A stretch of 64,000 nucleotides of DNA from Macrostomum lignano (taxonomy: Eukaryota): positions 62,001 to 126,000 of the forward strand of contig NIVC01001294.1 of assembly GCA_002269645.1 (NCBI GenBank), given 5' to 3'. This document shows, in pieces, positions 1 to 64,000 of the stretch. Each line of letters opens with the position of its first letter. Position 1 is the first letter of the stretch. The notes under the pieces are model-generated. The model ran no database searches, was not told the DNA's origin, and saw only the letters and a list, made by a program, of their open reading frames with translations. The translations under genes and the position numbers were made by a program.

Positions 1-462
1 ACACAATGATCATTTTGCCTATTGTACATAGGATTGACTGTGAAATTTTTCTCATCCAAGAAATGGTGACTTGACTAGCTGGAGCATGCTTCAATGAGTT
101 CAAGAATGCTCTCGCTTACTCATCATATATCCTGCTAAGTTTAGGACAAACTACTCACATTGTTATAAAAAAATTCCACCAGCTCTTTTCACTGCTTGTG
201 ATATTGTTGACTGACTAACACTGTTCTGCTTGGCCACACTGCTTATGGAGGCAGTTAGATTATCCTCAAATTGATCCTTGATAGCATTCAGGTCAAGTTT
301 TGCTGGCCAGCCAAATCTTGCACACTTTTCCAAGCTTTCTCTATCAGAAATCAGTTATTTTACTCACCAGACAATCATAGTTGAACATCCAACAAGCTTG
401 GAGATTTCTTTATTATGCTCTCTGGTGCCAACTAAGAATTCAATCTGTTTTTTCTTAGACAT
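1..462 (-). mobile_element. Degenerate Tc1/mariner transposase, maT/DD37D-like, N-terminal part; runs off the window start
   Basis: Minus strand from ATG 462 reads MSKKKQIEFLVGTREHNKEISKLVGCSTMIVW*VK*LISDRESLEKCARFGWPAKLDLNAIKDQFEDNLTASISSVAKQNSVSQSTISQAVKRAGG, a paired HTH pattern. After a frameshift it reads FLDEKNFTVNPMYNRQNDH, matching the FSDEKxFTV...NxQNDR first-Asp motif. Four in-frame stops. Confidence 0.75.
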
Positions 463-1488
463 TTCATAAAGCTGGAAGTGAATTGAGTCAAGAGTGGTAT
501 CAATTGAGAGCTTATATGGCATTCTTTAGGCAATGTCAGATTCTAATAGTTCTGAGAAATACCCTTCATATTAACAAACATTTTCTAACATTATATTTTT
601 TGCATAGCCTGGTATATATAATCCTTTCTTAGGTGCCACTGCAATGTAGTTGGGGTAGATATCTTGTGCACCTAAGCCACTTGCTGCAATAGAGTAAGCC
701 ATAGTCCCAAGTATTCACCATGCATATGAGATTTCTTTGCTCTATACATTGAATGCAGGCCATAGTTTGAATCATATATTAGTGTATGTCAGGTTTAATG
801 CCAGAAAAATGATGAGACCTCATTTGTATACCAGGTTTGTGTACCAATACAAAAATATCTCATTTGACACAATGTATCCACTATGTCATATACGCCAGGA
901 TATCATATGCTAAAAATGGTAAGACCCTTGTTGTATACGAGGAAATCCCGGTATATATTTTGCCTTCTAAACTATGGCACATGGGAAGGTTGGATCAAAT
1001 CCAATGAGTGTGCATTTTAGTAATAACACATTATCTATATGTCTTACAGTTTAAAAACAATACTCACTTCAAAAATAACAACTAACACATCATGTTTTAA
1101 ACTATTAAAAATTTTCTATGTGGCATAGCTAGGCCTACTGCAAAGCTCTGACTATGGTGCCATGCATTTTTACCTTTTTATATGTAGTGCTATTGCGTAA
1201 GCATGCCAAAAAATGTTGCAAACTCCTTGATGCACACAATGCATGCAGTATTAGACTGCTTAGGACCTTGTTGCATGTGAGAATTTCTACTAAAAACAGT
1301 ATCTTTAGGAGTATAGAGAGTAAAAAGGTAGTGCTTATCCTTTAGTAGGAATAATTTCTTTTTTATTCTTATAGTACTATGGTAATATAGTAGTCTGCCA
1401 TATTAGTGTGCCATGTAGATAAGCAAAAATTATTCCCTTAGTACTGTATAAATAAGACAAAATTTATTCTTATAATATAATACTAAAA

Positions 1489-1561
1489 GGGGGCCGTAGC
1501 CCAGCAGTCTAGCACAGGCTCTGGTGTGCCAGCAACCTAGGCTTGATTCCAAGTGCAGTCA
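1489..1561 (+). mobile_element. tRNA-derived SINE head or tRNA pseudogene, CpG-eroded
   Basis: A-box-like TAGCCCAGCAG at 1497-1507 and B-box-like GGCTTGATTCC at 1540-1550, at tRNA spacing. Restoring TG/CA to CG gives AGCGG and GGCTCGATTCC. Confidence 0.5.
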
Positions 1562-4429
1562 CATTAATTTGGGGCTGAATTGGAATCTTGGCTTGGCTCT
1601 GCTCGTGCAATTAATGGCCTTGAGAGCACCCCCCAAGGCATAGTAAAGTGTATATGCCTAACGATAAAATAAAGGTAGGGCTGCTATATATTCCTGTATG
1701 AGTGTGTGCCTGCGTATGTATCCGCGCACTTGTATGCCTGCTCAGGGGAGTTGGCGGAATGGGCAGCAATGCCTCTTGCTAGTTATATGTTGATGTTGCT
1801 TAAAGTGTGCCATGGTACATACAACCCCTTGCCTCTAATAAAAAATAATACTAAAGGAGATAAGCACTGCAATTAAAGAAGAATAAACTATAAACTAGAT
1901 CAATAATAATTAAATAGTACTTGTCAGTCAAAGTAAAAAAAACAATTAGCAAAGTGGATAATAGTATACTTACTAAAAGAAGAGTCTTAAAGTTGAACCC
2001 TATTATGTGAATAGAGGTAATACCATAGTAGAAAATCCTCAATAGGCCTATGGGCTGTCACTTATATATATTGCAAAAATTTCATTTGACATAGGCCTAG
2101 ATACCTAATTCTATAGTACAAGTATAGGTAACTATTGTGTCCTGATTTAATATTTAAGTACTTTTGTTTCTGAGACAATATATAAACTATAAATAAACTT
2201 ATATCTATAAACTGAACCTTGTTGCAATAATTTGCAATAAAGACTGAGACCTAGTCCCGGCATCAACACTCAAGACATGGCTAAGCTGAGCTATGCTCAC
2301 TAATAAAAATGATTGTTTATCTATTATGATATAACAGTAACCTTGCAAAGGCCTGCAGATTGAGTACAATTATGGCAAAAAAAGCAAACCCAGAATAGAA
2401 TCCTTTAACCACAGCATACATGGGCACAATCTAGGGAATCACCTAGCCATTTCTATTTGCAACACACATAGGTAAGTTATTATTAGGCAGAATAGTAGTC
2501 ATATGACTACTCTTAGCCAATAGTTTACATATGTATATTGCCAAAAGAAATGGCCAGGGGATTCCCAAGGTTGCACATGTATGAACCACAGACAAGATCA
2601 TTGACATCTTGAGTTTTTTCATCAAAATTGTTATGCCATTTTTAATTTCAATAAGCCATTAGCATAAAATGTAAAATACACTTGTAAGTCATACAACTAT
2701 CACAACAAACAAGGTAATATTTGAACAAATTTCAAAGCAAAACTGAAAATTTGAATTGGGGATTCAGTATTGGCAATTTGGCAATGGCATAATGGCAAAA
2801 AATGGTTATACCATTTTGGCATAATGGTATCAAAATCATTATGCCACTTTTAATTTCGACATGTCATGGCATACATGACACAAAAAACCCAGATATAAAT
2901 AGCCAGTGCCAACAGTATCCCATTGATTTCTTAAACTCTGAAGCAGGGGTTGGCAAACTCCACCTACAAAGCATTTGATATATAATTATAGCATATATAC
3001 AATACAAGGGGTCTTTACTCTCTACTACATTTGGTATATGATCATGATACATGCAAGGCCAAAGGAAGGGTCTTGAATGCAATTGGCAACTAATCATGGT
3101 TATTTTGATTAAAGTCTTAAATGTATATGACATATTTTTTATTTTCAAATGTTTTATTTCTATATATATTTTACAAGCTATAATATATTACATTATAATA
3201 AATTGAATTTTCCATTTAAAGAGGCACTATTTTGGTAAAGGTTCATATTAAAAAGTAATAAAGTAATTTTATTAAATTAAAATAGTATTAAAAGTAAATA
3301 TAAAAGCTTAAAAAGTGTATAGACAAAACCAAAGAAATAGTATGATAGGGTCCATTATCTTAGCAGTAGTTATTTATCTATTATTATTAAGGCAGTGGAT
3401 ATTTCCAATAACATTTTGGCTAATAGAGGTTCTAGTGCAATGTTATTTACAGTTATGTTTGCCTCTTATAAAATTAAAGAGGCAAAATAAATAGAGCAAA
3501 ATAGCAAAATAGCAAAATAGAGGCAATTTTATCTACTAAAATTAAAAATCTAGTAGATAATAGTTTGATATGATTGTACAAATCTCCATTGTTACTCATG
3601 CAAATAGGCATTGATTTCCTTTGCTATCATTATGCATACTATGTCTTTATTCATAATGATAATAACACATTGATTGGCAACATCACTAGAAATTGTTGTA
3701 GATACTTAAGGGTAATAAAGAAGAATGTTATATAGATTCTCAAATGAAGGAAAATGACTTCAAAACTGTCTATTTAATTGACATAGATATAATATAGCTA
3801 AGATAACAACTAGAATCAGTTTAAAAAGCCCTATATGCAAAAAATATGCAATTGATAAAGCTTTTTGATCATCCCTTATACTCATTTAGCCATTTATCTA
3901 GCAAATTTGGCATATATTAGTGAATTTATATTCAGGTATGTTATTTTAGTAAAGTAGGTAGTTTTCAATATTATTCTACTGTAATTTAAATTGGGATACA
4001 AATTGCATTATTTTAATTTCAATTCCCAAAGTCTATGTTTAGCTCATATTTTAGCAAAAATGCTTGTCCTATTGCCTTATTTTTTTAGTTTTTTTAAGAG
4101 CATGTTTTCTTTTTGTATTATTATTACTATATAGATTTAGATAAAGCTTCAAGAAAATCATTTCAAGTCAAATCTCCAGACATAAGTTTTAAAATCACTA
4201 ATATAATGAAAAATAATAGCACCACTAATAAAGGTGTCAATAAATCAAGTTTAAATTGGAATTGTTTGAATGTTTACTTTATCACTAATCTGCAGTGTAA
4301 CTTTAAGGTACTTACATATTAATAAAATATAATTCAATATTGTTGATATAACTATTATCTGTCACCTTAAGCCGACCGCCGCGGCAGCAACAGCAGAAGC
4401 AGAAGACAACAGTGCTGCAGCGCAGTAGC

Positions 4430-7400
4430 ATGAATCGCTACCAGACCCTCAAGCAGCTGGGCGATGGCACCTACGGCTCTGTGCTGCTCGGCACCCTCAC
4501 CGAGACCAGCGAGAAGGTGGCCATCAAAAAGATGAAGAAGAAGTTCTACAACTGGGACGAGTGCCTGAATCTTCGCGAAGTGAAGTCCCTTCGCCGGCTG
4601 AACCACCCCAACATTGTCCGCCTCAAGGAGGTGGTCCGCGAGAACGACTACCTGTACCTGATATTCGAGTACATGCAGGAGAATCTGTACGAGGTGATGA
4701 AGAAGCGGACCAAGCTGTTCCCAGAGGAGGTGGTGCGCAACATCGTCTGGCAGTGCACGGACGGCCTGGCCTACATGCACCGGATGGGCTTCTTCCACCG
4801 CGACTTGAAGCCGGAGAACATCCTGTGCAATCCGGACCATCACATCAAGCTGGCGGACTTCGGCCTGGCCAGGGAGATCCGGTCCAAGCCGCCCTACACT
4901 GACTATGTGGCCACCCGCTGGTACCGCGCGCCGGAGATCCTGCTCCGCTCCACCTCCTACAACTCGCCTATTGACGTGTTCGCCATGGGCTGCATCATGG
5001 CTGAGCTGTACACCTTCAGGCCTCTGTTCCCCGGCAGCTCGGAGATCGACATGATCTTCAAGATCTGCTCGGTGCTCGGGACGCCTCGCAACGACGATTG
5101 GCCTGAAGGCTTCCAACTGGCGGCCGCTATGAACTTCAAATTCCCGCAGTGCATCGCCACGCAGCTGTCCTCGCTGATTCCCAACGCGTCAACCGACGGC
5201 ATCGCCATCATGCTGGACATGCTGGCCTGGAACCCCAAGCACCGGCCCAATGCCAAGGACGCGCTGAAGCATGCCTACTTTGCGGCCAGCAGTCAGCGGC
5301 TGCAGCCCAATGCCGCTAGCGCCAGGAGACAGCCGTTTAATAATAGGAGCAATGGACAGGTAAATAGGAGCTTATCGCCTGGTTTAACTTGATTTTCTAA
5401 ACATATCGGCAGTTCATTCTAATTCAATGTAGTAATAATTTTTACTTTTTGAGATGTTTCAGACACTGCTTATTTTAAAGATGGGTTTTGGGATTAACGT
5501 TCCGGGAGTTCTTAGGGATGGGAGTTAAAAATCCAAATCTTAGTGATAAGAATTTAAAGCCCAATTTTAGGGATGGGAATTTAAGATCCCAATCTGAGGG
5601 ATGGGAATTTGAGATCCCAATCTGAGGGACGGGAATTTGAGATCCCAATCTGAGGGATGGGAGTTTAAGATCCCATTCTGAGGGATGGGAATTTGAGATC
5701 CCATTTTGAGGGATGGGAATTTGAGATCCCAGTCTGAGGGATGGGAGTTTAAGATCCCATTCTGAGGGATGGGAATTTGAGATCCCAGTCTGAGGGATGG
5801 GAATTTGAGATCCCAGTCTGAGGGATGGGAATTTGAGATCCCAATCTGAGGGATGATAGTTTGCGATCTCAATCTGAGGGATGGGAATTCGGGATCCCAA
5901 TCTGAGGGATGGGATTTGAGATCCCAATCTGAGGGATGGGACTTTGAGATCCCAATCTGAGGGATGGGAATTTGAGATCCCAATCTGAGGGATGGGAATT
6001 TGAGATCCCAATCTGAGGGATGGGAGTTTAAGATCCCAATCTGAGAGATGGGAATTTGAGATCCCAATCTGAGGGATGGGAATTTGAGATCCCAGTCTGA
6101 GGGATGGGAATTTGAGATCCCAATCTGAGAGATGATAGTTTGCGATCTCAATCTGAGGGATGGAATTCGGGATCCCAATCTGAGGGATGGGACTTTGAGA
6201 TCCCAATCTGAGGGATGGGAATTTGAGATCCCAATCTGAGGGATGGGACTTTGAGATCCCAATCTGAGGGATGGGACTTTGAGATCCCAATCTGAGGGAT
6301 GGGAATTTGAGATCCCAATCTGAGGGATAGGAATTTGAGATCCCAATCTGAGGGATGGGAATTTGAGATCCCAATCTGAGAAACGGGAATTTGAGATCCC
6401 AATCTGAGGGATGGGAGTTTAAGATCCCATTCTGAGGGATGGGAATTTGAGATCCCAGTCTGAGGGATGGGAATTTGAGATCCCAGTCTGAGGGATGGGA
6501 TTTTAAGATCCCATTCTGAGGGATGGGAATTTGAGATCCCATTTTGAGGGATGGGAATTTGAGATCCCAATCTGAGGGATGGGAATTTGAGATCCCAATC
6601 TGAGGGATGATAGTTTGCGATCTCAATGTCAGAGATCATTGAACCCTGCGTTTGTTAAGTCTGTGGATATGCTTTTAATTAAGCTAGTAGTCTATCTACC
6701 TGTACTGCAACTTTCAGGTACCGATCGCTGAAGTGTCGCCCCTGCAGCAGCAACAGCAGCAGCAGCTGGTGCAGCAGCGCCAGGAATCCGTGACCGTCCC
6801 CGTGCCGGGCGCCAAGTCTAGCCGGAACCGCTGGGCCGGCGGCGGCCAAGGCCCGGACGCCAAGGACAGCTTCGACCAGCTCATGGACGACTTCGATCTG
6901 AGCTACAGCAGCAAGCCGAAGATGGCCAGGCAGCACCAGCAGCCGCTGCCCGGGCTGTCCCGGCCGCAGCAGCCAGCTGCCAAGGCGTTCCCGGCTCCGC
7001 CCGCCGCTAACCGGCAGGGCGCCACCGACAGCTGGATGGACGCCGACGAGGATTTCAGCAGCTTCTTGGGTCGGCCAGCGCAGCCGCCGCAGCAGCAGCA
7101 GCCGGCAAGGGGGCACCAGGCCTCGTATCTTGGCGGCGGCAACCGCGCCTACGGAGGCAACTCCGGCATTGGCGGCGCCAATCGGCGAGAGAGCATCGAT
7201 ATTGACGACATCCTGGGCTCGAATCTGCTAGGCGGACCGACCAGCGGCAAACGGGTACAGCCACAGGTTGGTCTTTGTTGTGCTTGGATGGAGAGTTTGC
7301 TACTGCTGTCCTAGATTATTTCATCTTTGTTGGGGTAGCCATCCTCCCAGAGCCACAGTTCCAGTTGCCAAGATCCTCAGTTGCTGAGCCGCCACTTTCC

Positions 7401-8448
7401 CAAATCGCGGTGCCACTTGCAATCCTCCCACCTCCCCTAAACCGCATCCCCAAACCGTATCTTCAAATCTTCTAAACCGCATCTCCAAATCTTCAAACCG
7501 CATCCCCAAATCCCCAAACCGCACCCCAAATCCCCCAAACTTCATCCCCAAATCCCCTAAACCGCATCCCCAAATCCCTAAACCGTATCCCCAAATCCTC
7601 TAAACCGCATCCCCAAATCCCCTAAACCGCATCCCCAAATCCCCTAAACCGCATCCTTAAATCCCTAAACCGTATCCCCAAATCCTCTAAACCGCATTCC
7701 CAAATCCTCAAACCGTATTCCCAAATCCCCTAAACCGCATCCCCAAATCCTCTAAACCGCATTCCCAAATCCTCAAACCGCATTCCCAAATCCCTAAACC
7801 GTATCCCCAAATCCTCTAAACCGCATTCCCAAATCCTCTAAACCGCATTCCTAAATCCTCAAACCGCATCCCCAAATCCTCTAAACCGCACCCCAAATCC
7901 CCCAAACTGCATCCTCAAATCCCTAAACCGCATCCCCAAATCCCCTAAACTGCATCCTCAAATCCCCAAACTGCATCCCCAAATCCTTCAGCGCAAATCC
8001 GCTCCCCCATTTGCAGATGTCCGGCAAGCCGGCCGGCTCCGACCTGCCCGCCATGGGCGGCCGCCGGGACTCCGGGAAGCAGTCGGCGGGCTCGCTGTAC
8101 AAATCGCGGTCCCGCTACCTGCCCGGCATCAACCCCAAGAGCACCGGCTCCAACGCGGCCGTCGATCCGTTCATCATGGGCGCCGGCAGCTACGGCGCCG
8201 GCTACGGAGCTCAGCAGCAGCAGCAGCCTGGCCGAGGAGGCGGCGGCCTCGGCGCACCCGCGGCAGCTCCGCCTGCGGCTGTCGGGCAGAAGCCTCTGGC
8301 TGGCGGCTACGTTCCGTCGACATTTGCGGGCGGCGGCACCGGTAAAGGCGGCGGCTACGGCGCTGGTGGTCGCGGAGGCGGCGGAGCTGGCGGCGGCGGC
8401 GGCACCAACATGCGAACTGACTGGGCGGCAAAGTACTTGAAGTCCTAA
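4430..8448 (+). CDS. MAK: MAK/ICK (CILK1, DYF-5)-family Ser/Thr kinase
   Basis: Exons 4430-5359, 6718-7266, 8017-8448; GT-AG introns, both phase 0. Starts [15 protein letters not shown]; [18 protein letters not shown] activation motif ([16 protein letters not shown]); ends with the family C-terminal motif RTDWAAKY. Confidence 0.93.
5568..6627. repeat. 28-bp minisatellite in MAK intron 1
   Basis: Unit GGGATGGGAATTTGAGATCCCAATCTGA, about 37 copies; each unit has an internal GGGAT/ATCCC inverted pair. Confidence 0.95.
7420..7985. repeat. About 22-bp C-rich minisatellite in MAK intron 2
   Basis: Unit approximately AAACCGCATCCCCAAATCCCCT, degenerate, ending about 30 nt before the acceptor at 8016. 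Confidence 0.9.
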
Positions 8449-9486
8449 TTGAAATACGCGATCATCAAATGTGTCTGTTTTGCTTATTTTTGATCTTGTT
8501 TGTGCATGTTCTCTGTCTGTTCTGCTGGATGATAGATGGACTGAAAAGTCTGTTTTGAGTTTTTATTTTGGGAGTTCGAGTCCCGGACCTTCAATCTGCG
8601 GCCGCTGATCTCTCAATTTTTATTGTGTTTTGACTTCTGTCTGTCTGTATCGGAGACTATCACTTGTTATTCTTGCAATTTGAGGCTTCTGCTTTAAATA
8701 TATTTATATATAATATTCATTGTTAACTTTAGTGCTGATATATTGTAGCAGAGAGTATATTTATTTTGCCGAATTTCTCAAATACTAATACCTGTCCTTA
8801 TATTACATTGCCTCTAACTTGAAGATTTGAAAGAGCAGAATTTTCCTTATATGTGTTAAGTATGTACTTAGAGCTTCTCTCGGTTACTGATATTTAATTT
8901 ACTCTAAGCGTAAAAGTCGCGTTTTTCTACTACTAGTAAGCCTGTTTGCATTGGCGAGAGTTTTTCTCTAAAGTATATGAATAATTTAGCAAGCTGTCGC
9001 AGCTGATGAGACAAAATGTAAATGCTGCGTGTTTTTCTCTATCTGACTTCACTTCAATGATTGCTGTTGTTGATTTTTTGTCACCAGAATTGTCTGGCAC
9101 AATAGTACCCACCACCAACAAATTTGCACCAATTTGTTAATATTCTTATTTTCCTTTTAACATAGAACAGTTTTTTTCAATATTTGCCTTTTTGCCTCGG
9201 ATATTTTTTCTATATAAATTTTCAATCTATATTATCAAGCTTTAGACGGATACTAAATTAACTGGATCTGTCACTCGCAACAAAACACTCAGCTACTCTT
9301 AGAAGCAAAATCAGCGTATTTAAAAGGTTTTTAACTGCAACAATCGGCTCTGACTTTCTGCAAGCAGACGCGTTAAATTAGCATCTTAATCATGTTTTCC
9401 AGCTGCGCCGAAATCCATTGCGTGTGCATAGCAAGCAAAATAGAAGTCCGAAAAGCAGTTGGGCTTTCCTCTTGCCCGCTTGTATC

Positions 9487-9870
9487 TGACTTTCACGTCT
9501 ATCCTTACTGCTCTCTCATTGGCTGGGCTAGATTGGGCCTGCCCCCCCCCCTAGACTAAATTTCGTCCGTCTGACTTTGGCCTCTCTCCTTACTGCTCTC
9601 TCATTGGCTGGGCTAGATTTGGCCTGCCCCCCCCCCTAGACTAAATTTCGTCCGTCTGACTTTGGCCTCTCTCCTTACTGCTTTCTCATTGGCTGGGCTA
9701 GATTGGGCCTGCCCCCCCCCAGACTGAGTTTCGTCTGTCTGACTTTGGCCTCTCGCCTTACTGCTCTCTCATTGGCTGGGCTAGATTTGGCCTGCCCCCC
9801 CCCTAGACTAAATTTCGTCCGTCTGACTTTGGCCTCTCTCCTTACTGCTCTCTCATTGGCTGAGTTTCGT
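9487..9870. repeat. About 85-bp tandem repeat, about 4.5 copies
   Basis: CTGACTTTGGCCTCTCTCCTTACTGCTCTCTCATTGGCTGGGCTAGATTTGGCCTGCCCCCCCCCTAGACTAAATTTCGTCCGT; copies start at 9571 and 9656. Confidence 0.9.
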
Positions 9871-10559
9871 CTGTCTTGTATTCACTTGAATATATTTTGT
9901 CTAAATTCTTGTTAAGAATTAAGAATCCCCATCTGCTATCAAGGCCACAAACCCCGATTAAGGAAAAGAAATTTTACGTACTAAATCAACTTTAAGTGAC
10001 AATGCGCAGACAAGCTACTGAAAAAAGTAGACGACAACTTCAACTGCGAGTGGCATATCTAGGCATTCTGGAATCTGTGATGAATTCTAACTATTCAAAA
10101 TATAATCCGTCCATACCTGTCCCGCCTCTGTACATTCCCGCCGACCGAATTGGGTCAAACGAGTTTTACACCTTTTTTTTTATTGCAGATAAATTTCATT
10201 CCTTAATTATTCGGTTGTCCAAATCCGCAGCAACTGCATACCGATCCCTAAGTTCAGGTGTGACACCGGAAGCTGTTATCACCTTTCCTCTGCTCTGACT
10301 TTCTACTCCGTTAAGTTAATTGTTTCGTTTTTTGAATAAAGAAAAATTTATTGCATAATTCAAATGCGCGTTTGGGCGAAACTTTTCCTAATGACGAATA
10401 TTATATTTAACTAATAAATAAATTTGCGGCAGATACTACTGAAGAGGCTCTTTTTGAGTAGATACAGATTTTTCTATGTTCTTACTCTTTCATAGTAATT
10501 ATGTTATTGCACTGTCATGCTATGTAGAGTAGATAAAATATCCTCAATAATATATGAGA

Positions 10560-11000
10560 TTATCAGGCAAATAATAGAGATTATCTGGCTGAGATAGGAG
10601 ATTATCAGTCTGAGATAGAGATTCATAGGCTGAAAAGGAAGATTATCAGTCTGAGATGAGAGATTATTAGGCTGAGAAAGGAGATTATGAGGCTGAAATG
10701 GGAGAATATCAGTTCGAGATAAGAGATTATCAGTATGGGATTAAAGATAATGAGGCTGAGATAGGAGATCATCAGGTTGAGATGGGAGAAAATTAGTCTG
10801 AGATAGGAGATTATCAGTCCGAGATGGGAGAATATCAGTCCGAGATGGGAGAATATCAGTCTGGGATGGGAGAATATCAGTCTGGGATGGGAGATAATCA
10901 GGCTGAAATTGGAGATTATTAGGCTGAAAAGGGAGATTACCAGGCTGATAATCTGAGATGGGAGATTCTCAGCTTGAAATATGAAGATTATCGAACCGAG
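10560..11000. repeat. Degenerate 21-bp repeat upstream of the first GTF2F1 coding exon
   Basis: GAGATTATCAGGCTGAGATAG-like units, seen as 7-aa periodicity in ORF 10623..11051. Confidence 0.75.
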
Positions 11001-11118
11001 ATGCTTGGAATTCCGATTAGGAACTGAAATGGGAGTCTTAAATGCAGGCATAGGAAAATTTCCTGGAATGCCACTAAATGCGGTGTACTAATGCTGTTGG
11101 CAACAATTCCGATTGCAG

Positions 11119-14100
11119 GCAAATCAGCAGCAGCAGCAGCAGCAGCCGCGCGGCATCGTGAGCTTCCAGCCCGGCCCGCCCGCTGGCGCCCCCGGCGCGC
11201 CCGGCGTCACCCGCCTGCTGTTGCCGCGCGGCCTACCGGCATCGACGGCCGGCCAGATGATCCGCGTCTCGCCCGCAATGCCAGGCGCCACCGCCACTGG
11301 CGCCATCCCGGTTGCCATTATGCCGCCCGGCGGTGGCGCCACCTCAATTGCTGGTGTGCGGCCGCAGCTGCTGCAGCAGCAACAGCAAGTCATCCGGCTT
11401 GGCTCATCGCAGCAGCCGCAGTTCTACCAGCTGCAGAGAGCGACTGCTCAGCAGCAGCCTCAGCCAGCCGCTTCATCATCTGTGCAGAGTCAGGCCCCGC
11501 CGCAGTACCAGTACCGCATTATCGTGCCTAGCAACACCTCGCTAAGGCGGCTGAGCGTGCTGAGCTTCAGCAGCTCGCAGGTGCCGGATTTGTCCACCGC
11601 CACAGAGGCCAGCCTGCAGCGACTTGGCAGGTTCGGCCGCCTGCCCACCGCCGTTGCAGCGGCAGCCGCGGCAGCCGCTGAGGCCGAGAATCCCAGCCAG
11701 CAGCAGCGCCCGATGTACGGCGAGGGCAGCGCCTACAGACAGGCCGAACGGGACGAGGCCAAGAAGCGGAAACACGCTGGGGCGCTTCGGTGAGATCTGC
11801 GGGTGTCCGCTCGTCTGGCTGGGGTGTCCGCCGGTTTTAATGAGGTGTCCATCTGCAGTGTTGGACTCTTGGAGGGTGTCCGTCTGCAGTGTTTGATGGG
11901 AGGGTGTCCGTCTGCAGTGTTGGATGGGAGGGTGTCCGTCTGCAGTGTTGGATTGGAGGGTGTCCGTCTGCAATGTTGGATGGGAGGGTGTCCGTCTGCA
12001 GTGTTGGATTGGAGGGTGTCCGTCTGCAGTGTTGGATGGGAGGGTGTCCGTCTGCAGTGTTGGATGGGAGGGTGTCCGTCTGCAGTGTTGGATGGGAGGG
12101 TGTCCGTCTGCAGTGTTTGATGGGAGGGTGTCCGTCTGCAGTGTTGGATTGGAGGGTGTCCGTCTGCAGTGTTTGATGGGAGGGTGTCCGTCTGCAGTGT
12201 TGGATGGGAGGGTGTCCGTCTGCAGTGTTGGATGGGAGGGTGTCCGTCTGCAGTGTTTGATGGGAGGGTGTCCGTCTGCAGTGTTTGATAGAGGGTGTCC
12301 GTCTGCAGTGTTTGATGGGAGGGTGTCCGTCTGCAGTGTTGGATTGGAGGGTGTCCGTCTGCAGTGTTTGATGGGAGGGTGTCCGTCTGCAGTGTTTCAT
12401 GGGAGGGTGTCCGTCTGCAGTGTTTGATGGGAGGGTGTCCGTCTGCAGTGTTGGATGGGAGGGTGTCCGTCTGCAGTGTTTGATGGGAGGGTGTCCGTCT
12501 GCAGTGTTTGATGGGAGGGTGTCCGTCTGCAGTGTTTGATGGGAGGGTGTCCGTCTGCAGTGTTGGATTGGAGGGTGTCCGTCTGCAGTGTTGGATGGGA
12601 GGGTGTCCGTCTGCAGTGTTGGATTGGAGGGTGTCCGTCTGCAGTGTTTGATGGGAGGGTGTCCGTCTGCAGTGTTGGATTGGAGGGTGTCCGTCTGCAG
12701 TGTTGGATGGGAGGGTGTCCGTCTGCAGTGTTGGATGGGAGGGTGTCCGTCTGCAGTGTTGGATTGGAGGGTGTCCGTCTGCAGTGTTGGATGGGAGGGT
12801 GTCCGTCTGCAGTGTTTGATGGGAGGGTGTCCGTCTGCAGTGTTGGATGGGAGGGTGTCCGTCTGCAGTGTTGGATGGGAGAGTGAGAGTGTCCGTCTGC
12901 AATTTTGGATGGGAGGGTGAGAGTGTCCGTCTGCAATTTTGGATGGGAGGGTGTCCGTCTGCAATGTTGGATGGGAGGGTGTCCGTCTGCAATGTTGGAT
13001 GGGAGGGTGTCCGTCTGCAGTGTTGGATGGGAGGGTGTCCGTCTGCAGTGTTTGATGGGAGGGTGTCCGTCTGCAGTGTTGGATGGGAGGGTGTCCGTCT
13101 GCAGTGTTTGATGGGAGGGTGTCCGTCTGCAGTGTTTGATGGGAGGGTGTCCGTCTGCAGTGTTGGATTGGAGGGTGTCCGTCTGCAGTGTTGGATGGGA
13201 GGGTGTCCGTCTGCAGTGTTGGATGGGAGGGTGTCCGTCTGCAGTGTTGGATGGGAGGGTGTCCGTCTGCAGTGTTGGATGGGAGGGTGTCCGTCTGCAG
13301 TGTTGGATGGGAGGGTGTCCGTCTGCAGTGTTTGATGGGAGGGTGTCCGTCTGCAGTGTTTGATGGGAGGGTGTCCGTCTGCAGTGTTGGATGGGAGGGT
13401 GTCCGTCTGCAGTGTTGGATGGGAGGGTGTCCGTCTGCAATGTTGGATAGGAGGGTGTCCGTCTGCAATGTTGGATGGGAGGGTGTCCGTCTGCAGTGTT
13501 GGATTGGAGGGTGTCCGTCTGCAGTGTTGTGAGGGTATCCGCCTGCAGTGTTGTGAGGGTATCCGCCTGCAGTGTTGGGAGGGTATCCGCCTGCAGTGTT
13601 GGGAAGGTGTCCGTCTGCAGTGTTGGATGGGAGGGTGTCCGTCTGCAGTGTTGGATGGGAGGGTGTCCGTCTGCAGTGTTTGATGGGAGGGTGTCCGTCT
13701 GCAATGTTGGATGGGAGGGTGTCCGTCTGCAATGTTGGATGGGAGGGTGTCCGTCTGCAATGTTGGATGGGAGAGTGTCCGTCTGCAGTGTTGGATGGGA
13801 GGGTGTCCGTCTGCAGTGTTGGATGGGAGGGTGTCCGTCTGCAATGTTGGATGGGAGGGTGTCCGTCTGCAATGTTGGATGGGAGGGTGTCCGTCTGCAG
13901 TGTTGGATGGGAGGGTGTCCGTCTGCAGTGTTTGATGGGAGGGTGTCCGTCTGCAATGTTGGATAGGAGGGTGTCCGTCTGCAATGTTGGATGGGAGGGT
14001 GTCCGTCTGCAGTGTTTGATGGGAGGGTGTCCGTCTGCAGTGTTGTGAGGGTATCCGCCTGCAGTGTTGGGAAGGTGTCCGTCTGCAGTGTTGTGAGGGT

Positions 14101-17100
14101 ATCCGTCTGCAGTGTTGTGAGGGTATCCGTCTGCAGTGTTGTGAGGGTATCCGCCTGCAGTGTTGGGAAGGTGTCCGTCTGCAGTGTTGTGAGGGTATCC
14201 GCCTGCAGTGTTGGGAAGGTGTCCGTCTGCAGTGTTGTGAGGGTATCCGCCTGCAGTGTTGGGAAGGTGTCCGTCTGCAGTGTTGTGAGGGTATCCGTCT
14301 GCAGTGTTGTGAGGGTATCCGCCTGCAGTGTTGGGAAGGTGTCCGTCTGCAGTGTTGTGAGGGTATCCGCCTGCAGTGTTGGGAAGGTGTCCGTCTGCAG
14401 TGTTGTGAGGGTATCCGTCTGCAGTGTTGTGAGGGTATCCGCCTGCAGTGTTGGGAAGGTGTCCGTCTGCAGTGTTGTGAGGGTATCCGTCTGCAGTGTT
14501 GTGAGGGTATCCGCCTGCAGTGTTGGGAAGGTGTCCGTCTGCAGTGTTGTGAGGGTATCCGTCTGCAGTGTTGTGAGGGTATCCGCCTGCAGTGTTGGGA
14601 AGGTGTCCGTCTGCAGTGTTGTGAGGGTATCCGCCTGCAGTGTTGGGAAGGTGTCCGTCTGCAGTGTTGGGAAGGTGTCCGTCTGCAGTGTTGTGAGGGT
14701 ATCCGTCTGCAGTGTTGTGAGGGTATCCGCCTGCAGTGTTGGGAAGGTGTCCGTCTGCAGTGTTGTGAGGGTATCCGTCTGCAGTGTTGTGAGGGTATCC
14801 GCCTGCAGTGTTGGGAAGGTGTCCGTCTGCAGTGTTGTGAGGGTATCCGTCTGCAGTGTTGTGAGGGTATCCGCCTGCAGTGTTGGGAAGGTGTCCGTCT
14901 GCAGTGTTGTGAGGGTATCCGTCTGCAGTGTTGTGAGGGTATCCGCCTGCAGTGTTGGGAAGGTGTCCGTCTGCAGTGTTGTGAGGGTATCCGCCTGCAG
15001 TGTTGGAAGGTGTCCGTCTGCAGTGTTGGGAAGGTGTCCGTCTGCAGTGTTGTGAGGGTATCCGTCTGCAGTGTTGTGAGGGTATCCGCCTGCAGTGTTG
15101 GGAAGGTGTCCGTCTGCAGTGTTGTGAGGGTATCCGTCTGCAGTGTTGTGAGGGTATCCGCCTGCAGTGTTGGGAAGGTGTCCGTCTGCAGTGTTGGGAA
15201 GGTGTCCGTCTGCAGTGTTGTGAGGGTATCCGCCTGCAGTGTTGGGAAGGTGTCCGTCTGCAGTGTTGGGAAGGTGTCCGTCTGCAGTGTTGTGAGGGTA
15301 TCCGTCTGCAGTGTTGTGAGGGTATCCGTCTGCAGTGTTGGGAAGGTGTCCGTCTGCAGTGTTGGGAAGGTGTCCGTCTGCAGTGTTGGGAGGGTATCCA
15401 CCTGCAGTGTTGTGAAGGTGTCCGTCTGCAATGTTGGGAAGGTGTCCGTCTGCAGTGTTCGTTTGCAAACGGGTGTCCGTTTGCTTTTTTGAATGGTGTC
15501 TACGCTCGTATCTGTCCATCTTAAGTGCTTATCCGTATTTTATCTATCCGTATTTTAATTTATTTATCCATGTATATTTTGGTCTATACCAGCCGCTGCC
15601 CTCGCCCCCGCCTTGCAGCCGGTTCAACCCCTTCAACCAGCCGATGCAGCTGTCCTTCACCGGCTCAGGTCGCGATGCCGCCAAAAAGTTCAAAGGCTCG
15701 CGCGAGGGCGGCATCACGGCCAACGCCGCCTACTGGGTGTTCATGAAGAGCGAAGCCAACAACACCTTCGAGGCTCTGCCCGCGGACGACTTCTACAAGT
15801 TCGTGCCTGACGTGGCCTACCGGCACTTCAACTCGGAGGAGGCGGAGGAGGAGTTCAACAAGAGGGACAAGACGCTCAACAAGTACAACTTGATGCTGCG
15901 GCACCGTCTCAACGCCAAGGACGAGGGCGGAGGCGAGGAGAAGTCGGCCGGCGACAAGGACGGCGACGACGGTGAGGATCTAGACCGGGGAGGCGGCGGC
16001 GGTGGCGGCGGCCGATCGTCTCGTCGGTCGCGTCTGCAGCTGACCGACATGGACGAATTCGGCGACGAGGCCGTCGATTCGGACGAAGCCGACGCTGACG
16101 ATCGCGACGGGGGAACGGCGGCCACCTCGAAGTCCGGCGGCAAGGGCGCCGGCCCGGCCGCTTTGTCGTCAAAGAAAGGAGGCGCTGCCGGCGGTGGGCG
16201 CGGCAAGCGTCGGGCGCCGCGGTTCAAGCGCAAGCGAAAAGAGGGCCAGCCTGGCAGCGACGACGAAGGCGGCGAGCGTGACCCGGACAACGAAGTCGAA
16301 GACGAGTCGGAGCTGGACGATCACGAGGGCGACGAGCTGGACTACCTGACCAACAGCAGCTCTGGCAGCGTGTCCGAGTCTGAGAAGGTGGACATCTACG
16401 AGGAGAAGGGCCTAGACCAGGAGGACGCCATGAAGGGCCTGCTGGTGTCCGACGAAGAGGAGAGCGAGACCGAGGGCGGTGCCGCCGCCGGCGCCGACGG
16501 TGAGAAAAACGGCGCCGAGAATGACGCGTCGACCAGCAAGAAGTCGGCGGCCGGGAGCAAGCCGAGCAAGTCTGTCGGCAAAGGCGCCGATGAGGATGAC
16601 GGGGAAGACGGCGAGGACGAGGAGGACAGCGACAGCAGCGGTGGCGGCGGCGGCAGCGGCTCCGACGACTCCTCGGACAGAAAAACTTCTAAAAAGGAGA
16701 AAAAGCAGCAACATAAGAAAAAGAAAAAGCACAAGAAAGCTAAACAGCCTTCCCCGGCTAAGGAGACGGAGAGGCGCGAGGCGCTGGTGAAGCGCATCAA
16801 GGAGAAGGCGCAGCTGGGCGGGGAGGCCGTTTCCGACGAGCCGCCAGCCAAGCGCCAGAAGACGTCGTCAGCTTCGGCTGGCCAGGCGGCCAACCTGATC
16901 GACGAGTCGTTGATTCGGCACTACCTGGGCAGGCGGCCGATGACGCTGACCGAGCTGTCCAAGAAGCTGCGCAACAAATATAAAAAGTACAAGGAGACCA
17001 ACAAGTCGGTGCTGTGCCAGGCGCTGGCGGCCGCTCTGACTGGCATGTTCGAGAGGCAGGCGATAAAGAAGACCACAGTGAATGCCGAGTGCACGTACTC

Positions 17101-17125
17101 GCTGAACCAGAGTGGCGGGCGCTGA
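11119..17125 (+). CDS. GTF2F1: Transcription initiation factor IIF large subunit (RAP74)
   Basis: Exons 11119-11789 and 15619-17125, with a phase-2 join CG|C giving GALR-RFNPFNQPMQL. RAP74 motifs: YRIIVP, YGEGSAY, KKFKGSREGGITANAAYWVF, FEALPADDFYKF, RHFNSEEAEEEF; acidic linker; C-terminal winged helix IDESLIRHYLGRRPMT. Start uncertain: first in-frame ATG is 11257, or there is an unseen upstream exon. Confidence 0.92.
11845..15460. repeat. 3.6-kb 28-bp/24-bp minisatellite filling the GTF2F1 intron
   Basis: 28-bp GGGAGGGTGTCCGTCTGCAGTGTTGGAT to about 14040, then 24-bp GAGGGTATCCGCCTGCAGTGTTGT / GAAGGTGTCCGTCTGCAGTGTTGG. Confidence 0.97.
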
Positions 17126-18141
17126 TTTTTTAGTATAGTGGACTAGCGGATGCGCCCCCCTCTGAGGGACCGGCTGATGGCATTTTTGTGGCGTCTCTTT
17201 CTCCCGCCCCGTCACACTGATAGTTGTGACATTCTCGCCGTTGCACTTTCACCTGTTCTGGCCTATTCTATAACTCCTTTGCGCTCAGTTAAACAAGTTT
17301 TTTGCGCGCTAATTCAAAGTTTGCTGTCTTAGAATAATAAGCAGATTACTTTCTATCTTAGAAAGTCAGTCAGGGGCAGACGCTGGCAATAGTCAGTCCA
17401 AGGACTACGCAAGTAGGACGGGAAACTACGTGTCTACTGTGCCTAAAAATCATGAAAAGTTTTATGAATGTCAATAGAGCTATAAGAAGGCAAGACATAT
17501 CAAAAGATGAAGATTAGGCCGTCCTTCTATCGCAAGGAATGACAATTTTTGTGCTGAAAAAATGACAACCTATTATCTCGGTACAATATTGGACGGAGAA
17601 AAATCTTTCACCGAGTGCAAGAACCGATAGCATAGCAACTGCTAATATTAGTCTTCGGGATTGTTCTGCATGTCCTGTCATTGCAATGTCCTGTGTTTAT
17701 CAATACTCGGTAAATTCTGTTGCAGCACCGCAGATTTCTGTTAGGCTGAAGGCTTGACGCTTGTAAAATTTATTTTGCACCTCCATGTTTCCGCACACTT
17801 CATCCAACATGCTACTATTGCTACTAGACAGTTAAGTAGTGTGTTGATAATGTAAACAGGGTCTAATAATAGTTATTGTCTTGTCTTGCTTAACCTGTTT
17901 AATTATCCTGGCAAATACAACATACAAATATGCTAAGTAACAATGTATTAAAGGTGTTAGCTTACTGTATGTTAATTGGTCTACTGTGTTGTCTTCGTTC
18001 ATTCCGTTGTTGGCAGTCTAAAAGTCGAAAAAGTTTATAAATATTATTTTAACGCTTAAACCCGAACTAACTACTTGAATATTCCATCAGATAAGTAGTT
18101 TTGCAGCACATTGAAACTATTTTTATTCCAGCCAGCCGCTG

Positions 18142-19599
18142 ATGTACCGCCTGTACAGACAGGTGCCAGTCGCGGGCCGCTACCTGCTGCTGTGCCTGTA
18201 CCTGTGCCTGTGGGTGTTCGCCCTCTTCAACTACAGCAGCAGGTGCCGCTACTCGCAGCCGGACGTCTTCATTGAAGACTGGCCAGCCGAGGACTCAAGG
18301 CTGATGTCGGGCCGCTGCTATCTACGGCGGGACAGTATGCAGCTGCAGCCGCTGGATCTCCAACATGCACCTGAGCTGCATCATCTAGAGACTGCTCTGG
18401 CTGGTCCCGAAGTTCCGGCACAGATGAGGTTGCGTCCTGGGGGAAGCTGGGCTCCATCAAACTGCACCCCACTGCAACACGTAGCCGTGATGGTGGCCAT
18501 CAGGAATCGGGACTTTCACTTGCGGCTGCTGCTGAACCGGCTGCATCGGATGCTGAGAAGGCAGCTGATCAAGTACACTGTGTTTGTGGTTGAGCAGGTG
18601 AGCAATGCGTTAAGCAGTAACTTGAGCAGTTAAGCAGTGATTTGAGCAGGCAGTTGAGCAGTAAGCTGTGAATTGAGCAGTAAGCTGTGAATTAAGCAGT
18701 AAGTAGTGAGTTGAGCAGTAAGCAGTGTGTTGAGCAGGTAAGCAGTGAATTGAGCAGTAAGCAGTGAGTTGAGCAGTGAGCTGTGAACTGAGCAGGTGAG
18801 CAGGCAATTGAGCACTGTGTTTCAGCACGTAAATAGACTTAAGCAAATGAAGAGGCAGCTTTTAAAATCTACCCAGCCTCTGTGCCCCATCACCCAGACC
18901 GGACCGGAGCCCTTCAACCGAGGCATGTTGATGAACGTTGGCGTGGTGGAGGCCCTGAAGCTGGCCAGCTTTGACTGCTTCATCTTCCACGATGTGGACA
19001 TGATTCCCGAGCACGATCGGAATGTGTACCTGTGCGATGAGAACGCCAGGCACCTGGCATCCGCCATTGACGAGATGCGGTATCACGTGATGTTCTACAA
19101 CTACCTCGGCGCTGTGCTGAGGGAGTAGCTATGCCGATATGTATGGTTTTGACGTGTTAGTAAGCGGGATTAAAAGCAGTTCTCTTCCCATCGGTCGTGT
19201 GCAGCGATGAGCAGCAAGAACTTTTTTCGCATCAACGGCTTCTCCAACGTGTACTGGGGCTGGGGCAACGAGGACGACGACATCAGCGCCCGCACGATGG
19301 AGGCCGGCATGCTGGTGTCCCGTCCGCCGCTCACCCTCGGCCGCTACAAGATGGTGCGCCACCCCAAGGCCGTCCGCATCGAGTCGGCCTACAGCCAGTT
19401 CCGGCACTGGCGCGCTCGCCAGTTCGAAGACGGCGTGAGCTCGCTGGGTTCGGGCTCGTACTCGCTGCGCCTGATTGACAGGCAGCCGCTGTGCACCCGC
19501 CTGACTGTGCAGCTCAACGCCAGCCAGCACCGGATGCTGCCCGAGTGGCAGGCCAAGCCGGCCTCAATATGGTGGTTTCTGGGCTTCTATTATCTCTGA
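18142..19599 (+). pseudogene. GT7 beta-1,4-galactosyltransferase-like copy 1; intron-2 donor is GG instead of GT, so possibly non-functional
   Basis: Exons 18142-18597, 18898-19120, 19205-19599 by homology to copies 2 and 3. N-terminal TM anchor, PFNRGMLMNVG, FIFHDVD, WGWGNEDDD. Donor reads CTGA|GGGAGT versus CTGG|GTGAGT in the paralogs; read-through stops at 19126-19128. Confidence 0.7.
18598..18820. repeat. TGAGCAG-based short repeat in B4GALT copy 1 intron 1 (also 22998-23165 and 32071-32230)
   Basis: Units such as TTGAGCAGTAAGCAGTGA resemble the exon/intron junction TTGAGCAG|GTGAGCA. Confidence 0.85.
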
Positions 19600-19924
19600 G
19601 GCTGCGTGTGCTGTGCTTGTCTTGGCCCGCTTGCTGGCTTGCAGTGTTGGGCGACTCGAGAGAGCTTCTATCACATTTCGCGACGTAGTTCTGCTGTGTT
19701 ATTGGGCTTTTCTGTGTTTTGAGTTTGGTTGGGGTCGGAGGGCAGAGCTTATAGGCAGAGCTTATAGGCTTTGTTGGCCTTGCGGATCTGTGAAATCTGT
19801 CTTCTTTTATCTTTGTATATCAAGTATTATCAATAATACTGGTATTATTTTTCGCTGGTCACTAACTGACATAGATGCCTTAGTGGGGTTATGCCACCTG
19901 CTCACAAATCCTCGTTTGCTTGGA

Positions 19925-20155
19925 CACCAAGCCTCCCAGATCCTCAGTTGCTGGGGCAGCCTCCCAGATCTTCAGTTGCTGGGCCAGCCTCCCAGAGTGT
20001 CAGTTGCTAGGTCAGCCTCCCAGATCCTCAGTTGTTGGGTCAGCTTCCCAGATTCTCAGTTGCTGGGCCAGCCTCCTAAATCCTCAGTTGCTGGGCCAGC
20101 CTCCCAGATCCTTGCGGTTGCTGGGCCAGCCTCTCAGGTCCTCAGTTGCTGGGCC
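19925..20155. repeat. 28-bp minisatellite, same family as 60620-61810 in opposite orientation
   Basis: CCCAGATCCTCAGTTGCTGGGCCAGCCT, about 8 copies. Confidence 0.9.
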
Positions 20156-20328
20156 GCCCCGCCCCAAAACTCTTGGGTTTAAAGAATTGGCTAACTTTTT
20201 GCCAGCGCAGGTTTTCTGCACAGTGACAGACCGCAACTTGCATAGCCTGTCTGATTGACAGAACCTAATCTTACATAACTTCGTACGTACCGCTTTTTCA
20301 AGTCTTTTTTATTTTAACATTTTTAACT

Positions 20329-20490
20329 GGGGCTTGTAGTCTAGTGGTTAGAGCGTCGAACTCACGACTGGAAGGTCAGGGGTTCGATTCCCAATCCCAC
20401 TGGAACAATTTGTGTCCTTGAGCCTGACACTTAACTCTGCATTGCTTCAGTTCACTCAGCAGTAAAATGAGTGCCAGCATTAGCTGGGGT
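20329..20490 (+). mobile_element. tRNA-derived SINE with a CORE (MIR-like) domain
   Basis: A-box TAGTCTAGTGG, perfect B-box GGTTCGATTCC, then TTGTGTCCTTGAGCCTGACACTTAACTCTGCATTGCTTCAGTTCACTCAGCAGTAAAATGAG, which resembles the CORE consensus as I recall it (TGTGTGACCTTGGGCAAGTCACTTAACCTCTCTGTGCCTCAGTTTCCTCATCTGTAAAATGG). Confidence 0.75.
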
Positions 20491-21784
20491 AATTAAGGGT
20501 TTGTGTGGCGACCCCCCTTGGGTGTGCATATTTACTTTTTCATATCCAAATTGTCGGTATAAGTCAGTATAAGTCAGTTTCGCGTTTTTAGCCGGGATTT
20601 GTATTTACAGATTTGTTTACTATGGAAAATTTCATTCTGACCATCAGTTTAAGCCTTCTGTTTAATACTGAAAGCAGAGTAGTTTGCTGTGCAATTCGAG
20701 TTCCCTTGCTTCGGTTAGTTTGCATTTCTGTGATCCAAATTCTATTCAAAATATCTTTATAATTAGATGCTAAAATCATTGTGCAATTCAGTCTTTACGT
20801 TTTTGGTTTTATGATTTATTCCGGCAATATAATGCGACTATGGAATTCGCCGCGATCTCAAACCCTGTTACAACTATTGATTAATAATATTTACATATTC
20901 AATAATTATTATTGGTTTACTTCTTGAATCTCTCAAAATCTATCAGCTAGTCAACACTGGCTTCTGTCTTTTACAATTGTCAAAAATTACACATTATACT
21001 ACTCTATTTATAACCGGACTGCTATGAAATGTGCGATCGGTGTTCGTTGTTGACCTGTCATTTTTGTTTGGGCTTCTCTAGCTCCTTTATTCAACTAGGA
21101 TGATGAATCAGTTGTTGTGAGGTGGTAGTTTTAAAATAAGTTGTCTCATAGCAACTTCCAGCAAATTGACAGTTTCAGCAGGTTAGAATTTGTCTCTCTG
21201 AGATTTCACATAGAGGTCGCTCAATACAACATGATTTTAACATGCAAAATTGTGTTAAAAACGGCCAATTTAGTGACAAGCATTAAATTCTGCTCCATGA
21301 CGGCTATGCTTGGATATTATTGATTAATAATCCGTTAGTGTATCGCTAATGATAAAAATAATAATGATAAGCTAAACATTTGATGACCGCCCATTCGTGA
21401 GAGTTCACTTCAAATAGTTGTTTTTATTAGAATATAGTAGTGCATTGTGATTGTAATTAAGATCGTCTAAAGTTGTGATGCTAAATATAACTTACTGCAT
21501 GCTTAGTAATCAGTAGACAACAGTGACAATAGAATTTTTACTCTAATAAGCAAATATGACAACTGTACTGTAGAACTAAAAGGTTGTCACTAAAACAGGG
21601 CCTCGGGGACCGTTTTAATCAGCATTTTGCATGTTAAACTTACGTCGCGTGGAGTCAACCCTAAATTAATTTCAATTCACTTCATCTTGTAGGAAATTGA
21701 GTTTCTTGCCATTGGGTGTAAAAATGAGGGTGACCGATTTAAAAATATAAACCTTTGAAAAATATAAACAACCCTGCTAATCAC

Positions 21785-22295
21785 TAAGACACCCATCACT
21801 GAGACACCCATCACTGAGACACACATCACCCATCACTGAGACACCCATCACTGAGACACCCAGCATAGAAAACCCATCACTGAGACACACATCACCGAGG
21901 CACCCATCACTGAGACACATCACCGAGGCACCCATCACTGAGACACATCACCGAGGCACCCATCACTGAGACACACATCATCGAGGCACCCATCACTGAG
22001 ACACATCACCGAGGCACCCATCACTGAGACACACATCATCGAGGCACCCATCACTGAGACACACATCACTGAGACACCCATCACTGGAAACCCATCACTG
22101 AGACACACATCACCGAGGCACCCATCACTGAGACTCCCATCACTGGAAACCCATCACTGAGACACACATCATCGAGGCACCCTTCACTGAGACACACATC
22201 ACTGAGACACCCATCACTGGAAACCCATCACCGAGGCACCCATTACTGAGACACCCATCACTGAGACATCCATCACTGAGACACCCATCACTTGG
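21785..22295. repeat. About 16-bp minisatellite
   Basis: CACCCATCACTGAGAC and variants. Confidence 0.9.
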
Positions 22296-22544
22296 ACAGA
22301 AGTTGGGAGATTTCTAGAATTACGCAGGAGTAGTTTAAGCAGGCCTTGAATCAAAATTTTCTGTTACAATCATCGTCTTGCATGGCAGAATATTAGGCTA
22401 AGTCTCCGGCATCTACCTGTATTCAGTTGGGCCATGCATAGAGGACTTGATTACAAGAGGCGGCAAGCAAAGCAGCTGAGACCCGATATCCCTACTCTCT
22501 ATTTTGTCCCCACCAACAGCCGCTGACAGGGCCGCCGCTTCCCG

Positions 22545-23949
22545 ATGCGCGTCTGCTGGCACATGTCTGTCGCGGGCCGCTACCTGCTGCTGTGCCTGTA
22601 CCTGTGCCTGTGGGTGTTCGCCCTCTTTAACTACAGCAGCAGGTGCCGCTACTCGCAGCCGGACGTCTTCATTGAAGACTGGCCAGCCGACGACTCCAGG
22701 CTGAAGTCGGGCCGCTGTTACCTGCGGCGGGACAGCCTCCAGCTGCAGCCAATAGATATGCAAAATGCACCTGAGCTGCATCATCTAGAGACTGCTCTGG
22801 CTGGTCCCGAAGTTCCGGCACAGATGAGGTTGCGTCCTGGCGGAAGCTGGGCTCCATCAAACTGTACCCCACTGCAACACGTGGCCGTGATGGTGGCCTT
22901 CAGGAATCGGGACTTTCACTTGCGGCTGCTGCTGAACCGGCTGCATCGGATGCTGAGAAGGCAGCTGATCAAGTACACTGTGTTTGTGGTTGAGCAGGTG
23001 AGAAATGCGTTAAGCAGTAACTTGAGCAGTTGAGCAGGCAGTTGAGCAGTAAGCTGTGAGTTGAGCAGTAAGCAGTGAGTTGAGCAGATAAGCAGTGAGT
23101 TGAGCAGTAAGCTGTGAGTTGAGCAGTGAGCAGTGAATTGAGCAGGTGAGCAGGCAGTTGAGCACTGTGTTTCAGCACGTAAATAGACTTAAGCAAATGA
23201 AGAGGCAGCTTTTAAAATCTACCCAGCCTCTGTGCCCCATCACCCAGACCGGACCGGAGCCCTTCAACCGAGGCATGTTGATGAACGTTGGCGTGGTGGA
23301 GGCCCTGAAGCTGGCCAGCTTTGACTGCTTCATCTTCCACGATGTGGACATGATTCCCGAGCACGATCGGAATGTGTACCTGTGCGATGAGAACGCCAGG
23401 CACCTGGCATCCGCCATTGACGAGATGCGGTATCACGTGATGTTCTACAACTACCTCGGCGCTGTGCTGGGTGAGTAGCTATGCCGATATGTATGGTTTT
23501 GACGTGTTAGTAAGCGGGATTAAAAGCAGTTCTCTTCCCATCGGTTGTGTGCAGCGATGAGCAGCAAGAACTTCTTCCGCATCAACGGCTTCTCCAACGT
23601 GTACTGGGGCTGGGGCAACGAGGACGACGACATCAGCGCCCGCACGATGGAGGCCGGCATGCTGGTGTCCCGTCCGCCGCCCGCCCTCGGCCGCTACAAG
23701 ATGGTGCGCCACCCCAAGGCCGTCCGCATCGAGGGCGGCAACGAGTACTTCATGGCCTGGAGGGCCAGGCACTATGAGGACGGGCTGAACGCGCTGAGCA
23801 GGGCCTCGTACTCAGTGCTGAGTCGCCAGGCGATGCCTCTGTACACAAACATCTCTGTGCGGCTGTCCCGCCAGCGGCATCGAATAACGCCCGAGTGGCT
23901 GTCCAACTCGGACTCCGTATGGTGGTTTCTGCGATTCTACTATCCATAG
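22545..23949 (+). CDS. GT7 beta-1,4-galactosyltransferase-like copy 2 (356 aa)
   Basis: Exons 22545-22997, 23248-23470, 23555-23949; GT-AG, phases 0 and 1. TM anchor RYLLLCLYLCLWVFALF, DVD motif, WGWGNEDDD, metal-site YKMVRH, DGLNAL, PLYTNISV. Confidence 0.9.
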
Positions 23950-24029
23950 GCCGCCCTTTTTGACCCTGTCGAGTTGAGCTTTTGGCGGTGCGGTCCTAGC
24001 AACTGCATTAGTGCCCCAATCACGCGGGT

Positions 24030-24855
24030 GAATCGCCCATCAGCCTCACATGAGAATCGCCCATCAGCCTCACATGAGAATCGCCCATCAGCCTCGCATG
24101 AGAATCGCCCATCAGCCTCACATGAGAATCGCCCATCAGCCTCACATGAGAATCGCCCATCAGCCTCGCATGAGAATCGCCCATCAGCCTCACATGAGAA
24201 TCGCCCATCAGCCTCACATGAGAATCGCCCATCAGCCTCGCATGAGAATCGCCCATCAGCCTCACCTGAGAATCGCCCATCAGCCTCACCTGAGAATCGC
24301 CCATCAGCCTCCCCTGAGAATCGCCCATCAGCCTCACCTGAGAATCGCCCATCAGCCCCATCTGAGAATTGCCCATCAGCCTCACCTGAGAATCGCCCAT
24401 CAGACCCACCTGAGAATCGCCCATCAGACCCACCTGAGAATCGCCCATCAGCCCCACCTGAGAATCGCCCATCAGCCCCACCTGAGAATCGCCCATCAGC
24501 CCCACCTGAGAATCGCCCATCAGCCCCATCTGAGAATCGCCCATCAGCCTCACCTGAGAATCGCCCATCAGACCCACCTGAGAATCGCCCATCAGACCCA
24601 CCTGAGAATCGCCCATCAGCCTCCCCTGAGAATCGCCCATCAGCCTCACCTGAGAATCGCCCATCAGCCCCATCTGAGAATCGCCCATCAGCCTCACCTG
24701 AGAATCGCCCATCAGACCCACCTGAGAATCGCCCATCAGACCCACCTGAGAATCGCCCATCAGCCTCACCTGAGAATCGCCCATCAGCCCCACCTGAGAA
24801 TCGCCCATCAGCCTCACCTGAGAATCGCCCATCAGACCCACCTGAGAATCGCCTC
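24030..24855. repeat. 21-bp minisatellite, about 39 copies
   Basis: GAGAATCGCCCATCAGCCTCACAT changing to ...CACCT variants. Confidence 0.95.
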
Positions 24856-25329
24856 TAAATTACTGACAAAATCTTTCTTAATCCACTCTAGAGAGATTAT
24901 GAATACTTCCACCGAGAGATGCCGATATTGAAGTATTATTATATAAACCTACCTTTGATGTACTATAGCTCCAATTGCAATCGGAAGTATATTCCATTTT
25001 TTGTTTCGTGCAGCTTTGACTGTCCAGTTAATGCGAGTAAGTAATATTATTGATTACTTATCCCTGGTGCTCGGTACGTCAAATCGCAATATTATTTTAG
25101 GCTTTTCGCTTCCCTGAATTGGTAGTTTTTTGTATGTATTTTACTGCAATGTCGGCGCTGTACTGCTATTAATAAATTGAATTGTTTAAATATAAATGAT
25201 TTCTTGACGCTTCAATGTCATATTGATGTTTAGTTCACAGTTTTATGAAATTACTCAGCTTATGTAATTGTTAAGTGAATTAAAAAACCTTGCTTTGCTG
25301 GACATCGCTTCTTTGTTCATCGCTTATCG

Positions 25330-25985
25330 GGGGCGCAGATAAGGAGGGGGGTTGGGCGCAGATAAGGAGGGGGGTTGGGCGCAGATAAGGGGGTTGGGCG
25401 CAGATAAGGAGGTGGGTTGGGCGCAGATAAGGAGGTGGGTTGGGCGCAGATAAGGAGGGGGGTTGGGCGCAGATAAGGAGGGGGGTTGGGCGCAGATAAG
25501 GAGGGGGGTTGGGCGCAGATAAGGAGGGGGGTTGGGCGCAAATAAGGAGGGGGGTTGGACGCAGATAATGAGGGGGGTTGGGCGCAGATAAGGAGGGGGG
25601 TTGGACGCAGATAATGAGGGGGGTTGGGCGCAGATACTGAGGGGGGTTGGGCGCAGATAATGAGGGGGGTTGGGCGCAGATAAGGAGGGGGGTTGGGCGC
25701 AGATAAGGAGGGGGTTGGACGCAGATAAGGAGGGGGGGTTGGGCGCAGATAAGGAGGGGGTTGGACGCAGATAATGAGGGGGGTTGGGCGCAGATAATGA
25801 GGGGGGTTGGGCGCAGATAATGAGGGGGTTGGGCGCAGTTAAGGAGGGGGTTGGGCGCAGATACTGAGGGGGGTTGGGCGCAGATAATGAGGGGGTTGGG
25901 CGCAGATAAGGAGGGGGTTGGACGCAGATAATGAGGGGGTTTGGGCGCAGATACTGAGGGGGGTTGGGCGCAGATAATGAGGGTA
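25330..25985. repeat. 23-bp G-rich minisatellite
   Basis: GGGGGGTTGGGCGCAGATAAGGA, about 28 copies; G-runs compatible with quadruplex formation. Confidence 0.95.
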
Positions 25986-25999
25986 AGAGCACGACTGAG

Positions 26000-27326
26000 G
26001 AAAGAGGGTAAAATTGAATTGCAAATCAGAAGTGAGCAAGAGGGAGAGAGAAAAGAAAGATGGGACAGAGGGAAGCAGTAAACAGAGGGACGACCGGACG
26101 AGGCAGTTTAACTGGAGAGATGACCAGACGACTTAGAAAGTTGCGACATCCAGAGCCATTATGCTTCTGACGAATGCGCCTGGATCCGAAAACCACCCTG
26201 CAAAGTGTCTCGCAGTTACTGTCATGCACATTCCGCTGACTCCTAAGCACTCACTCAGGGTGTAGAGGCCCTGACTTTCTCATCGATTGTCAGGCATGGT
26301 ACACGTGTTGTATTTTCTGCTTTTGTCCGTGCAGACCGAAGACCGGGTGGTTTGGGTTCGGGTACTGGACTGCCCAGAGCTTGCCGAGTGTGATAGGAAG
26401 GAGAGCGGCGACCCCTGAGGCGTACAGAAATTCGTCCAGCTCTCGCGAGGGAGATGCGAATGATGATTGATGAGGCTGCGATCATGTAGCCACTCAGCAG
26501 CACCAGAGCGGTGAACACGGGCCTGGAGGCACGCAGACACTTCGCAGACTCTAGTGAAGACTGCGACTGGAGGAAAGAATTTAAAAGAGGATGAGAAATA
26601 AATGAGAAGTAAAGACTATCTTACCGGGAGAGGCTAACTCGATGAGCTCACGAACGATTGCGCGTATTTCATCACTTTCAATGATTTTCACAAGTACTTG
26701 AAGGGCTAGCGGGGAGAGTAGGCTAGCACGAAAGCCGGGCGTGGGCCGTGCACGCACCTAGATACTGTACATGGTGGGATAGAGAGCAGGGGGCTGGGTT
26801 GGGGCTAAGGGCCGCTAAGCCACACAAGGGCTGGGGAGGGGGGGCAAAACTCAGTTGAAGGACGATAGAAAAAAAAAGAGGGGGAAGGCTAGCCAATCAG
26901 GTGCCTCCGCGGGGACATGATTGGACTGGCCCAAACGAAAGAGAAACTAAACGGGGACAGACAGCCAATGAAAGTAAAACTACGAGAAAACTAAAATGAT
27001 AAACAAGAATGGTGGCTGAAGACAGGGGGAAGGCAGACCAGAATGATCAAGTTGCAGGGAGAGGAGAGGTGGAGCGCAAGGGTCGGGGCAAGGGCACTGT
27101 GAAGCGCAGCTCACGACACACTCTCTGTCTTGGAGGTTGGCCGGCACTCCGGGGCTTGATTGTGTTGCTTTAACCCTCGAGTCGGACTCTTTAACCCGGC
27201 TACTGGCCTGTGAGCTTCTCTGCATGGTAGCTTACCACACGTTTGAATTTCTGCTTGAACAGTGTGTGCGCAGTGTTGGTTTTGAACTAGGTCCACGACT
27301 TTTGTCTGCCACAAATTGACTATCAA
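26000..27326 (-). mobile_element. Possible 3' end of a CR1/L2-type LINE plus long 3' UTR
   Basis: Minus strand at about 27326-27230 reads IVNLWQTKVVDLVQ then, after a frameshift, NTAHTLFKQKFKR, reminiscent of LINE ORF2 C-termini. Weak match. Confidence 0.3.
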
Positions 27327-27506
27327 TCTTAATAACCCAACCTAAACCTAATTACCACAACCGTCGCAGTCTGAGCTAGGACCTCTAGGAGTGGTGGTAC
27401 CGTTGTATAAGGCCGTAAACTATTCGAGTTTAATGGAATATTATTTAAAGGCCGAACTTTAAATGTACTCATAGGCGTAGGAAAGTTTCAAAAAGTGGGG
27501 GGCCAA

Positions 27507-28008
27507 TGAAGTGACACATTTTGGTCCAAAAAGTTCCCATCCAGATTGAATGTATTTTAACCAATGAATGCGCTCCAAATAGCAAGCTGAGGACACGACC
27601 AATGAAAAGTAGCTACGTACCATCCAATGCGATCAAGACTGAAAAGTACTATAAAAGCCCATGTCAACCAAGCAAGAAGCTCGCCTCCTTTTTCCTTAGC
27701 TCCACAATAGACTGAACCTTCGGTTCACCCAAACAACCAGAACCCATTGTAACTTGAACCAATTGAGCTTCTTATTTGGAACTCCATCTTAGACATTATA
27801 CTTTGTAAGATAACATAACAGATTGTGACCATCAAATACAACAGTCTGTAAGTTACCATCAAGTGTTTGCATCATCAGGAAAAGTCAGTTGAATCCGCCG
27901 CCTCAGCTAGTTATTTGGCTCTCACATTGATATTTGAAGTAGACATAGAGCCATACAAGTGACGGACCAGAAGAACGATAATACCAACATCTTATTTAAA
28001 ATATTTCA
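27507..28008 (+). mobile_element. LTR-like sequence (502 bp)
   Basis: TGAA...TTCA ends, three CCAAT boxes, TATAAAAG at about 27649, and a tRNA-complementary PBS-like TGGTTCCCTGAC starting 1 nt after the terminal CA. No AATAAA seen. Confidence 0.6.
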
Positions 28009-28009
28009 C

Positions 28010-28075
28010 TGGTTCCCTGACTGGGAGTCGAACCCGGGCCGCCTGGGTGAGAGCCAGGAATCCTAACCGCTAGAC
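28010..28075 (-). pseudogene. Retrocopy of mature tRNA-Glu(CTC), positions 10-76 including CCA
   Basis: Minus strand GTCTAGCGGTTAGGATTCCTGGCTCTCACCCAGGCGGCCCGGGTTCGACTCCCAGTCAGGGAACCA. Intact anticodon arm, encoded CCA, 5' acceptor strand missing. Confidence 0.88.
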
Positions 28076-28585
28076 TGTGTCACTTCACCAGGTCCAGTGG
28101 CGGATTAGGGGGGGGGCGCATAGGGCAGGGCGCACGCCCCCATCGAGTTAGATTTTTATATATGGAAAATGCACATTATCATGTAGCGATTCTTTTCAGA
28201 ATCCGTCTTGTCAGCACTCATTTTAGCGTCGCATGCACTCATTTTAGCGTCGCATGCACTCATTTTAGCGCCGCAGGCACTCATTTTGGTGCTGCAGGCG
28301 CTGTTTTGTCGCCCTGCAGCAAAATGCATTCATGCAAAGCAGCAAAAATCAAAAATAAGCAAAAAGTCTACATTTTACATTTAAAATGTGGAGGGGTCAG
28401 ATACCATTACTGCCCCCCCATTTTAAAAAGTGGGGGGCATGGCCCCACTGTCCACACCTTCCTAAGCCTATGAGTGTACTTCCTTAACTTTGAATCTGCT
28501 GCACATCGACACAGAGGGATAATTTTTGTTATTTCTTCAAATTGATGGTCTATTCAACAGCAGGAATGCCAAGCCACTTTTCCGC

Positions 28586-30288
28586 CCGTCGAACTACCAA
28601 GAGGGGGAATCCCCCCCAGACAATTTTTTTGCTGCGCCGGAACGGAGCAGCGCAAGCACACGGAATTCGAGAACACGGGCTAACTTTTTGTTGCGCACCT
28701 TCTCAAACAAGGATCAAGTCGCCAGCCCTTCGGACCGTCGAGATATTCGACGATTCTGCTAGAAGGTCGGATTTTTCCCATAAGCGCTAGTGTATTCAGT
28801 ACACCCCTGTGCGCCAATCAGCACTTCGTCTCAGCGCAGCCTTGCCAAGTCTCCAAATTTCATCAGCACGTCGACCACATGTGTCTGCATCAGCTCTGAC
28901 TTCGTTGGTCACTAGCCTTCTCTCAGGCGGAGCTTCTGGACCTTCAACAGGTGGCACCAAGTGACTATGAACACCCTGATGCGAATTTCTCGAGTTTTGC
29001 TGATCAAGCCTCGACAGTGGGCAAAATTCAACTGCTAGGTATCCTCAGCTAGTCTCTCGAGCATTCCGTCATCACCCGGACGCCGTCGGCACCTTCAACA
29101 GATTACAGCAGGTGACTATGGACACCTTGATGCGAATTTCTATAGTTTCGCCGATCAAGCCTCGACAGTGGGAAAGCCTCAACTGCTGGACATCCTCAGC
29201 TAGTCTCTCGAGCATTCCGTCACCACCCCGACGCCGTCGGCTCCTTCAACAGATGACACCAGGTGACTATAGACACGCTGTTGTGAATTTCTTTGATGTC
29301 GCTCACCAGCATCAATAATGGACAAACTTTCATTTCTGGTCGTTCTCAACTAGACTCTCAAATAGTCTATCATCACCAGACATGATTAAGTAAACGTGAT
29401 GACGTAATTTGTTAATTACACTGTAAATTGAACAGAATCTTCGCGAAGAAAAAAATACTAGAAATTATCCAATTTTCTGTGTGGAATGAATATCAATTCA
29501 TAATATACTGAATCTCTAGTCTTCTGTCCTAAAAGTTGCTAAAATTGTTTAAAATAAAAAAAATCATCTCTTTTGGGTGTTTATAGTCGGTTTCGTCTCC
29601 TTGAAGGTGCCGACGACGGCAGAATGACAACCGGATGCTTGAAAAACTAGTTGAGGATACCTACCAGTAGAGGTTTGCCCATTATTGAAGATTGATTAGA
29701 ACAATCTAACATATTTGCAACAGGATGTTCATAATCACCTGGTGTAATCTGTTGAAAGTGCCGATGGCGTCGGGGTGATGATGGAATGCTTGAGAGACTA
29801 GCTGAGGATGTCCAGCAGTTGAGGCTTTCTCACTGTCGAGGTCGAGGCCTGATCGGCGAAACTAGAGAAATTCGCATCAGGGTGTTCATACGAGCTAGTC
29901 ACCTCGTGCCACCCGTTGAAGGTCCAGAAGCTCCACCTGGGAGAAGGCTAGTGACCAACGAAGTCAGAACTGATGCAGACACATGTAGTTGACGTGCTGA
30001 TGAAATTTGGAGACTTGGCAAGGCTGCACTGAGGCGCAGTGCTGATTGGCGCACAGGGGTGTACTGAATACACTATAGCGCTTATGGGAAAAATCCGACC
30101 TTCTAGCAGAATCGTCGAATATCTCGACGGTCCGGAGGGCTGGGGCGACTTGATTCTTGTTTGAGAATGTGCGCAACAAAAAGCTAGCCCGTGTTCTCGA
30201 ATTTCGTGTGCCTGCGTTGCTCCGTTCCGGTGCAGCAAAAAATTGTCAGGGGGGTGGAAATTCCCCCCCTCTCTTGGTAGTTCTACTG
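28586..30288. mobile_element. Foldback-type element with about 700-800 bp inverted arms
   Basis: About 28586-29390 is the reverse complement of about 29590-30288; ORFs 28542+ and 29948- share NGA.QAH.IREHGL.FCCA.SQTRIKSP. Termini CCGTCGAACTACCAAGAG and CAGTAGAACTACCAAGAG; about 140-bp internal subrepeats; AT-rich spacer. No TSD found. Confidence 0.8.
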
Positions 30289-31596
30289 TTAATATCAAAG
30301 TTCATATCAGGCCTAAACAGATTTGCTCAGCCTGTAAATGAACGCTTCAATTAAGAAACTTTTTTTATTGGAAATTATACAATTATACGTGTGAAACAAA
30401 AAATATTTAGAGAAACAATACACCGCTCTTTGCATTGAGTATCAAATACTTCAAAATCGCTTCTATGCTTTCTCGCAAGTAGCCCATCGCTCATACGCGT
30501 ACATCTAACATGTACGAGTATTCTACTGAAGGCACCTGGCACAGTGCCGGCTGTCATAAACACCTTAATTTTTAAATAATCTACAAAATCACTTTTAAAA
30601 AACCAGTATCTTGGTAACTTGTCAACACAAAAATGTTTTTGTTACGTTTTCTATTATTTTAGATCAAAACAATTCAATTAAGTGATATTTTGCACTCCAA
30701 ATATAACTTGAGAAGCTATACAAGCGTATATGGTCATTCTAAATAGCCGAATTAAACTTTAAATGAAAATGTTTTTAATAGCCTTTCTGGTACCAATTTT
30801 GAATTCTACTCGTACCATCATCCCGTTCGGTGCACGCGGCACCTCTTTTTGCATATGCTTCAATTATTTCAATAATTCTGCTCTGTTCTCTCTGCACAGC
30901 AGCAGTATTTCAAGCTTTCTACCTATCTGTTCGATAGCTCGGTGCCTCGCAATGGTTTGACGCGATTCAAAACATTGCTGTCGCATGAGTCTTTTTGTCA
31001 GCTTGCTTCTTGCAACGTGGGCCCACACAAGGCTCGGCATGTTTAGAAGCGTCTAGCAGAATGCACTGCCTGTCTCCCGTTGATGAAACAGAGCTCTCTT
31101 ATTGGTCCGTAGCCCCACAATTGCAACTGTAAAACTATATTTTTATTTAAAAAGAAACAGAAGAAACAACGACCCCGTCTTTCCATATCGCGCTTCAAAA
31201 CCGAGATCGTATTTTCTATTCGAGTTGACCGTGTGCAAGGCAGGTAAGTCTAATGTACGCATGACAGCATTCAGAGATGCCAAACCTTTTGCTGCCCATT
31301 TTTCAACAAGTTATCCGTTGAATACTAAGCGAGCCTATATTAACTAAATCTATCTTTGCTAAAGTCTGGAGGCAGGTCTGGCGCCTTGTCTCCTGTCTGA
31401 GAGGTGAGGAACAGTAAGTTATCCCATATCCTTGTGGCAGCACAAAAATTGACAGACAAAGGTAAAGTACATGTACGCACCTGTGTACTGAATCTGATGT
31501 GTGGCAAATGCCCCCCCCCCCATCCAAACCGTCAGAAAACGAAGCTGAACTCTGCCCTTGCCGTGCTGCAAGTCAAGCGAAGCTCTTTACCCCGCC

Positions 31597-32972
31597 ATGT
31601 TCTGCCGCGGGTACCCGATACGCGTCAGCAGGCACATGTCTGTCGCGGGCCGCTACCTGCTGCTGTGCCTGTACCTGTGCCTGTGGGTGTTTGCCCTCTT
31701 CAACTACAGCAGCAGGTGCCGCTACTCAGAGCCGGACGTCTTCATTGAAGACTGGCCAGCCGACGACTCCAGGCTGAAGTCGGGCCGCTGTTACCTGCGG
31801 CGGGACAGCCTCCAGCTGCAGCCAATAGATATGCATAATGCACCTGAGCTGCATCATCTGGAGACTGCTCTGGCTGGTCCCGAAGTTCCGGCACAGATGA
31901 GGTTGCGTCCTGGCGGAAGCTGGGCTCCATCAAACTGTACCCCACTGCAACACGTAGCCGTGATGGTGGCCTTCAGGAATCGGGACTTTCACTTGCGGCT
32001 GCTGCTGAACCGGCTGCATCGGATGCTGAGAAGGCAGCTGATCAAGTACACTGTGTTTGTGGTTGAGCAGGTGAGCAATGCGTTAAGCAGTAACTTGAGC
32101 AGGTGAGCAGTCATTTGAGCAGGCAGCTGATCAAGTACACTGTGTTTGTGGTTGAGCAGGTGAGCAATGAAGTTAAGAATTAAGAAGTAAGTTCAGCAGT
32201 TCAGCAGGTGAGCAGTGAGTTGAGCAGGTAAAGAGGCAGCTTTTAAAATCTTCTCTGCCGCATCACCCAGACAGGACCGGAGCCCTTCAACCGAGGCATG
32301 CTGATAAATGTTGGCGTGGTGGAGGCACTGAAGCTGGCCAGCTTTGACTGCTTCATCTTCCACGATGTGGACATGATTCCCGAGCACGATCGGAATGTGT
32401 ACCTGTGCGATGAGAACGCCAGGCACCTGGCATCCGCCATTGACGAGATGCGGTATCACGTGATGTTCTACAACTACCTCGGCGCTGTGCTGGGTGAGTA
32501 GCTATGCCGATATGTATGGTTTTGACGTGTTAGTAAGCGGGATTAAAAGCAGTTCTCTTCCCATCGGTCGTGTGCAGCGATGAGCAGCAAGAACTTCTTC
32601 CGCATCAACGGCTTCTCCAACGTGTACTGGGGCTGGGGCAACGAGGACGACGACATCAGCGCCCGCACGATGGAGGCCGGCATGCTGGTGTCCCGTCCGC
32701 CGCTCACCCTCGGCCGCTACAAGATGGTGCGCCACCCCAAGGCCGTCCGCATCGAGGGCGGGTACACGCACTTTATGGCCTGGCGGGCCAGGCACTATGA
32801 GGACGGGCTGAACGCGCTCAGAAAGAACTCGTACACGATCGTCAGTCGCCAGGCGATGCCTTTGTACACAAACATCTCAGTGCGGCTGTCGCTCTCCCGG
32901 CACCAGATGAAGCAGGAGTGGCTGTCAAAAACAGACTCCGTTTGGTGGTTTCTACGATTCTATTATCCGTAG
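31597..32972 (+). CDS. GT7 beta-1,4-galactosyltransferase-like copy 3 (363 aa)
   Basis: Exons 31597-32070, 32271-32493, 32578-32972; GT-AG introns; all GT7 motifs as in copy 2. Confidence 0.9.
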
Positions 32973-34344
32973 ATGTACTTGAGCATATTTTATTAGGTAT
33001 TTTAACTGCTGTTCGCTCTTCCACTACAGTCTGCAGGCCATTTTCTGATTTTCTGATTGCAATCGTCAAAATATTTGAGCCTGAGTATGCATTACTTTTG
33101 ATGTAAATAATGGCTCTCAGTTATCGATCATATGGGAGCCGTCTTTCGATTGCCCCAAGTTTCACTACTAGCGGCGTTATCGAAACCTGTTAGCACTGCC
33201 CGAGGTTGTAATGTACTTTAGGTTGTCTTTGTTTGTATAAGTACATTTTAAAGGATTGCTCGGCTCTAAAACTCGACTTTTAGTCTGATTTTTACTTGAT
33301 ACCAAATCTATTTAGCCATGGTATGTAATTTTGGCCAAGGACAAAATTTGCCTCATTCTTTCAACTTTCAACTACCATCACAGCTGGAACATTAATTCAC
33401 GCGATTCCCATTGCACACCAGAACGCAACGCTGCATATTTTTGCTTGCATTTTAGCTCGCCTGTTAAAACTATTTAGTGCAATTCGAGACATTTCAAAAG
33501 CAAGTCGCAACTCGCAAGAATTGGATGGGACGGAGAGGCAGTGGCCTCTAAACGAAAGCTCAGGCCGCCGCAGCCGCCCCTGAGCATTTTCGAAGAACAA
33601 TGGACCAAAGCGACCCCCTTCCGACGCGTACAGCCACAACGACCATCTACGAATAGTCAACGTGCAGAAAAGAAGTAATGCAGCTAGCTATTATGCCTGC
33701 TCAAAGCAATACTGTCCAAGCATTCAATTCTTGCAGCAAAATTAAGCGTAGAAAACTGTGAATAACCATTTGAACAGTGTAACTGCGCAGCCACTTACAG
33801 CACATGGGGCTCACTGATAGTTCGGTGAAAGATGAGACAAAGATAGTGTACACTGTTTGCAATGCCAGATTATTTAAATTTACTATTCTGAAGACCAACG
33901 AGTGCTGCAGAAATTCATACAACATGAGCTTTTATTAACGAACGGAAAGGCCCGATAGCAACGTGCCTTCGAACTGTGTAGTATCTTCGGACCTATACTT
34001 AGCAACATGAAAGTCGCCCTGGGCACCCTTTGCCAGGGAAATATCTCAAGACCGAAACTTTATATTTCGCAGTAAAAAAATTGAATTTGATTTTTGAATT
34101 TTTTGAATTTCCTAACACCAAAATAGAGTTGAGTTGCGAAGGTTAGTTTCTCTCAGCGTAGCGAAATTAAGAATTTATTTCATATTATGATCGAGCGTAG
34201 CAACGGGCAAGTGCACAGAGGTGGCCAGAAACGTTTAAATCAGGAGTCGGCAGGAGTCGGCCAAATGCGGTCCGCTAAGCCTCTCTATCCGGCCCTCGGG
34301 TCCTTTGAAACTTCACAATAGCAATCCTATCCGCTTAAGGTTCA

Positions 34345-34505
34345 TGTCTCTTCTCAGCTCTCTCTTCTCTTCTCTCTCTTCCCCCTCTCTATTTTCTCCC
34401 CTCTTCTCTCCCTTCTCCTATTTCCTCTCTCTCCTCTGCCCTCTCCTCCCCCCCGCTGTCCTCTCTCTATCCTCTCTATCCTCTCTTCTCTCTCCCCTCC
34501 TCTGT
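34345..34505. repeat. CT-rich low-complexity tract
   Basis: Nearly pure pyrimidine run. Confidence 0.8.
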
Positions 34506-34729
34506 TAAGATAGAGGCGTTGCAGTAGGTACAATCATCGATTTCTGATATGTCCTATTTTAATCGTCGAATCGGTATTTCCCCCTTCTAGAATATTTCAG
34601 AATTCGTCTTAATATCGTACAGTGTACTTGTTTATGTTTGAATTCCAGCAATTAGTGTTTAGGAGCAACTTAATTTGCGATGCAACATGCTGGATTGCTG
34701 GCCAACTCGTTTGCTTTTGGAATCTACTA

Positions 34730-35417
34730 TAGGGGTCACAATCCCGGGATCCCGGGATTTAGGGCTTTTTCCGGGATTCCGGGATCCCGGGATTCACAGG
34801 GTCGGGATTCAATCCCGGAAAGTTTATGCTATGTTTTTATTATGTCTGATATAATAGCAATTAGCAAGACAGTTAGGTAAAATATGGAACATACATGCAT
34901 CCATGTCCACTTTCCGCTGCCCACTTTGTAAAATCTTTGATGTTTGTGTTCAGTCTTGTTTAAATAATTTAACGTTGACTTTAAATTTTGAACACATCGT
35001 GCATGTCGTGACAACCTTGACAACGTGAATGCCCACTGCCCATGCCCAGACAGTAGTAGTTTATGATTGTGAATGTAATTTTTACATTCATATTGCTTTG
35101 CACAGTGATACATGTACGAACGTACATTACATAATTTAATATATGTTATACATATGCATATTACAATACATTGATATTACGAGTAGTAATATACTACTAT
35201 AATATTTAATATACTACGAGTATAATAACATCATTGTTATAATGTTATATATTACATTACCAGCCTAGCATTACCCCTATAGCTCCTACCATAACTGTAA
35301 GCGTTATAAAAATGTCAGTCGCAGCATTTTTATGACATTATAACAATGTTATGACAAGGATGGTACTGGAAAATATCAATCCCGGGATTGACAGAATACG
35401 GGATTTTGTGACCCCTA
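34730..35417. mobile_element. hAT-type MITE
   Basis: TAGGGGTCACAA...TTGTGACCCCTA terminal inverted repeats; GAATCTAC at 34720-34727 and 35418-35425 (8-bp TSD, left copy offset by 2 nt); subterminal ATCCCGGGAT repeats. Confidence 0.75.
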
Positions 35418-35776
35418 GAATCTACCCAAACAAATAAACTCTGCTGTTAATAAAATATTCCCTTTAATGTCCATCATACACTGTGGGAACCAGGACTAGG
35501 CATTCGGCAATTTAGCAAAAATAAAGTCACTTTAAGGCTAAGCCTCACTGCCTTGCGTGCGTCCCTATCTTTATCTACTCTCTGTCCGTCTTCTATCTCT
35601 TATCTAAATGTACATTGATTATCGATCGGTCCCTCAAGGCTTAGCATGCCAGGCCCCTTTTTAACCCCTCTTAGCTCTCTAACCCAATTTAGCCGTCTAA
35701 CTGCGGCACTTTCAATTCAACTTAACTGGTTTAATCAACTGCTTTATTTCGTTTGTGGAAGGGGGGCAGCCTACAG

Positions 35777-36427
35777 TAGGGATTGCAATCCTGGGATTGG
35801 GGTCCCGAATCCCGGGACAAATTTTTGTTTTTATTTTTACGAAGTGTTGTAATATGAACATAATTGGACTCACAACTAGTTATTATACTGCGCTAATTTC
35901 CGTTAACTGCCTTCACGTCGCGTGGCGTCTTTTTAAACTCGGCGTCACAGATTTAAATGTGAAATTTATTCCAATTTAAAATTTGATATTTGATTTGCTT
36001 CTTTACTACTAGTTATTACTTTTATACTACTTACTTAAATACGTCACAAGATAATCGCCGGAATTCGGCCAATCCCAGGATCAGAAAAATACAGATTTTT
36101 AAGCTTCCGGGTTGGAATTTTTAAGGCTAAACGTTTTTTGCTGACATTTTTGATTGTAGATCGAGAGTTAATGATCTATTTGTAGATGAAAAACAGCATT
36201 ATCTTGTGAGTGACGTATTTAAGTTGTATAAAATTACTAGTATATTAGTAGTTAAGAAGTAAACCAAATATCAAAATTTACATTGCAAATTTCACATTAA
36301 AATCCACAAAATGCCAACAAAAATAACAATAACAAAACAAAAATAACAAAAATACAAACAAAAATGTTTCCCGGGGATCGGGAAATTTAGATTTAAAATC
36401 CCGGGATTGGGATTTGGGCAATCCCTG
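35777..36427. mobile_element. hAT-like MITE with internal inverted repeat
   Basis: TAGGGATTGC...GCAATCCCTG ends; ATCCCGGGA motifs; about 35935-36055 is inverted at about 36200-36310. TSD not recognised. Confidence 0.6.
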
Positions 36428-37188
36428 TAACAGACCCGTCCGCCCAACAGAAACCAATCAGAAACTCATTATGAACCCTAACCCTAGCTTTTATTTCGTC
36501 ATCGGTATTCGGTACTAGCTAGATACATTTAGGAAAGTCAATGTAAATCATTGGTGAAAGAAGATTTGATGGTTGCCGGAGATCTAGCGCGAAGCCTTCG
36601 GCGACATCGTCTCACAACAATCAGCACTGAGACGAATCTGCCGGCCTTCTGCTTCGCATATTTCGCAACAATACTGTACGCAGCCACAGCATTTTACACA
36701 CGCTTCACGCGGAGTGTACAGCGCACTGACTGTTTAATTGTCAGGTATGTACATTGCGCATTCTCATGTACACTAGCAAAGTGCTGAGTTTTTCGTTTCT
36801 AGGAAAGTCGGAGAGTTTTGTTTAATCAGTGTACCATCCAATTCGGTCAAAAGTGGCCCCATTTTATGTAAAGTAAATTAGAGACACCACAGTTGCAGTC
36901 TGCACTGACCTGACCCTCCTGAACACCATTGGCGTTGTTTTAACTTGCATTGGCTAAAACTTTTAAGCTGACAGATGCTGTCTTTTGATTAGAAATACAC
37001 TGCATCAGTTATTCAGTGCAATTAGAGACTTTCTCTAACTTGTAAGCTGTGTGCAGTTTTGTCTCGCTGCATAAACACTTCTATATAGATCAACTGTTTC
37101 AATTGGTAGGCAGGCGTGCTGATTCTGCAGCTTCTGTTGAATCCGTTGCTTAACAGTTTCTGAAATTTTTTCTAGCTCGCAAGCCGCA

Positions 37189-38705
37189 ATGCTTCGTTCA
37201 GTGGCTATTTTGCTGGCTCTTTTGATCGGCGGCGTTGTCTGCGATCCTGTCACTAAGTTTGTCGACTGCGGTAAGCTGACTGCCATGTCACTGCGTCACG
37301 GGGTCTAAGCATGTGCTTCCCCTTCTGTTTTTCCTGGAGGGAGCTGCTTCCCCTTCTGTTTTTCCTGGAGGCCTGCTGCCCTTTCTGTGTTTCATGGAGG
37401 CCTGCTGCCCCTTCTGTGTTTCATGGAGGGCTGCTGCCTCTTCTGTTTTTCCTGGAGGGCTGCTGCCCCTTCTGTGTTTCATGGAGGCCTGCTGCCCCTT
37501 CTGTGTTTCATGGAGGCCTGCTGCCCCTTCTGTGTTTCATGGAGGGCTGCTGCCTCTTCTGTTTTTCCTGGAGGCCTGCTGCCCCTTCTGTGTTTCCTGG
37601 AGGGCTGCTGCCCTTTCTGTGTTTCCTGGAGGGCTGCTGCCCCTTCTGTGTTTCATGGAGGCCTGCTGCCCCTGAAGTCTGTTTCATTGGCTGCTGCCCC
37701 TACTGTGTTTCATGGAGGGGTTGGAGCGCTTGGAGGGCTGCTGCCCTTCTGAATCTCCTAGAGGGCTGCTACCCCTTCTGTTTTCATGCGCGTCTGTTGT
37801 ACCAAGGTTTTTATGAGGGACTGGATTTACGGTTAAGTGAGATTAACTAAATTCTGGATTTGTACATAAATGTATTTTCAGGGACTTGTGGTGAAATTTT
37901 CGCATATTAAGGGCAAACCACCAGTGCACAGTGTAAGCATGCGTGACACTCTGAGAAAATCAGGGCCGCTGTGCATCCTATGTGAGCGAATCCGTGTGCT
38001 TGCCCGTGCTCGGGGGTCGGTGGAATGGGCATGACTGCTTTCCACTCTAAACTTTGCACACGCCAATAGAGATTTGCTTCACACTCTTTTCTCGCTACTC
38101 GGTAGTAGGCTATTTCATATTAACCCATGATGGGTTTTACGGAATCCCGTCGCTCACAGGGTTCTCTAGCTGTATTCCAAACCCTCCGCAGGCTCCAAAG
38201 CCGGCAAGATCGACAGTCTAGACGTGACCCCGTGTCCGAAGATTCCCTGCGAGCTGCCTAGAGGCTCGAATGCACAGATCAAAATCACCTTCACACCGTC
38301 CGAGAACAGCACCAGCGTGAAGGCGGTGGTTCACGGCATTGTCGCCAAAATCCCCGTGCCGTTTCCGCTGCCCGACACGAACGCCTGCGACTCGATGGCA
38401 CCTGCTTGCCCGCTGAAGGCCGGCACCCAGGCTGTGTACACATCAACTCTGCAGGTCAAAAGCAGCTACCCAGCTGTGAGTGCTCCAGATTCATGCCAGT
38501 TTATCCTATTCTGTCTTTGATTCAAGTTCTGTCTGCTTATTCGTGTCGTATCTGACTCCACGGCTCTAACTCTTGTCCGTTTTTGTTTATTTTTGCACCT
38601 GCCGTTGTTTAACCCGACCAGGTTGGCGTGGTCGTCAAATGGGAGCTCGCCGATGCCAAGGAAGTCGACTTTGTCTGCCTGGAGGTCCCGGCCCGTCTAG
38701 TTTAA
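37189..38705 (+). CDS. NPC2: NPC2 / ML-domain sterol-binding protein (149 aa)
   Basis: Exons 37189-37270, 38192-38475, 38622-38705. Signal peptide MLRSVAILLALLIGGVVC, FVDCG, VTPCPKIPCEL, VHGIVAKIPVPFPLP, ACD..PACPLKAG, YP, VKWEL...VC; six cysteines. Confidence 0.93.
37310..37790. repeat. 29-bp minisatellite in NPC2 intron 1
   Basis: GGAGGCCTGCTGCCCCTTCTGTGTTTCAT variants. Confidence 0.92.
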
Positions 38706-40894
38706 GCGGACCCAGGAGGCTGTGATGGAGCCGGATTATTCAGAACACTTAATTGCAGACTGTCGAATTAAAATATCTTTATTCCGAGCTCTTGTTGAAG
38801 CTTCAATGCTCTCAGTATTTAATGATTTCCTTCCAACAGTAGCAATTATGCTTATATTTTCCTCAAGTTACTACTAACGATTCCTAATTCAGTAGCATAG
38901 TTTGAATGCAATTCCTAAACTATACTTATCAATCGGTCAGTAACTCGGCTCCGCACTCTGGCATGTGCGAGAAGACAGCCATAACTCACTGCGCTTTTGC
39001 TGCAATTAGCAACAGCATGAAGAGGGCCCTCTGTCCCCCAGGAAAAATTATTATGAAGCAATAAAACTGCCCCAAAGGCCATTATCTCGGCGACTTCTTT
39101 CAGCAAAATTCCGCTCGTACAAAGAGAGGTGACATGCTGACGCGCCCAACCGCTTGTGTAATTCTATTCGCTCCCTTGCCTGTCGGCTTGGCAAGCTCAA
39201 TTTGCGACCGGATGCCGGCCGACTGACGCGGCTTCTCTGGGCCGTTTGCTTGGCTAAAACAACTGGAAAGGCCATGGCAACACGGCTGTCAAGGCAAGTT
39301 GTAAACAGGAAATGGCCCGACTGTGCGCATTGGCATGCACGGAATGAATTACATGTAGACAGGCATTCATCTGCGGCTCGTGCACGAATATGGACCTGGG
39401 GCTTCTCGAAGGCCAGCCTCGAGATGGGAAAAAATTTATACACAAATTGAAATGAAAATTACTACACGAAACCGAATATCGAAGCTATGAGCCCCGGGGT
39501 TCCAAGGAGAGCACTCGATATTCAAATTTGGCGAGAACACAGGGACACAAGAAGGCATTAGTTGAGTGCGATTCGCGTGTCAATGGCCTCACGCGTAGGA
39601 CTCAGGACTGTGGGATATTTGGGATATGTAGGACGATCGCTCCGCATTTGTAGTGCTTCCCACCTGAGCTTGGCAACCTGCAGGTAAGCCAGTGCAGCAG
39701 TGGCTAGGATTTGCGTGACTGCAGATCTTGCCTCCATCCTCATAATCCCTCACTACTGAGAGTCTTTGATCTGTGCCGCCAAAGATGGGCCTTTGAAGGA
39801 CTGAAGGAGTTGATGAGTGTGGTTGCAGCTCTGCATTTGGCATACTGGCGGCATACTTTAGTAGATATGAATATTCTTTCAGAGAAAGAGTCAAAATGAT
39901 GAAGGAGAGCTGGGGGCATACTCTCGTATTGAGCAAAGCATTTACTCGCGCGAGCTCAGTGAGGTGTGAAAGCCGCCTCGGAGGTCATCAGCTGCGTGGA
40001 AATCAAGGTTAGTCGGACTGATCGGAAAGCGCGATGATTGAGTCAGGCCGCCCCTAAATGTATGGGATAAATTAGGGCGGCGAAGATTAGGGGAAAAGTC
40101 GGAGAAGCTCCCCAACTCCCTTGACTCGGTCAGTCTCACCTCCCGAATTCGAATGCAGGGGAATTAATGCCATTCGCAAATTTCCCTTGCCCTCGTCAAT
40201 CGCTTGCTCTGTCTCTTTTTTCCCCTTCTTCACCCTATCCGTCTCCCTGTGCAGAAATCCCCGGTGGGAGGCAAGTTCAGGCCGCGATTGTGTCTCATTC
40301 TGTCCAGGAAATTGGGCCGAATTTCGGTGCCGGGGCATCAGAAATTGCTGTTACGCAATCGGCAGCGGAATGGGGCAGATCCGAGTGTCCGGGATGCGGA
40401 GGCTCTGCCCTAATCCCCTGCTTGTGAGCTGGCTGAGTGGCAAAGCCAGAGAGTTGCCTCTGAATCGTTGAGAACTTCTTCCGTGTTGTCTTGAAGAAGT
40501 TGCTCAAGTCTCGAATTGGTTTCGGCCGATTCCAGCCACTTGAGATGGTCAACTTCTGAGAGCAAATCTCAATTTTCTCAACTCGATTGCCATTTCGTGC
40601 CGAAACGACAAAGTTCTGGGGGCTTTCGTGTGTCTCAGTTTGGCCATCTGTGCTCGCGCTGGAGTTCGGCGGTTGTAGGCATGAGTATCGATTGAGCTGG
40701 AGACAGCTGACTCAACGATCTGAGCTGGGCGTCACGCAAAACTTTTGAGAATCGCCGGATAAGCAGTTGGTGCACGTTAATCCTGCCTTTGTATTGTGCC
40801 TTAACAGCAGAATTAAAGGTTTGGCAGAGTTTTAGACAGCAAGTAACTATATTAGCCTTTCTTGCTAATTCAGTATCCTTGAGTTAGTGAATGG

Positions 40895-41550
40895 CTGGTG
40901 CAACTAATGACTGGTGTAGCTAATGACTGGTGTAGCTAATGGCTGGTGTAGCTAATGGCTGGTGTAGCTAATGACTGGTGTAGCTAATGGCTGGTGTAGC
41001 TAATGGCTGGTGTAGCTAATGGCTGGTGTAGCTAATGACTGGTGTAGCTAATGACTGGTGTAGCTAATGGCTGGTGTAGCTAATGGCTGGTGTAGCTAAT
41101 GACTGGTGTAGCTAATGGCTGGTGTAGCTAATGGCTGGTGTAGCTAATGGCTGGTGTAGCTAATGTCTGGTGTCACTAATGCCTGGTGCAACTAATGGCT
41201 GGTATAGCTAATGGCTGGTGTAAGTAATGGCTGGTGTAGCTAATGGCTGGTGTAGCTAATGGCTGGTGTAGCTAATGGCTGGTGTAGCTAATGGCTGGTG
41301 TAGCTAATGTCTGGTGTCACTAATGCCTGGTGCAACTAATGGCTGGTATAGCTAATGGCTGGTGTAAGTAATGGCTGGTGTAGCTAATGGCTGGTGTCAC
41401 TAATGCCTGGTGCAACTAATGGCTGGTGTAGCTAATGGCTGGTGTAAGTAATGGCTGGTGTAGCTAATGGCTGGTGTAACTAATGGCTGGTGTAGCTAAT
41501 GGCTGGTGTAGCTAATGGCTGGTGTAGCTAATGGCTGGTGTAAGTAATGA
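40895..41550. repeat. 16-bp minisatellite
   Basis: GCTGGTGTAGCTAATG, about 40 copies. Confidence 0.95.
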
Positions 41551-42059
41551 GTAAGACTAACATTAAACACACAGTAAGCCCCAGACAAAGCCAAAAATCT
41601 GATGCAACGACTACCAAGAAATATTTGAGTCATTTAACGATATAAAAATCAATGATCTTCGCTTTTACTGTGCTCAGAAACTTCTCTCAACCAGCCCTGC
41701 TGCTAGTCAGCTGAGCCATCAAATATCCCGATTTCCACCTATCCAGCTGCGAAACCATGTGGTGCTCTCGGCGCTCTCAGCTCATTTTCAGCTACCGCCC
41801 GACAGACTCAACCTGAATGCGGAGGAAAATTGAGTAACGTGGCCAGTAAGCAAGTCGTGAATAATTAATTAGAGCAACACCAGAGCACCTAAAACACTAC
41901 CATCTGCCTTCTTGGTAAAGCCGGTAGCGATCCTGAAGCTTGTTTCTGGGGATATTTTATTTTAAGATTCCCAGAGCATTGAGACAAGGCTTCGTCAGGA
42001 GTGTTTTAAGAAAAAGTAATAAGTGAAATAGTAGGGATTCTTGGCAGCCCTCTGCTCCA

Positions 42060-42610
42060 ATCCAAAACGCGCCAACCCGCCAGCACCAACCGCAAACACG
42101 CCAACCCTGCAACACGCCCACCCCCGCAACACGCCAACCCTCCAACACGCCCACCCCCGCAACACGCCAACCCTCCAACACGCACACCCCCGCAACACGT
42201 CAGCCCCCAACACGCCAACCCCACAACAAGCCAACCACCAACACGCCAACACTCCAACACGACAACCCCCAACACGCACCAACACCCCAACAAGTCAAAC
42301 CCCAACACGCCAATCCCCAACACACCAACCCTCCAACAGGCCAACCAGCCAACACATCAACCCCTCAACACGCCGACCCCACAACAAGCCAATCCCCAAC
42401 ACGCCAACCTTCCAACACGACAACCCCAACACGCACCAACACCCCAACACGCCAACTTCCCAACAAGCCAAACCCCAACAAACTAACCCCCAATACGCCA
42501 ACCCCAACCGCCAACCCCCGAAATCACCAACCCCCCAAACCGCCAACCCCCGAAATCACCTACCCCCCAAAACCGCCAACCCCAAACGCTAACCTCAAAA
42601 GCGCCAACAA
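42060..42610. repeat. Degenerate C/A-rich repeat
   Basis: CCAACACGCCAACCC-like units. Confidence 0.85.
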
Positions 42611-43877
42611 CCAAACAAAAAACTAAGTCAAAGTTTCTGTTGCAGTCTTATTCACTATATCTGCATTACCTAACGCGATCATGTCCTCATTGCGTTGCTT
42701 CAAAACGTACCCTTCCTGTCAGTCAAACCGTCAGAACCAAAAGCGGAATGAAAATAATCTTTTCATTGTTAAACATTGCAAGAGCAGCGAAATGAATTGA
42801 GTTCTGGATCGTGCCAAAGTCAATTGTCGCGACCCTGCATTGTTGAGCATTGGTGCCATGGAAAAGTCGATCTAGTGGCAAGCTTCAATGCAACTCCCTG
42901 GTCAGGAAGGGTAGCGATGACCATTCTACGCCCGTAAGTGCTGTGGAGGGTAGCGATGCCCCTTTAAAGGCTTATGCGGCGTACTATCAAAGGGTCAATG
43001 AAGGTTATCGATCATTTAAATATGGTGCGGAGGCATCGAATCGTATTGTAATGCACTTTTACAATATGCAGTTAATGCAATCAGGATCAGTAGCCGGCTT
43101 GCCTCATTTTAGATTCAATGCTTAGCTGCACAGAATCATCCAGCACCATCACTGGAGCCGACCGAAGTTCTCAGCCGCTTCTGAGTCCAAAAGTACAAAA
43201 CCCAGACCAGACACTTTGTTTACTCTGGAGGAACTCGATCCAACTATTAATTAATTGTTTGCTGAGTGAGAAACGGACTGAGCCAGCGGCATTCCCGGTG
43301 CACAAATTATTACAGTGTGTCCCGTGCCGCCGTGGGGCTCCCCGGCGTGCGCTGATGCGAAGCAAAAACTTACATTTTAGCAAATATTAGCCTGTCCGAT
43401 TTTGGGGTCGCTGGGCAGACTGAATGCACAGGGAGGGGGTTGCTTTCGAAGCATGATGCCTCGAATGGTGCCAGCCAAAGCGGACGCCATTAAGAGCGCT
43501 AAAGACGGCGCCATTAAGGGCGCTAAAGACGGCGCCATCAAGGACGCACCGATAGGAGTCGCATTTAATGGAACTTCTAGCGTCGAAAATGTTAAGTTGG
43601 CTAAGTACAACCTGTTCTTTTTATTTGTACAGCTTGTTTTGTTCTTGTTCCATGCTGGGAGAAGTGATTACGAGAGCAGGATTTATCGATGGAGGAGACA
43701 TCCGCCAAGCGGAGTTAAAAGAGGCTGAGGAGGTTTAAAAATAACAGTTCGAAGGGCCAAAAATGCCCTGAGGGAAGTGAAGCTTTGAGATAGGATCGAT
43801 TTTGTTTATATCCATAGATGGATTGATTAATAAACCATAGTTGGTTTATGCCTTAATGATCGGCTTTCATACTTAGC

Positions 43878-43881
43878 TGAC

Positions 43882-43938
<57 letters not shown>

Positions 43939-44005
43939 GTCTGTCTGTTTGTCTGTCTGTGTGTCTGTCTGTCTGACTGTCTGTCTGTCTGTCTGTCTGT
44001 CTGAC

Positions 44006-44062
<57 letters not shown>

Positions 44063-44086
44063 TAGTGTCTGTCTGTCTGTCTTAGC

Positions 44087-44152
<66 letters not shown>

Positions 44153-44173
44153 TTCTGTCTGTCTGTCTCTCTC

Positions 44174-44208
<35 letters not shown>

Positions 44209-44255
44209 TAGTGTCTGTCTGTCTGTTTGTCTGTCTGTCTATCTGTCTGTCTTAG

Positions 44256-44312
<57 letters not shown>

Positions 44313-44355
44313 TAGTGTCTGTCCGTTTGTCTGTCTGTCTATCTGTCTGTCTTAG

Positions 44356-44408
<53 letters not shown>

Positions 44409-44411
44409 TAG

Positions 44412-44466
<55 letters not shown>

Positions 44467-44575
44467 GAGTCCGTCCATCTGTCTGTCTGTCTGTCCTGTC
44501 TGTCCGTCTGTCTGTCTGTCTGTCTGTCTGTCTATGTGTCTGTCTGTCTGTCTGTCTGTCCATCTGTCTGTCACT
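43878..44575. repeat. (CTGT)n microsatellite
   Basis: Direct inspection; CTTAGTGT interruptions. Confidence 0.97.
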
Positions 44576-45219
44576 GATCTCCAGTCCCCAGCTTGCAAAC
44601 GCCGTTCATGCAAGGCGGCAGGCGGTCCCTGCGGCAGCGGCCAACCCCCCCCCCCAGATCACGTGCCGCGGGCAGCAGAGAGAAGTTCAGCTCTTCCCAA
44701 CACAGCCGCCACTCCCTCTCCCAAGCCTAAGTCTGCTCGCAGCCTCAACTAAGGAGAAAGCAGGGAGCCCCGGCCGGTCATGAGATCTCCCGCCGGAGTT
44801 GGAAAGAGTCCAGGCTGAGCTCTCTGCCCCCCTCCCCCCGGGCTGAGCCACTGAAGACATCCCCAAAGTCCTTCGCTACCAGCAATGCATTTCCATCGCG
44901 CATCTAGCAGTGCAAAAATGCTCCCATCCCCTCCCAGCTTCCTAGCGCATCATCGAGAGGGGCAAAAATTAGACTTTCATTTTGCTGCTTCTCCTGAGAA
45001 GTTCCGGCCTGGACAGCTTGGCCTGCTTAATTTTATTGGAATTGGAAAGGATGGCCTTTCTCAATCGGTATCAGCGTCTACTCGCAGCAGAAATATGTTG
45101 ATCTCACGGCTAAATCATGTAACAGCACTGGCGATTAATTAATCAGTTCTTTAACCTGCGCATCTTCTAGTAGACTTTGGCTAGCAACCTTGCCTGCTCT
45201 CTGTTTGCCATTCCGTCCC

Positions 45220-46512
45220 GCACTGCCCCATCTCCCTCCTTACTGCCCTATCTCCTTTCTCACTACTCTATCTCCTTTCTCACTACCCTATCTCCTTTCT
45301 CACTACCCTATCTCCTTTCTCACTACCCCATCTCCCTCCTTACTGCCCTATCTCCTTTCTCACTACTCTATCTCCTTTCTCACTACCCTATCTCCTTTCT
45401 CACTACCCTATCTCCTTTCTCACTACCCTATCTCCTTTCTCACTACCCTATCTCCTTTCTCACTACCCTATCTCCTTTCTCACTACCCTATCTCCTTTCT
45501 CACTACTCTATCTCCCTCCTTACTGCCCTATCTCCTTTCTCACTACCCCATCTCCCTCCTTACTGCCCTATCTCCTTTCTCACTACCCCATCTCCCTCCT
45601 TACTGCCCTATCTCCTTTCTCACTACCCCATCTCCCTCGTCACTACCCTATCTCCCTCCTTACTGCCCTATCTCCTTTCTCACTACCCTATCTCCTTTCT
45701 CACTACCCTATCTCCTTTCTCACTACCCTATCTCCTTTCTCACTACCCTATCTCCTTTCTCACTACCCTATCTCCTTTCTCACTACTCTATCTCCCTCCT
45801 TACTGCCCTATCTCCTTTCTCACTACCCCATCTCCCTCCTTACTGCCCTATCTCCTTTCTCACTACCCCATCACCCTCCTTACTGCCCTATCTCCTTTCT
45901 CACTACCCTATCTCCCTCGTCACTACCCTATCTCCCTCCTTACTGCCCTATCTCCTTTCTCACTACCCTATCTCCCTTGTCACTACCCTATCTCCCTTGT
46001 CACTACCCTATCTCCCTAGTCACTATCCTATCTCCCTCCTCACTACCCTATCTCCCTCCTTACTGCCCCATCTCCTTTCTCACTACCCTATCTCCCTCCT
46101 CACTACCCTATCTCCCTCCTTACTGCCCCATCTCCTTTCTCACTACCCTATCTCCCTCCTTACTACCCTATCTCCCTCCTCACTACCCTATCTCCCTCCT
46201 CACTACCCTATCTCCCTCCTTACTACCCCATCTCCTTCCTTACTACCCTATCTCCCTCCTCACTACCCCATCTCCCTCCTCACTACCCTATCGCCCTCCC
46301 CACTACCCTATCTCCCTCCTCACTACCCCATCTCCCTCCTCACTACCCTATCGCCCTCCCCACTACCCTATCTCCCTCCCCATTACCCTATCTCCCTCCT
46401 CACTACCCCATCTCCCTCCTCACTACCCTATCGCCCTCCCCACTACCCTATCTCCCTCCCCACTACCCTATCTCCCTCCCCACTACCCTATCTCCCTCCT
46501 CACTACCCTATG
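45220..46512. repeat. 20-bp pyrimidine-rich minisatellite
   Basis: CTCACTACCCTATCTCCTTT drifting to CTCACTACCCTATCTCCCTC. Confidence 0.95.
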
Positions 46513-48059
46513 CCTTTCATGCAATTTTTCTGTTTACATTCTTGTATTTTAGAAGAGGATGAAAAGCATCGAAGCCAATTCATAGCAAGCGAATAGAAAT
46601 TCACGAGAATTCCTTGCCACCCAGGAAGGAGGTTTTGCTCTGAGCTTTCATTCTGTTTTCACCTGAAGCTCGCTGTTCTCAACAGCTACTCAAGCCACAC
46701 TGAGGGATGAGTCATCGCTCTAGTCAGAAATTGGCAAATAGTATTTTTGCACTGTAGAAAAGAAGGAGAGGAGATCCCAGCTTTTATGCCCAAATGGCTT
46801 TTTGCTATTTTTAGACCAGGCCATTGTTTTCTACTCAGCGACTCTGGGGGGGGGGTGGAACTCAACCCGAGAGAGGGCTGCTCCACTGTGCTCAGCAATG
46901 CACCTCACTGCAGACTGTCGCCGCGGGGGCAAGGGGAGCAGCTCCCACCTCTTCCTTGAGCAGTCAATGCTATTAAGTATGGCTTTATTGCGGGCGCCAT
47001 TCACTGTGAATGCATGCGTAAGGCGGTCTTCCGTGCCCCGGCGATGCCGACTCAAAGCTCAAAGGCCGTGCTCACTTGAGCTGTCGATGTCGATCTACAT
47101 CTTTGCCTACTCATATGGCCACTGAGAGAACCCCTTATAATCCAGATGTCTCATTGATATTCTCACCTGGATCGGTTTCTCGGTTCGTCTAGAGGTCATC
47201 CGCTCTTAAGTCTCAATTGTCTTAAGTTTGAGTTCCTGATCTGCTGTTCTATTCTTATAGATTTGCTAATCTAGATCTAGCGCTATTCAAGACCACATTT
47301 GGTAAATCAAATTTCCTCAATAATTCAGCTAGAGTTTCATTGAGCTTCACTTACTGCAGCCAAGCTGCATGCTACTGCTGCTGCTAGCGGAAACCGCAGA
47401 CTGAGGCGCGCAGGCGACATTCCACCCGATTCCGCCAGGTGCACCGGCCAGGATACGGCGGTGACTCATTCACCTCCCCGTCTCCCCCATTGTAATTCTA
47501 AAAGCAAGCAGTTTAGCCAGGCAATAATCAATTGAGGATAAGAGCCCCGCCACCTATTATTAACTCTGAACAGCGATTGGGGCGCCCCTCCGTCCCCTGC
47601 AGCGGCCAGAAATGATTATTTATTAACTCTATCAGCCCGTCAGCTGCCCAGCCACAATTGCCGAGGAGTTGCGAACTGACGGCCCCCCACAGTCTGCCGC
47701 CCCCCCCCGGGGCTGGGGGTCTGCGGCCAGCCTGACACGGCAGTCTGTGTGCCCGCTGAGTCATTCAATGACTGCGCGGCGCCAGGAGTCTCTTGCCAAG
47801 CACTGTCGCCGTGAAGCCACTGCCATTGTCAGGGGCTGTGGCTACCAATTCCCCCTGTGCGCTGCTCCATTCAGCGTCTTCTTATTCGTGGCGGTTGTTT
47901 CCGTTCTCAAATGAGCAGTTCTTTTTTAGTGTTGTTTGGGAAATAACTCAGAGTCTAGATTGAATGGATGAGGAGTGACAGGTTGACAGATCGACCTTCT
48001 TGTCATGCAAGGTCGCGCTGTGATTCAGAAAGTGATTCAGTAAATGCCATCTCAATCAG

Positions 48060-48424
48060 AAAGCGGCCGTTTTAATCAGTAAGCGGCCATTTTAATCAGT
48101 AAACGCTTCTGTCTCAATCAGTAAGCGCCATTTCAATCAGTAAGCGCCATCTCAATCAGTAAGCGCCATCTCAATCAGTAAGCGCCATCTCAATCAGTAA
48201 GCGCCATCTCAATCAGTAAGCGCCATCTCAATCAGTAAGCGCCATCTCAATCAGTAAGCGCCATCTCAATCAGTAAGCGCCATCTCAATCAGTAAGCGCC
48301 ATCTCAATCAGTAAGCGCCATCTCAATCAGTAAGCGCCATCTCAATCAGTAAGCGCCATCTCAATCAGTAAGCGCCATCTCAATCAGTAAGCGCCATCTC
48401 AATCAGTAAGCGCCATCTCAATCA
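48060..48424. repeat. 19-bp minisatellite
   Basis: TCAATCAGTAAGCGCCATC, about 16 perfect copies plus degenerate 5' units. Confidence 0.95.
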
Positions 48425-48919
48425 AGCTTCGTGCAAAAAGCGAAGCAAAAGAAGCAGAAATCAAAGCTCAGTTGGATGGGCAGACGGCAGGAAGCGCCAA
48501 CCGTAAAAAACCCTCTAGAAGAAGGGAAGACAAGCAATTAGCTTTAGCACCTGGAGTCTGTTGTCTTTTAGCCCAGCAGCCTCCCTGCCAGCCCTCGCCT
48601 TCCCATGCAGCATTTGCGGGAGCCGCACACGCCAACCCAATTATCTTTGCCGGGTTTTTAACGGAGACGGAGCGGCGAAGAAGATGGAGCAGAGTTTGTT
48701 CAGAGTCTGGGGAAGGGGGGCAGCGGCCTCCGCTCAGGTGGAAAAGTGCTTCACTTCGCATGGATGCCGTCTCCCCTCAGCGGGGGGTATTTTTAGCCGA
48801 GAGGCTTGGTACTAGTTTGTTGCAGATGGTAAATATTGGGGACGGCCCTGCTGCTGATGTTGTGGGCTGTAAGACAACTTTAAACTGCTTCGGGATTTGG
48901 AATGATACATAGGGATATT

Positions 48920-49740
48920 TTTAGTGAGGATTGGTGGGATTCTTAGTGAGGATTGATGAGATTCTTAGTGAGGATTGATGAGATTCTTAGTGAGGATTGG
49001 TGGGATTCTTAGTGAGGATTGGTGAGATTCTTAGTGAGGATTGGTGAGATTCTTAGTGAGGATTGATGAGATTCTTAGTGAGGATTGGTGGGATTCTTAG
49101 TGAGGATTGATGAGATTCTTAGTGAGGATTGGTGAGATTCTTAGTGAGGATTGGTGGGATTCTTAGTGAGGATTGGTGTGATTCTTAGTGAGGATTGGTG
49201 AGATTCTTAGTGAGGATTGGTGAGATTCTTAGTGAGGATTGATGAGATTCTTAGTAAGGATTGGTGAGATTCTTAGTGAGGATTGGTGAGATTCTTAGTG
49301 AGGATTGGTGAGATTCTTAGTGAGGATTGGTGAGATTCTTAGTGAGGATTGGTGAGATTCTTAGTGAGGATTGATGAGATTCTTAGTGAGGATTGGTGAG
49401 ATTCTTAGTGAGGATTGGTGGGATTCTTAGTGAGGATTGATGAGATTCTTAGTGAGGATTGGTGGGATTCTTAGTGAGGATTGGTGGGATTCTTAGTGAG
49501 GATTGGTGTGATTCTTAGTGAGGATTGGTGAGATTCTTAGTGAGGATTGGTGAGATTCTTAGTGAGGATTGATGAGATTCTTAGTAAGGATTGGTGAGAT
49601 TCTTAGTGAGGATTGGTGAGATTCTTAGTGAGGATTGGTGGGATTCTTAGTGAGTATCGTGGGATTCTTAGTGAGTATCGTGGGATTCTTAGTGAGTATT
49701 AGTGGGATTCTTAGTGAAGATAGGTGGGATTCTTGAGAAG
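48920..49740. repeat. 22-bp minisatellite
   Basis: TTCTTAGTGAGGATTGGTGAGA, about 37 copies. Confidence 0.95.
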
Positions 49741-50127
49741 CTTTGTAGAATCCTAGAGAGGATTGGGGACCTAAAGGAGGTTCTATGGAAAGATCAAAAT
49801 TCTCCCAGAGGTCTCGAATGATGCAGACTCGCCCAGCTGCCTGCAAGCTCGCCAAGGGCACAGCGGCTCAATTAGCATTCACTGCAGGCCCAGAAGTTTG
49901 CCACAGCAATTTTCTGCAAGCCCGGCGCATGCACCGAGACTGGCATCCATCACTGCTCGAGTCCTTTGTGCGCGCCTGCTATGCCAGCACAGCCTCCGCG
50001 CCGCATCAGTCATTTCTTGCTGGGCACCGAGCCGCGTCCATTTGTCAATTATTTGCTGCTCAGGCGGAGTTGGCGATTGAGATCGGCTGCTGCTGCATGC
50101 ACTTCTGCTCCGCCACTGCTACTTCTG

Positions 50128-50467
<340 letters not shown>

Positions 50468-51179
50468 TTGAAGAGACTTACTTATCAATTCACCGGCGCT
50501 TGTGTCACTCTAATAAAAAACCTTGTCACAGTCTATTACCGTGCAAATTCAAGAGGTATGGATTGAATTCTCCTACCCAAAGCTTGAACAACTGCAATTT
50601 TTCGTGCATAATTCTTGGCCGAAAGTCAAGCTGAATCGCAGATCACAACGAGGAGGAGGGGGGGGAGCCGCAGGCTTGCTGAGGTCGCGCAGGGCCGGTA
50701 GGGCCAGCCGCAGTGCAGGGAGACGAGTGCTGCGGCCAGCTGGTGCCGGGGATCGAGGCGGGGCCGAACAGATTGAAAAGATGAAACACCCAGACTGCAG
50801 GCTTGTCCGGCTTAAGACCATTATCTTGATTCTTGAAACGTGACTGTTTTCGTCATTTCTACACCCCAGTCAGGGATGGATTCTGTCCGTCTATGCGGCT
50901 CTATAATAGGCCTTGGCAACCAAATACTGGCGCGTCCAAATATGATGAAGCACATCAGCAGTTATTCGATTATTTTCTAGCATTAAGCATTGTGCGCTGC
51001 TTTGTTTACACAGACGGTACTGGTGGCCATCAATATTGCCGCATTTATTAGTTGGAGCGCTAACTCCCTGAATCCTGCTACCTTGACGCGTGAATAGAGT
51101 TTGATAGAGAGTTAACTAGCATCAATAAGAATAGCTGAGTTCAAGGAAAAATGATGCACAGTTTGGGACAAAGCTTGCC

Positions 51180-51480
51180 AGTGTACATTCGGGGGCAGAG
51201 GGGAAGGAGCAAGCTAATGTACAGTCGGGTCGGGTCAGAGGTGACGGAGCTAGCTAATGTACAGTCGGGGGCAGAGGGGAAGGAGCAAGCTAATGTACAG
51301 TCGGGTCAGAGGTGACGGAGCTAGCTAATGTACAGTCGGGGGGAGAAGGGAAGGAGCTAGCTAATGTACAGTCGGGGCAGAGGGGAAGAGCTGGCAAGTG
51401 TACATTTGGGGCAGAGATGGAGGAGCCAGCTGATGTACAGTCGGGGGGAGAAGGGAAGGAGCTAGCTAATGTAAAATCTG
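51180..51480. repeat. Degenerate about 35-bp repeat
   Basis: GCTAATGTACAGTCGGGG(G)CAGAGGGGAAGGA units. Confidence 0.75.
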
Positions 51481-51984
51481 TAGTAGATAAGGACGAACCG
51501 CAGCCGCAATAAGGTAAACCAAACTCAGTTTTTGTTCAGGGGCTACCAAAATAGCAAAGTTCGGAGCTGTAAAAAGTTTTAAGGAAGTTTTTAAACGAAT
51601 TTTTCTGACATCTAAAATCCCCATTAAAAGCTACTCGTAAAATGAATTATGAAAAATTGCGCTTAACCAGATAAATTCGCAAAATGGAAACTCGAGTAAA
51701 TTCGAAACGAAAACAGCGCAGTTGGATTTGTATTTGGATTCAAGTGCATCCGCAATGTGACCATCTTACAGCAGCAGCTGGCAGCGCATGGATTGCACTG
51801 CATAAATTTGGCTCAACGTTAAAATTGATTGAAACGGTTTGTTGATTCGAAATTTATATTGGATAAGAAGTGAGAAGCTTTGCAGCCTGCAAGGATAAAA
51901 TGGTGCAAATGGTTGGTTAATAGAAGGCCCTTGAACTTATTAGCCACCTCAGGCCCCGGGCCCGCAGCAGACAGGAGTGTCTCT

Positions 51985-52067
51985 TCGCCCCGTCGCCCCG
52001 TTCGGGAATCGAACCAGGGACGTCGCATTACGAGAGTCGGATGCCATTTCCCATTGGGCTTGGCGAA
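51985..52067 (-). pseudogene. tRNA-derived pseudogene or SINE head
   Basis: Minus strand: A-box-like AAGCCCAATGG, loop CTCGTAA (CGT, Thr-like), perfect B-box GGTTCGATTCC, 3' ACGGGGCG duplicated; stems imperfect. Confidence 0.55.
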
Positions 52068-53064
52068 AGTACACCAGAAAAAATCAGGGTTTATAGGGAA
52101 GATGTTCTCGTTCAAGGCCTACTTGGCCCAAACAAAGTGAACAGGAGTTTTTTGCGCATGAATACTGCATGCGGGGCAGCCCTGAGAGACAGACAGGGCA
52201 GTGGGACAGGGCAGTGGGAGAGGTGCAAAGGTGTCGGTGCCAGCCCCCCCTCACATGCGAATGTAGAAGGTGAGGGGCTGCAGGGACAAATAAACGGATT
52301 CGGGACTGAAGCTGAGGGCAGCGGAGGCGATCGCTTGTTCTGGCCGGCCGACTAATTAATGGTGACAGAGATGAGGCAGGGAGACTGGGGGGAAGGGAGG
52401 CTTCAGATTGCTATAATATCCCACCCCTCGTGTTCCCCGCAGTCCCGCCAGCTCTGCTGCCGTGTCGTGTCGATCAAAAGACGCCAAGCCGGATGGGGAA
52501 GACGAGGAGCAAATGATCAGGGATTCGATCACCGGCCACCGCTGTAAAAGTGCAGACTAAGCAGGCCCTACTCAGCGGAGTCCGCTCCAAAAAAGGAGCA
52601 GAGAGAGAAATCAATAAAATCGAAGGCACAAAAGAGCAGAAGAAATCATTTTCCAGTATTTGCCCGTGAAGCATTGCGGCAGCATATTAATGATTAATTT
52701 ATTAATTATAAGAAGCGATATACAGACTTTGAATCGCATATGTTTGTATATTATTACTGAACTCGAACCCTCTTGACCTAACAGACAAACTTTAGCAGTT
52801 AACAATAGCGTTAAACAGGCATTTTATCTGGATAGCGAGGTCGTGTACTGACGCAAGACTTCTAATAGAGTCAAAACAAATACGCAGATAAAAGGAAATG
52901 GAAAAGGCTCTGCAGAGTCTGGGGATAATAGATCGGAGCTCAAGCAATAATTAAAAAAATTTTCTGAGGAAAAACTGGTTCGAATTTGAACACAAAAAAA
53001 GAGAAGAGCGCAGAAATTGATATCTGTGCAGAGCGTATTTACACCTGGCAATGACGACAAGCTG

Positions 53065-53527
53065 GAGACAGGTAGGTGGACAGGTGAGCAGACAGGTAGG
53101 CAGACAGGTAGGTAGACAGGTTAGGCAGATTGGTGGGCAGGCAAGGAGGTAGACAGGTAGGTAGACAGGTTAGGCAGACAGGTGGACAGGTAGGTAAACA
53201 GGTTAGGCAGATTGGTGGGCAGGCAGGGAGGTAGACAGGTTAGGCAGACAGGTGGACAGGTAGGTAGACAGGTAGGCAGACAGGTAGGTAGACAGGTAGA
53301 TAGACAGGTTAGGCAGATTGGTGGGCAGGCAGGGAGGTAGACAGGTAGGTAGACAGGTGGGCAGACAGGTAGGTAGACAGGTTAGGCAGATTGGTGGGCA
53401 GGCAGGGAGGTAGACAGGTAGGTAGACAGGTGGGCAGACAGGTAGATAGACAGGTTAGGCAGATTGGTGGGCAGGCAGGGAGGTAGACAGGTAGGTAGAC
53501 AGGTGGGCAGACAGGTAGGTAGACAGG
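53065..53527. repeat. GACAGGTAG/GGCAG-based compound repeat
   Basis: AGACAGGTAGGT and GGCAGATTGGTGGGCAGGCAGGGAGGT blocks. Confidence 0.9.
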
Positions 53528-54465
53528 GAGTGACACAACACAGATTCACAACACAGATTAGACTAGCGGCAAATGTAATGAGGCAAAATTTGCATTAAAC
53601 TGTGAAAAGAGGTCATTAAGTGTGTAGAAGGTGTGCGAGATGCATTAATAAACCCAATAATGACATGAGACTGCGGCAGTTGAACACAGCAGGGACTTAC
53701 CGCTGACTGTAAGCTCTCGGGGAGTTTGTATAATTAGGAAATCGGAACGAATGGCATTCGATTTCACAATTTAAAAAAATTGTCTGTAAACATGACAGTC
53801 TTATTATAAAAGAAAGTTTTCGTTAACAAATTATTTTCATAGCTATACTAATATAATTTTAGGACTAGAGAAAATATATAGTTAACATAGGTACCTATTG
53901 CTTTGTAAATATTAATAAATACGACATTAAAAATAAAAACATTAATATTAATATAATAGGAGACACAGGAGACTAAATGCCGGAGCAAAACAGAGAATAT
54001 TGCACAGTTAAATGAAACATTTTCGACTTAGAAATGAAACAGCTGAAACTCTGACAAAATGGGCTAAAGCAGTAGAAAAAAAAGAAAATTTTGGGTGAAC
54101 GAAGCCGGACAGCAACTACTTGAACGCAAAAGAAATATCTAATTCGATTCTGTAGGGAAAATACAAGCATTAATCAAATATACGTTGGCAAGGTTATCAG
54201 TAGTTTATATTGAATTCATTTCAATCGCGAATCTCTCAAATAGTACCCAATTAGGGTTCATTCTAGACACTACCAATGCTACTACTTTCGTCTATGGTTA
54301 AAACACCGTCTAGGGCACAGACAGAGCATAGGATTTAGGACACAGAGCAGTTAAATTCGGACAAGGCATGCCCGCCCTGCTAATGGAAGCTGGAAATGAA
54401 CCTACAAACAGGATGTAATCACAGTTGCCAAGAGTGAAGCCTGGTTTGCTCACACACACTGCGCT

Positions 54466-55365
54466 TCCTGGGCTGAATATGGTTGGCCGTGTCCTTAAAT
54501 TCAACACTCTCCCTCAGACACGGTTTTGGCCATAGACAATCGTTGAAGCATGGGCTGAATATGGTTGGCCGTGTCCTTAAATTCAACACTCTCTCCCTCA
54601 GACACGGTTTTGGCCATAGACAATCGTTGAAGCATGGGCTGAATATGGTTGGTCTTGTCTTAAATTCAATGCTCTCCCTCGGACACGGTTTTGGCCATAG
54701 ACAATCGTTGAAGCATGGGCTGAATATGGTTGGCCGTGTCCTTAAATTCAACACTCTCTCCCTCAGACACGGTTTTGGCCATAGACAATCGTTGAAGCAT
54801 GGGCTGAATATGGTTGGTCTTGTCTTAAATTCAATGCTCTCCCTCGGACACGGTTTTGGCCATAGACAATCGTTGAAGCATGGGCTGAATATGGTTGGCC
54901 GTGTCCTTAAATTCAACACTCTCCCTCAGACACGGTTTTGGCCATAGACAATCGTTGAAGCATGGGCTGAATATGGTTGGCAGTGTCCTTAAATTCAACA
55001 CTCTCCCTCAGACACGGTTTTGGCCATAGACAATCGTTGAAGCATGGGCTGAATATGGTTGGCAGTGTCCTTAAATTCAACACTCTCCCTCAGACACGGT
55101 TTTGGCCATAGACAATCGTTGAAGCATGGGCTGAATATGGTTGGCAGTGTCCTTAAATTCAACACTCTCCCTCAGACACGGTTTTGGCCATAGACAATCG
55201 TTGAAGCATGGGCTGAATATGGTTGGCCGTGTCCTTAAATTCAACACTCTCTCCCTCAGACACGGTTTTGGCCATAGACAATCGTTGAAGCATGGGCTGA
55301 ATATGGTTGGTCGTGTCATAAATTCAATGCTCTCCCCCAGACACGGTTTTGGCCATAGACATTGG
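54466..55365. repeat. 81-84 bp tandem repeat, about 11 copies, just downstream of the TMEM132 stop
   Basis: CATGGGCTGAATATGG recurs at 54549, 54633, 54714, 54798, 54879, 54961, 55043, 55125, 55207, 55291. Confidence 0.95.
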
Positions 55366-55428
55366 CTAAAGCAACTTGCAACACCAGAGCAGAACAATGC
55401 CTAGTCAAACATACTGGAATACAAAGTT

Positions 55429-58400
55429 TCAAGCGGCCGTCTCCTTCATGTGATCAAAGTAAGCCAACAGTTGGCCGTAGTCCATACGGCGCATGCTCTG
55501 ACTCCAGCTAAGGTCCCCGGTTCGAATCCCGGCAGCCGAAGACGACGACGAAGCCGAATAGGGCGGCGGCAGCTGGCGCGAGAAGCGAGGAGTGGCGCAC
55601 GGGTTCAAAGCCGGTACCGGCGAGGGCGACATGGACGATGACGGCGGCGCAGCGGCTCCCGGACTCAGACGGCGACTGCTGGTGCGCATCGGCGGCCGCG
55701 GCAGGGAGCCGTCAATGGCGAGGGAGTGCTGACGGCTGCTGCAGATATGATTTATTGAGGGAAAAATATTTAATTGTCTAATATGAGCTCTAATTATCTA
55801 ATTTTAGAGTCCCAAAGGTCTAGGGGGGCAGTAGCGGCCTGACTGGGGGGTTCATGAAGGACAGGAAGTCTGATTGGGGGAGGGGGGTCCATGGGGGACA
55901 GCAGCAGTCTGACTGGGGGGGGTCCATGGGGGACAGCAACAGCCTGACTAGGGGGGTTCATGGGGGACAGCAACAGCCTGACTAGGGGGTCCATGGGGGA
56001 CAGCAACAGCCTGACTAGGGGGTCCATGGGGGACAGGAACAGTCTGATTCGGGGTCCATGGGGGACAGGAACAGCCTGACTAGGGGGGTCCATGGGGGAC
56101 AGGAACAGCCTGACTAGGGGGGTTCATGGGGGACAGCAACAGCCTGACTAGGGGGGTTCATGGGGGACAGGAACAGCCTGACTAGGGGGGTCCATGGGGA
56201 CAGGAACAGTCTGATTCGAGGGTCCATGGGGGACAGGAACAGCCTGACTAGGGGGGTTCATGGGGGACAGGAACAGCCTGACTAGGGGGGTTCATGGGGA
56301 CAGCAACAGCCTGACTAGGGGGTCCATGGGGGACAGCAACAGCCTGACTAGGGGGTCCATGGGGGACAGGAACAGTCTGATTCGGGGGTCCATGGGGGGA
56401 CAGGAACAGTCTGATTCGGGGGTCCATGGGGGACAGGAACAGCCTGACTAGGGGGGCTCATGGGGGACAGGAACAGCCTGACTAGGGGGGTTCATGGGGG
56501 ACAGCAACAGCCTGACTAGGGGGTCCATGGGGGACAGCAACAGCCTGACTAGGGGGTCCATGGGGGACAGGAACAGTCTGATTCGGGGGTCCATGGGGGA
56601 CAGCAGCAGTCTGACTAGGGGGATCCATAAGGGAAAGCAACAGCCTGACTAGGGGGGTCCATGAGGGACAGCAGCAGTCTGACTGGGGGGATCCAGAGGG
56701 GACAGCAGCAGTCTGACTAGGGGGGTCCATGGGGGACAGCAGCAGTCTGACTAGGGGGGTCCATGGGGGACAGCAGCAGTCTGACTGGAGGGATCCAGAG
56801 GGGACAGCAGCAGTCGGACTGGGGGGATCCATGAGGGACAGCAGCAGTCTGACTGGGGGGATCCATGGGGGACAGCAGCAGTCTGACTGGAGGGATCCAT
56901 GGGGGACAGCGGCCGCGTTCCCAGATCCAGTTTGAGCAGTTTTGAGCCCTATAATCAACACAACAGCCGATGACACCGCAGCAGACAGGCAGCCTACCCC
57001 AGCATAGACGAGGTGCCCAGCCGCGGTGTCAGCCTGGCGGGCTGCAGGCTCTCCAGCGGATTGGCCACAATGCGAATGGAGCACTCCTGGCCCTGATAAG
57101 TGGTGCCGGCAGCGGCGGCCACCGACGCTCCCGGAGAAGCCACGGTAGCAGTCGCGGGGCCGCCCTGCCGGCCAAACGTGGTGAGGTGACTGCTGGAATC
57201 CGCAGGGCTCTGCGGCGCCAGGCCAGAAGAGGCTGCAGACGAAGTCGGCGGGACAGCGGCGGCGAGGGCGGATCTGACGGGCTGGATGAACTTCGTGTGC
57301 CGATAGATGGTGCCATCGTCCCTGCACAGCTTCTTGTCCTGCAGGGTGTCCAGGCCCACCCACACCCAGTTGTTGTCTGTGTATTCCTCTTCGCCAGGCT
57401 GCAGCGGGCCTCGGCGCTGCTGCTGCTGCTGCTGCTGGAAGGCGCCGACAGACGAAGGCGGCGACCTGCGCTCTCCGGACTGCAGCAGCAGGGAGGGCGA
57501 CTGCATTGACTGCAGGCTGCTGCCGTGCAGAGGCAACGGCGACTGCTGCTGAAGCAGATGCTGAAACTGCTGCTGCTGATGCTCAGCCGCCGGCTGCTGC
57601 TGGCGATGCGCGGCGTCGCTTGAATCGGCGCTGGGGAGTCGGCGGTGCTTCCGGTATCTGCATGGCAACACGGTAGTGATGAAGGGTAGAGCTACTTGCT
57701 GGCAGAGAGGAGGGAGGGGGTGATGAACTAGGAAGGGGAATTTCTAGCCATAATGGGGGAATTTCTAATTTGCAGGGGAGTTTTTAGCTATAATAGGGGA
57801 ATCACTAGCTAAAGTGGGGGAATTCCTAGCTACAGTTGGGGAATTCTTAGCTACAGTTATGGAATTCCTAGCTAAAGTGGGGGAATTCCTAGCTATAGTG
57901 AGGGAATTCCTAGCTATAGTGGGGGAATTCCTAACCAGAAGGCAGTTGGATCGAAACCGGAACCCACCTGGCGCACATGACGGCAAAGTTGACAAAGAAG
58001 ACCATCACGGCCAGACAGAAGATGGCCAGCAGCACAAACATGCCGATCTGGAAGGGCGATCGGCGAGCTGTCGGCCTTGGCTTGCCACCGCTGACTCCGC
58101 CGGCGGAGGAGGCAGACCGCGAGCCGCCGTCGCCGAAGCTCAGGCTGTCGTCCTTGCCGCCGGAGTCGGGTGGCTGCTGCCCACCGTAGCCGTTCCTGCT
58201 CGACCTGTAGCCGGTGCTGCCCGAAGAGCCCGCCGAGGCGGAGGCGTCGCCTGGCAACAGCTGGTGGTAGTCGGACGAGGACGCCAGGATCGAGTCAAGG
58301 TTCAGGTTGGGTGCCTGCCGGCCGTCGCCAGCAGCGGCAACGTCGCCCGCCCCGGAGCGCAGAGTTGGCGGCGACTGAGGCGGCGACGGCCGCTGCGGAG

Positions 58401-61400
58401 AATTCGACGAACCGGACGATGTCGATGAAGGCGACGCTGGACTGTCGCGGCGGCTGGGGAACTTGATGCGGCCGCGGACTTCTACCAGCGACGTGGCTGG
58501 CGGCTTCAACAGGGGCCGGCCGCTGCCTCGGCTGCCGCCGCCGCCGCAGAAGTCGCTCTGCAGCAGGCGCACAGTGACGAGGGCGCTGTCGGGCGCCTCG
58601 GCAATGGCATGGAATATGGGCCAGTTGGTGCGGAGGCTGCGGTCCAGCGGGCGAAGCGCCGAGGCATTGTAGCTGACGACCTGAAGGGCAGGGGTGGGGG
58701 TGAGTTTAACAAATTAGCCGTTGCCGGGAATCGAATCAGCGGCTCACACGGTGTACAGCGGCAATGAGTATTTATCGGGCATTCACTCTGTGCCTGGAAT
58801 TGGCGCACCAGTGTATGACAGCAATCAACGCACCTGCACAGTGATGTAGTCGGGATCAATATCCTCCACAGCTGCTTCAGTGCCGTCGGTGAATCTGACA
58901 ACAATGCGAACGTAGCCAGACTGATTGTAGCGCTCGAAATTTCTGCTGATATGAGCGGTGAGGTAGCGGCCCATGAGCTGGTCGCCGATCAGCAGCACGG
59001 ACAGGTTGGTGACGAAGTGCGCCTCCACGCTGTCGATGCGGACGCTGCCGCCCGTGCCGACAGACAGGCTGGCATTGCCGCGGCGCGGCTCCGCCACGGA
59101 CACCAAGGCGCGGCCGCGACCAACGCCTTCCAGGGTGCTGCCTTTCAGGGCGGCGACACGGGAGTCGCTGACGGTCAGGCGGCCGACTGCAAAATGGGTG
59201 ACGTCAAGCAGCTGCTGGTGCTGGTCGGGCAGCTCGGCCGGGGTGTCGGCAAACATAGACGAAGCTGAGGAAGCGGCTGGGGCCGCTGCGCCGCCGCTGA
59301 ATTTTGGTATCGACAGCAGGGCGCCGCCTGCCTTCTGGCTGCGCATTATGAATCGAGTGAACACCTGCAAATGGGGGGTGGTGATTGACAGCCTGCGGGA
59401 GCTCCGTCTCCAGTACAGGTGGAGAGGCGGCAACCCGCTGGAGGGTGGCAGTGGGGCGGCAGCCCGCTGGAGGGTGGCAGTGGGGCGGCAACCCGCTGGA
59501 GGGTGGCAGTGGGGCGGCAGCCCGCTGGAGGGTGGCAGTGGGGCGGCAACCCGCTGGAGCGTTGCGACAGCCGATTAAGAAGCCTCGCTTACCTGCACCC
59601 TGGCATCCTGAAACTTCTTCCGGCAATGAACTCCGCCTCCACCGCGTCGCCGGCCGGCTCGTCGACCGAAGCGCCGACTGCGTCGCAGCGCTGAGGATGA
59701 CGGCTGGCGCGACGCCGAGCGCAGGTAGGCGTACCCTCCGCCGGCGCCAGACGCTAGAGACAGCCGGGGGACTCGCCAGCCGCGAATGCGCTGCAGCTCG
59801 GAGTCGGTGAGGGTGACCCGCAGCGGGAACACCGGATAGTACACGTTGAATGCGAACTCGGCCGTGTGCGAGCGCCACTTGGCGGTGATGGTGGCGCCGT
59901 CGCCGCCGGACCGCTCGGTGCCATTGAAGAACACGTACTCGCAGCGCTTGCCCACCTTGATGACCTCCTCCTTGCTGTGGTAGCAGTTGGCCGTGTGGAT
60001 TCGCTCCGGCACCAGAGCGTCGTTGACAGCGTAGAGCCACAGCTGGCTGCGCGCGAACTCGCCGGAGATGGCGGCCAGGTTGAGCAGGTCGGCCTCCTTG
60101 TACACCGCCACCAGGCCGCGGACGCCATCGTACAGCCGGTGCTCGGTGCCGATGGCCGCCCGCTCGTCAGCGAGCCTGTTGACCCAGTTGCCGCCCCGCT
60201 CGCTGGTCTTCTTGACGTACCAGCGCAGGCGGACCCGATCCGACGCGAATGCGGCCGCGTCCGCCGCGCCGGCCAGGGCTCGGACAAAGACTGTGCAGAT
60301 TAGACTCTTTGTAGACAGCTTGGCGTTGTAATACTCGTTGCTAATTGTGCCATTGACGCTCAGGCTGCGATTGCCGTCGGCGATGGACCAGCGGGTGATC
60401 CAGTTCTGGCGCTGGCTCAGCAGCACGTGGTCGAACACGGCGGCCGCGCCGGGCGGCTCAATTTGAACCTCCAGGTTGAAGGTGACGATCTTGGAGAACT
60501 CCTTCACCAGGACGTCCACCTGCAAGGCGATTTGAGCATTTAAGCAAAATCATTTTAAGGTCAACAGAAATGAAATGGTAGGAGAAAGCTAGAAAGTTTT
60601 AACACTTGTTCTCTGGGGATTTTGGAGGCTGGCCTAGCAACTGAGGATCTGGGAGGCTGGCCCAGCAACTGACACTCTTGGAGGCTGGCCCAGCAACTGA
60701 GGATCTGGGAGGCTGGCCCAGCAACTGAGGATCTGGGAGGCTGGCCTAGCAACTGAGGATCTGTGAGGCTGGCCCAGCAACTGAGGATCTGGGAGGCTGG
60801 CCCAGCAACTGAGGATCTGGGAGGCTGGCCTAGCAACTGAGGATCTGGGAGGCTGGCCTAGCCACTGAGGATCTGTGAGGCTGGCCCAGCAACTGACATT
60901 CTGGGAGGCTGGCCTAGCAACCTGACACTCTGGGAGGCTGGCCTAGCCACTGAGGATCTGTGAGGCTGGCCCAGCAACTGACACTCTGGGAGGCTGGCCT
61001 AGCAACCTGACACTCTGGGAGGCTGGCCTAGCAACTGGGGATCTGCGAGGCTGGACCAGCAACTGAGGATCTGGGAGGCTGGCCCAGCAACTGACACTCT
61101 TGGAGGCTGGCCCAGCAACTGAGGATCTGGGAGGCTGGCCCAGCAACTGAGGATCTGGGAGGCTGGCCCAGCAACTGAGGATCTGGGAGGCTGGCCCAGC
61201 AACTGAGGATCTGGGAGGCTGGCCTAGCAACTGAGGATCTGGGAGGCTGGCCTAGCCACTGAGGATCTGTGAGGCTGGCCCAGCAACTGACACTCTGGGA
61301 GGCTGGCCTAGCAACCTGACACTCTGGGAGGCTGGCCTAGCAACTGGGGATCTGCGAGGCTGGACCAGCAACTGAGGATCTGGGAGGCTGGCCCAGCAAC

Positions 61401-63346
61401 TGACACTCTTGGAGGCTGGCCCAGCAACTGAGGATCTGGGAGGCTGGCCCAGCAACTGAGGATCTGGGAGGCTGGCCTAGCAACTGAGGATCTGTGAGGC
61501 TGGCCCAGCAACTGAGGATCTGGGAGGCTGGCCCAGCAACTGAGGATCTGGGAGGCTGGCCTAGCAACTGAGGATCTGGGAGGCTGGCCTAGCCACTGAG
61601 GATCTGTGAGGCTGGCCCAGCAACTGACACTCTGGGAGGCTGGCCTAGCAACCTGACACTCTGGGAGGCTGGCCTAGCAACTGGGGATCTGCGAGGCTGG
61701 ACCAGCAACTGAGGATCTGGGAGGCTGTCCTAGCAACTGAAGATCTGGGAGGCTGGCCCAGCAACTGAGGATCTGGGAGGCGGACCCAGCAACTGGGGAT
61801 CTGGGAGAGCCCTGACAACCGACAGATGCGGGATGAGGATCCCCCAAAACAGATGGTACTAGTAATGCTAATAAAATACCTGCAGATCATTGCCCGGCTT
61901 CAGCCGCTGCTCCCGGTAGACAACCCGCAGGTCGTTATCGATCTCGCGCTCAACCTGCTTAGCCGACACCACAGGCAGGCTGCCCGGCACGCTGCGCGCC
62001 TCCTCGTGTAGTCGTATGGCGGAGTGGTCAGACATGTAGCAGCGGGTGTTGGCGCCCTGCAGGCTCAGATAGGCATTGTAGGTGGCCTCTACTCGCGAGA
62101 CCGACCCGGTGTATTGGTGGGCCAGGCCCGCCTTCAGTATGACCGTGACGACGCACTCGTGCCGGCCGACAGGTATGGAGCAATAGCCCACCTGGTTGAT
62201 AGGTGAATAATTTCATGCTAAAGTAATTAACATTAATTGATGTTTCCAATATTTTGCCTGAAGGATAGAACCAATTATTGTCTCATCCTCCTTAGGGCGA
62301 ATGTTCCACCCTCCTTAGGGCGAATGTTCCACCCTCTTTAGGGCGAATGTTCCACCCTCCTTAGGGCGAATGGCTCACCCTCCTTAGGGCGAATGTTCCA
62401 CCCTCCTTAGGGCGAATGTTCCACCCTCCTTAGGGCGAATGTTCCACCCTCCTTACGGCGAATGTTCCACCCTCCTTAGGGCGAATGTTCCACCCTCCTT
62501 AGGGCGAATGTTCCACCCTCCTTAGGGCGAATGTTCCACCCTCCTTAGGGCGAATGTTCCACCCTCCTTACGGCGAATGTTCCACCCTCCTTAGGGCGAA
62601 TGTTCCACCCTCCTTAGGGCGAATGGCTCACCCTCCTTATTGCGAATGTCACCCTTCTTAGGGCGGTTCTCACTTCTTTAGGGAGAATGTCTCACCCTCG
62701 TTAGGGCGAATTTCTCACTCTCCTTAGGGGCTTGGAGTGTACATGCATCAACTTCCCTCAAGCAAAGTTCGCTCCATTCAAAAGAAAATCTCGAGCGAGC
62801 ATCTAAGCAGACTGCTACCCAAAATCTACCCTAAAAAGCAGCCAGCCTGACCTCAGTTTTACCGTCCGCCTTAGCTCGCACGTGAACCTCGAAGCACACC
62901 CTGGCGTTGCGATTCAACCTGGCGGGCTCGGGCGTCGGGTCGATATGAGCCAGCAGGTACAGAGCCGTGTGCGATCTCGAACCCTCTGGCGGCTCCAGGT
63001 GCGAGCTGATGAAGTGCACAGACGGTTGAAAATTCACATGAGTGAGATTAATGGCGGACAGCTGATTGTGCAGGTTGCTCTGCACGTAGTGGGTGGCTGA
63101 GAATGGGCCAGAGTCCAGCCGGACCCGGGGGTTCTTAGCCAGACTGGTGATGACAAACTCGCGGGAGTCTGGGCCGCCAACTGGCTGCTGGCGAAGCTGC
63201 GGCTGCTGCTCCTTGAAGAATCCCGAGCCGATGGGCTCAACTGAGTACTTCTGGCTGGCTGAGGCGAACTCAGGACTCAAGCTCAGCAAGAGCAGCTGTG
63301 CTAGCAACAGTAGTGGCCTTGGTTGAAGTGAAAATCTGAGCTCCAT
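55429..63346 (-). CDS. TMEM132: TMEM132-family type I membrane protein (about 1315 aa)
   Basis: Exons 63346-62852, 62191-61880, 60519-59593, 59364-58834, 58680-57968, 57657-56998, 55738-55429; all GT-AG with consistent phases, 3948 nt. Signal peptide; LLNLAAISG; VYYPVFPLRVTLTDSELQRIRGW; FQDARVQVFTRF; TM SPFQIGMFVLLAIFCLAVMVFFVN followed by RYRK; NWVWVG; C-terminal MDYGQLLAYFDHMKE. Confidence 0.9.
55830..56910. repeat. 32-33 bp G-rich minisatellite in TMEM132 intron 6
   Basis: GGGGGACAGCAACAGCCTGACTAGGGGGTCCAT variants. Confidence 0.93.
57750..57935. repeat. 21-bp minisatellite in TMEM132 intron 5
   Basis: TAGCTACAGTGGGGGAATTCC units. Confidence 0.85.
59425..59560. repeat. 29-bp repeat in TMEM132 intron 3
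   Basis: GGAGGGTGGCAGTGGGGCGGCAACCCGCT, about 4.5 copies. Confidence 0.88.
60620..61810. repeat. 28-bp minisatellite in TMEM132 intron 2
   Basis: GGGAGGCTGGCCCAGCAACTGAGGATCT, about 42 copies. Confidence 0.95.
62288..62730. repeat. 23-bp TTAGGG-containing minisatellite in TMEM132 intron 1
   Basis: TTAGGGCGAATGTTCCACCCTCC, about 19 copies. Confidence 0.93.
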
Positions 63347-64000
63347 GCTTGCTTCTGTGCTGTTAGAAGTAACAAATCACTAGAAATCTCCAGCTGAATG
63401 TAGTGTAGCACCCTGCAGCTAGTGCCAAACTGATGACAATTTGCACTTTAGCAGAGCCTACTGTCTGCTATACAGAGCTGCAATCATAAACAATATTAAT
63501 AAGTGAACTTTTTGGGCAACTTGCAGCATTGCCAAGTAATATGTATTAGCTTAGAGAATTCAAAATTGTTACTAATAAACAAAATAGTAGACAAAATGAA
63601 TTTGTGAAAATAAAAGTAAACTGTAATTACATATACTATAGTATAAAGCTAACTTTTTTATGCAATTTGCAATTTATATAAAAAAGTATAATTATACTTT
63701 ATTGAATATTAAGCATAAACAATAATATAATAAATACTAATATTATAACTATTTATTGAACTAATAATTGATAATGATAAATATATTGACATTGCTTTTA
63801 GTATTTTGTGTGGCAGATAAAAGGAATATATTAAGATTTTCCAAACTAAAATGTGGTAGAGACCTTGGAGCAGAAAAATTGATAGCACCAAAAACAATTA
63901 TTAGCATAATATATAATTTTTTTATAAAGATAATAGATGTACATTTTGGCAAAAGAAAATGACCAGTTTGGCAAGACAAGTGACATTGCCATGAAATGGT

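What the first reader, a model, noticed from the sequence alone, without database searches (positions are those of the whole stretch)
18142..32972. Glycosyltransferase triplet with a homogenised body and a sharply bounded variable acceptor-binding tail
Seen: from VAGRY to HPKAVRIE the copies are about 97% identical in protein (9 differences in about 275 aa, copy 1 vs 2) and the 84-nt intron 2 is nearly identical. Right after CGCATCGAG (19383, 23733, 32756), mid-exon, the last 71 aa fall to 30/71 identity (1 vs 2) and 54/71 (2 vs 3), without indels or stops and with DG, SY, PL and WWFL kept. Known: in bovine B4GALT1 the loop after His347 (346-365; R359, F360, I363) builds the acceptor site. By my alignment the most variable triplet (YSQ, NEY, YTH) maps to about 360-362. 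Inference: gene conversion keeps the donor and catalytic core uniform while selection preserves different acceptor modules, a constant-plus-variable glycosylation cassette.
Basis: partly seen in the sequence, partly recalled or inferred. Interest (0 to 1): 0.75.

Follow-up and report, generated by a model that had tools for sequence, protein, structure and literature searches.

The report
Partly homogenised flatworm galactosyltransferase gene triplet
Three neighbouring glycosyltransferase genes of the flatworm Macrostomum lignano keep about 80% of their coding length (plus both introns) nearly identical by copying from one another, while their last 71 codons, which correspond to the family's old last exon and its sugar-acceptor lid, stay old and different; this is a clean example of a known process, and the idea that the tails give different specificities is still untested.

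Summary
The window is M. lignano contig NIVC01001294.1. It carries three 3-exon GT7/B4GALT-type genes on the + strand (18142-19599, 22545-23949, 31636-32972).

- **The break.** From codon 10 to the CGCATCGAG break the copies differ at 1.7-3.7% of coding sites, and intron 2 differs by 1-2 of 84 nt. The last 71 codons are 30/71, 31/71 and 54/71 identical.
- **Gene conversion is well supported.** Paralog dS rises from 0.05-0.10 in the body to 0.5-1.1 in the tail. The orthologue from another species shows no such step (0.60 vs 0.66). In two sister arrays of the same polyploid genome, intron 2 groups by array while the tails group by position.
  - The break lies 5 nt from a phase-2 intron conserved in a mollusc, a nemertean and a vertebrate, so the tail is the ancestral last exon.
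  - Copy 1 in this window has lost its intron-2 GT donor.
  - The main copy 2 vs copy 3 change-point is 62 nt further downstream.
  - One sister array has copy 1 overwritten by copy 2, tail included.
- **Selection.** The tails are under purifying selection. Selection against conversion, and different acceptor specificity, remain untested.

Verdict: a new member of a known kind, of moderate interest.

The parts
18142..19599 (+). Copy 1 (c1). Exons 18142-18597, 18898-19120 and 19205-19599. A GT7 beta-1,4-glycosyltransferase with a type II membrane layout.
   Evidence: Six-frame translation, DNA alignment and splice landmarks. Pfam GT7N plus GT7C was found on the c2 paralog. The intact positional counterpart A1 is P0005.
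18169..19383 (+). Homogenised block of c1: codon 10 to codon 285, with introns 1 and 2.
   Evidence: Coding differences from c2 are 25/831 and from c3 31/831. Intron 2 differs by 1-2/84. The 5' flank upstream of 18169 cannot be aligned between copies.
18318..18364 (+). c1-specific island inside the homogenised block (stem region, LQPLDLQH vs LQPIDMQN).
   Evidence: 7 sites (exon-1 positions 150-196) are shared by W1 and A1 and differ from all c2 and c3 copies.
19120..19122 (+). Lesion at the c1 intron-2 splice donor: CTGA|GGGAGT instead of CTGG|GTGAGT.
   Evidence: All seven other copies in the three arrays keep GGTGAGT. Read-through meets a TAG after 2 codons.
19384..19599 (+). c1 tail (71 codons plus stop), the most diverged of the three.
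   Evidence: It differs from c2 at 85/216 nt, with dS 0.65 and dN 0.52. It differs from its positional counterpart A1 at 3/216 nt, all synonymous.
19390..19398 (+). Variable triplet YSQ of c1.
   Evidence: Tail codons 3-5. They align to bovine B4GALT1 357-359 and lie at the start of the lid helix in the model.
22545..23949 (+). Copy 2 (c2). Exons 22545-22997, 23248-23470 and 23555-23949. It has the ancestral-like tail and is intact in all three arrays.
   Evidence: The orthologue in another species (L002/P0004) has a c2-type tail. c2 matches 18/19 conserved tail columns.
22569..23733 (+). Homogenised block of c2.
23734..23949 (+). c2 tail. The NEY triplet is at 23740-23748. The position of the lost ancestral phase-2 intron is between 23738 and 23739.
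31636..32972 (+). Copy 3 (c3). Exons 31636-32070, 32271-32493 and 32578-32972. An alternative upstream ATG lies at 31597.
   Evidence: P0002 starts at the upstream Met.
31642..32756 (+). Homogenised block of c3, with c3-specific sites at exon-2 positions 3, 36 and 39.
32757..32972 (+). c3 tail. The YTH triplet is at 32763-32771. Differences from c2 come in patches.
   Evidence: It differs from c2 at 40/216 nt, with dS 0.52 and omega 0.28. The patches are at tail nt 6-18, 63-87 and 136-177.
32034..32169 (+). Duplicated exon-1-end/donor segment in c3 intron 1: a 47-nt copy 89 nt downstream, giving a second identical donor.
   Evidence: The motif is found at 32034 and 32123 and is absent from the sister copy A3.

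Best explanation
These are three old tandem paralogs of a GT7 beta-1,4-glycosyltransferase of the B4GALT1-6 type. Each has its own promoter, its own first 9 codons and its own 3' flank.

A block of about 1.2 kb is kept 96-99% identical by recurrent non-reciprocal copying between the three genes (interlocus gene conversion). The block runs from codon 10 to codon 285 and includes both introns.

The last 71 codons lie outside the converted block. They correspond to the ancestral last exon of the family: the lost intron site is 5 nt from the break. By homology with B4GALT1 they encode the second half of the lid loop and its helix, which forms the acceptor pocket. They also encode the last two beta-strands and a conserved hydrophobic C-terminal extension.

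The tails are at least roughly as old as the split from another Macrostomum species, and each is now under purifying selection. The c1 tail went through a burst of replacements, mostly at positions that vary across the family. The locus therefore encodes enzymes with one shared donor-binding and catalytic core and three different lid/C-terminal modules.

- Shown here: the conversion, its limits, the age of the tails and the constraint on them.
- Inferred: that the tails change acceptor or partner specificity.
- Why the boundary holds: in my view mainly because conversion tracts cannot run into about 45%-identical sequence, with purifying selection on each tail as a second factor that has not been demonstrated.
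For: **Identity of the genes.** Pfam finds GT7N and GT7C. The c2 protein matches bovine and human B4GALT1 at E = 1e-58, and the DVD and WGWGxEDDD motifs and the His347 equivalent are kept. The AlphaFold models have pLDDT 92. The c1-type model matches closed B4GALT1 (1o0r) with TM 0.93 and rmsd 1.8 A.

**Conversion.**
- Body dS between paralogs is 0.05-0.10, against 0.5-1.1 in the tail.
- Third-position differences are 10-22/277 in the body and 21-33/71 in the tail.
- The breakpoint falls exactly at the break, with 0/2000 permutations reaching it.
- Between c2 and its orthologue in another species there is no step: dS is 0.60 in the body and 0.66 in the tail, and omega is 0.13 and 0.14.
- The window (W) and contigs NIVC01000566.1 (A) and NIVC01002009.1 (B) are the three subgenomic copies of the array. 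Intron 2 has 2 substitutions and 2 indels that are fixed in all copies of an array and differ between W and A/B. The tails group by position instead: W1-A1 differ at 3/216 nt and W2-A2 at 4/216.
- Further variants shared only within one array, at 5 body sites (exon 1 positions 250, 255 and 297; exon 2 position 31; exon 3 position 137), show short tracts after the arrays split.
- Flanks cannot be aligned between paralogs but are 93-98% identical between arrays.

**The tail is the old last exon.** A phase-2 intron lies in the codon aligned to c2 Gly287 in Tubulanus, Haliotis and Spea. It is absent in M. lignano and Clonorchis.

**Constraint on the tails.**
- Orthologous tails differ by 9 synonymous and 3 non-synonymous changes (P = 0.0003).
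- c1 changes avoid family-conserved columns: 4/19 conserved columns changed against 37/52 variable ones (P = 0.0003).
- c1 keeps all invariant tail columns.

**Role of the lid.** Reviews describe the acceptor site as forming at the C-terminal end of the long flexible loop, with Arg359, Phe360 and Ile363 making the N-acetyl pocket (PMC4202792, PMC7565966).
Against: No functional data exist for any copy, so the donor and the acceptor are both inferred.

In this window c1 has lost its intron-2 donor and carries F->I in the FRNR motif. c3 has a duplicated donor segment. In array A, c3 has a 20-nt frameshifting deletion. In array B, c1 is overwritten by c2 from codon 10 to about 1 kb past the stop. 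Distinct tails are therefore not indispensable in every subgenome.

Omega for the c1 tail against the others is 0.5-0.8, and about 1 on its own branch. In a neutral simulation, P(no stop) is 0.06 and P(identity >= observed) is 0.04, so the constraint on c1 is modest.

Body dS between paralogs (0.05-0.10) is about the same as dS between arrays (0.03-0.08). Full-length homogenisation is therefore not continuous, and recent events are short.

The identity of the comparison species (Logan run SRR28338165) is unknown.
Confidence: 0.72

Rival explanations
1. Conversion tracts do enter the tail, but they are removed by selection because the three tails confer different acceptor specificities. On this view the locus is an adaptive constant-plus-variable glycosylation cassette.
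For: The tails are under purifying selection, and c1 replacements avoid conserved columns. The NEY/YTH patch of c2 and c3 is flanked on both sides by near-identical sequence and is kept in both arrays. The patch sits at the start of the lid helix, next to the Arg359/Phe360 equivalents.
Against: There is no test of specificity and there are no population data. Array B carries a c1 whose tail was replaced by the c2 tail. W1, W3 and A3 are damaged. The 44-nt identical stretch after the patch is also conserved in the other species (3/44 differences), so it does not prove that tracts pass through the patch.
Confidence: 0.3
2. A passive boundary without functional partition. One or a few old conversion events fixed the limits of the block. 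Later tracts simply stop where homology ends. c1 and c3 are redundant copies that are slowly being lost in a neopolyploid genome.
For: c1 vs c2 differ at 25 of the first 45 tail nt, and the flanks cannot be aligned, so there is no homology to carry a tract. The 5' limit of the block is just as sharp and lies where homology ends. Only c2 is intact in all three arrays, and only a c2-type orthologue was found elsewhere. Omega on the c1 tail branch is about 1.
Against: c1 and c3 tails keep an open frame with no indel at dS 0.5-1.1. They show 9:3 synonymous to non-synonymous changes between arrays, and c1 spares conserved columns. This argues that both were functional until very recently.
Confidence: 0.3
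3. A ghost-intron barrier. When the copies first diverged, the last intron was still present. A fast-diverging intron stopped conversion tracts, so the last exon evolved separately. The intron was lost later, leaving a sharp boundary in the middle of an exon.
For: The break is 5 nt upstream of a phase-2 intron position conserved in a nemertean, a mollusc and a vertebrate, and c2 and c3 first differ exactly at that position. My rough estimate of the chance that a breakpoint lies within 5 nt of one of about 5 ancestral intron sites in 1070 nt is 0.05.
Against: Clonorchis also lacks this intron. The three tails share Macrostomum-specific features, such as the H(R/Q)(M/I)xxEW motif. Parsimony therefore puts the intron loss before the duplications. 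The scenario would otherwise need three precise losses, or a loss spread by conversion without converting the tail.
Confidence: 0.12
4. No conversion at all. The body is identical because of strong purifying selection, or because the assembler collapsed or mis-joined repeats.
For: The catalytic core is highly conserved in the family. The Mlig_3_7 assembly is known to be error-prone in copy number.
Against: Synonymous sites and both introns are homogenised. The same gene shows dS 0.6 against the other species. Three independent contigs show the same three-gene layout with the same tails.
Confidence: 0.02

Closest known systems
Bovine and human beta-1,4-galactosyltransferase 1 (B4GALT1; PDB 1o0r, 1nf5, 6fwt)
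   Same: Same fold: TM 0.93 and rmsd 1.8 A to the closed form. The HDVD and WGWGxEDDD motifs and the Met344/His347 equivalents are kept. Tyr is kept at the position of donor-selecting Tyr289. Phe is kept at the position of Phe360.
   Different: Identity is about 35%. The sequence lacks three residues in the lid helix region (Ile363-His365 in the HMMER alignment). It has a 3-residue insert after DGLNAL and a C-terminal extension of about 25 residues ending WWFLRFYYP. That extension is shared with mollusc and nemertean 'B4GALT3-like' proteins and is absent from the bovine B4GALT1 chains aligned. Activity was not tested.
Partial concerted evolution in tandem arrays, as in Trypanosoma brucei tandem gene arrays (Jackson 2007, PMC1855330). 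From my own knowledge: the human gamma-globin pair HBG1/HBG2, with a sharply bounded converted block, and the Siglec-11/16 paired receptors, with a converted 5' part and distinct tails.
   Same: Homogenisation and differentiation occur within one locus. Converted blocks have discrete limits. Paralogs are more alike than their positional counterparts inside the block, and the reverse holds outside it.
   Different: Here the unconverted part is the C-terminal catalytic-lid module of a glycosyltransferase. The limit lies inside an exon, at a lost intron site. The comparison is between subgenomes of a neopolyploid rather than between species.
Variable-exon plus constant-exon glycosyltransferase clusters: UGT1A, UGT2A and GCNT2 (Li and Wu 2007, PMC1885805)
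   Same: The outcome is a family of enzymes with one shared donor-side part and several alternative substrate-side parts, encoded in a tandem array.
   Different: In those clusters the constant part is physically single and is shared by splicing. They evolve by birth-and-death with little gene conversion. Here each gene has its own copy of the constant part, kept alike by conversion, and the variable part is 3'-terminal.

Membership tests
Glycosyltransferase family 7 (B4GALT1-6-type beta-1,4-glycosyltransferases) | Pfam Glyco_transf_7N and Glyco_transf_7C domains above the gathering score | tested here: met
   PF13733 scores 152 bits (cut-off 27) and PF02709 scores 84 bits (cut-off 23) on c2.
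Glycosyltransferase family 7 (B4GALT1-6-type beta-1,4-glycosyltransferases) | Catalytic and metal-binding motifs: DVD, WGWGxEDDD, FNR, and the Met344/His347 equivalents | tested here: met
   HDVD, WGWGNEDDD, FNRG and KMVRH are present in all three copies and aligned to B4GALT1. They are invariant columns in 46 homologues. W1 alone has I for F in the FRNR motif.
Glycosyltransferase family 7 (B4GALT1-6-type beta-1,4-glycosyltransferases) | GT-A fold of the B4GALT1 catalytic domain, including the C-terminal lid | tested here: met
   The AlphaFold models have pLDDT 92. Foldseek finds 1o0r with TM 0.93-0.94 and rmsd 1.7-1.8 A, which is closer than the fit to open forms (rmsd 3.0 A). This is a prediction, not a solved structure.
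Glycosyltransferase family 7 (B4GALT1-6-type beta-1,4-glycosyltransferases) | Transfer of Gal (or GalNAc/GlcNAc) from a UDP-sugar in beta-1,4 linkage | not testable with these tools
   Tyr at the Tyr289 position suggests a Gal donor, by a rule known from B4GALT1 work (my own knowledge). No assay was possible.
Interlocus gene conversion / concerted evolution | Silent sites and introns are homogenised between paralogs whose flanks and other coding parts are old | tested here: met
   Body dS is 0.05-0.10 and tail dS is 0.5-1.1. Intron 2 differs by 1-2/84. The flanks cannot be aligned.
Interlocus gene conversion / concerted evolution | Inside the block, paralogs of one array share variants that their positional counterparts in a sister array lack; outside the block the tree follows position | tested here: met
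   In intron 2, 4 characters are fixed by array. Several exon sites are shared only within one array. The tails differ at 3-4/216 nt between positional counterparts against 40-91/216 between paralogs.
Interlocus gene conversion / concerted evolution | No equivalent step in divergence between true orthologues (control for local mutation rate or constraint) | tested here: met
   For c2 vs L002, dS is 0.60 in the body and 0.66 in the tail, and omega is 0.13 and 0.14.
   Between arrays there are 9 synonymous and 3 non-synonymous changes (P = 0.0003). c1 spares conserved columns (P = 0.0003). The c1 evidence is weak on its own: 3 synonymous and 0 non-synonymous changes.
   One such haplotype exists: B1, with a 2.3-kb c2 tract over c1. 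Its frequency and fitness are unknown, and no population data were available.
   Only positional homology to the B4GALT1 lid is available.
Variable-exon/constant-exon cluster (UGT1A or GCNT2 type) | One shared set of constant exons, spliced to alternative variable exons | tested here: not met
   Each copy has its own full set of three exons, its own 5' flank and its own stop. The single 14.8-kb public gene model is a chimera of the three genes.

The most novel reading that the evidence does not exclude
The ancestral last exon of B4GALT genes, which encodes the second half of the lid and the C-terminal strands, behaves as an evolutionary module that outlives its intron. In Macrostomum it is the unit exempt from gene conversion. 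The array would then be a true constant-core/variable-lid glycosyltransferase cassette, held at a 'ghost' exon junction by selection for different acceptors or protein partners. That would reach by conversion what UGT1A and GCNT2 reach by alternative splicing.
Probability: 0.15. Interest if true: 0.7.

Novelty: new member of a known kind. Interest (0 to 1): 0.42.

Why it matters
The locus is a compact and well-controlled natural example of conversion acting on one part of a gene while another part stays old. The three subgenomic arrays and a cross-species orthologue serve as controls. The boundary falls in a structurally understood enzyme, exactly where the acceptor-forming lid begins.

If the tails do differ in specificity, the locus would offer ready-made chimeras for mapping acceptor determinants in invertebrate B4GALT enzymes. 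It would also show a second genetic route to 'constant plus variable' glycosyltransferases.

On the practical side, the public annotation merges the three genes into one model. The near-identical bodies will also mislead read mapping, RNAi and in situ probe design, and expression counts in this model flatworm, unless tail-specific sequence is used.

Tried and rejected
1. **A shifted boundary in arrays A/B.** A2 and B2 start the tail with Ser, as c1 does. I rejected this as a shift: their codon is AGC, one change from the GGC of W2, and not the TCG of c1.
2. **A micro-conversion inside the c2/c3 tail.** Tail nt 19-62 show 0-1 differences between c2 and c3. I left this open, because the orthologue from the other species is also nearly unchanged there (3/44), so constraint explains it equally well.
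3. **GC-biased conversion.** GC3 does not differ between body and tail (0.79-0.81 vs 0.78-0.86).
4. **Other copies or fragments in the window.** tblastn finds only the three genes.
5. **c1-type or c3-type orthologues in other species.** The protein search returned only M. lignano entries and one c2-type transcript.
6. **An intron near the 5' limit of the block.** Clonorchis has a 32-nt intron about 4 codons from the aligned position. The N-terminal alignment is too uncertain to use, and Tubulanus and Spea lack that intron. I did not pursue it.
7. **A trans-splice acceptor at the c1 5' limit (CCAG|TCG).** I considered this from the sequence alone. The frame does not fit, so I dropped it.
8. **Literature.** Searches for gene conversion in M. 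lignano, or in B4GALT or other glycosyltransferase tandem arrays with a conserved boundary, found no description of this locus.
9. **A failed search.** One paper search failed on a syntax error, and one script did nothing useful.

Full report
**What is there.** The window is part of Macrostomum lignano contig NIVC01001294.1 of assembly GCA_002269645.1 (Mlig_3_7). Locus L009, fetched through protein P0123, is identical to window 8133-42972 over all 34,840 bases.

The finding's span holds three genes on the + strand, each with three exons:

| Copy | Exon 1 | Exon 2 | Exon 3 |
|---|---|---|---|
| c1 | 18142-18597 | 18898-19120 | 19205-19599 |
| c2 | 22545-22997 | 23248-23470 | 23555-23949 |
| c3 | 31636-32070 | 32271-32493 | 32578-32972 |

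tblastn finds no further copy in the window. The proteins, of 350-357 residues, have a short cytoplasmic end, one membrane span, a stem and a GT7 catalytic domain. Pfam finds Glyco_transf_7N and Glyco_transf_7C. The best solved relatives are bovine and human B4GALT1 at E = 1e-58, and the DVD, FNR and WGWGxEDDD motifs and the Met/His metal ligands are in place. The closest proteins outside M. lignano are 'B4GALT3-like' proteins of molluscs and nemerteans, at about 50% identity.

**Check of the observation.**
- From VAGRY to RIE the proteins differ at 10, 11 and 5 of 277 residues.
- The last 71 residues are 30/71 (c1 vs c2), 31/71 (c1 vs c3) and 54/71 (c2 vs c3) identical, without indel or stop.
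- Intron 2 is 84 nt in all three copies, with 1-2 differences.
- In the DNA alignment, similarity between c1 and the other copies begins abruptly at 18169 (22569 in c2, 31642 in c3). It ends abruptly after CGCATCGAG at 19383, 23733 and 32756. Sequence upstream of the block and downstream of the stop codons cannot be aligned.
Coding differences are 3.0-3.7% before it and 42-45% after it, and 0 of 2000 permutations reach that score.

Four corrections are needed.
1. For c2 vs c3 the best breakpoint lies 62 nt further on. The NEY/YTH patch (tail nt 6-18, 6 differences) is an island followed by 44 nt with 0-1 differences. The remaining c2 vs c3 differences come in patches.
2. The body is a mosaic. 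It holds a c1-specific island at 18318-18364 and three c3-specific sites in exon 2.
3. In the HMMER alignment, c2 His278 is bovine His347. The break follows the residue aligned to Glu354, the variable triplet aligns to 357-359 and the conserved Phe aligns to Phe360.
4. The intron-2 donor of c1 reads CTGA|GGGAGT where all other copies read CTGG|GTGAGT.

**Is it gene conversion?** Four lines of evidence say yes.
1. By Nei-Gojobori estimates, paralog dS is 0.05-0.10 in the body and 0.52-1.09 in the tail. Third-position differences are 10-22/277 in the body and 21-33/71 in the tail. Both introns can be aligned and intron 2 is almost identical, which protein-level selection cannot explain.
2. There is a cross-species control. 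A 1148-nt intronless contig from Logan run SRR28338165 (L002, protein P0004) encodes a c2-type protein. Its species is unknown; by similarity it is presumably another Macrostomum. Against c2 it shows dS 0.60 in the body and 0.66 in the tail, with omega 0.13 and 0.14. The tail is therefore neither hypermutable nor poorly constrained. The step at the break exists only between paralogs.
3. The same assembly holds two more versions of the array: A on NIVC01000566.1 and B on NIVC01002009.1. Their flanks are 93-98% identical to the window. This fits the report that about 70-85% of Mlig_3_7 is present in three paralogous copies, with about 2% SNP divergence (PMC10733133).
   - In the tails, copies group by position: W1-A1 differ at 3/216 nt and W2-A2 at 4/216, against 85/216 for W1-W2.
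   - In intron 2, copies group by array. Two substitutions and two indels are fixed in W1, W2 and W3 on one side and in A1, A2, A3, B1 and B2 on the other.
   - Variants at five further body sites are shared only within one array: W1 with W2 at one site, W2 with W3 at one, and A1 with A3 at three.
   - This is the signature of concerted evolution. It shows that short tracts were exchanged after the arrays separated.
4. The c2, c3 and other-species tails are about equally distant from one another (36, 40 and 49 differences in 213 nt), and c1 is far from all of them (83-89). The duplications are therefore about as old as, or older than, that species split. Yet the bodies differ by only dS 0.05-0.10, against 0.6 to the other species.

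Collapse by the assembler is excluded as the cause, because three contigs give the same layout and the same tails.

**What the tail is.** I mapped the exons of relatives. In the nemertean Tubulanus (L005), the gastropod Haliotis (L007) and the frog Spea (B4GALT3-like, L008) a phase-2 intron interrupts the codon aligned to c2 Gly287. The junctions read TC|A in Tubulanus, GG|A in Haliotis and AG|G in Spea. In M. lignano coordinates that site lies between tail nt 5 and 6, at 19388|19389, 23738|23739 and 32761|32762. It is 5 nt after the c1 break, and it is exactly where c2 and c3 first differ.

M. lignano and the fluke Clonorchis (L006) lack this intron. The 'tail' is therefore the ancestral last exon of the family, and the 'mid-exon' boundary is a former exon junction. 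My rough estimate of the chance of such a coincidence is 0.05 (about 5 ancestral intron sites, plus or minus 5 nt, in 1070 nt).

Structurally, AlphaFold models of the intact c1-type (P0005) and c2-type (P0001) proteins are confident, with pLDDT 92 and pTM 0.9. The tail is modelled at pLDDT of about 80-98 in both. The c1-type model superposes on closed, substrate-bound bovine B4GALT1 (1o0r) with TM 0.93 and rmsd 1.8 A. The fit to open forms is worse, at rmsd 3.0 A. The variable triplet sits at the N-terminal end of the helix that follows the break.

In B4GALT1 the acceptor site forms at the C-terminal end of the long flexible loop, and Arg359, Phe360 and Ile363 make the N-acetyl pocket (PMC4202792 and PMC7565966). 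After the two last strands, the flatworm proteins carry an extension of about 25 residues ending WWFLRFYYP. This extension is shared with mollusc and nemertean relatives.

**Are the tails maintained by selection?** Partly shown.
- Between positional counterparts in arrays W and A, the three tails differ by 9 synonymous and 3 non-synonymous changes. A neutral expectation gives 24% synonymous, so P = 0.0003. For c1 alone the count is 3 to 0.
- c2 and c3 match 18 of 19 tail columns that are at least 70% conserved in 42 outgroup proteins. c1 matches 14 of 19.
- c1 changes hit 4/19 conserved columns against 37/52 variable ones (P = 0.0003). c1 keeps every invariant tail column.
- The c1 tail is clearly accelerated. 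Relative-rate counts are 12:2 and 10:1 against c2 (P = 0.01). dN is 0.51 to all other tails. Omega is 0.5-0.8 pairwise and about 1 on its own branch. In a neutral simulation of 82 substitutions, P(no stop) is 0.06 and P(identity at least as high as observed) is 0.04.

The c1 tail therefore changed a great deal but not freely. That fits a shift of function followed by constraint, or a long relaxation that stopped short of decay.

**What argues against an indispensable three-tail system.** Each array has a non-c2 copy that is damaged or replaced.
- In the window, c1 has lost its intron-2 donor and has F->I in the FRNR motif. It carries 11 private changes in all.
- In the window, c3 has a 47-nt exon-end/donor segment duplicated 89 nt downstream, which offers a second donor that would lead to a stop.
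- In array A, c3 has a 20-nt deletion that shifts the frame and removes DSVWWFLRFYYP.
- In array B, the first gene keeps the c1 promoter and first 9 codons. From codon 10 to about 1 kb beyond the stop (2.3 kb) it is identical to the neighbouring c2, tail included.

Only c2 is intact in all three arrays, and c2 is the copy with the ancestral-like tail and a known orthologue. In a neopolyploid such losses are expected under redundancy, so they do not disprove different functions. They do show that the barrier at the break can be crossed and that the result persists in the assembled genome.

**Most likely mechanism.** The paralogs are old. A conversion-competent block of about 1.2 kb is limited on both sides by sequence too different to pair. 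At the 3' side, 25 of the first 45 nt differ between c1 and c2. Once set, such limits maintain themselves.

The position of the 3' limit at a former exon junction may have three causes:
- Chance.
- A module effect: the last exon encodes a separable lid/C-terminal unit on which selection acts.
- A real former intron barrier. This is less likely, because Clonorchis also lacks the intron and the three tails share Macrostomum-specific motifs, which places the loss before the duplications.

The functional reading is one donor-binding and catalytic core with three lids. It is reasonable from B4GALT1 structure-function knowledge but is untested.

**Comparison with known systems.** The proteins meet every sequence and fold criterion of GT7/B4GALT that could be tested here. 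The evolutionary pattern meets the criteria for interlocus gene conversion. Partial concerted evolution with sharp limits is well known. One example is the tandem arrays of T. brucei (PMC1855330). From my own knowledge, others are the human gamma-globin pair and the Siglec-11/16 paired receptors.

Glycosyltransferase clusters with variable and constant parts exist (UGT1A, UGT2A, GCNT2). They share one physical set of constant exons by splicing, and they evolve with little conversion (PMC1885805). This locus fails that criterion, because each gene has its own exons. I found no paper describing this locus.

**Verdict.**
- The acceptor-module part is plausible and untested.
- The selection-against-conversion part is unproven and partly contradicted.
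- The locus is a new member of a known kind.
- The ghost-intron coincidence and the three-subgenome control add some interest.

Noticed in passing
window 19120-19122 and 18499: Copy 1 of this array has lost the GT of its intron-2 donor (GG, with the -1 G changed to A). It also carries F->I in the conserved FRNR motif. Its counterparts in the two sister arrays are intact at both sites. It is probably a very recently inactivated copy, unless the assembly is wrong here.
   Followed up: partly
window 32034-32080 and 32123-32169: In copy 3, the last 37 nt of exon 1 plus the first 10 nt of intron 1 are duplicated 89 nt downstream, inside intron 1. This creates a second identical splice donor, and using it would lead to a stop. 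The sister copy A3 lacks the duplication.
   Followed up: partly
window 18133-32972: The public annotation (PAA69754.1, BOX15_Mlig003056g1) merges the three genes into one 14,840-nt model, which joins the c1 N-terminus, a c2-like exon 1 and the c3 tail. UniProt models A0A1I8I476, A0A1I8JG69 and A0A1I8GXA9 are similar fusions. The near-identical bodies evidently confuse transcript-to-genome mapping.
   Followed up: partly
window 19388|19389, 23738|23739 and 32761|32762; loci L005 (~2685-2764), L007 (~2306-2596), L008 (~12874-12990): A phase-2 intron conserved in Tubulanus, Haliotis and Spea B4GALT genes maps 5 nt after the break. M. lignano and Clonorchis have lost it, together with the two introns before it, which is a 3'-biased loss.
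   Followed up: yes
L003 2445-4747 (contig NIVC01002009.1): In sister array B the first gene keeps the c1 promoter and first 9 codons. From there it is identical to the neighbouring c2 through body, tail and about 1 kb of 3' flank. The tract ends in a minisatellite. It is a 2.3-kb conversion, or a mis-assembly.
   Followed up: partly
L004 ~19620-19650 (contig NIVC01000566.1): Copy 3 of sister array A has a 20-nt deletion that shifts the frame after ...EWLSKT and removes the conserved WWFLRFYYP end.
   Followed up: partly
window 18598-18897, 22998-23247 and 32071-32270: Intron 1 of every copy is a minisatellite of roughly 14-nt GAGCAGTAAGCAGT-like units. Its length varies: 300, 250 and 200 nt in this array, and 602, 183 and 111 nt in array A.
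   Followed up: no
window 23886-24950, 25320-26004, 21798-22352 and 15005-15555: Long minisatellites surround the genes. A 24-nt unit starts inside the last codons of c2 and runs about 1 kb past its stop. A 23-nt unit lies further on, where the B1 tract ends. Repeats at 15-nt spacing lie upstream of c2. A 24-nt unit lies within the span of the upstream TFIIF-alpha gene model (11128-17125).
   Followed up: no
window 60613-61807: A GC-rich array of about 28-nt units is 84-89% similar to a repeat that sits between c1 and c2 in sister arrays A and B. That repeat is absent from the c1-c2 spacer of this window.
   Followed up: no
C-termini of c1-c3 (window 19570-19596, 23920-23946, 32943-32969) and proteins P0006-P0028: A hydrophobic C-terminal motif WWF(L/F)xFY(Y/F)P, about 25 residues beyond the end of the B4GALT1-type domain, is conserved from molluscs and nemerteans to flatworms in this 'B4GALT3-like' subfamily. 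I know of no function assigned to it.
   Followed up: no
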